DNA of 62,424 nucleotides, filler included, from Stramenopiles sp. TOSAG23-3 (taxonomy: Eukaryota): NCBI GenBank assembly GCA_900128585.1. It is 7 parts of 7 records of this genome, joined end to end, with 100 filler letters (N's around TTAATTAATTAA, not from the genome) between each part and the next. Parts side by side here need not be neighbours in the genome. Positions count along the whole stretch, not along the records: positions 40,595 to 50,630 come from LT642854.1; 6 more parts are not named here. One strand, 5' to 3'. The notes beneath the pieces were generated by a model that was not told where the DNA came from, did no database searches, and saw nothing but the letters and a program-made list of their open reading frames with translations. Of the stretch, positions 1-62,424 are shown piece by piece (the stretch's first letter is position 1; each line of letters opens with the position of its first letter). The translations under genes were made by a program, and so were the position numbers.

Positions 1-36
1 TTTTGTTTTTTTATATTTATTTGCTGAAACAAATAG

Positions 37-752
37 ACCGGTTGCATGCCCATGGCGTTCTGCATTTGGACCTTAAGCCAGACAATATTACGATGAACGA
101 GCTTTGGGAGATTTGCATAATTGATTTTGGGCACGCACGGCCCATCACCGACCCGCGCTTGCCCACCTTAACCGCCTATGGGAGCCCGGGGTTCCGTGCG
201 CCGTACGACACTGGGGCCAGCGCGAAGTCGGACGTGTTTTCCCTTGGCATGGTGATGTACTGCATACTCACTAGCAGTGAGAACCCGTTTAGCCAAATTG
301 AGTTTTATAATGCAATCGGAAAGGCGTTGGAGGTAGGAATGGCCCAAGGCAAAGATGGAGAGAGCACGGAGGAGGCCGCCGGGGACTTTATTTTAAAAGT
401 TATAGCCAACCTGCAGAGTCACCTGCCGGTGGGGCACCCCCGCCGCCCGCGCATGCAAGTCAGCAAATCGGCAGCATCGCTGCTGGCTAGGATGGTATCG
501 AAGCGCCCGGTCGATCGTTTTACCATCAAAGAGACCCTGGCTCACAAATGGTTTGCAGAGGAAGAGAGCGATATACTGACGAACGAAGAATCATTTCGGG
601 CAGCCTTGCAGAGTGGTATTGGTAAAGTAGGGTTTTCTGTTAACCAATGCTTGACCGAGGAAACGAGTGAGGAACGGCTGCAGTTTCAGTCATGCACTGC
701 CAGTGTTTGCGAAAACGTAGAGGAACACCTGACCAAGAAGCGGAAGCGATAA
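37..752 (+). CDS. Ser/Thr protein kinase, C-terminal part (5'-partial; last exon probably follows a T-rich acceptor ending AAATAG at 36)
   Basis: Catalytic loop HLDLKPDN, DFG, activation segment YGSPGFRAP, subdomain IX SDVFSLG, subdomain XI RFTIKETLAHKWF. The N-lobe is outside the window. Ends in basic KKRKR (possible NLS). Confidence 0.9.
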
Positions 753-813
753 AAATATGCGCAAATTCTTATTTTAATAAAATTAATAAGAGGTATGATA
801 GTTAAAAATGTTT

Positions 814-1263
814 TTACAAACTGTTTAATTTTTCCTTCGATTTAATATACAGCGCAAGGTCGCAGCTTCCTACCGCGTATGCATCGTCCACGGGCGTGCA
901 GCCATCTTTGTCTTCGTGACTAGGATTCCACCCCGCTTCGATGAGCAGGAACGCGATTTCCGCCTGATCGAAGATTGCTGCGCGATGCAGTGCAGTGCTC
1001 TTGTATTTTTCAACGTCTTGAGGTCCAAATTCTATTGTCTCGTACTTTGGATCTGCCCAATCCCTTTGGTACTCTATGTTAGCATACGGGTCTCCCTTCT
1101 CTACATCAAATGGATCACGTACCAGCTCCCAACCTTTCGCCAGGGCTCCTTGAACCAAATTCGACTTTCCTTCACACGCTGCCCACCACAGCGCGTCATT
1201 CATATCATCTGTTGCCTTGTTTCCACGGACGGGAAACTTCTTCAGGTCTCGCTTCCCGGGCAT
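814..1263 (-). CDS. Small ankyrin-repeat protein
   Basis: Ankyrin-like motifs ALWWAACEG, TALHRAAIFDQAEIAFLLIEAG and DKDGCTPVDDA. Confidence 0.8.
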   Translation of the reverse strand: MPGKRDLKKFPVRGNKATDDMNDALWWAACEGKSNLVQGALAKGWELVRDPFDVEKGDPYANIEYQRDWADPKYETIEFGPQDVEKYKSTALHRAAIFDQAEIAFLLIEAGWNPSHEDKDGCTPVDDAYAVGSCDLALYIKSKEKLNSL

Positions 1264-1530
1264 TCTCCAAATTATGAATAGGCCAGAGCTAGACTATATC
1301 CGACGAAGTATGCATATACCAATTCTTTATTTTGCCAGTTAAATTTTAATTTTTAGCAATTATTATAATATATCAATAAACATGAGCACCAATAGCCGTT
1401 TTATTCCTTGTCATTATATTTTTGTTTTTTTAATTTTATTGGTATATAGTTTTAAAAAAAGATAATGCAATAATTAATAAATATATATTCTATGTTGTTG
1501 GAATTGTTGTTGCGTGTAGTTCATACATTC

Positions 1531-1915
1531 GTACTACTATATTAACACTACGGTACAGGTATGGAACCAGGTATAATATAATACCCCGTACGTTTACGGA
1601 ACGGTACGTTAGTTCAAATATTTATTAATATAATAGTGGTCCAGCTAATAAATATAAAAAAACAAAAAAAAAATATGATAATTTTTTAATAAATAACATA
1701 ATGGCATAATGTAGTAATAATAATATTTTTTATTATTGTCTATTATTATGATGATAATTATTATATGAGTGAATGGTGGTACGGGCACGGGTACGGTGTA
1801 CGGTACGGGCACCAAGGGATTTATACCGGTTCCTCGTACATAGTTCGAACCGGTACAGGTACCTGAAGGTACCTGGTATTATGCCTACCTTTGGTACCCA
1901 CGGTACGGATACCCA
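1531..1915. promoter_or_regulatory. GTAC/CGGTAC-rich motif cluster in a divergent intergenic region (putative regulatory element)
   Basis: 14 GTAC cores counted in ~380 bp of otherwise AT-rich DNA. 1547-1567 matches the reverse complement of 28156-28176 at 20/21 nt. Function is inferred. Confidence 0.4.
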
Positions 1916-2124
1916 GGTAATGAATTATTTGTAATATTTCCTGTTAGTTGTTGTATACCGTGCACATATAAATACACAAAAATTCGTCGCAAAGTGTGTG
2001 TAATATGAATTATAACTTTTAACCAACCTTGAGAAAAAGAATAAAACACAATTTCGTCGCAAAGTGGGTTCAATGTACAAAATAACCGTAGAATAAACTG
2101 GTATAGTAGACGAGGTTCCATATT

Positions 2125-5100
2125 ATGGAGGACCCCACGGAAGACCAGAATGACCGGGAATTAAAGGGCACGTTCGTGTTCGAACTAGACCATGACAATG
2201 CCACTCTAAATCCGCTAAGGGACATAAACAAGGCTATAGAAACACGACAAAACCGGCGCACGGTAACGCCAGTTTCGGGGTCGTTTGTTTACCAGCTTCC
2301 ATTGACCGCGTTAGGGCTTAGTATTTGTTTTGTACTCACAACGGTGCTTGGAATTTTTATAGCAAAGGGCGAAGGCAAAGTAAAGACTTTGTGTGGAGAA
2401 AGTACGCACGGAGGTATTATTGACTCCTTCATTTCAAATCGTACGATCTTAGAATTAGAATTCCTTGTCATAAATTTTGCAGTAGGGCATTTTGTGGTGC
2501 TACGATTTCGAACAAAACAAGGTAAACCGGGGATCAAAAGACGTTTTGTTGCATTGGTACTGCTCATGGTAGGGGTGCTTGCCATTATAGAATTGGTGAG
2601 TCCGAACCCGGAAGAAACCCATCAACCAGCATCTATGTCGTCGGAAATGCAACGAAACGGTTGCAAACTGTACACCCGGGGATACCCAGAGTCGATAAGT
2701 AAGAGATTGTTCTTGTTGATGAACATTACTTGCCCTGCCATTGCAAATTCTGGGGCATTTCATATGTTGGACCCCGATCTTGAAGGAACAGGGATTGGTT
2801 TGGAGGAAATCATAGGGGCACTAGACGGCGCCCTGTTGGTTTTAAAAGCGTATTTCCCTTCCGACTTTCCTGTTGCAACTGTTGCATGCCAGGCTTCATT
2901 TCCAAAGTGCGAGCCCGTAAACTGCACTGCCCGTCCTCGTTGTAATTTGCTGCAGCCCAGTAGATATTACCCACAACATAATTGGTACAATTTGTCCTAC
3001 GAACGCCGGAAGGAATTAAGAGATGGTGACTTAAAACCAGCAAGATTGGAGGAATTGTTAGAGGCCGCCCCAAAATTTGTTGCTGACAAAAAATTGGCAG
3101 CCTTGCATGTAGCATTTATGAGAAACTTGTTGGACGAAACGGACGTGCCCTTTCGGACAGAGTGGTATTCTCTAGGTAATAGTAGTACATGCATCGCGGA
3201 GAGGGCATCCGGGCGCTGTCACTATGCCTTTAATAGTTCTGACCCGTTAGGAAACACCAAGTGCTCGGCAAATCTTTCACAGCTTTCTGATTGGCGTGCA
3301 GTGCGTACAGTAGCATTTATTAATGCCGTTGTTCTCATGGTGTGTTTCTTTATCTTTTTAGCACAAGGACACAAGGTCGTTTATTACTCGGTAGAACGCA
3401 CCACCTCTGCTGCGCTGAAAGTGAGCGTAGCACAGTTCACAATATTTGCATCCGTTCTATTTTCTTCCAGCTTGGCGATTTATGGAGGAACCCTGTTGCA
3501 GGGCTATAATGGAACGGGCTTGTTGTTTTCTTATATCTATTTCGCTGTTTCGACGGGTATATGCTATTCATCTGGGTTTCTTATCAAGCCTACTAGACAC
3601 ATGCAATATTCATCCCTATGGGAACAAGTAGAGTTCCTGAAGCCCATCATGCTGCGTTTGAGAAACCATCAGTACCTCCAGTACTGCTGGACGTGTTTCA
3701 ATCCGCAGAACCCGCAATACGTGTACAGGGTTCTGCTGTTTGAAGCCGTCGAGGTTGGGTTACAAATAGGTGCACTCTTGTCCCCGCAATCCTTGAATGG
3801 GGATATTGTTCTGACCTCCGTCATTGTTATCTTTCTCAACGCATTTGCAACGGCGATGATTTTGCAATTTTTCAGAACCTCCCCGAATAGGGTGGTCATG
3901 CTAATCACCGTTGAAGTCATTTGTGACGCCTACTTTATGCTGAATGGTATCTTGCGTTTGCAGTCCAATGCAAACCTATCATTTCTTGAGCATTTGGCGC
4001 TGATTAAGCCTGTGGCTACGATCAATTTGGATTTATACGACTTGTACTCAGTTCTGCAAATTGACAAATACGAAGTAGAGGGCAGGACAACGCGGTTTTC
4101 GGTGATGAAAGCGCGCGTGCGTAAATGCCGGTTAGCGGACATTGCGGCCCGCTGGGATCGAATTTTGTTAGTATGGCTAAGTCCAGTCCTACTTCTCATA
4201 TTTGCGGTCATAACGGCACTTCGATACCAAGCCGTGGTTACAAAATGTACTCAAAAAGTCGGCGACATTGCCCTCTGTGCTACCGAGAAATACTACTTCA
4301 ATGTATCCGGCGGCATATTAGGAACACCACTTTGTAACTTTGAACAGGTCTCTTCGCTGCAATGCGATGGTTCAAATGTACACTACATACCCGATAATGC
4401 TGGGCAGTATTTTCCAGCAGTAGAGTCTATTCATTTGCAAAACAACCCACGGTTGACGCACCTCCCAACAACATTTACAAGTGGCAATCTGATGGCATTG
4501 AAAATTATTGATGTGTCCCATACAAATGTACAGAATTTTCCATATGGGTTGGCGACATCAAGGACACTTAGGGAAATCCATGTAAAATCATCTCCAGTAT
4601 CAATCAGAATGTCTTGGCACAATCATGGCATTCATTCGCTGTCTTTACCACCAGCATTTATTGAAGCATTTCAAATGACGCTGAAGACGTTAAACTTGAG
4701 CAGCAACAACATAACTGAGTTTCCCCGTCAACTTTGTCAATTTTTAGCCTTAGAGAAATTGGATGTGTCCAGGAACCATCTAAGGTCGCTACAGGATAAC
4801 AGCGGTCTGTGTAATGCAATGATGAACTTTGAAAACCTACATGTTCTGCAAGCAGTCGCAAACAACATCACTAGTCTTGCTGTTTGGAAAAGAAGTAGTT
4901 GTGCCACGTCTGACAGGACTGTAGAACTCCATGCTGAACGTAATCCTCTGGAAATGTTGAGACTCGTTGGGATAAAAGATGCGGTAGCAGTTCAAAAGTG
5001 CATCAGAAGCATAATCGTACCGCCAAACACATTTAAAACTCTCTTATTTCATTCATGTTTACTTGACAACTCATATCAGCTACAGCCTTGGGCACCCTCA

Positions 5101-5778
5101 ATGAAAGGCTTGAAAATTCTGCAAGCTACCGGGAGCCGTATTGGCGGTGATTTACGCACATTTTCTACTTTGACTAAACTGGAACATTTGCAGGTCTTTG
5201 GTTGCGGTATTATGGGTACATTGGGCCCATTGCATCCCCTCACAGCACTGACACTATTGTCATTGGGCGCTAATTATTTTCATGGTCCCATAACAACTTT
5301 GAGGCATTTGACCAACCTCAAAATCATTCGCCTTGTCAAAAATAAGCTGAATGGAAGCCTGGAAGCTATCCAAGGATTGAACAATTTAATGGATGTTGCA
5401 CTTACGGAAAATAAATTTTCTGGAAAAATAGATTTCTTGAACAATTTGACTAGATTACACTACTTGGGTATGGCCAATAACTGCCTGACAGGAACGTTGC
5501 AAGGGCTGACTAGAATGGAGCGTTTGGTTGAGCTCATTTTGAACGATAACATGTTTTATGGATCTGTTGGTTATCTAGGAACACTATCCCAATTGGTGTT
5601 TCTCAATCTGCGAAACAATGTTATGAATGGGTCGCTTGGGGCACTACAAAATCTGTCGAATTTGGAGACACTAGATGTGAGAAGTAATCGCTTTACAGGG
5701 TCAATACAGAATCTGTCAAAATTACCAAAGCTGAAAAACTTGCTAAGTAGTGGAAACCAGTTCAGTGGTGGCGTTTAA
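2125..5778 (+). CDS. Multi-pass membrane protein with a Cys-rich loop and C-terminal leucine-rich repeats
   Basis: Uninterrupted 1217-aa ORF. About 3 N-terminal hydrophobic helices, a Cys-rich segment (ACQASFPKC), about 7-8 further hydrophobic helices, then many LRRs of the LxxLxxLxLxxNxLxG type to the C-terminus. Confidence 0.85.
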   Translation: MEDPTEDQNDRELKGTFVFELDHDNATLNPLRDINKAIETRQNRRTVTPVSGSFVYQLPLTALGLSICFVLTTVLGIFIAKGEGKVKTLCGESTHGGIIDSFISNRTILELEFLVINFAVGHFVVLRFRTKQGKPGIKRRFVALVLLMVGVLAIIELVSPNPEETHQPASMSSEMQRNGCKLYTRGYPESISKRLFLLMNITCPAIANSGAFHMLDPDLEGTGIGLEEIIGALDGALLVLKAYFPSDFPVATVACQASFPKCEPVNCTARPRCNLLQPSRYYPQHNWYNLSYERRKELRDGDLKPARLEELLEAAPKFVADKKLAALHVAFMRNLLDETDVPFRTEWYSLGNSSTCIAERASGRCHYAFNSSDPLGNTKCSANLSQLSDWRAVRTVAFINAVVLMVCFFIFLAQGHKVVYYSVERTTSAALKVSVAQFTIFASVLFSSSLAIYGGTLLQGYNGTGLLFSYIYFAVSTGICYSSGFLIKPTRHMQYSSLWEQVEFLKPIMLRLRNHQYLQYCWTCFNPQNPQYVYRVLLFEAVEVGLQIGALLSPQSLNGDIVLTSVIVIFLNAFATAMILQFFRTSPNRVVMLITVEVICDAYFMLNGILRLQSNANLSFLEHLALIKPVATINLDLYDLYSVLQIDKYEVEGRTTRFSVMKARVRKCRLADIAARWDRILLVWLSPVLLLIFAVITALRYQAVVTKCTQKVGDIALCATEKYYFNVSGGILGTPLCNFEQVSSLQCDGSNVHYIPDNAGQYFPAVESIHLQNNPRLTHLPTTFTSGNLMALKIIDVSHTNVQNFPYGLATSRTLREIHVKSSPVSIRMSWHNHGIHSLSLPPAFIEAFQMTLKTLNLSSNNITEFPRQLCQFLALEKLDVSRNHLRSLQDNSGLCNAMMNFENLHVLQAVANNITSLAVWKRSSCATSDRTVELHAERNPLEMLRLVGIKDAVAVQKCIRSIIVPPNTFKTLLFHSCLLDNSYQLQPWAPSMKGLKILQATGSRIGGDLRTFSTLTKLEHLQVFGCGIMGTLGPLHPLTALTLLSLGANYFHGPITTLRHLTNLKIIRLVKNKLNGSLEAIQGLNNLMDVALTENKFSGKIDFLNNLTRLHYLGMANNCLTGTLQGLTRMERLVELILNDNMFYGSVGYLGTLSQLVFLNLRNNVMNGSLGALQNLSNLETLDVRSNRFTGSIQNLSKLPKLKNLLSSGNQFSGGV

Positions 5779-5875
5779 AAATCTAGTAAAAATCGATTTT
5801 GTATTTAACGCCGTTGCTTGGAAAATCACACAAGGTTTGAGTTATCTATGGGTGAGACATCGGTGAAAGAAGTTG

Positions 5876-6150
5876 AACGTAAACCCTAAATGGACAGGAA
5901 AGAGAAGCAGATTCATTTTCGCGGTACATGAGGAAGATAATTTAAAGTCATATTTAGTATCATTTTTAAATACAATATTTTAACCACCGCCAGTATTTTG
6001 TTTTTTAAAAAAAGATAAAATTAAACTAGGAGGCTTTTCATGGACAAAATGAGCAGAGAGATTCAATTTCGTCTGGTAATTAAGAGGAAGATAATTCGCG
6101 GTGTACTTAAAAACAGCCAATATTTTAGTTTTTTTAAAATAACAGCCATT
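5876..6150 (-). repeat. Dispersed 3'-intergenic repeat family, two degenerate copies
   Basis: GCAGATTCATTTTCGCGGTACATGAGGAAGATAA (~5907-5940) nearly matches ~33334-33367. ACTTAAAAACAGCCAA and AAATAACAGCCA (6105-6148) match the core module seen at 23573, 33378, 40261 and 52381. Confidence 0.75.
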
Positions 6151-6388
6151 GTTTTGTTATTTAACTTTATTCCCACGCTGCCTCCACCGCTCCTAACCCC
6201 CTCACAGCTTGATAAATGCTACGTCGAGGGCGTTTTAGTCCGCCGCGTACAGGCCGGCGCTTGGGTCGACGTGCACAACGCCCCATAGAGAGCACATCCT
6301 GCGCAAAGAATTTAACGCACCTTAAAGAAAATTACAATGTGTTCGAATTTTTCCAAACTTCTTTTGTTCTCCTCTTCTTTTTGGATTT

Positions 6389-7078
6389 TTATTCCGCCGC
6401 AGGGATTGGTCCCCCAAATTCATCAACCCCTTCCTTCTCTCCACCTCCACCCCCACCACCATGGCCACCATCACCACCGGCTGGAATCGCTGGAAGAGCC
6501 TCCTCATCTAAGTAAGACGGTGCAGCGTCGGACTCCAAATCTTCCAAAAGCTCGTCATCTAACCCTTCTAACTCAGCCTCAAGCTCGTCATCGTCGATGT
6601 CGTCCATATTTCCCATGCTCCTGCCCATAAGCTCTTGGATTTCCCCTGCGTCATCCATGAGGTCTTCCAAATCATCATATATGTCCTCCACCTCGTCAAT
6701 GTTCAGTTCTTTGAATTGCTGCTTCATTGTCGACGCTGTCTCTTTCATTGTGGCAACCGTTGCCTGGGTATCCTTGATTGTGTCCAGCGTGAAACTCATT
6801 TGGTCCAAGTTGAACTGCTGTTGGCTGTGCATATTGTACTGGTTTTCATACATATGCTTACGTCTCAGCAACTGTTTTGCCTGGTTCATCAGCCGCTGTT
6901 TCGCGGGACCTCGGGACGTCTTCATCTTCTTTTTAATCGTTAAAATCTGTTTTTCCAGTCCGGCTATCTTAGTCTCCATATGCCCCGACTTCTTCGTCAT
7001 TTTCTCAGAGACCTCGTCCAACGAAAGGTTCGGAGGGGCCTCCTTTTTCTTCTTTCCAGATCCAAAGATTCTGTTCAT
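6389..7078 (-). CDS. CHMP5: ESCRT-III protein CHMP5/Vps60 (Snf7 family)
   Basis: MNRIFGSGKK start, LRRKHMYENQ, QQFNLDQ, IDEVEDIYDDLEDLMDDAGEIQELMGRS, C-terminal VDEFG. Start taken at the internal ATG 7078. Confidence 0.93.
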   Translation of the reverse strand: MNRIFGSGKKKKEAPPNLSLDEVSEKMTKKSGHMETKIAGLEKQILTIKKKMKTSRGPAKQRLMNQAKQLLRRKHMYENQYNMHSQQQFNLDQMSFTLDTIKDTQATVATMKETASTMKQQFKELNIDEVEDIYDDLEDLMDDAGEIQELMGRSMGNMDDIDDDELEAELEGLDDELLEDLESDAAPSYLDEEALPAIPAGGDGGHGGGGGGGEKEGVDEFGGPIPAAE

Positions 7079-7508
7079 TTTACTATTGTTACGGTAAAAA
7101 ACACTGTTGGCGACGGACAGCGCGAACGATTTATCGTATACGGTTCCCTTCAGTGATGCGAATTCGATTTCAGGCAGAACTCCTTCGGAAATAACGCCTG
7201 AGCTGGATGGGCTATTGTTTGTAATCAAACTAAAGCTAAGTAGAAAAAAAGAAGAAGAACAGAACGAACACACAACAAAAAAAGAAAGAAGACGCGAACA
7301 ACAAAGAAGAGAGAGAAGAAAGTCGCAGTCGTGTTAGATGATTGTGTGTACCTGCTGTGCCCTGGAGAAGAAGTACCCTCCTCGGTAAGAAGAGTAAATA
7401 AGAAGAACAACAAAGGAAGTAAAGTTTTGTGATTTTAGTACGATGCTGTGTAATGTGACTCACGCACAAGTAAAAAATATCTCAAACCCTCATTATAACC
7501 CCACCTCG

Positions 7509-9125
7509 TTACCGGAGCAATGACTTTTCATCACTGCTACTGTTTTTCGAGCTCCTGTCTTCATCGTCCTCGTCTACTACGAGGTTATCGGTTTTCGATT
7601 CAAAGGGATCATGCCCAAGCTCTATTTTTGTTTCATCGAGCAAGTCGTCCGATTTTTTCCTATAAAGATCATAAATGTCTCCAAATTTGTCGTAAATTTC
7701 CTCTACAGTGTTCAGTAGGCCTTCGCATTCGTCCCAATCCCTCCGAGTGAAAAGCTTTCGTTTCAAGTTAGTGAGCTGGTGCCACTTTGTTGCCAACGCC
7801 AGAGCAAACCTCATCTGGTGGCCGTAGACGTTCGAGTCTGGATCTTCCAGGGCTGCAGAGAGGAGGGCTTTCCAACATGCCATCGTTTCGTACAGTGGCC
7901 ATGCAATAGGGTATTCGAGATCACCCCTGGTCCTTCTAGTGACCTTGTTCTTTGCTTTCTCAGTCTCGTTCACTGAGCGCCGCCTGCTGATGGCAGCGCT
8001 GATTTCTTCGCAAGCTGCCCGTACGTCTTCTACCCTTGTCGCATTTTGGAACTGCTTCAAGGCGGCTGCCATTTCTTTCCCCCCCAAATCATAGCTTTCT
8101 AGCACAGAGTATATTGCTGGCGATTTTCGGCGCAGCGCTATTTGAAGTGGCGTCTTGTGCTGTATATCGTCGTCCTCCTGTTTGTTGAACTCTGCAATGT
8201 CGAATTTTACCTTTTTGTCTTTCGCCTTCTTCATCGCTTCCATCAACATATCGTTCCCTCGCTCTTTGCAGACTTTGTTTTCGCAGTACCCCCCGTCTTT
8301 TTGCTCGTTGGGGCATCGAAAACCACTGCTGAGGAGGGACTTGCACTTCAACCCCTCGCTTGGTTTCATGGGATCGATCTGGCCGTCGAGCAAAAGGGCA
8401 AGGGCGCACTCGGTGTGCCCCCCCGAAATCGATAGGTGGAAGGCGTTTAGCCCACTTGCGTTAAGCGTCCTCGGGTCCATTCCTGCTTTCAAAAATTTAT
8501 TTACATAGCCCACGTTGCCCAGCTTTGCGGCCCAATGCAACGGCGTGTTCAAATTGTAGTCTTTAACGTTGATAGAATCATGGCGAACGCCATTTTCATC
8601 TTCATACCCGCCCTTGTAAATTCCAACCTCAGCCAAGAAGATCTTAATCCCCCCAGGGCTCTCGTTCTTCACTGCACGGATTCCTTTCCCCGCGAGGGAC
8701 CTCTGCTGTTTGAGATTCAACAGAGAGTATTGAACACTGTTCCAGGCTTCTTGAAGCTCCTGAATTTTTTTCAGCCTGGCCTCTTCTGCCAGTCTTTTGC
8801 GTTCAATTTCGTCTTCTATTGCTTTCTTCTTCGCACGCTCTAAGTCTCGCACCCGCTTCTTCTCCATCTGCTCCGCTCGCCGCTGTAATCGGGCGGCCTT
8901 TTCTGCTTCCCTCTCCTCTTTTGTTTTTCGCTTTTTCACACCCGTTTTAGAGTCGACGTCCCCCTTAGACGATACCTCGGCAGACAGGTCCCCAGCTTGC
9001 TTCATTTCCACAGTTTTGCCCGCAACATCCCACCCGGGCGGTTTTTCCCAGGAGCTTTCTCCAGTTATCGAGTTAACATAATAAGCGTTGCCACTTTCGT
9101 CGTACTGCTCAGTCCACTCGCTCAT
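7509..9125 (-). CDS. WW-domain + coiled-coil + ankyrin-repeat protein
   Basis: N-terminal WW (WTEQYDESGNAYYVNSITGESSWEKP), a charged coiled coil, ankyrin repeats (NTPLHWAAKLGN, NAFHLSISGGHTECALALL, KTPLQIA). Confidence 0.88.
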   Translation of the reverse strand: MSEWTEQYDESGNAYYVNSITGESSWEKPPGWDVAGKTVEMKQAGDLSAEVSSKGDVDSKTGVKKRKTKEEREAEKAARLQRRAEQMEKKRVRDLERAKKKAIEDEIERKRLAEEARLKKIQELQEAWNSVQYSLLNLKQQRSLAGKGIRAVKNESPGGIKIFLAEVGIYKGGYEDENGVRHDSINVKDYNLNTPLHWAAKLGNVGYVNKFLKAGMDPRTLNASGLNAFHLSISGGHTECALALLLDGQIDPMKPSEGLKCKSLLSSGFRCPNEQKDGGYCENKVCKERGNDMLMEAMKKAKDKKVKFDIAEFNKQEDDDIQHKTPLQIALRRKSPAIYSVLESYDLGGKEMAAALKQFQNATRVEDVRAACEEISAAISRRRSVNETEKAKNKVTRRTRGDLEYPIAWPLYETMACWKALLSAALEDPDSNVYGHQMRFALALATKWHQLTNLKRKLFTRRDWDECEGLLNTVEEIYDKFGDIYDLYRKKSDDLLDETKIELGHDPFESKTDNLVVDEDDEDRSSKNSSSDEKSLLR

Positions 9126-9354
9126 TCGTTGTAACGGCTATTGTACGCCGACAGAGCCCCTTTTCGTTTGCGGCGGGGGCAACGTGCTTCAAAAAGTATT
9201 ATTTACTAGCACGAGTTTTGGCGGAGTCTGAATCCGTACATGATTTCCCCGGCCAGTTTATCGGATCAGTGAAGGTGTGTTTGGAAAGAGTAGTGTCACT
9301 TTGAAACTTGGAGGTTTAGTGTTTTGCTCCTTTTTTCTGCTGCCTGTTTTATAC

Positions 9355-9420
9355 TCTTCTTCTTTCTTCTTCTTCTTCTTCTTTCTTCTTCTTCTTTCTT
9401 CTTCTTTCTTCTTCTTCTTC
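9355..9420. repeat. Imperfect (TTC)n microsatellite
   Basis: Directly visible. Confidence 0.9.
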
Positions 9421-10061
9421 GGGTAGTAGTTAGTATTAATAATAGTATAATAGTAGGAGGAGGAGGACAGGTGCTTCACCACATCAATACAAAGGAAATC
9501 AGCCCAGCAATGAAAATAGTAGAGCACAGCATTAATACTTGTACAGCGCCAAAAAAGTGGCACGACAACTGCTTACAATCCAATACAAAAAACAAACAAA
9601 AACTGTATATATCCTATGTTATTTAGTATACTTAAATATAGTATGAGTACAATATCTATACACAGTACTGACTTGGGTAGAAAATTGCGTTTTTAAAATT
9701 CGAATTACTACAAATTGATCCTATTGAAATTACTATTTGATAGGTAAATACCGAATTGTTTCACTACCCGATCCCCACCCCCTCACTTGGGTACTTTCTT
9801 GGTTCTCACCCAAATCCTTCCAATTTTTAAATACCCTTATTTTAACTCTATTCTCCTCCTGCTCTGTGTGGTCCGTCCGTTCTAAATGTTTCATCACACT
9901 CTTTGCTTCGTATGTTTTTTAATACATCAGTATACCATTGGAATTTTGTGATTTTTTGTTTTTGTTGCAAATAAATAACATCAACACAAGAAGAAGAACG
10001 AACAATCAGAACAACAAAACATCAACTACGGAAACCAAACATCATCATCAAAAAATAAAAA

Positions 10062-10161
10062 NNNNNNNNNNNNNNNNNNNNNNNNNNNNNNNNNNNNNNN
10101 NNNNNTTAATTAATTAANNNNNNNNNNNNNNNNNNNNNNNNNNNNNNNNNNNNNNNNNNNN
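10062..10161. other. Artificial contig-joining linker (44 N + TTAATTAATTAA + 44 N)
   Basis: The identical 100-nt cassette occurs six times; TTAATTAATTAA puts a stop in all six frames. Confidence 0.97.
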
Positions 10162-11203
10162 CGTGACATGCAGAGAGCGACGTGTTTGAACCTTGTGCTG
10201 GCGGTACAGTGTTCTTTTCTTTATCTCCATTGCTGCCATTTGAAGCAGATTTAATATTGCCTCTGCCCCGTCGCGCAACGACTCGATTTCCTGTCGCGTT
10301 CAAAAATGTTACGCACTCGACAACGTGTTCGTGCTCCTGCAAACGTGCAATGGGCTGTGGTGAGCTTCCGCTGGTTGAGTCAATGCTCCACACTGCAGCA
10401 CTCTTATCACTAGATGCAGTAGCGAAGAATTTTCCATCCTCGCTTATGGCAATACTGCGTACCCAGTCGTCGTGGGCATCGATAGTTTTGACGCAGTAGC
10501 CCGTTCTGACCTCCCAAACCCTCACTGTTGAATCCCGTGAGCAAGACAACAACTGTTCCCCAGAAGGAACAAAGGCCAGCGCACTGACGTTGTGGTCGTG
10601 CCCCATCAACGTCCTGGTGCACGAAAAAGTATCTTTAAAGTCCCAAATTTTTATCGACAAGTCCGCGGAACAAGAGGCAAGAGTCTCCCCTGAACTGTTA
10701 AACACGCAGCAGTTTACTATGTTGGTGTGGCCCTTCAGCGTTCTTTCAAACTCGCCTGTTTCGTAGTCCCAAACTTTTATGGTGGCGTCTTCAGACGCCG
10801 ACGCCATCAAATTAAACACCGGGTGGAATGCCACGGACATCACCGTGCCTCTGTGCCCACTTAGTGTGGCTGCGGCCGGGGAGCGCGGCAGGGCCTCTAC
10901 AATCTTCCCCCCACTGCTGCCGTCCCCACTGGCGGCTGCCAGCCCTCCTTTGCCGGCAGCCTCGAGGTCTTCCAGCGCTTGCGCTAACTTCCCTTCTGCG
11001 TCCATTAATTTTCTCTGAAGCCTTACGACTGAGGTCCATTTTTTTTCCAAAATAGCAGTCCTTGCAGGTTTGTCGGTGTTCACATCTATCCCAGCTGCTT
11101 CTGCGAATACATCTACAACGCCAGCAAATGCTTCCCCGGACTCTTTCAAGTATCCGAGAATCCCAGCATTCAAGTCTTTGCGCTGTTTCTCGGTCAAAAC
11201 CAT
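10162..11203 (-). CDS. PAFAH1B1: LIS1/PAFAH1B1 dynein regulator (3'-truncated at contig end)
   Basis: LisH start MVLTEKQRKDLNAGILGYL, the diagnostic LEKKWTSVVRLQRKLMD, and WD40 repeats (SASEDATIKVWDYETGEFERTLKGHT, GHDHNVS, HEHVVEC). Confidence 0.96.
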
Positions 11204-12351
11204 CTCGCGGGAAACAAGGGGGTCTAATATATATATGTCAGTGTACTTTTGGGGGGGCAGATCCTCCGTTCACGTGTAGTAATAGATTGTTTCCGTCCTT
11301 TTTTGTATTTTACCGTTTGATATTAACGGTTGGTTCTATTAGCATTCTTATTTTATAATAATGAATAAAGTATTGTGTTCATTTTCCTCACCACTTCTTT
11401 GAATCAAAATGTGGGGGGGTATATTTTATTATTTTATTATTATTATTATTATTTTTTATTTTTTTTATTATTATTATTATTATTTACTGTAGTCTAGACT
11501 ATGTATTTTTCCATTTTAATTAATTTTTTTTTTGTCGCTTCTTCTTCTTCGTCGCTACAGTAGAACTAATCAATATTCAAAGATTATTAATAATTATAAC
11601 AATCCTTAATCATGGTGATGGAGTGGGTGTGGATGGGCGGAGATGTGATGATGGAGCCGTAGTAATTGGTGGATAGAGCTCCTCGTATAAGGGGGAAGGG
11701 GGGAGGGGGGACACGAATGATTGATTGTTAGTCTATTTTAAACTATTGTAATAATCTCTAGTTAGTCTATATAGTTATTTTGATTATTAGACTATGTTTC
11801 CAAAGGGTAATGAGGACTCGTCTCCTCCGTCCGTTTTTTCTAAAAATAATATACTGTAATAAAAAGAGAATTATTATTATATTAGTCTATTACTAGTACT
11901 GTTTATATAATAATATGAAAGAAGAAAAGGAAGAAGAAGAAGAAGGGGGGGAGGGGAGGATGCCTGCTTCTTCTTTTTTCTCTTCTTCTCTTGGTGGTGG
12001 TGGTAATAATAAATACCAGTAGTCTCTAATAATACATACTACCACCAAGTAATAAAAAAGAAATAATAGTCTTATTAATTATTCCTAATACAGTAAATAA
12101 TGTAATTATTTTATTATTATTTCTATATTATTATATTTATGTTGAAGAACTCTTCTCCACAACACGGCCAAAGATAATAAGATCTCATATTAGAAAGTGA
12201 GCGACTGACTGTTTCAGGTGTTTAATCTCGAAAGGTAATAAAATGGTTCACACTTGCGTCAACATTGTTTAAACATCAGAAAAATTGTATACGTTCGTTT
12301 ATTTATCCCTTGTGCAATAATAAATTAGACTTTACCTGTAATATTTCCAAA

Positions 12352-12762
12352 ATGTTTTCCAAGAAATTGTTGCTCTTTCTTTTAGGGATTGTATTGATCT
12401 TCTCTAGCACTGGAAAGTTCGCACGAGCGGACGAAGGTGGGGCGGATGCAGAAGAATACGATGAAGACGAATACGATGAAGAGGTCGGGGAAATGGACAA
12501 AGAAGAGGAAATAAAATTGCACAAAGAAGAGTTTGATGCTATGGATGCAAATGCTGACGGGAAGTTGGACATGTCAGAGCTTTCCGTAGCAGCGAAGGAC
12601 GAAGATATTGACGAGTCCGAAATCACGGAGTTTGTTAAAGAGCTTGACAAAGATGAAGACAACTCCGTCTCCTGGGACGAATACGTTGATGGCCTTTTCA
12701 ACCAAGATTTTGGTGATGAGTACGGAGAAGAGGAAGAGGAAGACGATGAAGAAGAAAAGTAA
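12352..12762 (+). CDS. Secretory-pathway acidic EF-hand protein
   Basis: Signal peptide MFSKKLLLFLLGIVLIF; two EF-hand loops DANADGKLDMSE and DKDEDNSVSWDE; acidic tail. Confidence 0.85.
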   Translation: MFSKKLLLFLLGIVLIFSSTGKFARADEGGADAEEYDEDEYDEEVGEMDKEEEIKLHKEEFDAMDANADGKLDMSELSVAAKDEDIDESEITEFVKELDKDEDNSVSWDEYVDGLFNQDFGDEYGEEEEEDDEEEK

Positions 12763-14096
12763 GGACAGCGAGCAGGCAAAACGGTTTCTAAGTTTACAAC
12801 ATGAAGCTTCGTGCGTCCATGCGCCTCCAATGCTAGGTGGGATTTGCTTCTTATCAAACGTCAGGAATGACCCCTTCCTTTATTGACCCTGTGTAAGAAT
12901 TCTTAGAGTAAATGGACACATATGTAAACAAGATTCTTTATCGATTACCATCTCGCGCTATTCCCAGTGTACTTTCCTGTTTCCTGCTTTTGCTCTATTG
13001 CTTAGGTTTAAGAGTTTCAATTTTCTTTTTAAAATTTATTTTGCTAATCTATAGCAAATCCACCAAGTCGCTGCAATTTTTAGTCATCATCATTAAATAA
13101 TTTTTTTTTAAATTACTTGGTATTAAACCAACTACTGCCTGTTCGTCTTTCCCTGTTAATATTTGTCGCTTCCACCACAAGGCAATTCCGTGTTTAATTC
13201 GCAATAAAACACAACACAGCATGAATTATCTAAAAAAATAGAAAGCAAGGACGAGAGAGAGGAGTTGTTCCTGTTGTGTTGATATAATAAATATAAAATG
13301 GACACGAAGCAACACGATATAAGAAATAATCAAGGAGAAGAGAAGATCACAGAAGGAGGAAGATTTTCCCTTCTTCTGCTACGGTACCAATGGTATGTTG
13401 ACGAAGGAAGAAAAGAAAAGACTCTGTACTAGTTTTCCTAATAGATTCTCGTATACGAGGGCTTAAATAAGTACATAATAATTGCATTGCATAGAAGAAG
13501 ATTAAAAAATACTACCACACTTCACAAAGCCCTTAGCTGTTCAAGTGAGTGTGTGTGAGGGCTGAGGAGGAAGGAAGGATGATGAAGAATTAATTTGATG
13601 GTGATGATGAAGTACTGTACCGGTACGAGGACAATAATAAATGCCATAGATTAATATCATAATAGATTCCTTGTTGTATTTATTATAATAAAATAATTCG
13701 TCATTTTGAATGTTGTTCTTGGTTGAGCGAGCGTTGAGCGGTTGTTTGTTTTGTTCTTCTACTACCTTGGTACTAGACTTCTTCTTCTTTCTTCTTTTTT
13801 TTTTATTTAATAATAATAATAATTAATAAAAAACAAAAAAATATTATTATTATTACTGTATTAAAAAATTAATTAAAAAAAAATTATAAAAAATTATTAG
13901 CTTAAAAAGTGGTTGGCGCGGCGACAGAAGAAGACGATGATGAAGGCTTACGAAATAATAAAAAACTGAGAGAAGAAACATGAGCTTACTTTAATTATCC
14001 CAAACAGCGTCTGTGTATACCACTCTTTCTGCAAGTTCGAATTGTTTTTTCTCAAAGAAGCTTTGAAACTTGCTTTGATACCTCCAACTGGAAAAG

Positions 14097-16727
14097 ATGA
14101 ACCCACCACGGCGACCAAATATGTACCCTGGGGCACCAAACATGCAGCAGCCAAATGGGATGCCCCAAATGATGCCCCCGATGCCAGGGATGAGCCAAAT
14201 GCCACACCATATGCCGCAGCACATGCCGCAGCACCCACAGCAGGGGGTCCTGAGCGGTGCGAACGCCGCGTTCGCCGCCCTTTTTCCCGGCATGTCGCGC
14301 CCCCCGGCGCACACAATGGCTCCACAGCATGGCGGGGCGGCCCAACAGCAACGACCAGGAACGGGGCAAGCGCCGCCACAACAGCGTGAGCAGCAACGGC
14401 CTGAAAACGCGTCGGGTTTGGACATCGATGGGACTGATTGGTCGTACCCCTTTCCTACCGTTGGCAACCCCATGCCAGCAGGCGATACAAACTTGGCGCT
14501 TGAAGTCCATGCTGTGGCAAAATACAAAACAGAAGTTGAGTACACGGTAGGAAATTTAGTGGCGGCGAATAAGGACTACATTTGTTACGCCCTGAAGAAC
14601 GACAAAGGGATTCGAGTCATTGATCGGCTGAACCCATCCACGCGTGCGCTCTTGAAGGGGCATAAAGCGAAGATATTAGACATGAGGTTTTCGCCGTGCA
14701 CAGCAAACACGCTGTCGCTGTGCGCAAACGATGGGTGCATTTTTACCTGGTCCCTCGAACGGCAGGGGGAAGAGATCAAATGCACCACCAGCTTTAAACT
14801 ATACCATCCCCTGGCCGGGGGAAACGGGGCAATTTTTCGCAAGCTTGCATGCAACCCGGTAAACAGTAAAATTTTGGCAGCCTCAGAGGGCCAGCGCTTG
14901 ATCATCATGAACGAGGATGAGCTGGACCTCGGCCGTGTAAAGTCTGGGGATGAACTTAGTCTGAAAGATGCCGGCGCCGTGGTGATCGACGGGCACATGG
15001 CCCCAATCAGCGACCTTAAATGGTCGCGCGACGGTACGCAAATAGTAACCGCAAGCGACGACGGAAAGGTAAAGATCTGGGATGTGAACTCGCGCTCGTG
15101 CCTTTATGAGTTCGAGCCCGACGATGGGCGACCAGTGTCCAGCGTTTACATCGTTCCTACCGCTGGGCCAGAGTCCCCCGCGGAAGAGAACGCCATGCGC
15201 TCCACCATTTTGACTGGCTGTGACCGCGATGGGATCGTTTCCGTGTGGTCAGCGCCAGCCAGTGGGGGGGGGCTCGCGCAGACGGTTTCGGTCATGGCCG
15301 GGCCAGACCCGAACGACGCGGAGGACGAGCATTTGTTCGCCCACGTCTACAACACAACCCTATACGACGCCGAGACCCGCCTTCTATTTTGTGTCACCAC
15401 TCGCTTGCCCGCAAACTACGAGGACGAAGACGAGGACATGTGCTCCTCCATAAACATTTTGCACTTTTGCGACGCGGCCTCTAGGTTCGATCGCTTGAGC
15501 GAATTTGAGTGCCAGCAGCCCGTTGTGAGCATGGCGGTGCCTGTCAGTGACAATCACGCGCTGAAAGACGAAGGCGCTGCTCATCAAAACCAGGTCACCC
15601 TCTTCTGCGTGCAGTCCAAGGCCGTCCAGCAGTACCAAATTTGGCCAAGTTTGTGCTGCAACCATGCCTCCACCGCGCGTGCGATGGAGGCCGCGAAGTC
15701 GGCACAGGCGAACCAACCGGCACCTTCCCTGTCCCAACCGGCACCTTCCCTGTCCCAACCGGCACCTTCCCTGTCCCAACCGGCAAACGTACCGATGCGG
15801 ATCAAGACTCCCATTGAGACCCAAGGGATTGACAGCCGAAATGCGGAGATAACCCTGCTTTCGCCGACTGCAATGCTGGCGCAACATGAGGAACCGTCGG
15901 TGCCCCAGCCGCCGAAACCGTACAGAGGAACTCAGGGCGCTGTGGACGTGGGCAAACTATCCGACGCCGCCGTCCAAGGAGCGGTAAGTGCCTTGAAAAG
16001 CGAGATGAAAAACTCTTTTCGCGAGTCGTTCGAGAATATGCTGGTTCCGGCCGTAGAAAACGCTTGCAAAGAGATGTTTTCCCAACTTTCTGTTGCTCTC
16101 CAGAGCAAAGCAGAAAGTGACAGAAAGAAGGAGCGGCGCGTGGAGCAACAGTTATCACAGTTAACAAAAGAAGTGAAATCGTTGAATAAGACCGTAGATC
16201 AACTTAAGAGTGCCCTTGCCAAGGCGACCTTGGCGAGCAGCTCCGAAAAGGTCAATTCTTCCTCGAAAAAGACTGAAAAGAAAGACAAAAAAGAGAAGAA
16301 AGAATTGACTCTCAAACAAAAGGCGCAGGCGGCCCTTGCAAACAAGGATTACCAAGCTGCCTTCTGGACCGTGCTGAGTGCGGCTGATCTGAAGCTGGTA
16401 GAATGGCTCTGCTCGTCCGTAAAAGATGTCGACGGAGCGGTTGGGTCGCTGACCCAAATGGTTCTTTTGTCGCTAGTGCAACAATTAGGGTCCCGGCTGC
16501 AATCAGAGACAAAGTTGAAATTGGTGTGGATGAAAGCGGCATGTTTGGCACTGAACCAAGGGGATCCAGCTATAGCGCAGCACATTCCAAAAGTATTGGG
16601 AATGGTGGCAAAGGCCCTTACAGAAAATTTTAAACCCCTTGGGCTAAATGATTCCGACCACCCATTGAGAACAGAGTACGTCATTGTGACGCATTTGGTC
16701 AAATCTTTGGGAATGTCACAACAATAA
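14097..16727 (+). CDS. EDC4: Enhancer of mRNA decapping 4 (EDC4/Ge-1/VARICOSE)
   Basis: M/P/Q-rich N-terminus, WD40 region (GNLVAANKDYICYALK...IRVI...RALLKGH), FRESFENMLVPAVENACKEMFSQL, and the C-terminal domain AFWTVLSAADLKLVEWLC...LLSLVQQL. Confidence 0.92.
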   Translation: MNPPRRPNMYPGAPNMQQPNGMPQMMPPMPGMSQMPHHMPQHMPQHPQQGVLSGANAAFAALFPGMSRPPAHTMAPQHGGAAQQQRPGTGQAPPQQREQQRPENASGLDIDGTDWSYPFPTVGNPMPAGDTNLALEVHAVAKYKTEVEYTVGNLVAANKDYICYALKNDKGIRVIDRLNPSTRALLKGHKAKILDMRFSPCTANTLSLCANDGCIFTWSLERQGEEIKCTTSFKLYHPLAGGNGAIFRKLACNPVNSKILAASEGQRLIIMNEDELDLGRVKSGDELSLKDAGAVVIDGHMAPISDLKWSRDGTQIVTASDDGKVKIWDVNSRSCLYEFEPDDGRPVSSVYIVPTAGPESPAEENAMRSTILTGCDRDGIVSVWSAPASGGGLAQTVSVMAGPDPNDAEDEHLFAHVYNTTLYDAETRLLFCVTTRLPANYEDEDEDMCSSINILHFCDAASRFDRLSEFECQQPVVSMAVPVSDNHALKDEGAAHQNQVTLFCVQSKAVQQYQIWPSLCCNHASTARAMEAAKSAQANQPAPSLSQPAPSLSQPAPSLSQPANVPMRIKTPIETQGIDSRNAEITLLSPTAMLAQHEEPSVPQPPKPYRGTQGAVDVGKLSDAAVQGAVSALKSEMKNSFRESFENMLVPAVENACKEMFSQLSVALQSKAESDRKKERRVEQQLSQLTKEVKSLNKTVDQLKSALAKATLASSSEKVNSSSKKTEKKDKKEKKELTLKQKAQAALANKDYQAAFWTVLSAADLKLVEWLCSSVKDVDGAVGSLTQMVLLSLVQQLGSRLQSETKLKLVWMKAACLALNQGDPAIAQHIPKVLGMVAKALTENFKPLGLNDSDHPLRTEYVIVTHLVKSLGMSQQ
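15713..15785 (+). repeat. In-frame 21-bp coding tandem repeat (QPAPSLS x3.5) in the EDC4 linker
   Basis: CCAACCGGCACCTTCCCTGTC occurs three times perfectly, plus a partial copy. Confidence 0.95.
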
Positions 16728-17324
16728 CTGCCTTTTGGTAATGTTGAAAGAGTGAACCTCACAGTTTATGAATCATTTGCTTACAGAGACTTTCGAGTCG
16801 TAATTTGTGTTTAGTGTATCAGAAAGTTGTGCGTGTTGTTGTTCTTTTCAAACATTTTTTCTTATTATATTATTAAATAAATATTTTTAGATTTTTTTGT
16901 TCTTCTCCTACCTTGGTACCTCCTCCCTTCTTCGCCAGCAGCAGCAGTGGTGTTTCTTATTTTATTTTTGTCATTGTACTACGGTACGTATTTTAATCTC
17001 CTCCTCCCTTTTTTTTTTTTTGGTGGAGGAATAGCTATTATTAATCCTGGTTGTCTGCTGTATACTAATGTAATAATAATATTAAAAAAATTAGATCATA
17101 GTTGGTAGCGGTGTAGTAGTAATAATAAAATTAATAATGAAAATGAAGAAATCGAAATTTAAAAGAAACCTGTTTCTACGTTTTGCTCTCAATATTTCTG
17201 TAATAACATTCTAAAAGTATATGACAATTGCATGGTAACTTTTTGGTTTTGTAGCCTTTCTAAAACCCATATTTTGCCACTGCTTGAGTTTATCTCTGTT
17301 CTTGTACAAGTCATTCCTGTCAGT

Positions 17325-18716
17325 ATGACGTCGTTGGCTGATGAGTTGCTCGACGATTTTGATGATAGTGACGCGGAGGATACTCTTTTGAAAAGTGAGC
17401 AGGCCTCGGCCGCCGGGGCTACGAGCGAGTCGGCGGATACTCCTGCCGATGTCCCTGAGGTAATATCAAGAATTGAATCGTATTTGCAAAATCCTTTTTA
17501 TCGGTCCTACAGTGAGTCTGTCAAAAAAGTGCTGGAAAGTGCGGATAAGTCCGCCATTATTGATAGCGAGGAAAACACCCCGATTGAAAGTAGTCCCTTG
17601 TACGACAGCGTTGCCGAGGCCAACGAATTTTTGGAAAAAATAGACGAGTATTTTTCTCAGGCTTACCAATACGTGGTAATGCAGTACTCTAAGCGGGTGA
17701 AAGACATTGTAAATTTAGTCCCGGAACCCCAAGACTTGGTGAAGGTTGTTATGTTCTTGGGCCACCACACCAGCGTTGAAAATGCGAAGAGCGTGGCAAC
17801 CGACCAGAACGCAATAGAAAGTGTGCTGGGGCCGGCTCAGCTGATGACGCTGACGGTGGCACTGACCGGTGCGCACGAGCACGCACTGGGCTACTTAGAG
17901 ATGGAGCATGTGCTATCTTGCTGTGCGTTAGGGCTCAGGCTCATTCAAGCAAGGCAACTGCTCCTGCAATATATCCAGCTGTACATGGAACAGCTGGGCC
18001 CGAACATTTCTGCGCTCATAGGAAGTGAAATCGCCGCAAACTTGGTAGCGTTTACGGGCGGCATGGTTGCCCTGTCACGAATTCCGTCGTGCAACCTTAT
18101 GGTCGTTGGAAAAAAACGAAAGGTTCTTGGTGGATTCTCCAAGTCCGCTCAGTTGCAGCATGTTGGCGTTATAGCGCTGTCTCCCTTGGTAAAAGACGCC
18201 CCGAAAGATTGTCAAAAGAAGATGGCAAGAATCCTGGCCGGCAAAATAATGCTCGCGACCCGAGTGGATTGTGCGAGAGGGTCTCGCGACGGTAGTTCTG
18301 GACAAAAGTTTCGCGAGTTCTGTGAAAACAAGTTGATCTCGTTCCAAAAACCTCACCAAGCAAAAATGCACAAGCCGCTGCCCATACCGGGGCAGCAGAA
18401 GGCTAGAAAGCGTGGAGGAAAGCGCTACCGCAAGGCGAAAGAGAAGTACGGCTTGACCGATGTCCACCGAGAAAGGAAACGGATTAAATTCGGGGGTACG
18501 AATGACGAATACGGCGATGTCGCGATGGGTCGGTCGATGGGGACGCTGGGGCAAAACGACAATGGGCGGATGCGTTTGGTGAATAGAGACAAGAAGGCAA
18601 AGGTGCCAAACGGGAAGATATGGCCAGGGAAAGTGCAGAAGGAGAGTGCGCCGCCATCGGTTGGTAAACCCGGAGGGTACTTTAGCGACGCAACCAAGTT
18701 CACCAAAACGAGCTGA
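17325..18716 (+). CDS. PRPF31: U4/U6 snRNP protein Prp31
   Basis: MTSLADELLDDF start, Nop domain (GPNISALIGSEIAANL...LSRIPSCNLMVVG), KPLPIP...RKRGGKRYRKAKEKYGLTD. Confidence 0.93.
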   Translation: MTSLADELLDDFDDSDAEDTLLKSEQASAAGATSESADTPADVPEVISRIESYLQNPFYRSYSESVKKVLESADKSAIIDSEENTPIESSPLYDSVAEANEFLEKIDEYFSQAYQYVVMQYSKRVKDIVNLVPEPQDLVKVVMFLGHHTSVENAKSVATDQNAIESVLGPAQLMTLTVALTGAHEHALGYLEMEHVLSCCALGLRLIQARQLLLQYIQLYMEQLGPNISALIGSEIAANLVAFTGGMVALSRIPSCNLMVVGKKRKVLGGFSKSAQLQHVGVIALSPLVKDAPKDCQKKMARILAGKIMLATRVDCARGSRDGSSGQKFREFCENKLISFQKPHQAKMHKPLPIPGQQKARKRGGKRYRKAKEKYGLTDVHRERKRIKFGGTNDEYGDVAMGRSMGTLGQNDNGRMRLVNRDKKAKVPNGKIWPGKVQKESAPPSVGKPGGYFSDATKFTKTS

Positions 18717-19007
18717 GTGAGTCAGAAAGTGGGGTAATAAAAAATAATTACTTTCAGTAAAAATTTTTGTTCATGTTAGTTGTACTCCTGGTAATACTGT
18801 AGGTAATAGGTAATACGGAAGAATAGTAGGAAAATAATAACGCACACCATACAGCACTGGGGGTCCACATAGACAGATGCATAGACTTGTGTGCGTCAGA
18901 TGAGATATGTGTATAAATGTGTGTCACCTTGAAAGAATTAGCTTTTCGTACAAACGATTATCAAAGAAAACACACGTTTACGTATAATTTAAATATTAAA
19001 ACTTATC

Positions 19008-19126
19008 GGCGCGAGAGGGTGCACGCTCGCCCAAGGAAGAAGCCCAGGGCCTATGCGCGAGTAAATCGCGTTGTGCCCTCCCGTTTCTTCCCCCTACACG
19101 ACGTCGTCGGTGCACCTCTTCACGCC
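19008..19126. other. Putative structured RNA element (long nested hairpin) 3' of RPL35
   Basis: Four nested complementary segments found by eye (detailed in findings). No RNA family was recognised. Confidence 0.4.
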
Positions 19127-19201
19127 CTGAGCCCTTGAGAACGCAATACGCTCGGCGTGTGTTTCGGTATATTGTGACAAAAAGCTAAACTATAACCCCG
19201 C

Positions 19202-19576
19202 TTATGCGGACTTTACTGCGTAGATTCTTTGTGGGAAGTTGGCGGCCTTCTTGGCGGCTTTCAAAGTCTTCAAGTTCTTTTGTTCACTGGTCAAGGCGCG
19301 GCGCTTGGCACGGGTGAGCTTTGGTCGAAGATCTCTTCCAATGTACTTCTTGTTCTTCAGGTAGGCGCGCGTCCTGGCACGAGTGTTTTGGCTGATAACG
19401 GTCAATACTCTGGCGATGTTCTTGCGTACAACTTGTATCTTGGACAATTTGGATGCCGCTCCACCAGTAACCTTGGCAACACGAAGGGTGGCAAGCTCTG
19501 CTTTTAACTCTTCAAGTTGTTTCAGGAGTTCTCCCTTGGATTTGGTTCTCAATTCATAAGCTTTGACCTTTGGCAT
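19202..19576 (-). CDS. RPL35: 60S ribosomal protein L35 (uL29)
   Basis: [10 protein letters not shown]...[31 protein letters not shown]...[15 protein letters not shown]. Confidence 0.98.
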
Positions 19577-20211
19577 GGTTAAAAACTATTTAATATATAT
19601 ACTAAAAATGAACAACAGATAAAAAATTGCACTTCGTCAACGATTGTCTTGATTTAATGTTGCCTTTCCTAGCTTGAAACGTTTCATAATGTTTGAGTCT
19701 CTAGCAATGAAAGTCTCCCTTTCCATTGGACTGGAGGAAAGCAAATGACATGAGTGTGTAATAACAACTGCCTGGTTATTAATTATTATTTATTATTTAA
19801 TTTTTTATTTTTCTCTATTATTAAATAACAGTGTATTACCAAAGGAATAGTATTAAAACTAAACGTCAGGATTCCTCTTTTTTTTTAATACATAAATAGA
19901 ATTACATCTATTTGGTAATTAAGGGGTTATTATATATTTATGCATTCAATATTTAAAACTTCCTAAAAGGTAATACCTATATATAGAATATGATTATTCA
20001 ATTTATATCATTCATTTATAATTATACTTGATCCTTAATTATCACTGCAGGAAAGCGATTTCGTGTTTGGAAAAGGTAGTGCTGTATCCTTGTATTATAT
20101 GAATGGTAACAGGATACAGCATTATGGAATTATTACTATTCTATTGTATTCTTATATTACACAATGGTATGTCTATATTACTAAAAGAAAAGTTTGAGCT
20201 AATTGAATGGC

Positions 20212-20311
20212 NNNNNNNNNNNNNNNNNNNNNNNNNNNNNNNNNNNNNNNNNNNNTTAATTAATTAANNNNNNNNNNNNNNNNNNNNNNNNNNNNNNNNN
20301 NNNNNNNNNNN
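20212..20311. other. Artificial contig-joining linker
   Basis: 44 N + TTAATTAATTAA + 44 N. Confidence 0.97.
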
Positions 20312-20312
20312 T

Positions 20313-20948
20313 GGCCACTACAACAAGACGTTCACGGACATGACTGCGCCTTTGCACTCTGCCGAGACCGACCGAGAGCTGCAGCGACAGATGGCCAACG
20401 AATTGGGGCAGCAGGGCATTGAATCAAGCCAAGAGCTCTCTAGACTTCGGAAAGAGAATGGCGAAATTCGACAAAAAATCGAGGCCATTGCAAAAATGAA
20501 GCGGGAGACTGCCATGTATCACGAGCTGCACGCTTCGGGGGAATGGACTGCGCTGCGAATTAAAACAAACAAACACATCGGGGCGACCGGTCGCAAGGTT
20601 TCAGGTATCCAAGAAGAGATTCACCAGAAGCAGAAGGTCGTGGACCAGCTGTTGACCAAGGTCGGGCAGGCCCAAAAGACCGCGGAGAACACGAAGAGGC
20701 AGGAAATGAACAAGCTGAGGAAAAAATTAAAAGCCACCGTTATGAAGACTGTCAGCGTAGACCAGGAGTCCAGCAACATGAAAGGGATCGCAGGAATGCT
20801 GATGGCAGCGGCGAAAAACGGAGAAAGCGGCGGAAACGAGAGTGTCGCGATGGCCCTAAAAGCCATGGCTTCTCCGCCGAGCAGCAGCAAAGGAGGGGGG
20901 CTTGGTGTCACACTTGGAAAGTTGAGTGTCATTCATTATCTACAGTAA
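20313..20948 (+). CDS. Coiled-coil protein of unknown function, 5'-partial
   Basis: Frame open from the contig start to the stop at 20948; coding-like GC; heptad-rich K/E/Q sequence. Confidence 0.65.
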   Translation, partial: GHYNKTFTDMTAPLHSAETDRELQRQMANELGQQGIESSQELSRLRKENGEIRQKIEAIAKMKRETAMYHELHASGEWTALRIKTNKHIGATGRKVSGIQEEIHQKQKVVDQLLTKVGQAQKTAENTKRQEMNKLRKKLKATVMKTVSVDQESSNMKGIAGMLMAAAKNGESGGNESVAMALKAMASPPSSSKGGGLGVTLGKLSVIHYLQ

Positions 20949-21123
20949 AATGTACTAAGTACTATGATATCATACAAAATAGTAAGTAACGAACAAAATA
21001 TTTTTTATTAACACACAAAAAAGAGTATAAAAATATTTTTTAAAAACACAAAAATATACATTCACTATCTGATTAAATCTTCCTCTTACGTACTTTTTAA
21101 TCAAATCTCTTTTATTCTTTTTG

Positions 21124-21861
21124 CTAGATCTGCCACAGGTTGTTGTAAGAATCTTCGCCCAGCAACTTCGCCGTATTTTGAGGGTCGGTCGCGTCTTCGT
21201 TGAACCAGACATCCGTCCCCGTTTCTTGTAATTTGTAAAGCTCGTTCGGCAATTTTTTGTCCTCCCACTCATTGTGCGCAACGTGTAGGGTTCTGATGTA
21301 CTCGAACTTTCCCCACTTCACCGGGAGTTTCCCCGTCAGGCGGTTGTGGGACAAGTTCACAAACTCTAAATTTGTCAACGCATCGAAGGAGGTCGGCAAT
21401 ATGCCCGTCAACATGTTGTGGTTCAAAATCATAATCCTTAGTTCCTTGAGCCTCCCGAGAGACGACGGAAGGTACCCTAGCAAATGGTTCTGACTCAAGT
21501 CAATTGACACTATGTGCCCCTTTTCGTCACAAAAAATTCCATACCACCCATCGTTGCACGGGTCTGACCTCAAATCCCACTTTTGTCCCCAGAGGCTCCC
21601 CCCCGTTGACCGCCACAAGTCCACCAGGGCCGCCTTCTCTTGGTGCGGGGCTGGCATACCGTCCCCATCCCCGAGCCAGTTAGTGTCTAGAAACTCCGGC
21701 TCAGGGTACAAATCGTTTCGTTGTCCAGCATTTACGTTATACCCCACCCCCGCACAAACAACTTTTGCGCCTAACAAGGAGCACACGATAACAATAAGCA
21801 CCGTCGCCAAGCTCGAAGCCCGGGGTTTCCGGACGACGGCCCCGCCCCCAAGAAATTTCAT
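21124..21861 (-). CDS. Secreted or membrane-anchored small LRR protein (LRRNT cap plus plant-type LRRs)
   Basis: Hydrophobic N-terminal segment, EKAALVDLWRSTGG, the cap DPCNDGWYGIFC, LRRs LSQNHLLGYLPSSLGRLKEL and LSHNRLTGKLP. Confidence 0.88.
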   Translation of the reverse strand: MKFLGGGAVVRKPRASSLATVLIVIVCSLLGAKVVCAGVGYNVNAGQRNDLYPEPEFLDTNWLGDGDGMPAPHQEKAALVDLWRSTGGSLWGQKWDLRSDPCNDGWYGIFCDEKGHIVSIDLSQNHLLGYLPSSLGRLKELRIMILNHNMLTGILPTSFDALTNLEFVNLSHNRLTGKLPVKWGKFEYIRTLHVAHNEWEDKKLPNELYKLQETGTDVWFNEDATDPQNTAKLLGEDSYNNLWQI

Positions 21862-22642
21862 ACGGATGGACGGGACGATGGGAAAAACGAACAAATACAG
21901 TCGCGTATGTCAGACAGACGGCTGTGCTCCGCAAGGAAGTAAAAAAAGAACCAATAAATTGATAAGTGTGTTGGCACACATAGACAATTTTGTGTCTTTC
22001 CATTTCGGTTTAACCATTGTTTTTACGCATGATATTGTTTCTGGAATGGCTTGTAATTTGTATATTATACGTAAAGGTGCAAGCAAGTACGAGTAGTTCT
22101 TCATTCCTTCCTCCCTTTTTTTAAAAAATATAAATAATATTTTTATTATTATTGTAATAATATAATAATATGAACACAGTATACGGATATAAAATAAAAA
22201 TTTCAACGTTCGTTCATCGCTTTTGTGATTGGGTAATAATATAATACTATGCTGTGATTATGTTAAATAGAGTAAATAAAAAACTGAAAAAGAGCTTGAT
22301 GACCGGTACGTTAATAATATAAATACCAGGTGTACTACTGTATATAGCAAATAAAAACAACAATCAACAACAACAAAACACCACCACACTGTGTGTTGTT
22401 GTATTTATTAATATGTGATATTATTATTATTTATTATTATTATAGCCGACCGACGACTACGTACCGGTTATATTGAGATTTGTCATATTGGTCAGGTCAG
22501 TTAGTGGTCTTCCTCGATGCGATGGTTGAACACAACTTCTTGAAATTCGAAACGACAAATTGTTGCAGAAGGACAGCCAAATAATCCACCGACGGATATG
22601 AGTTGCCCTCACCATCACTCTCCTATATAGCTAACATATAAA

Positions 22643-23441
22643 ATGCCGCACTTCGGAGACCCCGAGTACTGGCGTAGGTACTACGCCGAGCAGGCGCAAG
22701 ACCCGTTCCATAGTCACGAGTTTCTGCAAGACTTTCAAGGGATAAAACGCCCGATAATGGCCCAGCTGAAAAAGAAATCCAAAATTCTCCACGTTGGATG
22801 CGGGAACTCTTACCTTTCTGAGGATATTTACGATTGCGGGCGTCTCCGACAAAGTGTTGAAATTGATGACTATTAGGAATCAAAGCGAGGGAAGGAAAAT
22901 CAAGCAAGTGGTCGCCGACTTTGCAAAGGACGTAGTTCCTAATTTTACGACTCCAGATTACGACGTGGTCGTCGACAAGAATGTCTTGGACTGTTTCATG
23001 TCAATACCAAACGACCACAACACTACGGCGATGAAGTACGTGAAGAACATATACAAACAGCTGAAGGCCGGGGGCCTGTACATAATGCTCTCCTTTAGCT
23101 CTGAAAACGCACGCCTGCCAATTTTGGGGTACAAAACCGACCCGGACTTTGTGTATCGGCTAACCAAGGGCATAAAATGGAAGCGGGTCACATGCATTCG
23201 CATCCCAAAGCAACACACTGGAATGAAGCCCGGAGAGGCGGAGAAAATAGAGGACGAGGAAGACATTTCGCATTTTTTGTACATTTGCGAAAAGCCTGGA
23301 ATCACTGCAGTCAGGAAGTACCGGAACGAGGGCAAAAATAAAAAGAAGGAACTGGCCTATGCCGTGGAAAACGCCCTGAGACCAGTCGTGCAAGTGGAAG
23401 AAGAGGACTTGTTCGGAAGCGACAGTGATGACGACATGTGA
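22643..23441 (+). CDS. Class I SAM-dependent methyltransferase (METTL13/EEF1AKMT4-like), frame broken at ~22840
   Basis: Frame 1 gives MPHFGDPEYWRRYY...ILHVGCGNSYLSEDIYDCG. Another frame continues VSDKVLKLM...YDVVVDKNVLDCF...LKAGGLYIMLSF. Confidence 0.8.
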
Positions 23442-23517
23442 GAGTGTATAAAAATAATTTAAGGAGTACTTTTCATTCGTACTACTGATGATAAAAACTA
23501 CATTTTAAAAATAAAAG

Positions 23518-23640
23518 AACAAGAAAATTGGCTGTATTTTAGGGTATCATATGAGGAAGCTAAATTTAATTACTTAAATAACAGCCAATTTTCTTATTTA
23601 AGTATAATTAAAATTAATGTACTGCGAACTGAAATCTAGA
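23518..23640. repeat. Dispersed 3'-intergenic repeat family, inverted pair
   Basis: AAGAAAATTGGCTGT (23521-23535) and ACAGCCAATTTTCTT (23581-23595) form a perfect 15-bp inverted repeat, followed by the ATGTACTGCGAACTGAAA module. Confidence 0.85.
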
Positions 23641-23736
23641 TTTAGACATTCTAGGTTTGCAAAATATACATTGAAGTTGACAGAAATATTTTCGCGATTT
23701 ATAAAAGACAGACGCTTCTACCTTCCGCCTGTTGCC

Positions 23737-25121
23737 TTACGCATTTCCGACCCTCTGCTCCCCCTCCTCCCCGTCAAAAACTTGGTACGCGGTGTCGCCC
23801 ACTTGTGCTTTATGATTGTCCCTGCTCAAGACGATTGGCTCCCCGGAGGCAAAAAGAAGAAAACAAAGGCCTCCAAGAAACGAAATAAACGCAGCGATGT
23901 AGAACAACCAGTTCCACGCAGACTTGCACGACGCGGATTCGGCCTGCACCAGCGCGATGGAGCGGTTGACCTTGAAGGTTTCATCGGACGGGCACCCGCC
24001 GTTCTGCAACATGTAGCCGACGAGGATCGGGGCCGCGCAGCCGCCAATCGTGCCAATGCTGTTCGCCACGCCTTTGATCAGACCAGCGTACTGCTTGCTG
24101 AGGTCCATTGGGGAGGCGGTAGACCCGCTGGCCCCGATCCCGCACGAGCTAATAATAACGCACAGGAGTAGGATCACAACCGTCGAGTCGGACGTAGTCG
24201 CGAGCAGCACCAAAGACACGCACGCTAGCGTGCTCGCAAGCGTCTGAAACAGTTTTCGAACCGTCGTAATCGACATTGCACCAGTCTGAATGAAGTGATC
24301 CGCACCAAACGCTGACGCTAGTCCAAAGACCCAGCAGCAGAGGTACGGGATGACTAAAATGCCGCTTTTGGAACCATCGGAGAGGTTAAAGTGCAGCTCT
24401 TCTTGCGAGTACTTTGGCAGGTTTGTCAGAAACATGTAGTTACCCCCCACGGCACCGAAGCCTTCCCCGCGTCGTCGGCGCGCTCGTTTGCCACTTCCAC
24501 GAGTTGGTAGGGCGCCTCCTCCTCCTCTTCCTGGCCCGGGTAGGATTGCATGCGAAACCACATGAGAACGACATAGACCCCGATGACGGCCGCGTAAGCG
24601 TAAAACACTTTGTCCCACGACCCAAGGTTGTTTTGAAGGACGTTCCCAATTCCAAGGGCAAACGCTGCGCCCCAGTAGCTTCCGCTGTCCATGATGCTGT
24701 TTCCCCGGGCCCTTTCTTCGGGGCTCAGCCACGCCACCAATATGGTCTGCGTGCACGGGTAGAGCGGTCCTTGAAGCAGGCCAACAATGAACCGGAGGAT
24801 GAAAAACTGGTAAAAACCCCACCTTGCAACGACAGGAGACGCAAGGCTCAAGAGGCACTGAACTGAACAACTAACCATTAGGACCGGCTTTCCTCCTATT
24901 TTGCTTGCCAAGAGTCCACCGGGTGCGTTGCCAAGAAAATACCCCCAAAAAAACGCAGACAGAAGGACACCATTCTCGAAAGGGGACCAACCGAGTTCTG
25001 CACTCATCCCAGCGCCACCCACCAATGTCGTTGAAAGAATCGTCCGGATTAAGTAGGAACTAAACACAGCGAGAAAGCAAAGGAGGACATGCTCGTACCG
25101 TCTTGCTAAACACGGCGGCAT
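23737..25121 (-). CDS. MFS anion:cation symporter (SLC17/sialin-like), frame broken at ~24445
   Basis: LLSAFFWGY...PGGLLASKIGGK, RFIVGLLQGPLYP...W...EER in ORF 24426-25121; GNYMFLTNLPKY, TTVRKLF, DLSKQYAGLIKGVANSIGTIGG and FASGE in ORF 23737-24870. Confidence 0.88.
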
Positions 25122-25477
25122 GGTGGGGGATAAACGTCGCTCGCGCCTCGCAAATTCCCTGAGAAGAACTTACGGAACGCGGATATGTAAATACGAACGA
25201 ATATTATAAAGCAAACAAGAAGGGCTTTCCCCACGTACCATGCAAACAGTCGTATAGAAGTTTGTTTTAAACCAATCTGAAATCTGCAATAGCCATGAAG
25301 AGAGAAAAAATAAATAATTATTCTTCCAAGAAGAGTATAGTAGATTAATAAAAAAAAACAAGAAGAAGAAGAAGAGTTTAATAATATTATTATTAGTCAG
25401 TAGGATGTGGGGGTCGTATAAGCCAAGTAGCAGTGTAGCACTTATTTATTATTTAGTAAGTTTTAGACAAAAACAAA

Positions 25478-27118
25478 TTAAATCACTTCTGTCTGGATCA
25501 CTTCTGCTCCTGTAAATTCTTTAATTTTCAGGGTACTCTCTTCCATCTCCCTCAGTTTCTTTCCGTACAAGGGCCAAAACCACAGCGCGACCGCCCTTCC
25601 GATGCAAACGATGGCCGGAAGCGTCCCAAAGGCAAAGTGAATGAAGTCAACGGAGGCGGACGGTATGCACCGTGTGGGCAGCGTCCCGTTGTAGCCGGTC
25701 GCCCCGAGGATGAGCGTCATCAGACCGCCGACCAAGTAGGCCCCGGTGACCGACCACCCCACGATGCCCTGTATGAACGCTTCCCGTCGCACCACCTTTC
25801 CATCTACGTTGTACCTCCTCACCATGTCCTCGTCGGTAAGCCACCCGACGAACATTCTGTTCGAAAGGCTGTTCACGGAGAAGACAAGCCCGCGAAGGGC
25901 CCCCAGCGGCACTACTACCATTTTGGTTTTAGTCTGGACGCCGATGAACCCAGCGACCCCTAGGAGGGCGTAGCCGAGGCACACGATTTTCCTTGGGTGA
26001 ATCTTTTTGGTGACCAGAATCCACCGAAAGAAGGGAAGGCCAACTATTCCACAGAAAAGCTGGGCGACCCCGGCCGCCCCAAGCAGCTGAGCAGATTCCT
26101 CAATGCACACCCCGGTCACCCGGGTCAGCCAGAACACGAGGAAAAGGATGTTGAGGGTGTTTGCAATAAAGTGGAAGAACGTGGACATGACGTAGGTGAA
26201 CGAGGACCGCTGGGTCATGAACGCCAGGACCTCTTTGCACTCGATTTTTTTGTGAGATTGTATGAACTTTATTGCCCGCGTCTCCTTGATCCCCGGCCAT
26301 GAGAGAAGGAGCATCGGGAGCACGTTCAAGAGGACCACGCCGGTCAAGTTCACGGAGCTTTTGACGAACACGAACTGCACGACCACGACGACGGTGATGC
26401 CGCTCAGTGCGTTGAATATGCCTACGAACACCCCCGCCCTGCCCCGGTCCAACGGGTTTGGGTACATTTCTGGAATAACCCCAAAGTACGTGGCAAAAAG
26501 CGCCGATTGGGCGATCATATGTAGACAAAACGTGACGAAAAAGTAGATTTCGAGGCCCCCTACCTTCATCCCAGTGTCGCGCCCTTGCCGCGTCGCGTCG
26601 GCCAGCACGCCGCAGGCGCTCGCGTTTGCGACCAGGGTGTCATCGCAGGTGGCGGTCCCGGGCTTTTGCTGTTCGATCCCTGCAACCATGGTTGGGTTGT
26701 ACACCAAAGAGGTGGTGATGCAGTAGAGCGGGATTAGAAACATTAGCCACGGCGCCCGCCTTCCCCACTGCTTTGGGGGAAACATGGACGGAAAAAAGCT
26801 AAGGTTGTCCATGACAAGGCCGACGTAAAGGGACGCGCACGACCCGACGACCGCGTAGATCATCGAGAACACTCCAATCGCCTCCGCGTTGGCCCCAAAG
26901 AAGTCGATGTAAAGGGTTTTGCTCAAAATAGCCTCTGTCACGGCGGGAAGAAATATGGGGAACCATAGGGAGGCGAACCGAACCCGCTGGGCATCGTCGT
27001 GCGCGCCCGCCGGGATCACGGTGTTCGTCGCGTGGTCGTCGACCGCAACGTTGGCCGAGGAGGGCGGCGGGGCGGCGGGTGGTGCATTCCCCGTATCGAC
27101 CATCTCAACCTCCGCCAT
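25478..27118 (-). CDS. MFS transporter, GPH/MFS_2 (MelB/MFSD2-like) family
   Basis: About 12 hydrophobic helices; WGRRAPW loop motif; IPEMYPNPLDR; D...RREAFIQG. Confidence 0.82.
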   Translation of the reverse strand: MAEVEMVDTGNAPPAAPPPSSANVAVDDHATNTVIPAGAHDDAQRVRFASLWFPIFLPAVTEAILSKTLYIDFFGANAEAIGVFSMIYAVVGSCASLYVGLVMDNLSFFPSMFPPKQWGRRAPWLMFLIPLYCITTSLVYNPTMVAGIEQQKPGTATCDDTLVANASACGVLADATRQGRDTGMKVGGLEIYFFVTFCLHMIAQSALFATYFGVIPEMYPNPLDRGRAGVFVGIFNALSGITVVVVVQFVFVKSSVNLTGVVLLNVLPMLLLSWPGIKETRAIKFIQSHKKIECKEVLAFMTQRSSFTYVMSTFFHFIANTLNILFLVFWLTRVTGVCIEESAQLLGAAGVAQLFCGIVGLPFFRWILVTKKIHPRKIVCLGYALLGVAGFIGVQTKTKMVVVPLGALRGLVFSVNSLSNRMFVGWLTDEDMVRRYNVDGKVVRREAFIQGIVGWSVTGAYLVGGLMTLILGATGYNGTLPTRCIPSASVDFIHFAFGTLPAIVCIGRAVALWFWPLYGKKLREMEESTLKIKEFTGAEVIQTEVI

Positions 27119-27469
27119 AATATCTTGTCGATTCCTAACACTTCTATACTCTCAAACGTCCAACGAAATAAAACATGCACCTATCAATTATGAAACCTAA
27201 GGAAGAACATGTCTGTTTTCTATCCCTTCTTAAAATTTTTTATAAAATAATTATTATAATTATTATTACCACCAGTTATTTCTTCCGAATGATGATGATG
27301 TCTAAAGAATCATCCCTCTCCTCCCCTCCGTCTTCCGTGCCCCGTGTGCCCGTGCCCGCCTGTAGTACTGTACTATTTTTACCACTCTCTTCGACTCCCC
27401 AAGGATTGTGTTAAATGCAATTTCATATCTTTATTATCTATATCTATATCTAAATATCTAAATATCTAT

Positions 27470-27830
27470 TCTTCTTCTTCTTTCTTCTTCTTTCTTCTTC
27501 TTCTTTCTTCTTCTTTCTTCTTCTTTCTTGTTCTAGACTACCTTATCTATAAATAAATACATAGATTTGTAAGAAGTCTATAATTGCCAATTCTTGAAAT
27601 GAAGAAAGAAAGAAAGAAACAAAGAGAAAATGAGAGAAACAAGAAAGGAAGAAAGAGAAAAAAGAGAAAAAAGAGAGAGTCGAAAGAAAGAGAGAGTCGA
27701 AAGAAAGAGTCGAAAGAAAGAGTCGAAAGAAAGAAAAGAGTCGAAAGAAAGAAAGAAAGAGAAAGAAAGAAAGAAAGAAAGAAAGAGAAAGAAAGAAAGA
27801 AAATAAAAGAAGAATGAAAGAAAGAAGAAA
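27470..27830. repeat. (TTC)n tract, then a (GAAA)n / AGAGTCGAAAGAAA purine tract
   Basis: Directly visible low-complexity repeats in a divergent intergenic region. Confidence 0.9.
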
Positions 27831-28089
27831 GGATGATATGGATTTGGGCAATTAATTATTGAAGAAGAAGCGTAGTTATAGTTATTATATAGTTATATTT
27901 ATAGTTATAGTTATATTTATAGTTATTGGAATGGAGATAAATAGAAGATGAACGTTGTTTACAATGATCCTAACAATGCTGTCTATAAAAAAGAGAAGAA
28001 GAAGAAGAAGAAGAAGAAGGAAAAAAAAAAGAAGAAGATAAAAAAATTACTATTATTGGGTATAATAATACAGGTAAAAATACCCTTTA

Positions 28090-28182
28090 CCTAGTATTAT
28101 ACCGGGTACCCATGTTTTAAACCGGTTCCTTCCCTGTTCCCTGTTCCTGGAACCTGTTCCATACCCGTACCGTAGTACCAAG
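28090..28182. promoter_or_regulatory. GTAC/CCGGT-rich motif cluster, second copy
   Basis: GTTCCATACCCGTACCGTAGT (28156-28176) is the reverse complement of 1547-1567 with one mismatch. Confidence 0.4.
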
Positions 28183-28462
28183 TAGTAATAGAATAGAAGG
28201 AAAAAAAAAAAGAAAAAATAATAGAGGAAAGAAAAAAGGAATAAAAAATGTAAGAAAGAAGTACGTTGACTAAAAGAATATGGAAGAGGGAAAAGAGGTC
28301 AGAAGGAACAAGATTATAGATAGATTTCGATATATTATTAACGGAACAATTTAAACGAACGGGCATACATATGATCATTTGATACATATGGTCGTTTGAT
28401 ACACACATACATATAGAATATACATACTAACACATATAGACGACGGACTGATAACGCACGAA

Positions 28463-29251
28463 ATGTCTGGGTTTGTCGGCCAGCGGGTTGCAACGTTCGA
28501 GAGCAAGAAGAAGCAGAGGGAGGAAAGGTTTAAGCGTGAAGCCGCGAAACCCCCGCCATCGAAACCGAAGCGTACGTTTGCTCACCCAGGGGGAAAAGTA
28601 ACGCACAACAAAGAGGCCGCCCTCGCGGCCTTTTTGAAAAGAAAAGGCGGAAAGTTGACGGCGCAGCAACAGGCATCGTTGAAAAATTTAGAAAGGATAG
28701 GGCAGTACAAAGGTCCCACCGCAGAAACCGCGCCGCCAAAAGAAAAGGGGCCCAAGGAAGCCGCCGGCGTGGGAACCAAAGACGGCAAGCCCAAGCAGGT
28801 CGTCAAGCAGATTAACACAACAGCGCAGGGGAAGAAGGCGAAGGCCCCCGCAAACGCGGGCCGTTGGGAGAAAGCATCGTGGAGGAAGGGGCAGAAGAGT
28901 GGAAAGTACCGGAGCAAACGGTTTTCAAAGCAGGGACCCGCGTCTACGGACGGTCCAAACCGGAACAACGATAACAAGGGGAATGGGTTGCACTATCACG
29001 CACCGTACAGTAGGTCCGGCCGGCGTGTGCCCTCCGGCGCCCCGAAATTTCGGAAAAACAAGAGTATTAGTAGGGCGACCAGCAACACTGGAGTCTGGCG
29101 TTCTGTGAACACGACGAACAGTAAATTGCGGGAGGCTGGGGTAGGAGGAGCTCAGCCTCAAACGGACCCGGCGCCCAGACCCCAGCAGGAGCACGCCTGG
29201 AAGACGTGGAGCGTCCCCAAAAAAAGTTGGGGCTCCAACGCTTTAAAATGA
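28463..29251 (+). CDS. Basic, low-complexity protein of unknown function
   Basis: 262-aa ATG ORF with coding-like GC between AT-rich flanks; K/R/G/P rich; no recognisable domain. Confidence 0.65.
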   Translation: MSGFVGQRVATFESKKKQREERFKREAAKPPPSKPKRTFAHPGGKVTHNKEAALAAFLKRKGGKLTAQQQASLKNLERIGQYKGPTAETAPPKEKGPKEAAGVGTKDGKPKQVVKQINTTAQGKKAKAPANAGRWEKASWRKGQKSGKYRSKRFSKQGPASTDGPNRNNDNKGNGLHYHAPYSRSGRRVPSGAPKFRKNKSISRATSNTGVWRSVNTTNSKLREAGVGGAQPQTDPAPRPQQEHAWKTWSVPKKSWGSNALK

Positions 29252-29364
29252 ACCAACGAAAAGTGAGTCGATGCACCATCGCATAAACTAAGTCTTATGT
29301 TAAGTACAACTATAATTAAAATGTTTTGCTATTATATAGATATAATTAGTTTTTCATTAAAAAA

Positions 29365-29412
29365 AACAAGAAAATTGGCTGTTTTATTTAATTTTAATTA
29401 AATTTAGCTTCT
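29365..29412 (+). repeat. Dispersed 3'-intergenic repeat family copy, overlapping the stop codon of the minus-strand gene
   Basis: AACAAGAAAATTGGCTGTT...TAATTAAATTTAGCTTC matches 40366-40408. Confidence 0.8.
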
Positions 29413-30142
29413 TCTTGTTTTTCAGCTATTCCTCCTTCATTTGCTACTTTGGCGGCTCCCTCGTCCACCGCATTTGGAGCTGCAGTCGCTCGCACGCCTG
29501 GTTCAACGGCTGTGGCTTCAGCCGGCGCGCTGGGCAGTCCAGTGCCATCACTGTTTATGCCACCGGAAGTCGATGGAGAAAGCAGTGCCCTTCCTAACAT
29601 GGCATACAACCATGCGGCCAACGCAGGCCAACCAGGTCGCGTGTTATCGTCATCGGCAGCACTCGTTTCCAACATTTTATTCAAAATGCTTCCAGCGTGT
29701 TCGACATTTTCACTTTCTAACTTTAACGTACACAAAGCTGACTTGGCTTCAGCTGAAGATAGAGCCGTCATGTTTAACATCCTTGGCAAAAGAGATTGTC
29801 GAAATCCCCCCCAGCTGCCTCCCACCGCCTCGCCGGCATCATTTTTGCCAGGACCGCTGTCCCCCCTCCACTGGCAAGGCAAACAGTCAAGCAGCGTTAA
29901 ACAGGCATCTCCAATACGCTGCGCGTCCGGCAAAACCGCGTCGCTCCAGGTACCATCTGCGTTCAGGCATGAGCTTATCGATTCTAGAGTGGCCAAATCC
30001 AAACCCTCCAGTTTGGACTTGGCGATCTTGTCTAACTGCTCAAAGTACTGGTCTATTTCTTCCTGGAGACTTACTTGCCGGCTTCAAACGCCTCTTTTGA
30101 GGAAGCGAAAGGTGCTGCTGCCGTTGATGCGCCACCACCCAT
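29394..30142 (-). CDS. Putative N-myristoylated protein of unknown function, frame broken at ~30063-30074
   Basis: ATG at 30142 gives MGGGASTAAAPFASSKEAFEAGK then TAA. A second frame continues QEEIDQYFEQLDKIAKSKLEGLDLATLES... to the stop at 29394. MGxxxS is the N-myristoylation consensus. Confidence 0.6.
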
Positions 30143-30358
30143 CTTTTCGCGTCCCAGGTCCCAGGTAACTATTTATCGCACCATCCAATATTATGTAATA
30201 TTATTGGATGGAGAAATTGAGAATTAGTCATCATCAGTTTTTACTCCTCAGCCACACCACAAACACGTGGTGGTGGTGATAATGATGAAATTATGAAGAT
30301 ATATTATATATAGTCAGTCGTCTCTCCTCGTCTGTTTCTCTCTCTCCTTCTATTATTT

Positions 30359-30458
30359 NNNNNNNNNNNNNNNNNNNNNNNNNNNNNNNNNNNNNNNNNN
30401 NNTTAATTAATTAANNNNNNNNNNNNNNNNNNNNNNNNNNNNNNNNNNNNNNNNNNNN
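30359..30458. other. Artificial contig-joining linker
   Basis: 44 N + TTAATTAATTAA + 44 N. Confidence 0.97.
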
Positions 30459-30780
30459 TTATGACACTTTCGTTTTTCCTATAAAAACAACAACTTTTAA
30501 ATAGCTAAACGAACGAGATTTAATTACAGAAATACCAAACAGTTACATTATACGATATTTCACCAAGTATATAGTCTTCTTATACTTAACTTCATTATGT
30601 TTTGCCTATACATACAAAACAGGATATTTTACCATAAAAAGCATAAATTCTATTCAGAAATAAAAGTTCACAATACAATATTTTATACTTATAAAGTGGT
30701 TCGGTATTTCCTATGAATGCGTGTTCAGCAAACGTTCGTTGTCAGCTCTTCGCGAATCGTTTGCCGTACTGTCTTTATGT

Positions 30781-30955
30781 AATTCTGAAATTGGTGCACC
30801 AATAATTTTATTTACACCGTATACCATAGGTATACCAATTCTGAAATTGGTGCACCGCGAGATACATCACATAGCAGGGGAAAAGTTTAATTTCGGAATT
30901 GGTGCACCGCGAGATACATCACAACATCACATAGCAGGGAATTTTTTAATTTCGG
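30781..30955. repeat. Degenerate ~55-bp tandem repeat with palindromic GGTGCACC core (3 units)
   Basis: AATTGGTGCACC near 30789, 30845 and 30897. Units 2 and 3 share GCGAGATACATCACA and CATAGCAGGG. Confidence 0.8.
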
Positions 30956-31419
30956 TGTTTTTTAACTAAACCAAACAACTTTGAAACTTTCAAACAAAAA
31001 ACCCACTCTTATTTATTCTACTCTTATTACATATATATATGTAATAAAAGAAAAAGCCCACCTTAAGACAACTATTTGATTCAACTCTATTATAACGAAA
31101 AGTGCTACATTCAATCAAACTATTTTTTTTAAAAAAGTTTCATTAAAGGCAACAACATCTGGAATAATTAATAACAGCAGTATAATCTATTCCTTTATTA
31201 TATTTTCGTATTAAGTTATAAGTTCCCCATTAATTTCGTCGACATATAATTTGTGTACATATATAGTGTGTTGAATATTTAAGCATTCAAAAGGAAAGAG
31301 CCCTTGGAGCGAAATACTAGAAACGCCTTACGTGTTTCGGTGTGATGTACCAAAGAATGGAGATATCTTGATGGAGCATTGGATTTTGTCAGTACTTTCA
31401 TATGCGCAACATCTCATCA

Positions 31420-33085
31420 AATGATATTAGGGAAGAGGATGTACACAAGCATTGAAGAATTTGTAGACAATTTATTATTGCTCATTCCCGTTGATGGCCA
31501 TAAACTGGATAGAAAGTACAGAGATATGTTGTCATTCACTTTAAGCAAGCACTTAGAAATACCTTTTATTCGTTGTGTAATCTTAAAATCGAAAATATTT
31601 CGATCTGCTGTGACTTCGCTCATTGAAAAATACCACGAAGACGAGGATCATTTACAAACGACATTTAACATCGTTTGTGGAATGTATAATTTACTAGCCA
31701 ACAAACAAGATAAAAAGGATGCTAATAATTCTTACAACCCAGTTGCAGCTCAATCAACCCAGGGGACATTGGAATGGGAGGCAACTTTCTCCTCAGAGTA
31801 TGCAGTTGAAAATGCAGTTCTGTTGCATGATGATAAAGCACTTTGGAATGCATTATTTTATTGTTGGGTTTATAGCAGCAACTACTTGTTGTTACCAAGC
31901 TCGAGAATTTTATTAAGGCAAAGAATAGACCTTTGCACGGCAATTGTGAAACTTATTAGTGCATTTTATTCTGCATCAAAAAGTATGAAAGACGGAGAGA
32001 TAGAAACCAGTGAAATTTTTGAATGGAGAAACAGCTTTATGACTGTACTTAAATACACGCATGAAAATACGATCCTATACAAGGAGTGCCAAAAAGCTGA
32101 TGGGATTGGTTTAATATGGCATCTCGTTAACGCATCCTTTAATTTAAAATTTCAGCCACATGACATTGTCTATTTTGGCAAAAGTATTGATTTTACATTT
32201 CTTAATAGTTGCACTGGCGTCGGCCGAGTTGGTCATATATGCAATTATTTTGTACATCGCTGCTCAGGTATTGTACAGAAAAGTAATTTGCGACATATTT
32301 CAAAATTGAGTGAATCTTTTATATTTCATTTGGCCAGAACGTTAATAATAGTCAAGAGAGAGAACAAACTATCTTTAAAAGGCACAGAAGCATTGCAAAA
32401 CATAGAAAAACTTTTGGCACTGTATTTTGCTGAAATTGATCATTCGTATATCCTATTGGCCTGGTTAGGCGGTGGAGGAAACGTTTACCACAGTAAAGTA
32501 GCCCCGGCTCGTGTGGGTTCCACAATAAATTTACTAAGGTCAAGAAACCGAACTGAAGGGGAAGTGCACGTTCAAAATCAAGAAGATTTTTTTGGAATAT
32601 TGTGTAATACAGAAAAAGACTATGTAGTTCTATGTAAGTGGGTTGTAAAACGCTTGGGTACGCTTCTGCATACCCATCGTAGCATGAGGCAAGACAGAAA
32701 ATTCCAAGCCTGTTTATCTGCAGTGCAGTATATGGCAAACGGAACGTTCTCAGTCGTGGAAGAATTGGTTGAGGACTGCCAAAGAACATTGTCTAGGTTA
32801 AAACCAACAAAATGCCAAATGACGATTGAACATCATGGCCTTATAATATCAAACGGACTGATAAAAAACAGTACTTTTCGGGGGGAAATTGCTATCAAGT
32901 TCAGACACAAAGGGCGATTTTTAAAAGAAAGAAAACATTCTTATAGTAAACCTGCCCAGCTACCATGTAACAGTGGTAATTCCGTATTTGCTGTTTTATC
33001 CCCATTAAAATTATCAAAAAATCCTTCCATTCATGTTCCTACTAGACCAAAAACTGCAGCAGTTATGACCGATCGAAACGAATAA
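31420..33085 (+). CDS. Hypothetical protein (start uncertain)
   Basis: An open frame of >550 codons in AT-rich DNA is unlikely by chance. No recognisable motif; an upstream exon is possible. Confidence 0.6.
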
Positions 33086-33287
33086 TAAAGGCTGAGCGCG
33101 CAAAGTATGTTCGGAGGAGCAGCCCACAAAGAAATTTAGATTTTTGTATTACATTAAAGTTTTCCTGTGACCGTTACGGAAAGTACTATCAGTAAGAAAA
33201 AAAACCTTAAGCATAATTCTGTCAGTTTGGTGAAAACAAAACAAAAAAAGAAGAAATAAGATTAGTAAAATCGCAGGAGCAGAGATA

Positions 33288-33402
33288 AGTTCGCAGTACA
33301 TGAAGGAACGTAAACCTTTAATGGGCCAAAGGAGCAGATTCATTTTCACGGTACACGAGGAAGATAAATTTTAATTACTTAAATAACAGCCAATTATTTG
33401 TT
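33288..33402 (-). repeat. Dispersed 3'-intergenic repeat family, most complete copy
   Basis: Contains all three modules: AGTTCGCAGTACAT, GAGCAGATTCATTTTCACGGTACACGAGGAAGATAAA and TTTAATTACTTAAATAACAGCCAATT. Confidence 0.85.
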
Positions 33403-33999
33403 TTTATGAAGAAATAAGATCACACACACATCGCAACGCGCAGCTGGAAAGTATTCATATAACTTGAGAGCTCCCAGCTAAGAATTTTATTAGTCACACA
33501 GCACTAAATTAGATGCTGTATATCCCGTTGAGGGACGTTTTTCAGAAAGTGACACCACTCCCCTGAGCCTAACACTAATTTATAAACGGCGCTCTGACTA
33601 TGTAAATACAAACAATACATTGAATACTACCAGAGAATTAGCATTATCAGAGCATAAAAAGGAATAACCCTAGTTATTAGACTGAATACAAATCGGAAAA
33701 AACGACACCACTTCGGGCAAATAACAGCGCACAGCATCAATTAAAAATATTTCATGAGTTAATTCCTGCTGTGTGTGGATAATCGGGCTTCTTTTTGTTG
33801 TTGTGCAACGTGCAACACTCAAGACTCTATTTTATAAATACAGGTACAGGTGCAGACAGCAGTTAACAAAAAAGGCACAACTTTAAGGATACGCACACAA
33901 ATACATTAAGGATATAAAGTATCATTTATATACATAAACTCTCCATTGTGTAGAGGAAGTCACTATAGTTCAGTTGTTAGCAACGATTATGGTCTAGGC

Positions 34000-34072
34000 A
34001 CCCGTGTGGCGCAATGGATAGCGCATCTGACTTCTAATCAGGGGGTTGCAGGTTCGAGTCCTGCCTCGGGTA
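34000..34072 (+). tRNA. tRNA-Arg (anticodon UCU), intronless
   Basis: Cloverleaf: acceptor ACCCGTG/CTCGGGT (one U-U mismatch); D arm GCGC-AATGGATA-GCGC with A20; anticodon arm TCTGA-CTTCTAA-TCAGG; T arm GCAGG-TTCGAGT-CCTGC. Confidence 0.95.
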
Positions 34073-34076
34073 AAAC

Positions 34077-34083
34077 TTTTTTT
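34077..34083 (+). terminator. RNA polymerase III oligo-T terminator
   Basis: T7 run beginning 5 nt after the tRNA 3' end. Confidence 0.8.
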
Positions 34084-34742
34084 CATGCTTATTTTACGGT
34101 AATCATCAATACCTGACCTTAAAGTCTTTTCTTCACCGAATTTTTCATCTTCCAAAATCAAAGATTTTATCACTTGGAATATATAACATTTAGCTAAAGT
34201 TGTGTAGAGTTAATTTTGGAAGTACCAAATAGGCCCGTAATTTTTTTTAAAGGCGCAAGCTATCGTTGTTTCAATTCCAATTAAATTATAGACGACTAAC
34301 TGGTACATCAATTAATTCTGAGTCGTTTTACCTAAAAGATCCGAAAATCTGGAAAGTGATGGTCTCCTACTATTGCTTGTGTTATTTTAGGTCGCAAAAA
34401 TACAGCCACAGAGCGCCGACTATGATGAGAGAAGAGGCAATAATTATTATTTCTCATACATTATTTGTTTTTTTACTATTTGCTAAAGCTTGTTGTTGTT
34501 GATAAAAAAAATTGTTGTCGTGCGTGTTTTAGAAGAACAAAAAAAAAAAGGACATATTAACATGTAGTACGGTGAACGATATATGATAGTATTGATGATA
34601 CAGCGTTCATGCATACTGCAGGAATTAATACCGCGCCAGCGAAACTCGAGAGAATTCGCATACCATCTACCGCGTCACCCATTTGTGTTGAGCATTTTCA
34701 TGTATCTGTAAGCGCTCCCCCACTTCCGAGATACAACTCATT

Positions 34743-37700
34743 ATGTCAACGGTAGACGAAATACTGCATGCTGCTGAAGAGTCAGACGACGAGGAGGCAA
34801 CTTTCAGTAAAATGAAACTTGAAGACATTTTGAATTCAAAAGACGATGAATTACTTCAACCAGTTGCGCGGGCCGTGTCGTCAGATACAGGAGTCTGTGT
34901 GAACGCCAATCCTGATTATAGCAGCGTTGAAACAACACGCTACGATGAAGTTTACGGAACCCGAAATTCAAGTGTTGACGCCAGAGAATTAAACGATATT
35001 CTAGGTGAAGAAGAGGAAGAAGATGCCGCTTCAACACTAGACAAAATATTAGCTGAAAGCGAAGAAAACTTGATTGCAAAGAACAACAGAGAAACAAATG
35101 ACCGAAAAGACTATTTGGACACCGTAAGTTTTCAAAAATCTACTTGCTTATGACTTCAAACAATAGAACTTTCGCTCTAACACACACGTTCCCCCCCCCC
35201 TGTAACTATTCTATATCCCGAAGGAAACGGTATCTGCGTTTGCACGTGCAGAGAACGAATCCGAATACCTATTTTCACCCTCTTCGATGGATGGTCTGTC
35301 CCCCCTTGAGATCAAACGACGTGTGAAGAAGAAACCGTACTTGCGAACTCAGTTGGTTTTACCTTCGCAGAAAATCCAAGACAAACTGCCTTCACCATCG
35401 TCTATGTTTCCTTCTGGGGCGCGGTATTATGCCGACCGCAATACTGGGAATGGAATTAGAATAGATGCATTTAAAAATATATCAAAACTTCTCGTCAAAA
35501 ATGCTTCTTTTAAGCACAATGGTACAGGCCTACCAACTGCTATGGCTCCACACAACAAATTTATTGCCATTGGAACTTCTCACAGTCTTGTTATAGTGTT
35601 TGATCACTTCGAAGAGGTTAGGATTGTGCTGGGGTCCATGGAGAACACTGCAGATGGGGCTGTGACATCAATTGATTTCTCTATGGATAATGATGGGTAT
35701 TTAGTTTGTGGGTATTATAGCGGTAAAGTTGTTCTATGGGATGTAATAGGTGGGAAAGAACTTAAGATAATCCAAGATGCCCATGATTCCCCAATAATAA
35801 ACGTGCGATTTTGGCCAGCATCAACATCTGCAGTATCAATAGTTTCGGTCGACATGCAAGGCCGCATTAATCTTTTCACCTTCTTGAAGCGCCTATTCAC
35901 TTGGAGCGTTGATAGGCGCTGTTTAATCAATGAAAGTACTGGTCAAAAAGTAGCTTTATGCGTATTGCCTAGGAAAAGCAAAAGCCGTGCACCGGATAAA
36001 GGAAAGTGTGGAAGTGCAGAGCCTCAACTCTTGGCATTTAGCACTCATTCCGATACATATTTGGTTTCGCTATACCCAGAGCCAAGAATCTTAAAGCGAT
36101 GGTCGAAACCCGGAAATGTTACTGCTGGTGAGTTACCGTGTTTGTCCCTCGGGTGGTCACTAGCGTGGCAGACAAATAAATTGGAGAAGGCAAAAAGTAC
36201 AGCTGGTCGTGATTTGCATCCATCATTATGTCGCGGTTGGGATCGATATCTTCAAATAGTAGCTGTACAAAGTCCTGTGGGGAGTGTAGAAGGCGATTGT
36301 CAATTCAATGTAAGTCACGTGTTTTGTACTGATCTCCCTATTGTACTCGTCGATTGGGTGTGCGAAAAGAGAATTGTTTACATGAACACCGAGCATATAT
36401 TTGTCGTATTAGATTTGATTTCTGGCACAGAAGTAGAAGCAGTAAATTTAGAGTCTGCGTCTCTTGCCTACGCAACTCTACCAAGTGGAAAAATAAACGA
36501 TGAAAATGTGGGAGGCACAAAACATTTGTTGTCTACAACTTGTGCGCATGTCCAATCTTACTTCAATAGTGTTCGGGCATGTGACTCTCGGATTTACGTA
36601 CTAGGGCAAAAAGATTTGCGCTGCGTGAGCATTCAATCTTGGCAAAACCAAGTAAAAATTTTGCAACGAAATGGTGATTGGATAGAGGCATTGCTTCTAG
36701 CATTGGAAAATTACAAACTGGAAAAAAAATCTATTGGAGAGGTAAGTGAATATGATAGTGACCTTACAAACCATGTAAATAGAGAGGGAAAACAAGCAAT
36801 GAATGGTGCAAACGATTCTCTTGTTGCTGACCTTTTGATGGAATATGTAGATATCAGTCTAGGGAAACACGCGGGAAACCTTGATGGTTCGTACAAAATT
36901 GTCGGAGAAATGTGCATCGACTACTGCGCAAATATTGCAAGAAACGATTTGCTGTTTGGGCCGATATATGAAAGATTTATTAAAATTGGGCAACGTAGTA
37001 CATTTTTGAATACGTTGCAGAAATACATATTGGGTGGTAAAGTCAAGCATGTCCCCGCTGTCGTAATGAAGGACTATCTTGATTTTTATCAGTTGCATGG
37101 ACAATTTTTGACAATTGAAAACTCTTTGTTGAAATTAAACCCAAAAAAGTTTGATTTTGACGGAATAATCAAGTTTTGTGCGAACCATAAGTTGTACGAC
37201 GCACTGATTTATGTCTTTAATTGCGGTATGCAAGACTTTACATCACCATTTCAGTTTTTGAAAGACCACGTCGTTGCCCAATGTGATCTTGACGGCCAGA
37301 CAGAGACACCCCTTGAAGATTTGTGCTTAAGAATGGAATCAAATTGGGGAGAAGAAGTTGAAATCTGCGGCCGAAAATTGATTGCATATGCAGCTTCTGT
37401 TTTGGTCGAAAAGAATGTGATTGAGGAAGTTGCTGGATTATCGTTCCCTCGAGATCAAGTTTTAGACTTTTTATTTCAGGAAAGGTCCAGGTTCACTCTA
37501 AAAATTATGTTGATTGTTGATGCTTCCCAATTCTTTGATATATTCCGCGGGATTTTTTTTAAAGATCCTAAACTAGAAAGTTCTATTGCTATTTGGGTTC
37601 CGATGCTCAATGAATTGCTGTCTTTTGAAAATTTGTCCGTAGATCTTCGAAACTTGAGATTTGCTTCCATTTTAATCAAGTTTGTCTTGTTCATTGCTGA

Positions 37701-39174
37701 TATATATTCAATTTGTGTGCCTAAACACGATTTAGTTGAGCTGACCAGGAACTGTCTGTGTCATCTGTTTGCCTTCGCGCAATTGGAGATGTATGCAAAA
37801 GAGACAGAAAGATGCGTGCCACAATTTCTTCAACTGCTCCTTACCCAAGTACCATTTCCCTTGCGCGCAAAATCTCTTGAGGGCATGGAGGAGAAAATTA
37901 AGTGCGTCCCCAAAGCTCTTGGTTTATTTTATGAAAATCATGGTGAATATGGGAAAGCTTTAAGTGCATATGTGCTCTCATTGGATTCTGAAGTTTTTCG
38001 TATGGTGCTCCAAGCTTTCACGTCTGATAGAGTTCAAATAAGTGATGAAGACAAGATTGACTTGAGGCGGCTAGTGCTTACTAATTTACCTAAATTTGTA
38101 TTAATTGACCGGAAGCAAACATCGTTATTAATTCGTTCAATTTTTCCTGGGCAGCATGCTATTGTATTAAATGATATCGGCGACCCGTTGCTTCAGTTTG
38201 AATATTTAAAACAGCTGATAAGTAAAGATATCACGGCAAACGAAAAATTTGAACCGGAAATTTATAACCAATATGTGAAGGTAAGTAAAATTTGATTAGA
38301 TCATTGTTTCATCATTTCCTTAACTAACATTATTAACTAACATTATCTCATGTTTTGGCGCAAAAAGCTGCTTTGCCAGTTTGATAGAAACAACGTGCTA
38401 GATTTTTTGCGTAAAGAAGATGGGTATTCACTCGATAAAGTTTTATGCGTAACAAAAGAATATGCAATTCTAGATGCAACTGCGTATTTGCTAGTCAGAA
38501 CTGGTAATGTGACCGAAGCTGTTAATTTGCTTGTGTTGGACATGGCAGAGTCCATGTCTGAGACAAAGTTGAGCGCACTGGTTGATTTAATTTCCAGCAT
38601 AGATGATGAAAAACAATGGTTTATTGTACTGGATGCATTGATTGCCCAAAAGCAGACAAACTCATCCAACCCTCTTGCAAACAAGCTTATCCATAAATTG
38701 TTGGAGTCCATGAAGTTTAATGTTAATTTAAAATCAGTTTTGTTACATTTGACAGATAATGGATCTGGTGAGAAAGAAACTCTAGGCGCATTTCGGACAA
38801 CAATCAATAGTATGCTTGGAAATATCACTTATGAAAAAGAAGTATTGAAAAGCGTAAAAAAGTTGCAAGTTGAGACAACGTACAAAAGCATTCAAAGTAG
38901 ACATAAATTAAGATGCGGGGCAGCAACAGATGTTGACATATGGGACTCGACAATATTGTTGGATGACCATAATAGCAAAATTGCTGGAAGCATTGAGTTT
39001 GGAAAAAGGAGACAGAGGAAAATGATGAAACGTTACAAAGCAAAAATCTCGACGAGACATCGCCGTTTCTTATCAAGTTATTTTCGAATAAATAAAGAGA
39101 ATACCAATCGCAGTGGGGATAAACCAGTGGGTATTATTAGGTCAAGTAACTTGTTATTTTCTTCTGTGATTTAA
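34743..39174 (+). CDS. VPS8: CORVET subunit Vps8; join(34743..35123,35224..38280,38368..39174)
   Basis: GLPTAMA...FIAIGTSHSLVIVFD, GDWIEALLLA, FCANHKLYDALIYVFNCGMQDFTSP, YNQYVK|LLCQFDRNNVLDFLR. Two phase-0 GT-AG introns join the three ORFs in frame. Confidence 0.9.
35124..35223 (+). other. Spliceosomal intron 1 of VPS8 (100 nt)
   Basis: GTAAGT donor, CTCTAAC branch point, C-rich tract, AG acceptor; removal keeps the frame. Confidence 0.8.
38281..38367 (+). other. Spliceosomal intron 2 of VPS8 (87 nt)
   Basis: GTAAGT donor, duplicated ACTAAC branch motif, AAAAAG acceptor; removal keeps the frame and restores the YVK|LLCQFD motif. Confidence 0.88.
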
Positions 39175-40259
39175 AAAACGGAAGAGAGAAGGAAATATTC
39201 AACAAAAAGCATGATTCCATTATTAATAGGCATAAAAAAACAAAACAGTCACGCCTACTGTGCAAACTGTAGCGGATCTTCCTAGGAAGAAGGACCAAGT
39301 ATTGTAGGTTATAGTTCGGAAGATATAGAGAACACCGTGTTAAGCCAAGACACTGCATTTTGTTGGCAAAGGATGACATTGTCCTGGATTCCTCATCTCA
39401 CTTAACAGAACAGGAACCAGTTGCTTCCAAGGTGGGTAAATACATTGGTGCACATATATCTACCTGCAATTAGCTCAGTTACAGTGGAAATTCCAATTTA
39501 GAAGTTGCAAGAAGCAGCAAGCAGTTCTCTCGATTAGCATAGTCTGTCCATATCTTATCAAGAACCATTATCCGTCGGCCATAGCCGGCGTCTTGAATTG
39601 CCTTTTTGCTGTTATTAAAGCAAAATAATGGCTGTTATGTAGAAAGTTTGTTATTTTTAAAAAAATGCTTAGAGTAGAAGTCATTTATTATTAATCGGGT
39701 AATTGGAATCTTGACCAGAAATTGTGAAGGATCTGCAACAGGAGCAGATATTGTTATTGAACTGATACCCCCTTTTTCCTTTTATTCATAATTTTCCGGC
39801 TACACAAAAAACAATATCAGCCTCTGTTCAAGCCACAGCATATTGCCGGGAGGAGAAGGAATTGATCATGCACGCGGTAACACCGTCCCTAAGAAGAGTG
39901 ACCTCCCTAGAGATTACTATTTTGCAAAACGTCGGAGGAAGAACCGATTGAGTGGGATGTCAGTTCACCAGATACGACGAATCACCGAGGGAAAAATCGC
40001 CCCCGGCTGTTCCAAAAGTAAGAGATATTGGGAACACTAGCAAGCCAACAGTACATAAGATGAAGAGAGAAAAACGATTAAATTTTGGTGGAAGTCAAAC
40101 AAAAAGTCAAGAGAAAAACAAACAGAAAAAAAAGGAACAAAAAATTAGTACGAACACAAGAACGTATTGTCCCCGAAAGAGAAAAAAGAAAAAATTAACC
40201 TGAATGGTTTAACAACAAATTTAAGCTAGATCGGTTTAACATCAAATCGAAACATTAAG

Positions 40260-40445
40260 AACAAGAAAATTGGCTGTTAATTTAAGTAATTAAAATTAAT
40301 TTATACTGCGAACTGAAACATTTTACTTTTAAAATTTAGATAAACTGAAATTAGTTTTTTTTTAAAACAAGAAAATTGCCTGTTATTTAAGTAATTAAAT
40401 TTAGCTTCGTCGTATCCTAATCCTAACTTGGTTCTGTAATTTCGT
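40260..40445 (+). repeat. Dispersed 3'-intergenic repeat family, two tandem copies
   Basis: ACAAGAAAATTGGCTGTTAATTTAAGTAATTAAAATT...ATACTGCGAACTGAAA, and AACAAGAAAATTGCCTGTTATTTAAGTAATTAAATTTAGCTTC...CCTAATCCTAACTTGGTTCTG. Confidence 0.85.
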
Positions 40446-40494
40446 CTCATTGATGATTGTCAATCATTTTTTTTTAAAGTGGAGTCCATGAACT

Positions 40495-40594
40495 NNNNNN
40501 NNNNNNNNNNNNNNNNNNNNNNNNNNNNNNNNNNNNNNTTAATTAATTAANNNNNNNNNNNNNNNNNNNNNNNNNNNNNNNNNNNNNNNNNNNN
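40495..40594. other. Artificial contig-joining linker
   Basis: 44 N + TTAATTAATTAA + 44 N. Confidence 0.97.
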
Positions 40595-40674
40595 TCGATG
40601 GAATGGTGGTATAGAGTTCGGCTCTTTCCCCATTAATTATCGCGTGTGTAAACACCGTACAATTTATAGAAGGG

Positions 40675-42507
40675 ATGTCGACCCCAGAAGAGCGTCTTCT
40701 TGCAACTGGCTGTCGCCTGCCCCCAGCCCCGGAGCCATTCGGTGCCTATCGGCCAACGGTTGATGTACAGACCCAAAGCGATGGGTCCATCCTGTGTTAT
40801 GTATCCGGCCATGGACCGCAGCTTCCAGATAAATCGTTCATGCATGGGAAGGTCGGGGTGGATATGACGAAAGAGGAAGCCGTCCGAGCTTCAAAACAGA
40901 CGGCGCTGTCCGTGTTGGCAACGTTGAGAAATCGTCACGGAACGTTGAACGCAGTGAAACGAATTCTTAAATCGCTTGTCATGGTAAATTGTGTTCCGAG
41001 TTTTACCGATCATATTGCTGTTGCGAACGGGTATTCTGAATTTATGAAGGAAATATTTGGGGATAGTGGTGTCGGGGTTAGAAGTGCAGTCGGCATGGGA
41101 AGTTTGCCAATGCATACACCAGTGGAAGTCGAATTACAAGTAGAATTTTTCCCGCCCAAGGGTCGCGGCTACCCATTGTACGATAGCGTTGTAAACTGTT
41201 GTGGCCATTTCACGTCGCTGGGGGGATCATTGATTCACCCAAAGGCTATGGAAGCGATGATTCGCGTCTCGAAACATTTTGTCGACTTGAACGAACTGAT
41301 TGTCAACGCTGGTGAACGCATCAAAGACCTTTGCAACGCACCGCCTGGGTACAATGGTCATGTAACATGTGGAGCGGCGGCAGGACTCTCCCTCTCCGCC
41401 ATCGCGTGCATTGCCAAAGGGATGGGACACGATGGGTTCGATCCTGCCGTTATTTCTTCTCTTCCCAAGATCCCGCCGACTTGCAGCCGAAGGGTAATTC
41501 TAGTAGACGCCGGGTCAGATATGCGGTGGTTGCAGTCCATTGAACTCTCGGGCGCCAAAGTTGTTGCCGTTGGTGCAGGGGGCAGAAAACCCATGACTGA
41601 GGCCGACCTGCAGGCGGCACTTAGCAAATACGCTGAAACTATTGCGGGCCTGTACTATTTCAGTGGTGGCGGTGAGAATATTTTGTCAATTGGAGACGTA
41701 GTGGACGTTGTCAGGCGGAACCATGCACTCGACATCCCAATCATTGTGGACGCGGCCGCTCGCCTTCCCCCAGTTTCGAACTTGACGTTGTTTGTCGAAA
41801 CATACGGTGTTGACTGTGTTCTATTTTCAGGTGGGAAAATAGTAAAGGGTCCCCAATCGTCCGGGTTCATGATAGGAAAAGACTGGCTCATTCGCGCTGC
41901 CCGAGCAAGCGCGTGCCCGAATGAGTCAACTGTAGGAAGGCCAATGAAGACGTCGAAAGAGAGCGTTGTAGGGCTCGTAGCAGCCCTCGAAGAGTTTGTC
42001 AAGGATAATAAGGCCTATCCCCACGAAGCAAATTGCATTGCACGCTTCATCGCAGGAGGCCTTCTGGCAGGCCCACGGGGGCTGCAACATTATTTCGATG
42101 CCGTGCTGAGGAATGGGGAAGACGCGGGCATGAGCGATGTGCAGCCCAACATGCACGAGCTAGTGCATATAAAATTGAAGAACTTGAAGCTAGAAAACGA
42201 GTGTACCGGTGTCTCTCCTTCTTCGACCTCTTTGTACGGGGAAGGTGTAAACCATGGGAACCCAATGAAAATAATGGTGACTTCGCCAGCAACGTATCTC
42301 GCGGACCGACTGTCAAACTGTTCCCCCAGGCGAATAGCAGTAAATACGACTGAATCAGGGCTGTTGATAAACCCAATTGTGATGACAGAAGACGACGCGA
42401 GCTACGTGGTCGGCAAAATCTTTTCGGAAGTGGAAGGGATGGCTCGTCGCTTTGGAAGTGGAACATACAAAGAGGCCGCAAACGCACTAGCAAGTGCAAA
42501 GTTGTAA
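40675..42507 (+). CDS. Fusion of a Rid (YjgF/RidA superfamily, Rid1-like) domain and a DgaE/SelA-like PLP-dependent lyase domain, with C-terminal PTS1
   Basis: aa ~1-158: LPPAPEPFGAY, YVSGHGP, GKVG, VANGYSE, RSAVGMGSLP, VEVE. aa ~168-600: VVNCCGHFTSLGGS, VTCGAAAGL, PIIVDAAA, FSGGK(388)IVKGPQSSG, GRPMKTSKESVVGLVAALE. Ends in -AKL. Confidence 0.88.
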   Translation: MSTPEERLLATGCRLPPAPEPFGAYRPTVDVQTQSDGSILCYVSGHGPQLPDKSFMHGKVGVDMTKEEAVRASKQTALSVLATLRNRHGTLNAVKRILKSLVMVNCVPSFTDHIAVANGYSEFMKEIFGDSGVGVRSAVGMGSLPMHTPVEVELQVEFFPPKGRGYPLYDSVVNCCGHFTSLGGSLIHPKAMEAMIRVSKHFVDLNELIVNAGERIKDLCNAPPGYNGHVTCGAAAGLSLSAIACIAKGMGHDGFDPAVISSLPKIPPTCSRRVILVDAGSDMRWLQSIELSGAKVVAVGAGGRKPMTEADLQAALSKYAETIAGLYYFSGGGENILSIGDVVDVVRRNHALDIPIIVDAAARLPPVSNLTLFVETYGVDCVLFSGGKIVKGPQSSGFMIGKDWLIRAARASACPNESTVGRPMKTSKESVVGLVAALEEFVKDNKAYPHEANCIARFIAGGLLAGPRGLQHYFDAVLRNGEDAGMSDVQPNMHELVHIKLKNLKLENECTGVSPSSTSLYGEGVNHGNPMKIMVTSPATYLADRLSNCSPRRIAVNTTESGLLINPIVMTEDDASYVVGKIFSEVEGMARRFGSGTYKEAANALASAKL

Positions 42508-42666
42508 GAGTTCAAAGAATGTTTAAAAAACATATCATAGGTAAACTTAGACTTTTAGGTTGAGTATGAACTTTATTTGTACTCTGTGAATACCCAAGGG
42601 TCGAATTAATTTACATCAAACTTTATGAATGGTACACTATGCATTGCCTACCGTCCCTGGTCCACG

Positions 42667-43437
42667 TTACCGTTTCCTTTGCCGTTTCCAGCGGTAGACG
42701 GGGGGGGCGTCGCCCTCGCCGTCCTTGACCTTCTTCCTTCGACCTTTCCCCCCCAAATTCTTCTGCACATCAAGCTGCTGCGCGGCAGATTGGAGCTTCT
42801 CCTCCCGTTCGATTCGCTCGTTCAGTTCCCTGTACGCACGCTCTCGGCGTTTTTTTATTTTCTTCATCTGCCTCCTGTGCCTAACGTCGTCCTCTTCTGT
42901 CCCCCGGACCTTTGCCTCGGCCAACGCCTTTTTCCGTGGCCGGTTGTAGGCCCTGCCGCTGAGCTCTTCTACCGTGTCGAAATACTTCGTTGGGTTGAAC
43001 TCGTCGATCTCCTTCCGACTATCCACAAAAATGGTGTGCTTGTTGCCCCCGTCTTCTGTTAGAAACGCTAGGTTCGACTGAAGCTTTTCTATCTGGCTGG
43101 CCTCCTCGTTGATCTTGGTTTGTACATACGAACTATCTTGCGTCCTCATGATTTTCAAGACGTCCGCGGATATCGGGCCGTTGGCGGGCTCGCCGTTTCC
43201 ACCCACGTGGACTCCCCTCTTGGTCTCTTTCTTTTTCATGGAAAAATAGAACTCATCTGGGTTTCTAAACTCCGCCTTTTGCTTCAGCACACGCAGTCTC
43301 CCCTGCTTACGCCGGTAGTCTCGCGCCCGAAGGCGGTAATCCTTCGCTTTCTCCAACAGTCCAAATTTCGCCCGGTGCGCCGGCTGCGCCCGCTCCTTGT
43401 GCGTCTTTCGCTTCACCGCATTCCTCAGGGAAGCCAT
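42667..43437 (-). CDS. UTP11: U3 snoRNP-associated protein 11
   Basis: MASLRNAVKRKTHKERAQP...GLLEKAKDYRLRARDY, FRNPDEFYFSM, YNRPR, PPVYRWKRQRKR. Confidence 0.97.
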   Translation of the reverse strand: MASLRNAVKRKTHKERAQPAHRAKFGLLEKAKDYRLRARDYRRKQGRLRVLKQKAEFRNPDEFYFSMKKKETKRGVHVGGNGEPANGPISADVLKIMRTQDSSYVQTKINEEASQIEKLQSNLAFLTEDGGNKHTIFVDSRKEIDEFNPTKYFDTVEELSGRAYNRPRKKALAEAKVRGTEEDDVRHRRQMKKIKKRRERAYRELNERIEREEKLQSAAQQLDVQKNLGGKGRRKKVKDGEGDAPPVYRWKRQRKR

Positions 43438-43619
43438 CCTGGTATGTCAGGTGTTCGTTCGGTTTTTACTCTACGACGACTACTGCTAATAATAAAACAA
43501 GAACATGAAGTGTGTGAGCAAAGAACCTCTTGTTCTTTCCCCTTCGTGCATCTGATATTCTCTCTTTGTGTTTATATATATAAAGTACATATACATTGTA
43601 CTAGATGATTTTATTGCAA

Positions 43620-44046
43620 AAGCGAAAGCGAAGAAAGAAGAAGAAAAAAAAAGAAGAAGAAGACGACGACAAAAAAAAAAAAGTAAGAAGGAGGTAGGAG
43701 GAGAGAAGAAGAGAAGCAGAAGAAGAAGAAAAGAAGAAGAAGAAGAAGAAGAAGAAGAAGAAGAAGAAGAAGAGAAGAAGAAAAGAAAGAAGAAAGGAGA
43801 AAGAAGAAGAAAAGGAAGAAGAAAAGGGAAGAAGAAGAAGAAGAAGAAGAAGAAGAAGAAGAAGAAGAAGAAGAAGAAGAAGAAGAAGAAGAAAAGAAAG
43901 AAGTAAGGAGAAAGAAGAAGAAGAAGAAGAAGAAGAAGAAGAAAGAAGAAGAAGAAGAAGAAGAAGAAGAAGAAGAGAAGAAGAAAAGAAAGAAGAAGAA
44001 AAGGAAGAAGAAGAAAAGAAGAAAAGAAGAAAAGAAGAAAGAAAAC
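43620..44046. repeat. ~430-bp (GAA)n purine tract
   Basis: Directly visible; almost pure A/G on the + strand. Confidence 0.95.
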
Positions 44047-44697
44047 AAAATATAATATAAAAAAGTACTTCTTCCTTCCTTTTCCTCCTCTGCCTTTTAT
44101 TTAACTGCTCTGTAAATAGTCTTTTATTTATATAGGCCTCATGGTAGCCGTATGATTATCGGCTCATAACATACTCTCTTATTTATATAGGTGAATATGT
44201 TGAATAATACATACTTTAAGTAGTATAATACATACGTAGTCGTCTTTTTTTAATTATAACTTAATGAAGATATAACATTACGTAGTACTAGGAATGATTA
44301 AGATGAATGTAATTATAATAATAATTAGAATACAATATTATTTCATTCCTTCTCTACTTCATATGCACCACAAATATTTTAATGATTCTCTGACCTTCAG
44401 GGTCTCTTTATTTTAGTCATATAGCATATAGCACAGCATTAAAGAAAGAAAGGTACTGTAACATCGACATAGTATTTAATTAAGTAAATCAATATTTCTA
44501 TATGAAAACTTTCCATCACTTTTTTTACTTTCGCGAATATTCTATTTGATATTAGATATATAAAACCCAAAAAAAGTGAGATAAATAATTGTTCATCTTT
44601 CTTCTATATATATGTTATCCTTAATTATTAAAAGGACAATATCAAAGGGAATAAATTGGAATTTCATTCGATTGAATTGGATGGCCAAGAAGGATTG

Positions 44698-44890
44698 AGG
44701 AAAGAAAGAAAAGAGAAGAAAGAAAGAGAAGAAAGAAAGAGAAGAAGAAAGAGAAGAAAGAAAGAGATCTCTTAAAAACCCTAATAGTATCCATTCCTCT
44801 TCTCCCTTTGTTATGCAATTATGGACAGGAGAAAGGAATGAGAAAGGAATGAGAAAGGAATGAGAAAGAAAGAAAGAAAGAAAGAAAGAG
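44698..44890. repeat. (GAAA)n and GAGAAAGGAAT x3 purine repeats
   Basis: Directly visible. Confidence 0.85.
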
Positions 44891-45235
44891 TAGTAGTATA
44901 GGTAGTACTCGAGAAAATAATTATTTTGTTACAGTATATATAAATAATAATAAAAAAAAATTTTTTATTAAAAAATGAAGAACAGTAATATAAAAAAAAT
45001 CTAATAAAATATAATAAAAAAATATTTCGTTTAATAATTGAACTACATCCAAAATAATTTAAATAGCATATATTTCGTTTGAAAAGAATGAAAGAAAGGA
45101 GCGAGAAGAAATGAAGTAGAAAAGTGCACTTACATTGTTTTAGATTTTGTACATTTTCTAGTTCATTAGTTTCCTTACCTTACTTTTCTTTCAGGGTTAG
45201 TTTCATTTTCCATTAACTACCGACCGACTATACGG

Positions 45236-48200
45236 ATGACGACGACAACGGAAGGTGGGGAAGACGAGGTGCAGAGCACTGGGCCGCGCCCCTTTATGGA
45301 GTGTTTTTACGCACTTGCTGACGTCGACATTGCGACGAGGCACTCGGCCACCGAGGATTTGATCAAACATTTGCGTGGGGAGATTTCCATCTCCGAGGCC
45401 CGAAAGCCGGACATAAACTACGCAATAAAGCGCCTAGTTCGGGGGCTCTGCTCGTCGCGCGGCGCGGCACGCCAAGGCTTTTCCTTGGCTCTGAGCGAGA
45501 TCCTGCAGTCCTTTGACGACTCGGAAGTAGCGACGTCTAGCGTCATCGAACAGCTCGATTCTGTTCGAACGCGCCCCCAAAATGTAGGGAAGAGCGCAAA
45601 GTCGGGGCAGGACGAGCGAGACCTTATGTTTGCAGGGATTTTTGGCTGCCTGGCCATTCAACAGTCGGGGCGCCTGAAGAGCAAGTCCGCCGCGAAGGCG
45701 ACCACAAAGCTCGTCCAGGTTCTCCTTAGCGTGGCAAAGAAGAAGCGGTGGGCCAAGCAGTCCTGCTACGAAGTTGTGCTCACCATATTGCAGGAACTTT
45801 CGCTGGAACGGGGAGAAGAAGAGGTCCTACCGCACCTGAAGGCCCTTTTCCTCGTCAGGCGCAACCACAGCGCGAACGCCAACGGGGACGAGGGCGAGGA
45901 CAAGAACGCCGATGCTCCGGGCGAGGACAAGAACGTCCAAGCGCTGGAAACCTACGCAGAAAGTTTGGAAGACTTCGACACTGAGCAGCTTCAGCTGGGC
46001 CTCGGGCTTCAGGTGTGGCTGATGGCCAGTACCAAAGGCGACAAGGCGGCCATGAAGCGCGTCGGCGCCGGGGCAGGACTCCCCAAGGCCGTGTACTCCA
46101 CCAAGTCGATGGTGCGCAGTGGGCACGTCAAGCACGTCGTGAACGCGCTCCAAGAATCGGCGCGGTTCTCTCCCGGGGTCCACGCCGTTTGGGGGCACGT
46201 TATCAGAGCCCTCATGGACGAAGAGAGGAAGGGAAAGTCTATGCTACGAGAGTTCTGGGTGGAAGGAATAGAGGCCCCGCTGATGCGGTCGACGCAGCAA
46301 CGGAGGGCCCTCGCATTCGAAATATTCCGACACCTCCTTCCGCAGCTGAACGTCCTGCAAGCCCCGCAACTGTGCACCCCGACGGTCCTGTACTCTCTCG
46401 CGGTGCATCTTGCGTCCGCGGACAGTCACCTCCACATGTCCGCCCGGCTTTGCATGAAAACGCTGCTCTCCGTGGCGGAAAAGAGCATGGAAATGAGGAG
46501 TGCTTTAGTAAGTGCCATCCTGGTGAGCGACCCGCACTTTGACCAAAGGTCGCAGCCAAAGAATAAAAGAAAAAGCAAGAAGGGCAAAAAGAAGGGGCAG
46601 GCCTCCGCGCAGTCGTACGAGGGGCCGACGGCACGGCTCCTCAAAGGCTTGGACGGTCCGGCATTTCAGAATTACATCGATTTCTTGAAGGCCCAGATAT
46701 TGGAGCCAACGCTAGACGCAACTGAGAAAGGGGCCTCGGAGAACGCCGACGACGGTGTCGACGCCCGGCGCGTATGGGCCATTGACGCACTGTACGCGTC
46801 CACGAAAAATGCCATCCGAAAGGGCCAGGAAAAGAAGGACGAAGCGAGCATTTCTAAAATATTGGAGTTTTTGTTTGACTGCGCGTACCTGGTGGACTCC
46901 TCCATGGTGCTATCGCTGCCTCATAAAATACGAACCGTGTGCGCGCAAAGACTGTTTAGCCTGCTCTCTGACCTGACGGTCGACGAGGACCGAACGAGCG
47001 GGAAGTGGGCCAAACTGATTCACGACCACTGGGACAAGAAGGAGAAGAGCAAGAAAGTAAAGTTTGTAAAGGGCGCTGACGAGGACACGGTGGCGGCGAA
47101 GAAAGCGATGGGACGTTTGCTGGGCGACATCCAGAAGACACTGGGAAAGAAGAAGATAGACGAGGAACTGGCTGCCCAACTGACTGCCTACCGTTCCCTA
47201 GTGCTCCATGTAGGGCTCAGCCTGCTCTCCGCGCTGTCCGAAAATCGCAGCAATGCCGACGGGGACGACGACGACGAGTCGTCTGCCGTAGACGAGATGA
47301 CGGAGCTGCAGGAGATTTATAAAAAGCTGTTCGGGGATGCAAAAAAGTCAAAAAAGAAGCCAAAGAAGAAGAAGGGCGTAGACCAAGAGAGCCTGATCCT
47401 TGTGTTGGACGACGAGGAGGAGGGAGAGGAAGGCGCGGGCGCCGAGGAACCCGACGCTACGAGCGTTTTTGTGGACGTCCTGCTCGGCATGCTCACGCAG
47501 TCAAAAACATTGCACCAGCGCCTCCTGCGCGACGTTGCGAATGCTACGTTTCGAGCATTGTGCCCGTTGCTGTCGGCCGCCGCCGTATCAAATTTGCTGA
47601 AAGCCTTGGAGCAAGAACAAAACCTGGATATGGAGGAAGAAGATGACGACGAGTTCGGTTTGATCGACCCGTCCCAGGTAAAGGACGCGAAGAGGACGCC
47701 AAGCCTTCGCCTAAACGAAGCGGGAAAGGCAGCAAACTGCCACGAGACGAGGACGAAGTCGAAGACGATTCCGACAGCGATGACCCAGAGGAACACGTAG
47801 GGGAGGATGAGTACATGGCCCTTCTCGAGTCTAGGTTTGGCATGCTGTCGAGAAAGTCGAAGAAGCGCGACGCGCTAGAAATCCAGCGCCAGGAATTGAA
47901 CTTCAAGATGAGGGTGTTGGACATGATCGAAATATACCTGAGACGAAACTCGTCTTCCATTTTTGCGCCGCAGATGCTCATGTCCTTCATGCGCGCCCTG
48001 CGAGCGTGTTACGAGTCCATAGACAAAGGTTCCAGCGACAAGAAAGAGCGCCTTTCGCGCAAGAGCTTGCTGGATCGACTGCTTCGCGTATTGAACAGTC
48101 GCCTGCTCGGGAAGAAAGACGTCCCAGAAAGACAATTCGTGGTGGCCACGTCGGACGTGCTGCACAAATGCTTTGAGGATTTAGTCAAAGAAGCCCTTAC

Positions 48201-48978
48201 CGCCCCAATTCCGAAGCACGAGGAAATTGCGAGCTTGTGCGCGATCTACGTGTTGCGAACCTTGCGGAGCACCCGAGAGAATGACGGCAACGAACTGTTT
48301 GGTGCCCTGGACATCGATCGAGTAAAAAAATCTCTTAATTTTGCTCTGGTTAATTTTTTGAGAAAAAAGAACTCGAAGTTAACCGAAAAGTTTTTCTCCA
48401 ACATATTTTTGAGGCAGCCGGACGTTGCGATGTCCACCCTTGCTGCTGGGCTCACCGCTGCCGCGGCAAGCACCCCGACCACTAGCAGCAAAAAAGCGAG
48501 TACCCCCGTCTGCCGAACCCAGTTTGACCGCGTGATGGTATTTCGCCTGATGATGCTCTTGCTTCGACACGCTGGTGTGGATCGTTCCAAAAGCGTGGTG
48601 GGCGACGTTGCAAAGGCATTCTCCTCTTTCTTGGGCGAGAAGGACACCGTCGGCATGCGCGCCAAACGGCTTCGCCCCTTGTTTGAGTTTGGGATGCAGC
48701 TGAGTAAAACAATCAAAGCGTCCGGGGCCAAAGTAGACGAGAAAGCAATGAAGCAAATTGCCGGTGGTCTGGGGCGTGTCAGGGAAGGAGCTGAAAGCAA
48801 CGCTATCAAGAGCATATGCGTGCGCGTTGAACAAGCATTCTCTGGGGAAGAGGTCGTTGTCCCCTCCCGCAAGAAGAAGGAGAAAAAGAGAAAAATCGAA
48901 CAATCGGACGATAAAGACAAGGTCGAGTCCACCACAAAGAAGTCCAAAAAGAAGAAGAGCAAGAAGAGTAAGAAGTAA
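45236..48978 (+). CDS. MYBBP1A: Pol5/MYBBP1A nucleolar rRNA-biogenesis factor, frame broken at ~47680-47695
   Basis: YAIKRLVRGLCSSRGAARQGFSLAL, ERDLMFAGIFG, VFVDVLLGML...LLRDVA in the first ORF. The acidic region, FKMRVLDMIEIY and the lysine-rich tail lie in a second frame. Confidence 0.88.
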
Positions 48979-49129
48979 AGTAGAGATACTTTTTCAATTA
49001 AAATGCGTAAGAAATAAGACAACTTCTTATATGAAGTGCGCTTCTTATATATTGTGTGTTCTTACTCGAAGTACTTCGTATTTACTCCGGAGTACATTTC
49101 TTACTCGTAGCGTATTCGCTCGCGAGTTC

Positions 49130-50110
49130 CTAACAGTAGATGTTTTCGATTCCATCCCGCTCTTCGATTAATCGCGCAATTGCTCGAAACGCCAACTCGG
49201 GCGGTGGAACGCCACCGCCGCCATCTTTGAACGTTCTCGTTTTCTTGTTGTTGTGGACGTTGGTGTTTGTTCGGTTCAGCATCGTTTTCAATTGTGCTTC
49301 CGACGGAATGTTCAATTTTGACAGGTCCCCCCCCACCGCAGACATTGCTTTCTGTTGGTAGTTGCAACTTCGGCACAGCAAGTACATCAAAAAGAACGCT
49401 TGCTCGATGGTGCTGCCGCACGTCACGGGGCCATGGTTCTCCAACATTAAAATTGGCTTTGTTGGACCAAGGTTTTTTTGCATCCTTGGTCGCTCGCCCA
49501 TGTCACTCGCAGTTCCCTCAAATGGGTGGTAAGCGATCAACGGGTATATGTCGCACGATTCTTGCGATATGGGGAGAATGCCTACTTTTGTTATTGCAAT
49601 CGCAGCGGCGTTTTCATGATGAGAGTGCCAGCAGCACATGACGTCGTGCCTGGCCTCGTGAATCGCCGAGTGGATGACATATCCTTGCCTGAACAGCCCC
49701 CCCGCACCGGTGCCCTTGTCCACAATCTCGCCGCTGATAGTCACTTTGAGCATACAAGACGCAGTTATTTCTTCGAACCGTAAACCTAGGGGATTTATCA
49801 AGAAGTGCGGCCCGTCCGCCTCTTTCTCGCTACCCGGTATTTTCACAGTTATGTGGTTGAAAATTACCTGCGTCCAACCAAAGTAGTCAGCAACACGGTA
49901 TGCGACCGCAAGCTTGCATCGAAGCTCCCACTCTACTGGAGTATACTTTGGGGGTCTATTAGACGCAACAAACGACTCGATCATGCCATCGTTCACGTGC
50001 GTGGTGTTCATTGCCCCCGCCGAGCCTGAGGAGCCTGAAAGCTGACGTTTCAACGTCTCCAAGCGACGGGTCGGGGCCCGTCCCGGCTTTACACTACCGT
50101 CACAAGACAT
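49130..50110 (-). CDS. Class II aldolase/adducin-head family protein with N-terminal PTS2
   Basis: LRCKLAVAYR...IFNHITV...FLINPLGLRFEEITAS, GYVIHSAIHEAR, metal ligands HSH and ENHG; RLETLKRQL at aa 16-24. Confidence 0.92.
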   Translation of the reverse strand: MSCDGSVKPGRAPTRRLETLKRQLSGSSGSAGAMNTTHVNDGMIESFVASNRPPKYTPVEWELRCKLAVAYRVADYFGWTQVIFNHITVKIPGSEKEADGPHFLINPLGLRFEEITASCMLKVTISGEIVDKGTGAGGLFRQGYVIHSAIHEARHDVMCCWHSHHENAAAIAITKVGILPISQESCDIYPLIAYHPFEGTASDMGERPRMQKNLGPTKPILMLENHGPVTCGSTIEQAFFLMYLLCRSCNYQQKAMSAVGGDLSKLNIPSEAQLKTMLNRTNTNVHNNKKTRTFKDGGGGVPPPELAFRAIARLIEERDGIENIYC

Positions 50111-50630
50111 GATAGAAAATCGAAGGGTGCGTTGCGTAGCGGTGAAAAATAGTATAGACGGTGCACGAAGTATTTAGCCTATAATTTGTTGAAAAACCTC
50201 AGTAATAAACTTCTGTGGTAATCTGAACGGACACTATCAATGCAAAATTGTCTTTTCATGAGCTCTTTCAATTTTGTACTAAAAAGATGATGACGCACCA
50301 TTTTTTTTTTTTTAAATATATTATTATTATTATAACAAGAAGACAGCAGCAATTTTGTTCCATCACAAATAATGCAATTAAAAAAATGAGATAAAATTCG
50401 AAATTTTTTTTTTTTTGAGAGGGGATGGACGGAGGAGGACCTTCATGGTTTTTTATTAGGGTTAGACGACTGTTTAATTTGGGGGGAAAACAAAACCAAA
50501 TTATATATTATATAATGTTTCTAAAAGTAATCAATAAATAAGCATTTTATTATTCGAAGCAACCCACAAGATGTAATTCAAAAACGAGGTGTAAGAATCA
50601 AAACATTAGTTTTTCCTGCTTGAATCCTTC

Positions 50631-50730
50631 NNNNNNNNNNNNNNNNNNNNNNNNNNNNNNNNNNNNNNNNNNNNTTAATTAATTAANNNNNNNNNNNNNN
50701 NNNNNNNNNNNNNNNNNNNNNNNNNNNNNN
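50631..50730. other. Artificial contig-joining linker
   Basis: 44 N + TTAATTAATTAA + 44 N. Confidence 0.97.
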
Positions 50731-50798
<68 letters not shown>

Positions 50799-50810
50799 TT
50801 CTTTTCTTTC
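50731..50810. repeat. (TTTC)n microsatellite at contig start
   Basis: Directly visible; likely cause of the contig break. Confidence 0.95.
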
Positions 50811-51532
50811 CTTCCTATTCTAATATTAGAGTGACTGACTATTTTCGGTTCTTTTTCTCTTTCTTGAACTTTTAACTCATCCTGTCCGTTATTCAGCTTT
50901 TCTTTTTTTTTTTTTAATAATATTTCTATCTTATTTTTTATAATAAAATAAGAATGGAGAAAAGTGCAAGTTTACATTTCATTATGTACCTATATAAATA
51001 TATATATACTAATATTATACTTATTTATATGATTGGCTCCGAAGAGCAAAAGAGTTATACCTAGGGTTCTTATAATAAATATTAAAACAAAAAAATAAAA
51101 AAACAAAAAAAAGACAGTCTCACCCTTTCTTCCTTCTTTTCTTCTTCTCTTCGGTGCTTCTTCTTCGGTGGTTTGATGGAAAAAATAATAAAAATAATAC
51201 ATAATCATATAACACACTTTATTACGGTATTTTGATAATAATAGCCGTAAGGTAATATTATTATTTAAATTATTTTTTTTTTTATAAAATAATAATAATA
51301 ATATAATTATTATAATATTATAAAATAATAATAAAATTATGATGGGTATAAAAAATAATATAAGATTTTCAATTGTTTGTTTGCATAATTAATTTATCAG
51401 AAGTAACATTTCTTTCTTTTCGAGAAGTATGAATATTACAACAGTTGCAAGAAAAGGTTGTATTCCGGGCGTGTGTATCTTCAGTTTCTGCTGCTTTGTC
51501 TACCCAACAAACCAAGGAGAGAGTGCTGGCTC

Positions 51533-52000
51533 ATGGCTACATTTTTTGTATATGGGACTCTCATGAAAGGGTTTCGGAACCACCAAAAGTTTTTGCCAGA
51601 GCACGTGTTTTCACGCGTAGTGCCGGGGATCATGCGGGGGGTTTATCTGGTTCATTTTGAACAAGGTTACCCGGGAATGTACAAGCTGTCCGATGATGGT
51701 GCGGGTCAGTCCGTGGAAGGGGAAATTGTGTATGTAAAGGAAGAGTTCGTCGAGGAAGTGACGACACAGTTGGATTTTTTGGAAGGGTACGTGAAGGGTG
51801 AGACCGACAATTTATACGAACGGGAGACGGTCACCATTGTTGAAAAACAAAGCAAAGACGAAGTGGAGTGTGAGACTTACTTTTGCTTGCTAGACGATTC
51901 TACAGGCACCAAGGTCCAGGGAAACCCTGCGTCATGGCGCGCATTCATGGAGTCAAACCAGTACGTTGACGCTGCGGAAAATTGGGCGACAAAAGAGTAA
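51533..52000 (+). CDS. Gamma-glutamylcyclotransferase (AIG2-like/GGACT family)
   Basis: FFVYGTLMKGFRNH, YPGM, VEGEI, LDFLEG, LYER. Confidence 0.92.
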   Translation: MATFFVYGTLMKGFRNHQKFLPEHVFSRVVPGIMRGVYLVHFEQGYPGMYKLSDDGAGQSVEGEIVYVKEEFVEEVTTQLDFLEGYVKGETDNLYERETVTIVEKQSKDEVECETYFCLLDDSTGTKVQGNPASWRAFMESNQYVDAAENWATKE

Positions 52001-52289
52001 TCTTCTTTTCCGACTGGCCATTGATCGTTGCATGGTTATGCTTAGATTAGAGCCCAGATTGCTGAGCTGAGAAAAGGAAAATGTTTTATTGGGGTGTGAA
52101 AGCATGTCACAGAACGGTGCATGGTCATGCGAATAATTGTCACCTCCTTCGTCGGTTGTGTTGCCAATAATAAAAAGAAACGAATTCAGTGTTTAATCCC
52201 AAATTGTTATAAAACAGTAAGACGTGCGAAGTAAATGAGTAAACGTTTTCATTTCAAAAAAAACAAATTAAGACTCATTTCAATATTAA

Positions 52290-52455
52290 AAACAAAATTA
52301 TGGTGGCTGTTATTTAATGTGTAATTAAAAGTCATCTTGCTCATGTACCGTGACAATGAAACTGCTCCTTTTGTGACGAAAAATTTGGCTGTTATTTGAG
52401 TAATTACTTAGTAAACATTTATCTTCTCTTCAATATACCCCGCAAAAGTGAAACA
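52290..52455 (+). repeat. Dispersed 3'-intergenic repeat family, two degenerate copies
   Basis: TGGCTGTTATTTAA...TAATTAAAA...ATCTTGCTCATGTACCGTGACAATGAAACTGCTCC, then TTGGCTGTTATTTGAGTAATTA...TTTATCTTC. Confidence 0.8.
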
Positions 52456-52465
52456 TATTATCAGA

Positions 52466-54019
52466 TTATTTGTTTTCTTCAAAAAACTCTGCCTCGAATT
52501 TCTTTTGTTGCCAATGAGGTAGCTCGTGCGATATAACCTGCACAATCTCGTCAGTCCCTTTCTCATCAGAATGTTTTGCAGATATGGCCACTTCCTGCAG
52601 ATCGTGGGACAAATAAACGTCGTCTTCGCTCAGGTGTGAAAATTGAGCCGCCTTTCGCTTCACCCTACTTTCAAATTTTGGGTACTCTCGCAGGCCTGGG
52701 AAAGAGGCTCTTGATCCAAAATGGTTAAGAAACACACACTTCGCGTTCACCTCCTTGGCCATCTTCCCCGCCATTTCAGGGTTGCTATGGCCCCGAAAAT
52801 AAGCAGTAGATGAATCGCCTCTTGATTCGCAATCCGTCGCCTCGTGGACCAAGACATCGCAGTCATTCGCTATTTTCTTCATTCCGTCCGACGCGTCGCA
52901 ACAGTCCCCAAACACGGCGATCTTCCGCCCGGGGTGGTCCGCCCCTACCACGTCAGCAATTAGGACACTCTCGCCGTTCGGAAACGTATACGTTTCGTCC
53001 CGCTCCATTGACTTAAAGCTAGACAGCACGTTGCGAGGGTCGCGGTGCCCAGCCTCCTTCAACAGGTCAAAATTTCGCGAGAGGATGGGCAACACTTTCT
53101 CCGCGTTCAGCCGGCCCGGCCGCCCGTGCTCTTTAACAACATACCCCACGCAGTACGTGGTGTGGCTCAAGGGCGCCGCGGACACCGTGAACGCGTCCGT
53201 GTTGAAGAGTTCGTACACGCCGTCCTCGTTGGGGTAAAAATTATTTCCCTGGCTTATCTCCCCCCGCCCGAGTGGATTACTCGTGGGCTTTTTCCCCCCG
53301 TGACGATTCGTAAATTCGGGGACGAACTCGTCCGCCATCACTCGATGGGCGGCGCTGCTGCGAATCGATTGGTTCGGGTGAAGATGGGGAATATCGTGCA
53401 GTTCATGCACAACGTACGGGCAGAACGTGGATGCCGTGTAAAACGACATGGCCCTCAGCATTGCACGGAGGCCACGCGGCCCGTATATCTCTATCGCAGC
53501 AGTTTCCTTCACCTTCTTTCCGCTTCCGCGAAGTCTCCCCTTGCCCTTTTTCTCCAGCTTCGCGTTCTTCGACACAAACACCATTGACAGCAGTCCGGGA
53601 AGGCCGAAAAAGTGGTCGCCGTGCAGGTGCGTGATAAATATCCGTTTCATATTGCTCATCGTCGTCGCGGACCGTTGAAACTGGTATTGCGTGTTTTCCC
53701 CACAATCAAACATCCACACCTCTTCGGACAGTCGAAGGGCCAGTGACGGGGCCGCCCGGCCAGGCCTTGGGCTCACAGACCCTGTCCCTAGGAACGATAA
53801 CGCCAAACTGTTGCCAAGTTTGCTGCTGTGGGTCCCGTGGACTGAACTAACTCTTTGTGTGGTGCGTCTCTTTCTCCTGTTGCTCTTTCCAGGTTTCGAC
53901 TCACTGGAGAACTTACGGCCAGGGACCGAAAAAGTGCACCGGGCACCGTTCGCCAACGATGCCCACTGCGTCGAGGGCTTGGCCGTCCTAGCCACGTTTT
54001 GCCGAAACGTTTGTAGCAT
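52466..54019 (-). CDS. Short-form ribonuclease Z (single MBL domain) with a putative mitochondrial presequence
   Basis: FLGTGS, WMFDCGE, IFITHLHGDHFFGLPGL, YGPRGL, flexible arm PGRL, GDCC, DVLVHEAT, GHS, LNHFGSR. The N-terminal ~70 aa are R/S/K-rich and nearly free of acidic residues. Confidence 0.92.
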   Translation of the reverse strand: MLQTFRQNVARTAKPSTQWASLANGARCTFSVPGRKFSSESKPGKSNRRKRRTTQRVSSVHGTHSSKLGNSLALSFLGTGSVSPRPGRAAPSLALRLSEEVWMFDCGENTQYQFQRSATTMSNMKRIFITHLHGDHFFGLPGLLSMVFVSKNAKLEKKGKGRLRGSGKKVKETAAIEIYGPRGLRAMLRAMSFYTASTFCPYVVHELHDIPHLHPNQSIRSSAAHRVMADEFVPEFTNRHGGKKPTSNPLGRGEISQGNNFYPNEDGVYELFNTDAFTVSAAPLSHTTYCVGYVVKEHGRPGRLNAEKVLPILSRNFDLLKEAGHRDPRNVLSSFKSMERDETYTFPNGESVLIADVVGADHPGRKIAVFGDCCDASDGMKKIANDCDVLVHEATDCESRGDSSTAYFRGHSNPEMAGKMAKEVNAKCVFLNHFGSRASFPGLREYPKFESRVKRKAAQFSHLSEDDVYLSHDLQEVAISAKHSDEKGTDEIVQVISHELPHWQQKKFEAEFFEENK

Positions 54020-54631
54020 GACGTGCGACCACGCAACCAGTTGTACAAAAAATGCCTCCTGGCACAACTTTCCGCTTATCAATCAAGTTATCCCTGAAAA
54101 TTACAGTCGAATATTTTAGTACACTTCGTTACGGGGTATAAAAACGCATGCATGCATGCAAATAATTAATTCTTGGAACGACCAGAAACGTTGCCAAATC
54201 ATTCAACTTTATCTATTTCGTTGTACTCTTGTTCGTTGATAATTTAATAAATAATAAAGATGATTATTTTAAATTGCATGCCAATGATGATGAATGAATG
54301 ATGATTCATTTTTTTCCACATAATAAAATATTAATTAAAATATACCACACAATTATATAGGATATTACAGATGATTAGTATACGAACTATTTAATAATTA
54401 ATTGTGGCCAGTCATAAAAATAATAATAATTTAATAGGAGATAACAAATATACACTACGAAACTAAAGGTGGTACCTAACCCCACTATTACCCCCTGTAG
54501 TACCAATATTATTTCCTTGTAATACTACAAAAATTGATAATAGATACACAATTTTATTTATTTTATTAGATTATTATGTTACAATAAATTTACTTCCTCA
54601 ACAAGTAAATGATTTCATATCGACTTGATGA

Positions 54632-56197
54632 TTAGACTGGAAATTGGTCAAAGTTATGAACCTCAATCGAAGCCGGTTGAAACGGAGGCTGCGCCACCAG
54701 TTTTTCATGAATATCTTTGACGTCTTTCACGGTCAATTCCGACTTCATAAAGTCAAACTTTTCCTCTGCCAAACGCCCTTTTCCCGTGCATGAGTCGTAC
54801 AGCTTTTCCATATCATCTATAGCTGCAAGGACGTCCGCTTCGGAAGGAACACCATTAGCAACGGTGAAGTACAAAACGACCGTAACGGTAATGTGCTCCG
54901 CTGGATTGCGAACGGGAGTTTTCTTTGTAAGCCCTTTCCATGTGTCCACTTCGCTACCACGACTTACGCGAGCGGCGTTCGCACTGCCGATCTGTTTGAC
55001 CTTTTTCTTCCAGTTCTTCCTAATAGATCGGAATTTTCCGTTCATGGCGAGGCCCCCACCACCGAAGCCTTTTTTAGGGGCAGACTTAAAGAATTGGTCA
55101 GATTGCATAGACAACTCAGATTCGAATAACTCCATGTCGTCATCTAACCCCATACATCCATCCACGTCGTCATCTAACCCCATACATTCCATCATGCAGT
55201 CATCCAAAGCCATTAAATCATAATTGACATTGGCTGAACCACATGGAAGGTAGAAACCCGATCCACTCCCTCCCCTCGTCCTCTTCTTCTTATCCTGCTT
55301 CAACGGTATTTGCACTGTCATAAGAATGTTGAAACGGGTTCCCATTGCTTTTGTCCCAATGACGCTTGCCGTCGCTTTCCCCCTCTTTATTGCATCTTGC
55401 TTTTCTTCTTTCGTTTCAATTTGAGCTCCGCCGACTTTGTGGTTTGACCTTTCCGCTTCCAGCCAGTACCTGTGAACCTTGTCATCCTTGTCGACAGCGT
55501 GGTGAAAGAGTTTTTTCGTTCCTTGGCCATCTTGCTGCAGAGCTATTCCTTGGGTAGTGCACAAGAGTACCAAGTTACGAGGGTCGCTGTCGCTCCGGGT
55601 GTTATAGTTGTACGCTTCCGTACTAAACTCAATGGCCCCCTTGCTGGTGGCCGCGCTCACGGGCAAGAATGTCGTTTGGAACCTGATGCTGCACTTTTGG
55701 TCCAGCACATCATCGCTGAGATCTTCCGTTTTCATGCCCGTGTACCCGCCGTACTGTTTTGAATTTTTCAAAAATGTTTTCAGCGTTATCGGCGACAGTT
55801 CCCCCGAATTTGTTTGGTTCCCTTGAACTAGAGCCACGTCACTAGAACTTACCACTCCCAGTTTTTCGTTCCAATTGTCGCTTCGTACGGTAAACAATCT
55901 TTCTCCCGACTTTGATTTCAAATAAGTATCGGTGATGTTCGCGCCCCATGAGCTAAGGCCGCCACCAACGGTTCCACGAGACACATCGTCCCAAGACACA
56001 GTCTTGCAAGAGTACGTCGCGTATTTCCCCCCCTTGTTGCGGCAAGCGCCATTTATACTGTTCATAATTTCGCTAACGTTTGCTTTGTCGAACAGGTCAA
56101 CCCTTGCAGTGGCGCCGTCCCCGCCATTCCCGTCGCCCGCCGTGATTCCAGTACCGTTCCATTTTTTCAGCAGAGATTGGAATTTGCTAATTTTCAT
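54632..56197 (-). CDS. Conserved-looking hypothetical protein (SWDD..R..S.WG.NITD motif)
   Basis: Uninterrupted 521-aa ORF with globular composition; internal 30-bp duplication encoding CMGLDDD twice (55131-55187). Confidence 0.75.
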   Translation of the reverse strand: MKISKFQSLLKKWNGTGITAGDGNGGDGATARVDLFDKANVSEIMNSINGACRNKGGKYATYSCKTVSWDDVSRGTVGGGLSSWGANITDTYLKSKSGERLFTVRSDNWNEKLGVVSSSDVALVQGNQTNSGELSPITLKTFLKNSKQYGGYTGMKTEDLSDDVLDQKCSIRFQTTFLPVSAATSKGAIEFSTEAYNYNTRSDSDPRNLVLLCTTQGIALQQDGQGTKKLFHHAVDKDDKVHRYWLEAERSNHKVGGAQIETKEEKQDAIKRGKATASVIGTKAMGTRFNILMTVQIPLKQDKKKRTRGGSGSGFYLPCGSANVNYDLMALDDCMMECMGLDDDVDGCMGLDDDMELFESELSMQSDQFFKSAPKKGFGGGGLAMNGKFRSIRKNWKKKVKQIGSANAARVSRGSEVDTWKGLTKKTPVRNPAEHITVTVVLYFTVANGVPSEADVLAAIDDMEKLYDSCTGKGRLAEEKFDFMKSELTVKDVKDIHEKLVAQPPFQPASIEVHNFDQFPV

Positions 56198-56811
56198 TAC
56201 TGGTGTTGTAAAGTTTAATCGTTTGCTAGGTTTTAATTGGTTGCTTGTTTGTTTAATTTGTTTTGGTTTAAATTAAGTTCTTCGATCTTATTATATTAAA
56301 TACTTTTTCCTGTACAAGTATATTTCTATACCGCCGTGCGTGTTTGCTACTCTTCTCTTTGTGTTACCCTTTGCAACAACAACAACAAAATGGAGGAAGA
56401 AGAAAAATAATCAATCAAGGCGTTCTCTTTGCTGTATGAGGTATTAATATTTCAATATTATAATTTCTTCTTCACGCACAAAAAAAAAAAGAAGGACGAT
56501 GATGACAATATATAACAACAGCATTGAATGATTTCACTTTTAAAAGGTACGTGTCGTTATTAGAATTAAATAGAAAGAATTTTCTAGGAACGTGAAAACA
56601 ACAACGACAACAGCTATTATAATTAAAAATAACTAATATGCAAATAATCTGAATAAAAAAAAGGAAGAAAAATCGTCTTTATTATTGGTTATTATTAGTT
56701 CCCTCTTCTTCCTTATCATCGTACCCGTACGGTTTTAAACCTGGAAGTAGAACCGTATACCGTACTAACAATTAAGGGGTAAGGGTTCTTTTTATTATTT
56801 TTCTCGTTCGT

Positions 56812-58323
56812 TTACAGAACGGACGGGCGCGGGGTGAGCAACGCTTTCCCATAATATTTGCCGTAGTAATCGCTGTAATAGTCCGTGTAATATGCGGAGT
56901 AGTACACCCCATAATACCCACTGGTCGGAGAGTAGTGGCAGTAATTACAAAATTTTTTTGATGTTTTGCATTGGGAACAGTAGTAGGACTGGTCGTCTGT
57001 GTGAGTGAGGGAGCGAGCAAGGGTTGGGACGACGGCGTGTGTGACCGACCGTGTCAACGTGCTCATGAGCCGAGGGAGCAACGCTTGGTGCAGCATTACG
57101 GGGAGCGCATCGTTCAACCGCGACGAGATTGTTGTCTTCAGAACTTCCGATATCATCGAAGACGCTTTTTCTTCCACCTCACGAAATGCAACCGCTCTGG
57201 TTTGAAACCCGACGTGTACCATGATCTCGTTCGCGAGTCGCGGTGAAACCGCTGCGGTGACCGAGTCCGTTATCAAGTTCGTCAAATTGTAGCACAACGC
57301 TGCATCGAGCATTTCTGCAACCTGAAGGGGGACTTCAGCATTTGTATTGGTCTCCGTTTTTCCTTTCAAGTCGTCTTTCGTGTTCTTTCCCGTTCGAACA
57401 ATGTTTTGCTTCAGAAATTGTGGCACCATCTTGTCCAGCGCCCCTTCCACGACGACTTTTACCACTCCCCCCATGACCCGCGACATGACCCCGGCTGTGC
57501 TCTCGCTCTCTATTTCAGACAGTGCCGACGCTACGGCGGTCTTGTGCGCGCATGGCTTTGGCTTTTTGTGGTGGTGGTGGTGGGTGCCGTTAGCCTCGCT
57601 GCTGTTCGTGGCCTCCGCCTCCTCGTCTATAAATGCGTCCAGCCTGTCGAACGAGTAATGAAACGTAGCTCGGCTGCCCATCCCTATCGTTGCGTTCTGG
57701 GGACTTGTGCCATAATAGTTCCCCAAAAAAGCGCCTTTCTTCCGGTCGTTGTTCAGCGTAAGCACACACTTGTCCCGGAGTGCCTGTTCAGAGACAATTT
57801 CCGGGTGGGAAAACCAAAAGAACAGGGCGTTCGAAGAGTCGAACCGTTCCGTAGGGTCAATAAACTTTAAATACCTGAGGACGCCCTGCAACTCTTCGCC
57901 GGATCCCCTATGTCCTTTGACGGGCTGCAGCAGGTTGAAAAAATGCACTCCGGGCAACCTGCTTGAAGATGTGCCCAAAGGAACCGTTTCCGTGTGCTGT
58001 GGGGTGGTGCACGTTATGCCGAACAAACCGTTCAAATGTTTCCTTGGTGAGTTCGAAAACAGCGTTACTTCCTCGGTTTGGTTCAGGCTGCCGTTTCGTC
58101 TATTCCTAAAGTGAAAGAAGAGCGGTTGGTCGTATGAAATCTCTATCGTAAACCCGCTCAAATGCGTCACTTCGCTTTTCTCTATAAAGTTCAACTGCCG
58201 TTCTACAATAGACCCCTCGATTATTTCTGGCCCAGAACCACACACCAGATCCCAACCCCCAAAGAAAAGGACAACCCATAGGATGCCCTGAAACTGTACC
58301 AAGGTATTCCGTCGTTCTCCCAT
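56812..58323 (-). CDS. Secreted protein with a His tract and a Cys/Tyr-rich C-terminus
   Basis: Hydrophobic N-terminal signal-like segment, HHHHH, and C-terminal YYCSQC...FCNYCHYSP...YYGVYYSAYYTDYYSDYYGKYY. Confidence 0.75.
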   Translation of the reverse strand: MGERRNTLVQFQGILWVVLFFGGWDLVCGSGPEIIEGSIVERQLNFIEKSEVTHLSGFTIEISYDQPLFFHFRNRRNGSLNQTEEVTLFSNSPRKHLNGLFGITCTTPQHTETVPLGTSSSRLPGVHFFNLLQPVKGHRGSGEELQGVLRYLKFIDPTERFDSSNALFFWFSHPEIVSEQALRDKCVLTLNNDRKKGAFLGNYYGTSPQNATIGMGSRATFHYSFDRLDAFIDEEAEATNSSEANGTHHHHHKKPKPCAHKTAVASALSEIESESTAGVMSRVMGGVVKVVVEGALDKMVPQFLKQNIVRTGKNTKDDLKGKTETNTNAEVPLQVAEMLDAALCYNLTNLITDSVTAAVSPRLANEIMVHVGFQTRAVAFREVEEKASSMISEVLKTTISSRLNDALPVMLHQALLPRLMSTLTRSVTHAVVPTLARSLTHTDDQSYYCSQCKTSKKFCNYCHYSPTSGYYGVYYSAYYTDYYSDYYGKYYGKALLTPRPSVL

Positions 58324-59008
58324 GGGGTATCAACTTTGACTTAAGTTCTCACGTTTTCGTTTCTCTGATCCAATCCAATGTAAAAACGAAGAAAAGGGAA
58401 TTAAAAAAAGGATAATGGGTCCAAATATTAATTCTTTGATCATCTATAAATCGATCGTTCGTTATTTTAAACTTCTAGAATATTATACATCCCCCCCCGT
58501 GCTTAGCGTAGCAGAGTATATTGTTATTATATTTTCGTTACTAGAAATACAGAGGAAAGAACCTTCTTGGATCTCTTCTTAGTCTTACAGTGGTGTCCTC
58601 GTATTAATATTAAAATAATGGTGTGGCTTCTTCTGGCTTCCTCCTCCTTTTATTTTTTTTATTAAAAAATTTTAAAAAAAAAACAAATTTCAACCTTCTT
58701 TTTTTCATTAAAGAACAATTATATACTTGTATTATTTAATACATATACTAATTCATATAATCCTATACAAATATAAACCCGTGAGAAGAAATTATGTGGT
58801 TGGTGGTGTGGTTGTTATTAATAGGTTGAAGGGGTTCACCTTCTTTCATTCTAATTTATATAATTAAGTTAACTCAAGGAATGAGACCTAGAAAAATAGG
58901 TTAATAATAGGAATGGCACAAAATAGGATATTGTAGGGTGGTTGATTAGAAGCTTTTGTTTGTTTGTTTGTTTGTTTGTGTTGCGCCTTCCCCTTGTCTG
59001 TGTCTATT

Positions 59009-59911
59009 ATGGCTAGTCTTGCAGAGGAAACGGACGCTCCAGAGGAAGTGTCCAACATTGTGGATACCGCGAGCGTGAATGCTGTGACGACGTTTCGGCA
59101 TAAATTAATGGACATATTGGTCGATTCTTCAGAGGAAGAGAAGGCTATCCAAGAAATGAGGGAGAACGCTGAGTTTGCGGACCTTCCCCAAGAGACGATC
59201 GTTCGTTTTTTGCGCGCCCGAGACCTTTCTGTGAAGGACGCAACCGCCATGTTGAACTACCACTTGGAGTTCAGAAAGCAGTGGATGAAAGACGAAATTA
59301 CAGTAGACGAAATAATGCCTGCGCTGCAATCGGGCTGCTGGTGTGTCGGTGGTCTGGACAAAGACGGCTCGCCCATTTTACTCGTAGACACCCGCCTGTG
59401 GAATCCGGCGGACTATTCCGTGGAAATATACGTCAAATACCTGTGCTTCTTTTACGAACGGTGTTTTTCTCACAGGGAGTTTTACGGGATACCAGAGAAC
59501 GTTCACCAAGTCGTCGTTGTCTTTGACATGCAGGGGTGGTCGTACTCGGATGCGTACTACTTGAAGTACATTCACCAACTTGTCAACATAAATCAAAACC
59601 AATATCCTGAGAGGCTGAAACGTGGTTTTTTGATCAACTGCCCTTGGATCTTCAAAGCGGCATGGGCGATCATCAAGCCTTGGATTGACAAGAAAACGGT
59701 CTCAAAGCTTGAGTTTACAACTGACAATAATCTGACGGAGAAACTGACGGAATACATCCCGATTGACATCCTGAGCGAAGAGTATGGGGGAAGGAAGAAA
59801 GTGAAGGATTTTCTCAAGCCAAACCTGGCTGGGGTACCAAACTATGTACAGAGGTCCAGCAGGATTGGGAACATGGACACAGTCGCTGAGGGGGAAGAGG
59901 CCAAACCATAA
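59009..59911 (+). CDS. CRAL-TRIO/Sec14-like lipid-binding protein
   Basis: IVRFLRARDLSV, GLDKDGSPI, VVVFDMQGW, QNQYPERL...INCPWIFKAAWAIIKPWIDKKT, EEYGG. Confidence 0.94.
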   Translation: MASLAEETDAPEEVSNIVDTASVNAVTTFRHKLMDILVDSSEEEKAIQEMRENAEFADLPQETIVRFLRARDLSVKDATAMLNYHLEFRKQWMKDEITVDEIMPALQSGCWCVGGLDKDGSPILLVDTRLWNPADYSVEIYVKYLCFFYERCFSHREFYGIPENVHQVVVVFDMQGWSYSDAYYLKYIHQLVNINQNQYPERLKRGFLINCPWIFKAAWAIIKPWIDKKTVSKLEFTTDNNLTEKLTEYIPIDILSEEYGGRKKVKDFLKPNLAGVPNYVQRSSRIGNMDTVAEGEEAKP

Positions 59912-59939
59912 CCTTATGCTTTTTTATAAACATTTTAAA

Positions 59940-60108
59940 AATAAAAAATTGGCTCTTATTTAAGCTGATTGACAATCAACGACGAAATGAAATTAAAAAA
60001 TCAAGCTAAAAAAACATCAAGATAGGATTAGGGTTGGAACCGAAATAGTAATAATTGATTTGATTAGCTTCCTCAAACCCTAATCCCCTAACTTGATTCT
60101 GAAATTTT
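59940..60108 (+). repeat. Dispersed 3'-intergenic repeat family, split and degenerate copy
   Basis: AAAAATTGGCTCTTATTTAAG (~59944), and TTAGCTTCCTCAAACCCTAATCCCCTAACTTGATTCTGAAATTT (~60064), which matches 40401-40443. Confidence 0.7.
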
Positions 60109-60226
60109 GTTGTTGGTTGTCAATCACCGAGGGGATGATATAATTTCCAATGAACGAAAAAACATTTTAAAGTTGTATATAGTATGGAGTCTTAAAACAT
60201 ACTATAATTTGTTTTTTTTAAGCCCC

Positions 60227-60751
60227 TCAAAGGCTGCCCCTCTGTTCCTCCCTTTCTGCACTCTTCCTTGCGGCCTGCATCGACTTGAGCATCGCTGGCG
60301 TCAGGACGGACCCGCCAATGCCGCTATCTTTCAGGTACTTTTGCACCCCTTCCACCCCTTCGTCCGCCATAATTTTCTGGATCTTTTCCTGGTCGATACC
60401 CTGTCTCCGATTTTTCTTTCCCTGCTTCCACCACCGTTTGCCACCTCCCCCTTTGCCACGAACGCACCGAAAGCCCGTATTAATTCCACCCGAGTCTGCG
60501 GTATTCCCCATCCGCGTTTGAATGGTGGCTTTGTGGTTGAACGAGCCGTCCACGCTATCAACGAAGGAACCTCCCTTAAGGACAAATCGCTCCCCCTGTT
60601 CTTCTGGTCGCTGTTGCGGTTCAAAGTGGCTGCTGGTCCACTCCCAAACATTGCCTACCATGTTGTACAGCGACATTTTTCCTCGGCGCCCAGAAGGGCC
60701 GTAAGCCCGTGCAGGCGCCACCCCGACGAAACCGTCCATTCCAGAATTCTC
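60227..60751 (-). CDS. Formylglycine-generating-enzyme family, SUMF2/pFGE-like (5'-truncated at contig end)
   Basis: DGFVGVAP, LYNMVGNVWEWTS, VLKGGSFVDSVDGSFNHKA..TRMGNTADSG..NTGFRC. Lacks the SUMF1 catalytic Cys motif. Confidence 0.85.
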   Translation of the reverse strand, partial: ENSGMDGFVGVAPARAYGPSGRRGKMSLYNMVGNVWEWTSSHFEPQQRPEEQGERFVLKGGSFVDSVDGSFNHKATIQTRMGNTADSGGINTGFRCVRGKGGGGKRWWKQGKKNRRQGIDQEKIQKIMADEGVEGVQKYLKDSGIGGSVLTPAMLKSMQAARKSAEREEQRGSL

Positions 60752-60753
60752 GT

Positions 60754-60853
60754 NNNNNNNNNNNNNNNNNNNNNNNNNNNNNNNNNNNNNNNNNNNNTTA
60801 ATTAATTAANNNNNNNNNNNNNNNNNNNNNNNNNNNNNNNNNNNNNNNNNNNN
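60754..60853. other. Artificial contig-joining linker
   Basis: 44 N + TTAATTAATTAA + 44 N. Confidence 0.97.
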
Positions 60854-61026
60854 TGAAGAGGCTAGAAATGCACCAGGGAATATTGTTCGTGAAGATTATC
60901 AACCGTGATCTCTGGCATTGACGGACGGTGTGATATAGTTTTTTACCTTATAAGATTAAATAATTAAAAATACTTATAAGATTAAATAATTTAAAATACT
61001 AACAATATTTTACAGCAGTCCGTACA

Positions 61027-62424
61027 TTATTTGGCATTTTCCCCCCAAAGACGGGTGTTGCCAATAAGACTGTCTAATAATGAGGTGTCATTTCCAACGA
61101 TTGATTTGAAATCAAAGCGATTCAACGACAATAGTTCGGAAAAGTCTAGCGCAATAATGGATCTTCTGTAATCGCTTTGCAAGCCTAGCAAAACCTCTTC
61201 TCCAAAATAACTGCCTTCCTTATACAGCGAGGCGATTCCCAAAACATCACTTTCTGCCTTTTCTTCCTCTGTTTCTGTGTACGTTTCAACCCCAAGCGTG
61301 CCGCTATCAACAATGTACATCGCAACGCCTGTTTGGCCTCGTCTAACGATGTAATCTCCGGCGTGCATAGAACACGCGCGGAGGACGTGGACCAATTTGA
61401 ATATATGCTGCGAGTCAAATGCCTTAAAAAAGCTAATACTTCGAAGCAGCCTTCCACACTTCGTGTTGCACATAAACATCTGTACCTCTTGTTTCAGCGC
61501 GGGAGAAAGGCCTGACAAAATATGTTCTTTTCCGCGAAGATTAGAATGTCTGAAGTTCAATTTCAACGCAGATTGAACCTTGCCATATAACCCCCGAGGA
61601 AACTTTTGATATTTCATGTACTGCGACAATTCGTCCAGCTTTCTGTGGTATTCAAGTTTGGAAATTTCGAGCAAATCTAGACACTTGCTAATTGTAGCGA
61701 TGACGTAGCTATAGTATCCCGATCCGACAACCATCAAGTAAATTACTATCAGCCGTTCTTCCGTTGATGCAGGTGTGATGTCGCCATACCCAACCGTAGT
61801 GATAGTACCGACGCAAAAATATAACGCGGCCACGTACTGCTCCATTACGTTTGAATCAATAAGCCCTGCGCTCATGTACCAGGTATGTTCCATCGGGGCG
61901 TCATTGATCTGCGCTGCAAACCCAAACAGGCACGCATTGAAATGGGCGATGAGAATTGTCAACAGGGCGATTTTCCAAATTTTTCTTTGCATACGGCCAC
62001 AAGTGAAAAAGTCAGCGAAGCGCGATAAAAACTGCGACGCTTTGACGATTCTTATTAGTTTTAGCATTTTTAGAGCTCGCATGACTTTCACAAATTTCCC
62101 TGCTTGGCCAACTTTTGCCATTTTAGTTGTCTTCGTGGCCTGGACGCCCGCGTTTCCAGCTCCCATTATCCAAGAAAATGGGATAGAACTGAGTGTATCG
62201 ATTGTGAACCAGTGGTGAAGGTAATGTTTGCAAATGGCCTTGTGATCGAAAATTTCAATTTCATTGTCATCTATATACGTCGTAAAGAAATTTAAGATAA
62301 TATCAAATATGAACATGAAATCAACGCCGTTGTCTATAATAATCCATTCGAACGGGTTGGCAGATTCAATGTCGAATCCCAACCGCAAAGGCGAGACAAT
62401 TGCGATAAAGCCAACAAGGATTAG
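61027..62424 (-). CDS. Cyclic-nucleotide-binding-domain voltage-gated K+ channel (KCNH/HCN/CNG-like), 5'-partial
   Basis: DIILNFFTTY, WFTIDTLSSIPF, basic S4 helix, pore TITTVGYGDITP, C-linker, CNBD (GDYIVRRGQ...MYIV...YFGE). Confidence 0.93.
   Translation of the reverse strand, partial: LILVGFIAIVSPLRLGFDIESANPFEWIIIDNGVDFMFIFDIILNFFTTYIDDNEIEIFDHKAICKHYLHHWFTIDTLSSIPFSWIMGAGNAGVQATKTTKMAKVGQAGKFVKVMRALKMLKLIRIVKASQFLSRFADFFTCGRMQRKIWKIALLTILIAHFNACLFGFAAQINDAPMEHTWYMSAGLIDSNVMEQYVAALYFCVGTITTVGYGDITPASTEERLIVIYLMVVGSGYYSYVIATISKCLDLLEISKLEYHRKLDELSQYMKYQKFPRGLYGKVQSALKLNFRHSNLRGKEHILSGLSPALKQEVQMFMCNTKCGRLLRSISFFKAFDSQHIFKLVHVLRACSMHAGDYIVRRGQTGVAMYIVDSGTLGVETYTETEEEKAESDVLGIASLYKEGSYFGEEVLLGLQSDYRRSIIALDFSELLSLNRFDFKSIVGNDTSLLDSLIGNTRLWGENAK

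What the first reader, a model, noticed from the sequence alone, without database searches (positions are those of the whole stretch)
40675..42507. Rid imine deaminase fused to a DgaE/SelA-like PLP ammonia-lyase, with a peroxisomal PTS1, in a eukaryote
Seen: one intronless ORF joins two intact-looking domains. The Rid domain keeps the Arg in RSAVG (R136, equivalent to the catalytic Arg105 of RidA). The fold-type-I PLP domain keeps DAAA and the Schiff-base Lys in FSGGK (K388). The protein ends in -AKL. Known: bacterial D-glucosaminate-6-phosphate ammonia-lyase (DgaE, SelA-like family) releases an enamine/imine that Rid proteins hydrolyse, and [SAC][KRH]L is the PTS1 consensus. Both domains look bacterial in type; eukaryotes use SepSecS, not SelA. 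Inference: a self-detoxifying or channelling deaminase for an amino-sugar acid or hydroxy-amino acid, probably acquired horizontally and moved to the peroxisome. I do not know of a described eukaryotic example.
Basis: partly seen in the sequence, partly recalled or inferred. Interest (0 to 1): 0.85.

Follow-up and report, generated by a model that had tools for sequence, protein, structure and literature searches.

The report
Peroxisome-tagged Rid–PLP deaminase fusion
A marine protist gene joins a bacterial-type, vitamin-B6-dependent amino-acid-deaminating enzyme to a helper domain that destroys its reactive product, and carries a peroxisome address tag; the family is conserved, unstudied and mislabelled in databases.

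Summary
ORF 40675-42507 (+) encodes 610 aa with R136 in RSAVG, D359AAA, K388 in FSGGK and a C-terminal -AKL. It lies among unmistakably eukaryotic genes.

The N-terminal domain belongs to the Rid1 subfamily, which the literature calls prokaryote-only. It is not RidA. The C-terminal domain is a SelA/DgaE/Cap15-type fold-type-I PLP enzyme. It is neither SelA nor DgaE proper: it lacks DgaE's His162/His163 and its three phosphate-binding arginines.

The fusion is conserved in 10 protein clusters, 41-67% identical by BLASTP. All 10 end in [SA][KR][LM]. None of 146 bacterial-type relatives does.

Unfused PTS1-bearing relatives occur in diplonemids, a euglenid and Picozoa. All eukaryote-type sequences form one clan nested among prokaryotic ones.

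In prokaryotes the PLP gene recurrently neighbours, or is fused to, Rid genes and amidohydrolases. Some protists carry an amidohydrolase-Rid-PLP triple fusion.

Best reading (confidence 0.6): a peroxisomal ammonia-lyase for a non-phosphorylated beta-hydroxy-alpha-amino acid (amino-sugar acid or D-Ser/D-Thr-like), with a built-in Rid1 domain that hydrolyses the released enamine/imine.

Activity, substrate and import are untested. I found no published description.

The parts
40675..42507 (+). Whole intronless ORF: 610 codons plus TAA
   Evidence: Colinear with 9 other fused clusters.
40675..41151 (+). Rid1-subfamily imine/enamine deaminase domain, residues 1-159
   Evidence: PF14588 scores 45.5 bits against a 35-bit cut-off. 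PDB Rid1 proteins 9bkb and 9bk9 are hit; their Rid1 assignment comes from PMC5619798. 50-56% identical to standalone 153-155-aa bacterial Rid proteins.
41080..41082 (+). Codon of Arg136, the counterpart of the catalytic Arg of RidA
   Evidence: Invariant in 13 of 13 sequences and 23 of 23. Lies at the predicted trimer interface.
41152..41181 (+). Variable linker between the domains, residues 160-169
   Evidence: Length and sequence vary among orthologues. pLDDT is below 50 at residues 166-168.
41182..42015 (+). Fold-type-I PLP core of the SelA/DgaE/Cap15 group, residues 170-447
   Evidence: TIGR01437 E 1.4e-34. 7lc0 E 5.5e-23. Foldseek finds 8t7j and 7lc0 at E about 2-3e-21 with TMt 0.80-0.83.
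41749..41760 (+). D359-A-A-A motif; in fold-type-I enzymes this Asp binds the pyridine N (established knowledge)
   Evidence: D359, A360, A361 and A362 are invariant in 13 of 13 sequences. Aligned to DGL IVDAAA.
41836..41838 (+). Codon of Lys388, the Schiff-base lysine in FSGGK
   Evidence: Invariant. Aligned to the SGAK lysine of DGL.
42016..42480 (+). C-terminal domain of the PLP enzyme, residues 448-602, with the QPNxHxL motif (490-496)
   Evidence: A profile aligns it to DGL residues 264-367. DGL R301 corresponds to L496 and R346 to I568; R332 lies in a DGL-only insertion.
42235..42264 (+). Eukaryote-specific insertion YGEGVNHGNP, residues 521-530
   Evidence: Present in the fused and the unfused eukaryote-type sequences of A3 (window, P0096, P0098). 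Absent from its 4 other sequences, P0102 and three further non-PTS1 relatives. Y521, G522, G524, V525, H527, G528 and P530 are invariant.
42496..42504 (+). C-terminal tripeptide AKL, a PTS1 consensus
   Evidence: All 10 fused clusters end in [SA][KR][LM] after a variable tail. pLDDT is below 50 at 605-610, so the tail is predicted to be disordered.

Best explanation
The gene encodes a nuclear-encoded, peroxisome-targeted bifunctional enzyme of bacterial ancestry.

Proposed working:
1. The C-terminal -AKL takes the folded protein into the peroxisome through the PTS1 receptor.
2. The PLP domain (Schiff base at Lys388, Asp359 at the pyridine N) binds a non-phosphorylated beta-hydroxy-alpha-amino acid. 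Candidates are a 2-amino-2-deoxy-aldonate such as D-glucosaminate, or a D-Ser/D-Thr-like acid.
3. It eliminates water, as DgaE (DGL) does.
4. It lacks DGL's His163, which protonates C-3 on the enzyme, so it releases an enamine/imine.
5. The N-terminal Rid1 domain (Arg136, at a trimer interface) hydrolyses this to the 2-oxo acid and ammonium. That protects other peroxisomal PLP enzymes.
6. The substrate is probably supplied by an EF_0837/PRK09237-type amidohydrolase that removes an N-acyl group. That enzyme is fused to the same polypeptide in other protists and is the neighbouring gene in many bacteria.

Shown here: domain identities, conserved catalytic residues, a conserved PTS1, one eukaryotic clan nested among prokaryotes, and recurrent prokaryotic neighbourhood or fusion with Rid genes and amidohydrolases.

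Inferred: reaction type, substrate class, import, the oligomer (a trimer of PLP dimers) and any channelling.
For: Domains and residues.

PTS1.
- 10 of 10 fused clusters end in AKL, SKL, SRL, ARL or SKM, although the preceding roughly 25 residues vary.
- 59 of 66 eukaryote-type sequences have a PTS1-like end. Many of the 66 are near-copies. Of the 7 exceptions, 3 are cut-off fragments (P0067, P0156, P0237), P0011 and P0012 have aberrant C-terminal tails, P0105 is a 235-aa fragment ending -GYT, and P0096 ends -AAL.
- Controls: 0 of 146 bacterial-type relatives, 0 of 80 prokaryotic locus genes and 0 of 119 standalone Rid proteins have such an end.

Eukaryotic setting. Neighbours are Vps8, Utp11, Pol5, Prp31, EDC4 and Snf7. 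GC3 is 0.52, inside the neighbours' range of 0.36-0.75. RSCU correlation is r = 0.56.

Named relatives. Unfused PTS1-bearing relatives carry EukProt labels of Ploeotia vitrea and Picozoa sp. SAG31. Artemidia motanka (ends -AAL) and Lacrimia lanifica (ends -GSA) also have relatives.

Trees.
- PLP domain: all 21 eukaryote-type rows form one clan (SH-aLRT 96). The Rid-fused rows are nested inside it (99). Sixty-one presumed prokaryotic rows lie on the other side.
- Rid domain: the fused domains form one clan (96) whose internal branching largely matches the PLP tree, so one fusion event suffices.

Functional linkage in prokaryotes.
- A strong EF_0837-type amidohydrolase neighbour occurs in 17 of 80 genome loci. 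In 11 of the 17 it lies directly upstream on the same strand. It also occurs in 12 of 80 metagenome loci.
- Rid1-type genes lie in the flanks of 6 of 160 loci.
- RidA-type genes lie in the flanks of 16 of 160 loci, 10 of them within 1 kb on the same strand.
- L145 is an operon in the order Rid1, amidohydrolase, PLP. L082 has Rid1 then PLP, 22 bp apart.
- P0102, the non-PTS1 sister of the eukaryote clan, sits on a contig with prokaryote-like gene packing, in the order amidohydrolase-like, PLP, RidA.

Independent fusions: amidohydrolase-Rid-PLP ending -ARL (P0004, P0068); amidohydrolase-PLP (P0116, P0208); PLP-RidA (P0175); PLP-M81 peptidase (P0211).

Mechanistic precedent. H163A DGL releases the free enamine. 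The authors argue that His163 is kept to avoid a cytotoxic intermediate (PMC9529869, parts 1-2 of 3 read). The window has G332/G333 at that place.

Analogous triad. In the marine ong cluster, OngB deacetylase, the OngC PLP deaminase (acts on GlcN1A, D-Ser and D-Thr) and the OngD RidA protein are all essential (PMC9537276, passages).

Rid domain trimer. ipSAE 0.96 against a best control of 0.00, partner pLDDT 94, at least 97% of contacts shared between runs. The mark was reached by 21 of 30 solved one-chain pairs and 0 of 23 single chains. The calibration used two copies, not three, and Rid trimers are solved, so this pass shows likeness only.
Against: - The PLP domain scores below both NCBIfam cut-offs: 119.6 against 385.3 and 99.6 against 600.
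- Its two nearest solved relatives do different chemistry: DGL is a dehydratase and Cap15 an O2-dependent monooxygenase-decarboxylase. Homology therefore does not fix the reaction.
- DGL's HH motif is also absent from the 6 other sequences aligned in A3, fused or not (P0107 has one His nearby), so its absence does not by itself explain the fusion.
- Only 22 of 160 prokaryotic loci have a Rid-superfamily gene in the flanks. Most relatives manage without an adjacent Rid.
- The Rid genes beside bacterial PLP genes are not the closest relatives of the fused Rid domain.
- No RNA contig spans the junction, and RNA libraries may contain DNA.
- No genome is held, so PEX5, other peroxins and a partner amidohydrolase could not be sought. 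No amidohydrolase lies in the window.
- Bacterial contexts point two ways: to sugars (sugar-type binding protein, Gfo/Idh/MocA, SDR, NagB-like) and to amino acids (family-3 binding protein, MR/MLE).
Confidence: 0.6

Rival explanations
1. The PLP domain is an O2-dependent oxidase or monooxygenase-decarboxylase like Cap15. It acts on a beta-hydroxy-alpha-amino acid. The peroxisome houses the oxygen chemistry, and Rid1 hydrolyses an imine product.
For: Cap15 (8t7j) matches as well as DGL: 248.1 against 252.3 bits by profile, and Foldseek E 2.2e-21 against 3.2e-21. Cap15 also uses a beta-hydroxy-alpha-amino acid (PMC7497351, passages). From general knowledge, peroxisomes typically hold O2- and H2O2-linked enzymes.
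Against: Cap15 comes from an antibiotic pathway, and its described product is a carboxamide, which gives a Rid domain nothing obvious to hydrolyse. The prokaryotic contexts found here look catabolic: transporters, amidohydrolases, SDR and Rid. No residue diagnostic of O2 reactivity is known to me, and none was tested.
Confidence: 0.12
2. The PLP domain catalyses a non-eliminating reaction (retro-aldol cleavage, transamination or racemisation). The Rid domain only guards against an occasional side-reaction, or serves another peroxisomal imine producer such as a D-amino-acid oxidase.
For: One look-alike Atlas cluster carries the automatic name 'putative threonine aldolase'; its score of 0.88 makes it a lead only. 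Fold-type-I enzymes are chemically versatile. Rid proteins hydrolyse imines made by amino-acid oxidases (PMC4433059 abstract; PMC5619798 passages).
Against: The only relative with a defined catabolic role, DGL, is an ammonia-lyase. The repeated, independent pairing of this PLP family with two different Rid subfamilies, by fusion and by adjacency, points to a main product that is an imine or enamine.
Confidence: 0.12
3. The protein works as in the best explanation but is cytosolic; the -AKL ending does not direct import.
For: Import was not tested, and no peroxin could be sought because no genome is held. P0096 (-AAL), P0112 (-GSA) and P0116 (-SNL) depart from the strict consensus.
Against: 10 of 10 fused clusters keep [SA][KR][LM] after a variable tail. 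None of 146 bacterial-type relatives, 80 locus genes or 119 standalone Rid proteins has such an end. The tail is predicted to be disordered and exposed.
Confidence: 0.08
4. It is a true selenocysteine synthase (SelA), as automatic annotations say.
For: JGI names three members 'seryl-tRNA(Sec) selenium transferase', and a Tara record lists K01042. There is a weak Pfam SelA hit.
Against: TIGR00474 scores 21.5 bits against a 267.9 cut-off, and Pfam SelA 15.4 against 22.8. By profile, SelA chains score 60-77 bits against about 250 for DGL and Cap15. A Rid domain sits where, from recall, SelA has its tRNA-binding N-terminal domain. A PTS1 makes no sense for a tRNA-modifying enzyme.
Confidence: 0.01
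5. It is an artefact: an assembly chimera of two bacterial genes, or bacterial contamination in a eukaryotic assembly.
For: Both domains are bacterial in type. No RNA contig bridges the junction.
Against: The ORF is continuous and flanked on both sides by eukaryotic genes on one contig. Its codon usage is like its neighbours'. The same 610-aa protein appears on 7 other contigs. Ten diverged clusters share the architecture. It has an insertion and a PTS1 that the aligned non-PTS1 relatives lack.
Confidence: 0.02

Closest known systems
[quoted passage not shown]
   Same: Fold (TMt 0.83). Alignment over the full length of the PLP part (252 bits by profile). The Schiff-base Lys and the DAAA Asp are kept. 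The basic residue at the alpha-carboxylate position is kept (R226 corresponds to K401). The likely substrate class is the same: a 2-amino-3-hydroxy acid.
   Different: Below the equivalog and family cut-offs. No His162/His163. The Arg301/332/346 phosphate cluster is replaced by Leu, a deletion and Ile. Extra insertion at 521-530. Carries an N-terminal Rid1 domain and a PTS1. Eukaryotic.
Cap15, the O2- and PLP-dependent monooxygenase-decarboxylase of capuramycin biosynthesis, PDB 8t7j
   Same: An equally close structural and sequence relative. Its substrate is also a beta-hydroxy-alpha-amino acid.
   Different: Belongs to a biosynthetic pathway in Streptomyces, with an oxidative decarboxylation product. 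No Rid or amidohydrolase partner appears in the passages I read.
Bacterial Rid1 proteins (PA0814, ACIAD3089; PDB 9bk9, 9bkb)
   Same: Same Pfam family and the same conserved Arg. 50-56% identity to standalone bacterial homologues, one of them labelled 'group 1'. A trimer is predicted.
   Different: Here it is a domain of a 610-aa eukaryotic protein. The literature states that Rid1-7 occur only in prokaryotes (PMC5619798 abstract). The fused domains form their own clan.
The ong cluster of marine Pseudoalteromonas (OngB, OngC, OngD) for GlcNAc1A from oxidised chitin
   Same: Same three-part logic: an N-deacetylase, a PLP deaminase that also takes D-Ser and D-Thr, and an essential Rid-family protein whose role is unexplained (PMC9537276 passages).
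   Different: Non-homologous parts: OngC is fold-type III and OngB a D-aminoacylase. The genes are separate and act in the bacterial cytoplasm.
Prokaryotic DgaE-like operons found here (L145, L082, L083, L001-L009 and others)
   Same: The same PLP subfamily sits beside a Rid1 or RidA gene and an amidohydrolase. The Rid-then-PLP gene order in L082 matches the domain order of the fusion.
   Different: The genes are separate. They have no PTS1 (0 of 80 genome loci), and the prokaryote-type sequences aligned in A3 lack the 521-530 insertion.

Membership tests
Rid superfamily, Rid1 subfamily | Matches the YjgF/Rid1-type model above threshold, and its nearest characterised relatives are Rid1 | tested here: met
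   PF14588 scores 45.5 bits against a 35-bit cut-off. PDB hits 9bkb and 9bk9 are listed as Rid1 in Table 3 of PMC5619798. A 50%-identical hit is named 'superfamily, group 1'.
Rid superfamily, Rid1 subfamily | Conserved arginine needed for imine hydrolysis (Arg105 of RidA; conserved in Rid1-3 according to the PMC4433059 abstract) | tested here: met
   R136 is invariant in 13 of 13 sequences and 23 of 23. It aligns to Arg in 3d01 and 9bkb.
Rid superfamily, Rid1 subfamily | Homotrimer with active sites at subunit interfaces | tested here: inconclusive
   Three copies of residues 1-165 give ipSAE 0.96 against a best control of 0.00, pLDDT 94, with at least 97% of contacts shared. R136 touches residues 44-45 of the next copy. 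Solved Rid trimers exist, so the pass may come from memory. The calibration used two copies.
Rid superfamily, Rid1 subfamily | Imine/enamine deaminase activity | not testable with these tools
   Needs an enzyme assay.
RidA (archetypal subfamily, TIGR00004) | Score above the family cut-off | tested here: not met
   15.2 bits against a 106.25 cut-off. PF01042 scores 16.6 against 27.3.
[quoted passage not shown] | Score above the equivalog cut-off | tested here: not met
   99.6 bits against a 600 cut-off.
[quoted passage not shown] | His162/His163, strictly conserved in DGL sequences (PMC9529869) | tested here: not met
   These positions align to G332/G333. No His stands there in any of the 10 fused clusters.
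[quoted passage not shown] | Arg301/Arg332/Arg346 cluster placed at the 6-phosphate (PMC9529869 docking model) | tested here: not met
   R301 corresponds to L496, R332 lies in a DGL-only insertion, and R346 corresponds to I568. This rests on a sequence and profile alignment, not a superposition.
[quoted passage not shown] | PLP Schiff-base Lys, the Asp to the pyridine N, and a basic residue at the alpha-carboxylate (R226) | tested here: met
   K388 and D359 are invariant. R226 corresponds to K401, which is basic in 9 of 10 fused clusters and Gln in P0006.
DgaE family (TIGR01437, subfamily model) | Score above the family cut-off | tested here: not met
   119.6 bits against a 385.3 cut-off, although it is the best-scoring model. 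The bacterial relatives P0013 and P0020 also score below it, at 190.7 and 215.1. I therefore file the domain as a sister subfamily within the SelA/DgaE/Cap15 group.
SelA (selenocysteine synthase) | Score above the cut-off; an N-terminal tRNA-binding domain (the latter from recall) | tested here: not met
   TIGR00474 scores 21.5 against 267.9, and PF03841 15.4 against 22.8. A Rid domain occupies the N-terminus.
PTS1-targeted peroxisomal matrix protein | C-terminal [SAC][KRH][LM] tripeptide, conserved among orthologues | tested here: met
-AKL. 10 of 10 fused clusters keep the motif. Controls give 0 of 146, 0 of 80 and 0 of 119.
PTS1-targeted peroxisomal matrix protein | PEX5-dependent import, and presence of peroxins in the organism | not testable with these tools
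   No genome is held for this window. Needs a localisation experiment.

The most novel reading that the evidence does not exclude
This family is the first natural context that tells what a Rid1 protein is for. It would be a three-step peroxisomal module: an N-deacylase, then a DgaE-like PLP ammonia-lyase, then a Rid1 imine hydrolase. Marine, probably bacterivorous, protists would have taken it over from bacteria and progressively welded it into one polypeptide. With it they could burn N-acetylated D-amino acids or amino-sugar acids from bacterial walls or from oxidised chitin (GlcNAc1A). The assembly would be a trimer of PLP dimers capped by Rid trimers, passing the enamine from one site to the other.
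Probability: 0.25. Interest if true: 0.8.

Novelty: new variant of a known kind. Interest (0 to 1): 0.62.

Why it matters
Three reasons.

1. The physiological partners of the Rid1-3 subfamilies are still unknown. A conserved covalent fusion, backed by independent fusions and operons in prokaryotes, names a partner enzyme. That makes the question testable with a single recombinant protein.

2. It contradicts the published statement that Rid1-7 occur only in prokaryotes. It also adds a bacterial-derived amino-acid or amino-sugar-acid catabolic step to the peroxisomes (glycosomes in diplonemids) of several poorly known protist lineages.

3. Database pipelines label these proteins as selenocysteine synthase. 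That would mislead inventories of selenium metabolism in marine metagenomes.

Tried and rejected
- The genome search 'own': no genome is held. Peroxins and a partner amidohydrolase could not be sought.
- RNA evidence for the junction: contigs of four RNA libraries cover 40693-40941 and 41452-42347 but leave 40942-41451 uncovered. This says nothing either way.
- Lineage of the organism: the neighbouring Prp31 finds named relatives at only 28-34% identity, all fungi, which is probably a word-sampling effect. Its closer relatives (45-50%) are unnamed. The lineage is left unresolved.
- ESM Atlas: only bacterial SelA-like clusters, at 0.87-0.88, below the level that counts as more than a lead.
- First attempt at a genome scan with 19 diverse sequences: the alignment had no conserved stretch. 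It was repeated with 7 sequences.
- My Rid1-specific HMM missed RidA-type neighbours. An iterated search started from the L083 RidA corrected this.
- The paper on cog3964 amidohydrolases (Ornelas et al. 2013) is not held. I saw only its title in a reference list, so the substrate range of the partner amidohydrolase family is not used as evidence.
- The glycosome-evolution paper PMC9512073 has no hit in its main text for RidA, selenocysteine, seryl-tRNA, ammonia-lyase or glucosaminate.
- The model's coordinates cannot be inspected. The distance between the two active sites, the role of the 521-530 insertion and the fit of a hexamer were not assessed.
Full report
OBSERVATION. One search lists a single ATG-started ORF at 40675..42507 (+) of 610 aa.
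- R136 in RSAVG;
- D359 in DAAA;
- K388 in FSGGK;
- AKL at 608-610, followed by TAA.

An in-frame stop lies 21 codons upstream of the ATG. The 87-residue N-terminal extension in one public gene model of this protein (P0047) is therefore not supported. The orthologues and the bacterial Rid proteins start at the same methionine. Bases 40495-40594 are masked N.

Domain hits:
- Pfam PF14588 on residues 5-146, 45.5 bits against a 35-bit cut-off.
- NCBIfam TIGR01437 'DgaE family' on residues 171-447, E 1.4e-34.
- PDB: DGL 7lc0 (E 5.5e-23) and four Rid-family chains, 3d01, 9bkb, 2otm and 9bk9 (E 6.5e-16 to 2.6e-12).

The linker is residues 160-169, nt 41152-41181.

A REAL EUKARYOTIC GENE. The window's other ORFs are Vps8, Utp11, DNA polymerase phi/Pol5, a class II aldolase, a tRNase-Z-like protein, Snf7, EDC4, Prp31, CRAL-TRIO, a cyclic-nucleotide-gated channel, and WD40, ankyrin and LRR proteins. 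They lie on both strands.

The gene's GC (0.517) and GC3 (0.524) fall inside the neighbours' range (GC3 0.36-0.75). Its RSCU correlates with the pooled neighbours at r = 0.56, like theirs.

Independent occurrences:
- Five of the 11 members of its 90% cluster are full 610-aa proteins on 7 other contigs.
- Fourteen DNA runs, all but the best holder labelled marine or seawater metagenome, hold 0.62-0.95 of the stretch's sampled words. The best holder may be the source sample.
- Contigs from four RNA libraries of three studies, one of them oligo-dT primed, lie on both halves but do not bridge the junction. The tool warns that DNA may be present in such libraries.

I could not name the lineage. Prp31's named relatives are only 28-34% identical.

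THE FAMILY AND ITS PTS1. The word-indexed search found 10 clusters with the same Rid-PLP architecture, 41-67% identical by BLASTP. The only source names are JGI's automatic 'seryl-tRNA(Sec) selenium transferase' (on P0010 and on three members) and 'COG0251 K01042' in a Tara record.

In the alignment of 13 sequences, R136, D359-A362 and K388 are invariant. Every sequence ends in AKL, SKL, SRL, ARL or SKM, although the preceding roughly 25 residues are not conserved.

The exhaustive profile search gave 10,658 hits at E <= 0.001. Only two full-length fused representatives appear at 50% clustering, so the fused family is small. It also found a second group of unfused proteins that share the extended C-terminal domain.

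Using my own domain HMMs on 239 proteins, I counted PTS1-like ends:
- 59 of 66 eukaryote-type sequences have one. Many of these are near-copies.
- Of the 7 exceptions, P0067, P0156 and P0237 are cut-off fragments, P0011 and P0012 have aberrant tails, P0105 is a 235-aa fragment ending -GYT, and P0096 ends -AAL.
- 0 of 146 bacterial-type sequences have one. That set includes P0112 (-GSA) and P0116 (-SNL), which the tree places with the eukaryotes.
- 0 of 80 prokaryotic locus genes and 0 of 119 standalone Rid proteins have one.

EukProt labels place unfused members in Artemidia motanka and Lacrimia lanifica (diplonemids, by my recall of taxonomy), Ploeotia vitrea (a euglenid) and Picozoa sp. SAG31.

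THE PLP DOMAIN IS NEITHER DgaE NOR SelA.
- It scores below the DgaE-family cut-off (119.6 against 385.3), the DgaE equivalog cut-off (99.6 against 600) and the SelA cut-off (21.5 against 267.9).
- A profile of seven family members aligns over the whole length of DGL (252 bits) and of Cap15 (248 bits). SelA chains reach 60-77 bits.
- Foldseek on the AlphaFold model (mean pLDDT 87.0, pTM 0.78) ranks Cap15 8t7j and DGL 7lc0 together (E about 2-3e-21, TMt 0.80-0.83), ahead of SelA.

The DGL paper was read in parts 1-2 of 3 (PMC9529869). It states that:
- His162/His163 are strictly conserved in DGL;
- His163 protonates C-3, so that the imine rather than the enamine leaves the enzyme;
- H163A releases millimolar free enamine;
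- Arg226 sits at the carboxylate;
- Arg301, Arg332 and Arg346 sit at the phosphate.

Mapped through, His162/163 correspond to G332/G333. R226 corresponds to K401, which is basic in 9 of 10 clusters. R301 corresponds to L496 within a QPNxHxL motif. R332 falls in a DGL-only insertion. R346 corresponds to I568. A 6-phosphorylated substrate is therefore unlikely.

Both solved relatives act on beta-hydroxy-alpha-amino acids. The eukaryote-type sequences in A3 share an insertion, YG.GV.HG.P at 521-530, that its four other sequences lack.

THE RID DOMAIN IS Rid1.
- RidA models score below threshold: TIGR00004 15.2 against 106.25, PF01042 16.6 against 27.3.
- PA0814 and ACIAD3089, two of the four solved Rid-family relatives hit, are Rid1 representatives (Table 3 of PMC5619798, passages).
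- Searching residues 1-165 against shorter proteins gave 4,229 hits. The named ones among the best 120 are standalone bacterial proteins of about 153-155 aa, at 48-56% identity. They are labelled Planctomycetota, Bacteroidota or Verrucomicrobiota, and one is named 'superfamily, group 1'.
- R136 is invariant in 23 of 23 aligned sequences.

The abstract of PMC5619798 says that Rid1-7 'are present only in prokaryotes'. PMC4433059 says 'largely confined to bacteria'.

TREES. For the PLP tree I used 83 rows:
- all 10 fused representatives;
- 11 unfused eukaryote-type rows;
- 34 other proteins picked by hand from those retrieved;
- 28 of the 80 genome loci.

The method was the quick search with LG+C20. 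All 21 eukaryote-type rows form one clan (SH-aLRT 96), with P0102, which has no PTS1, as sister (96). The fused rows, with P0011 and P0012, form a nested clade (99). The other 61 rows, taken as prokaryotic (28 are named MAG or genome loci), lie on the other side. The root is not inferred. A single transfer from prokaryotes is the parsimonious reading, not a demonstrated one.

For the Rid tree I used 58 rows:
- 7 of the 10 fused clusters, leaving out the three with truncated Rid domains;
- every third one of the 119 proteins fetched that follow its top hit P0290 (40 rows);
- 3 Rid genes that neighbour bacterial PLP genes;
- 5 other proteins, giving 8 domain rows.

The fused domains, with P0097, the MMETSP transcript P0325 and the long-branched P0143, form one clan (96). 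Its inner branching largely mirrors the PLP tree, which fits one fusion event. The bacterial-neighbour Rid genes lie elsewhere, so the two domains need not have arrived together.

PROKARYOTIC CONTEXT. The genome scan confirmed relatives in 573 of 600 pattern matches and kept 80 loci. They come mostly from Chloroflexota, Poribacteria, Gemmatimonadota and others.

Amidohydrolase neighbours:
- 17 of the 80 genome loci have a strong EF_0837/PRK09237-type amidohydrolase in the flank. In 11 of them it ends within 150 bp upstream on the same strand.
- 12 of the 80 metagenome loci have one too.

Rid neighbours:
- Rid1-type genes lie in the flanks of 4 + 2 loci.
- RidA-type genes lie in the flanks of 16 of 160 loci, 10 of them within 1 kb on the same strand.
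- Together that is 22 of 160. By my rough estimate, not a computation, this is about ten times what a few Rid genes per genome would give by chance.

Three clear cases:
- L145 runs: sugar-type ABC transporter, MR/MLE enzyme, Rid1, Amidohydro_3, PLP.
- L082 runs: SDR, ROK regulator, NagB-like protein, Rid1, then PLP 22 bp downstream.
- L083, the contig of P0102, runs: family-3 amino-acid ABC transporter, IclR regulator, DUF6282/amidohydrolase-like protein, PLP, then RidA 11 bp downstream.

Other recurrent neighbours are SDR, Gfo/Idh/MocA, epimerase and acetyl-esterase genes.

Independent fusions exist:
- amidohydrolase-Rid-PLP ending -ARL (P0004, P0068);
- amidohydrolase-PLP (P0116 ending -SNL; bacterial-type P0208);
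- PLP-RidA (P0175);
- PLP-M81 peptidase (P0211).

The amidohydrolase part matches PDB chains named amidase, dihydroorotase and adenine deaminase by their depositors.

HOW IT PROBABLY WORKS.
- A deacylase frees a 2-amino-3-hydroxy acid.
- The PLP domain eliminates water.
- Without an on-enzyme proton donor of the DGL kind, an enamine/imine leaves the active site.
- The Rid1 domain hydrolyses it to a 2-oxo acid and ammonium.

The fusion guarantees that the Rid activity is imported with its producer into a compartment that, in many eukaryotes, holds other PLP enzymes. That last point is general knowledge and was not tested here.

The Rid domain is predicted to trimerise, with R136 at the interface. 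The scores were ipSAE 0.96, best control 0.00, pLDDT 94, and at least 97% of contacts shared. The mark was reached by 21 of 30 solved pairs and 0 of 23 single chains. The calibration used two copies, and solved Rid trimers may explain the pass.

Fold-type-I enzymes are dimers, so a hexamer is the simplest assembly. This is an inference.

A non-homologous precedent for the triad is the ong cluster of marine bacteria. There a deacetylase, a PLP deaminase that takes GlcN1A, D-Ser and D-Thr, and a RidA protein are each essential, and the role of the RidA protein is unexplained (PMC9537276, passages).

The substrate remains open between an amino-sugar acid and a D-hydroxy-amino acid, because the bacterial contexts point both ways.

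NOVELTY AND LIMITS. Searches for DgaE with Rid, DGL, Rid1/Rid2, RidA with peroxisome and PTS1, and SelA with PTS1 found no description of such a eukaryotic protein. These searches cover only the open-access library that is held. Supplementary tables, for example those of PMC9512073, were closed.

Pairing a Rid protein with a PLP lyase is a known idea, so I rate this a new variant of a known kind. It has three new features: a Rid1 domain in eukaryotes, the covalent fusion, and the conserved peroxisomal signal. No activity, localisation or oligomeric state has been measured.

Noticed in passing
window 35287-39174 (+) and 45236-48978 (+): Vps8 is split into two ORFs (35287-38295 and 38350-39174, same frame, 54 nt apart). 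Pol5 is also split (45236-47800 and 47815-48978, different frames). These are probably short introns, which fits the presence of a Prp31 gene. Frameshifts are not excluded.
   Followed up: no
window 34000-34072 (+): A lone tRNA-Arg (anticodon TCT) lies between protein genes.
   Followed up: partly
window 43568-44048: A long purine-rich, low-complexity tract gives poly-K/E/R and poly-S/F ORFs on the two strands. It lies in the intergenic region after Utp11.
   Followed up: no
window 35287-38295 and 2125-5778: Codon usage is strongly heterogeneous among neighbouring genes. GC3 is 0.36 in Vps8 and 0.45 in the LRR gene, against 0.70-0.75 in Utp11, Pol5 and the MFS gene. Vps8's RSCU correlates negatively (-0.24) with the others.
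   Followed up: no
protein P0095 (555 aa, a cluster of 14 members on ENA contigs): It carries three tandem Rid domains (PF14588/PF01042). By eye, the 59 residues before them look like the C-terminal end of a fold-type-II PLP enzyme. In the Rid tree its three domains group together among the bacterial-type rows, outside the clan of fused domains.
   Followed up: partly
protein P0042 (466 aa, JGI contig of 1784 nt): A Rid1-type N-terminal piece (47% identical to the window's) is fused to a fold-type-III D-serine-dehydratase-like / BhcC-like PLP enzyme. This is a second kind of Rid1-PLP fusion, built on a different PLP fold.
   Followed up: partly
loci L001, L002, L003, L009, L014, L019, L021, L052, L075: A conserved protein of about 172-174 aa, with no Pfam match at E <= 0.05, lies upstream in the amidohydrolase-PLP gene cluster in 9 of 80 prokaryotic loci. 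In L009, L014 and L021 it directly precedes the amidohydrolase gene. In L075 it directly precedes the PLP gene.
   Followed up: partly
protein P0218 (1468 aa): A DgaE-like PLP domain is fused to DUF6025 and an AMP-binding (adenylating) enzyme. This points to a biosynthetic rather than catabolic use of the same PLP family in some prokaryotes.
   Followed up: no
window 10062-10161, 20212-20311, 30359-30458, 40495-40594, 50631-50730, 60754-60853: Pairs of 44-base N blocks recur about every 10.15 kb. They look like masking, not biology. One pair hides the region 80-180 bases upstream of the ORF.
   Followed up: yes
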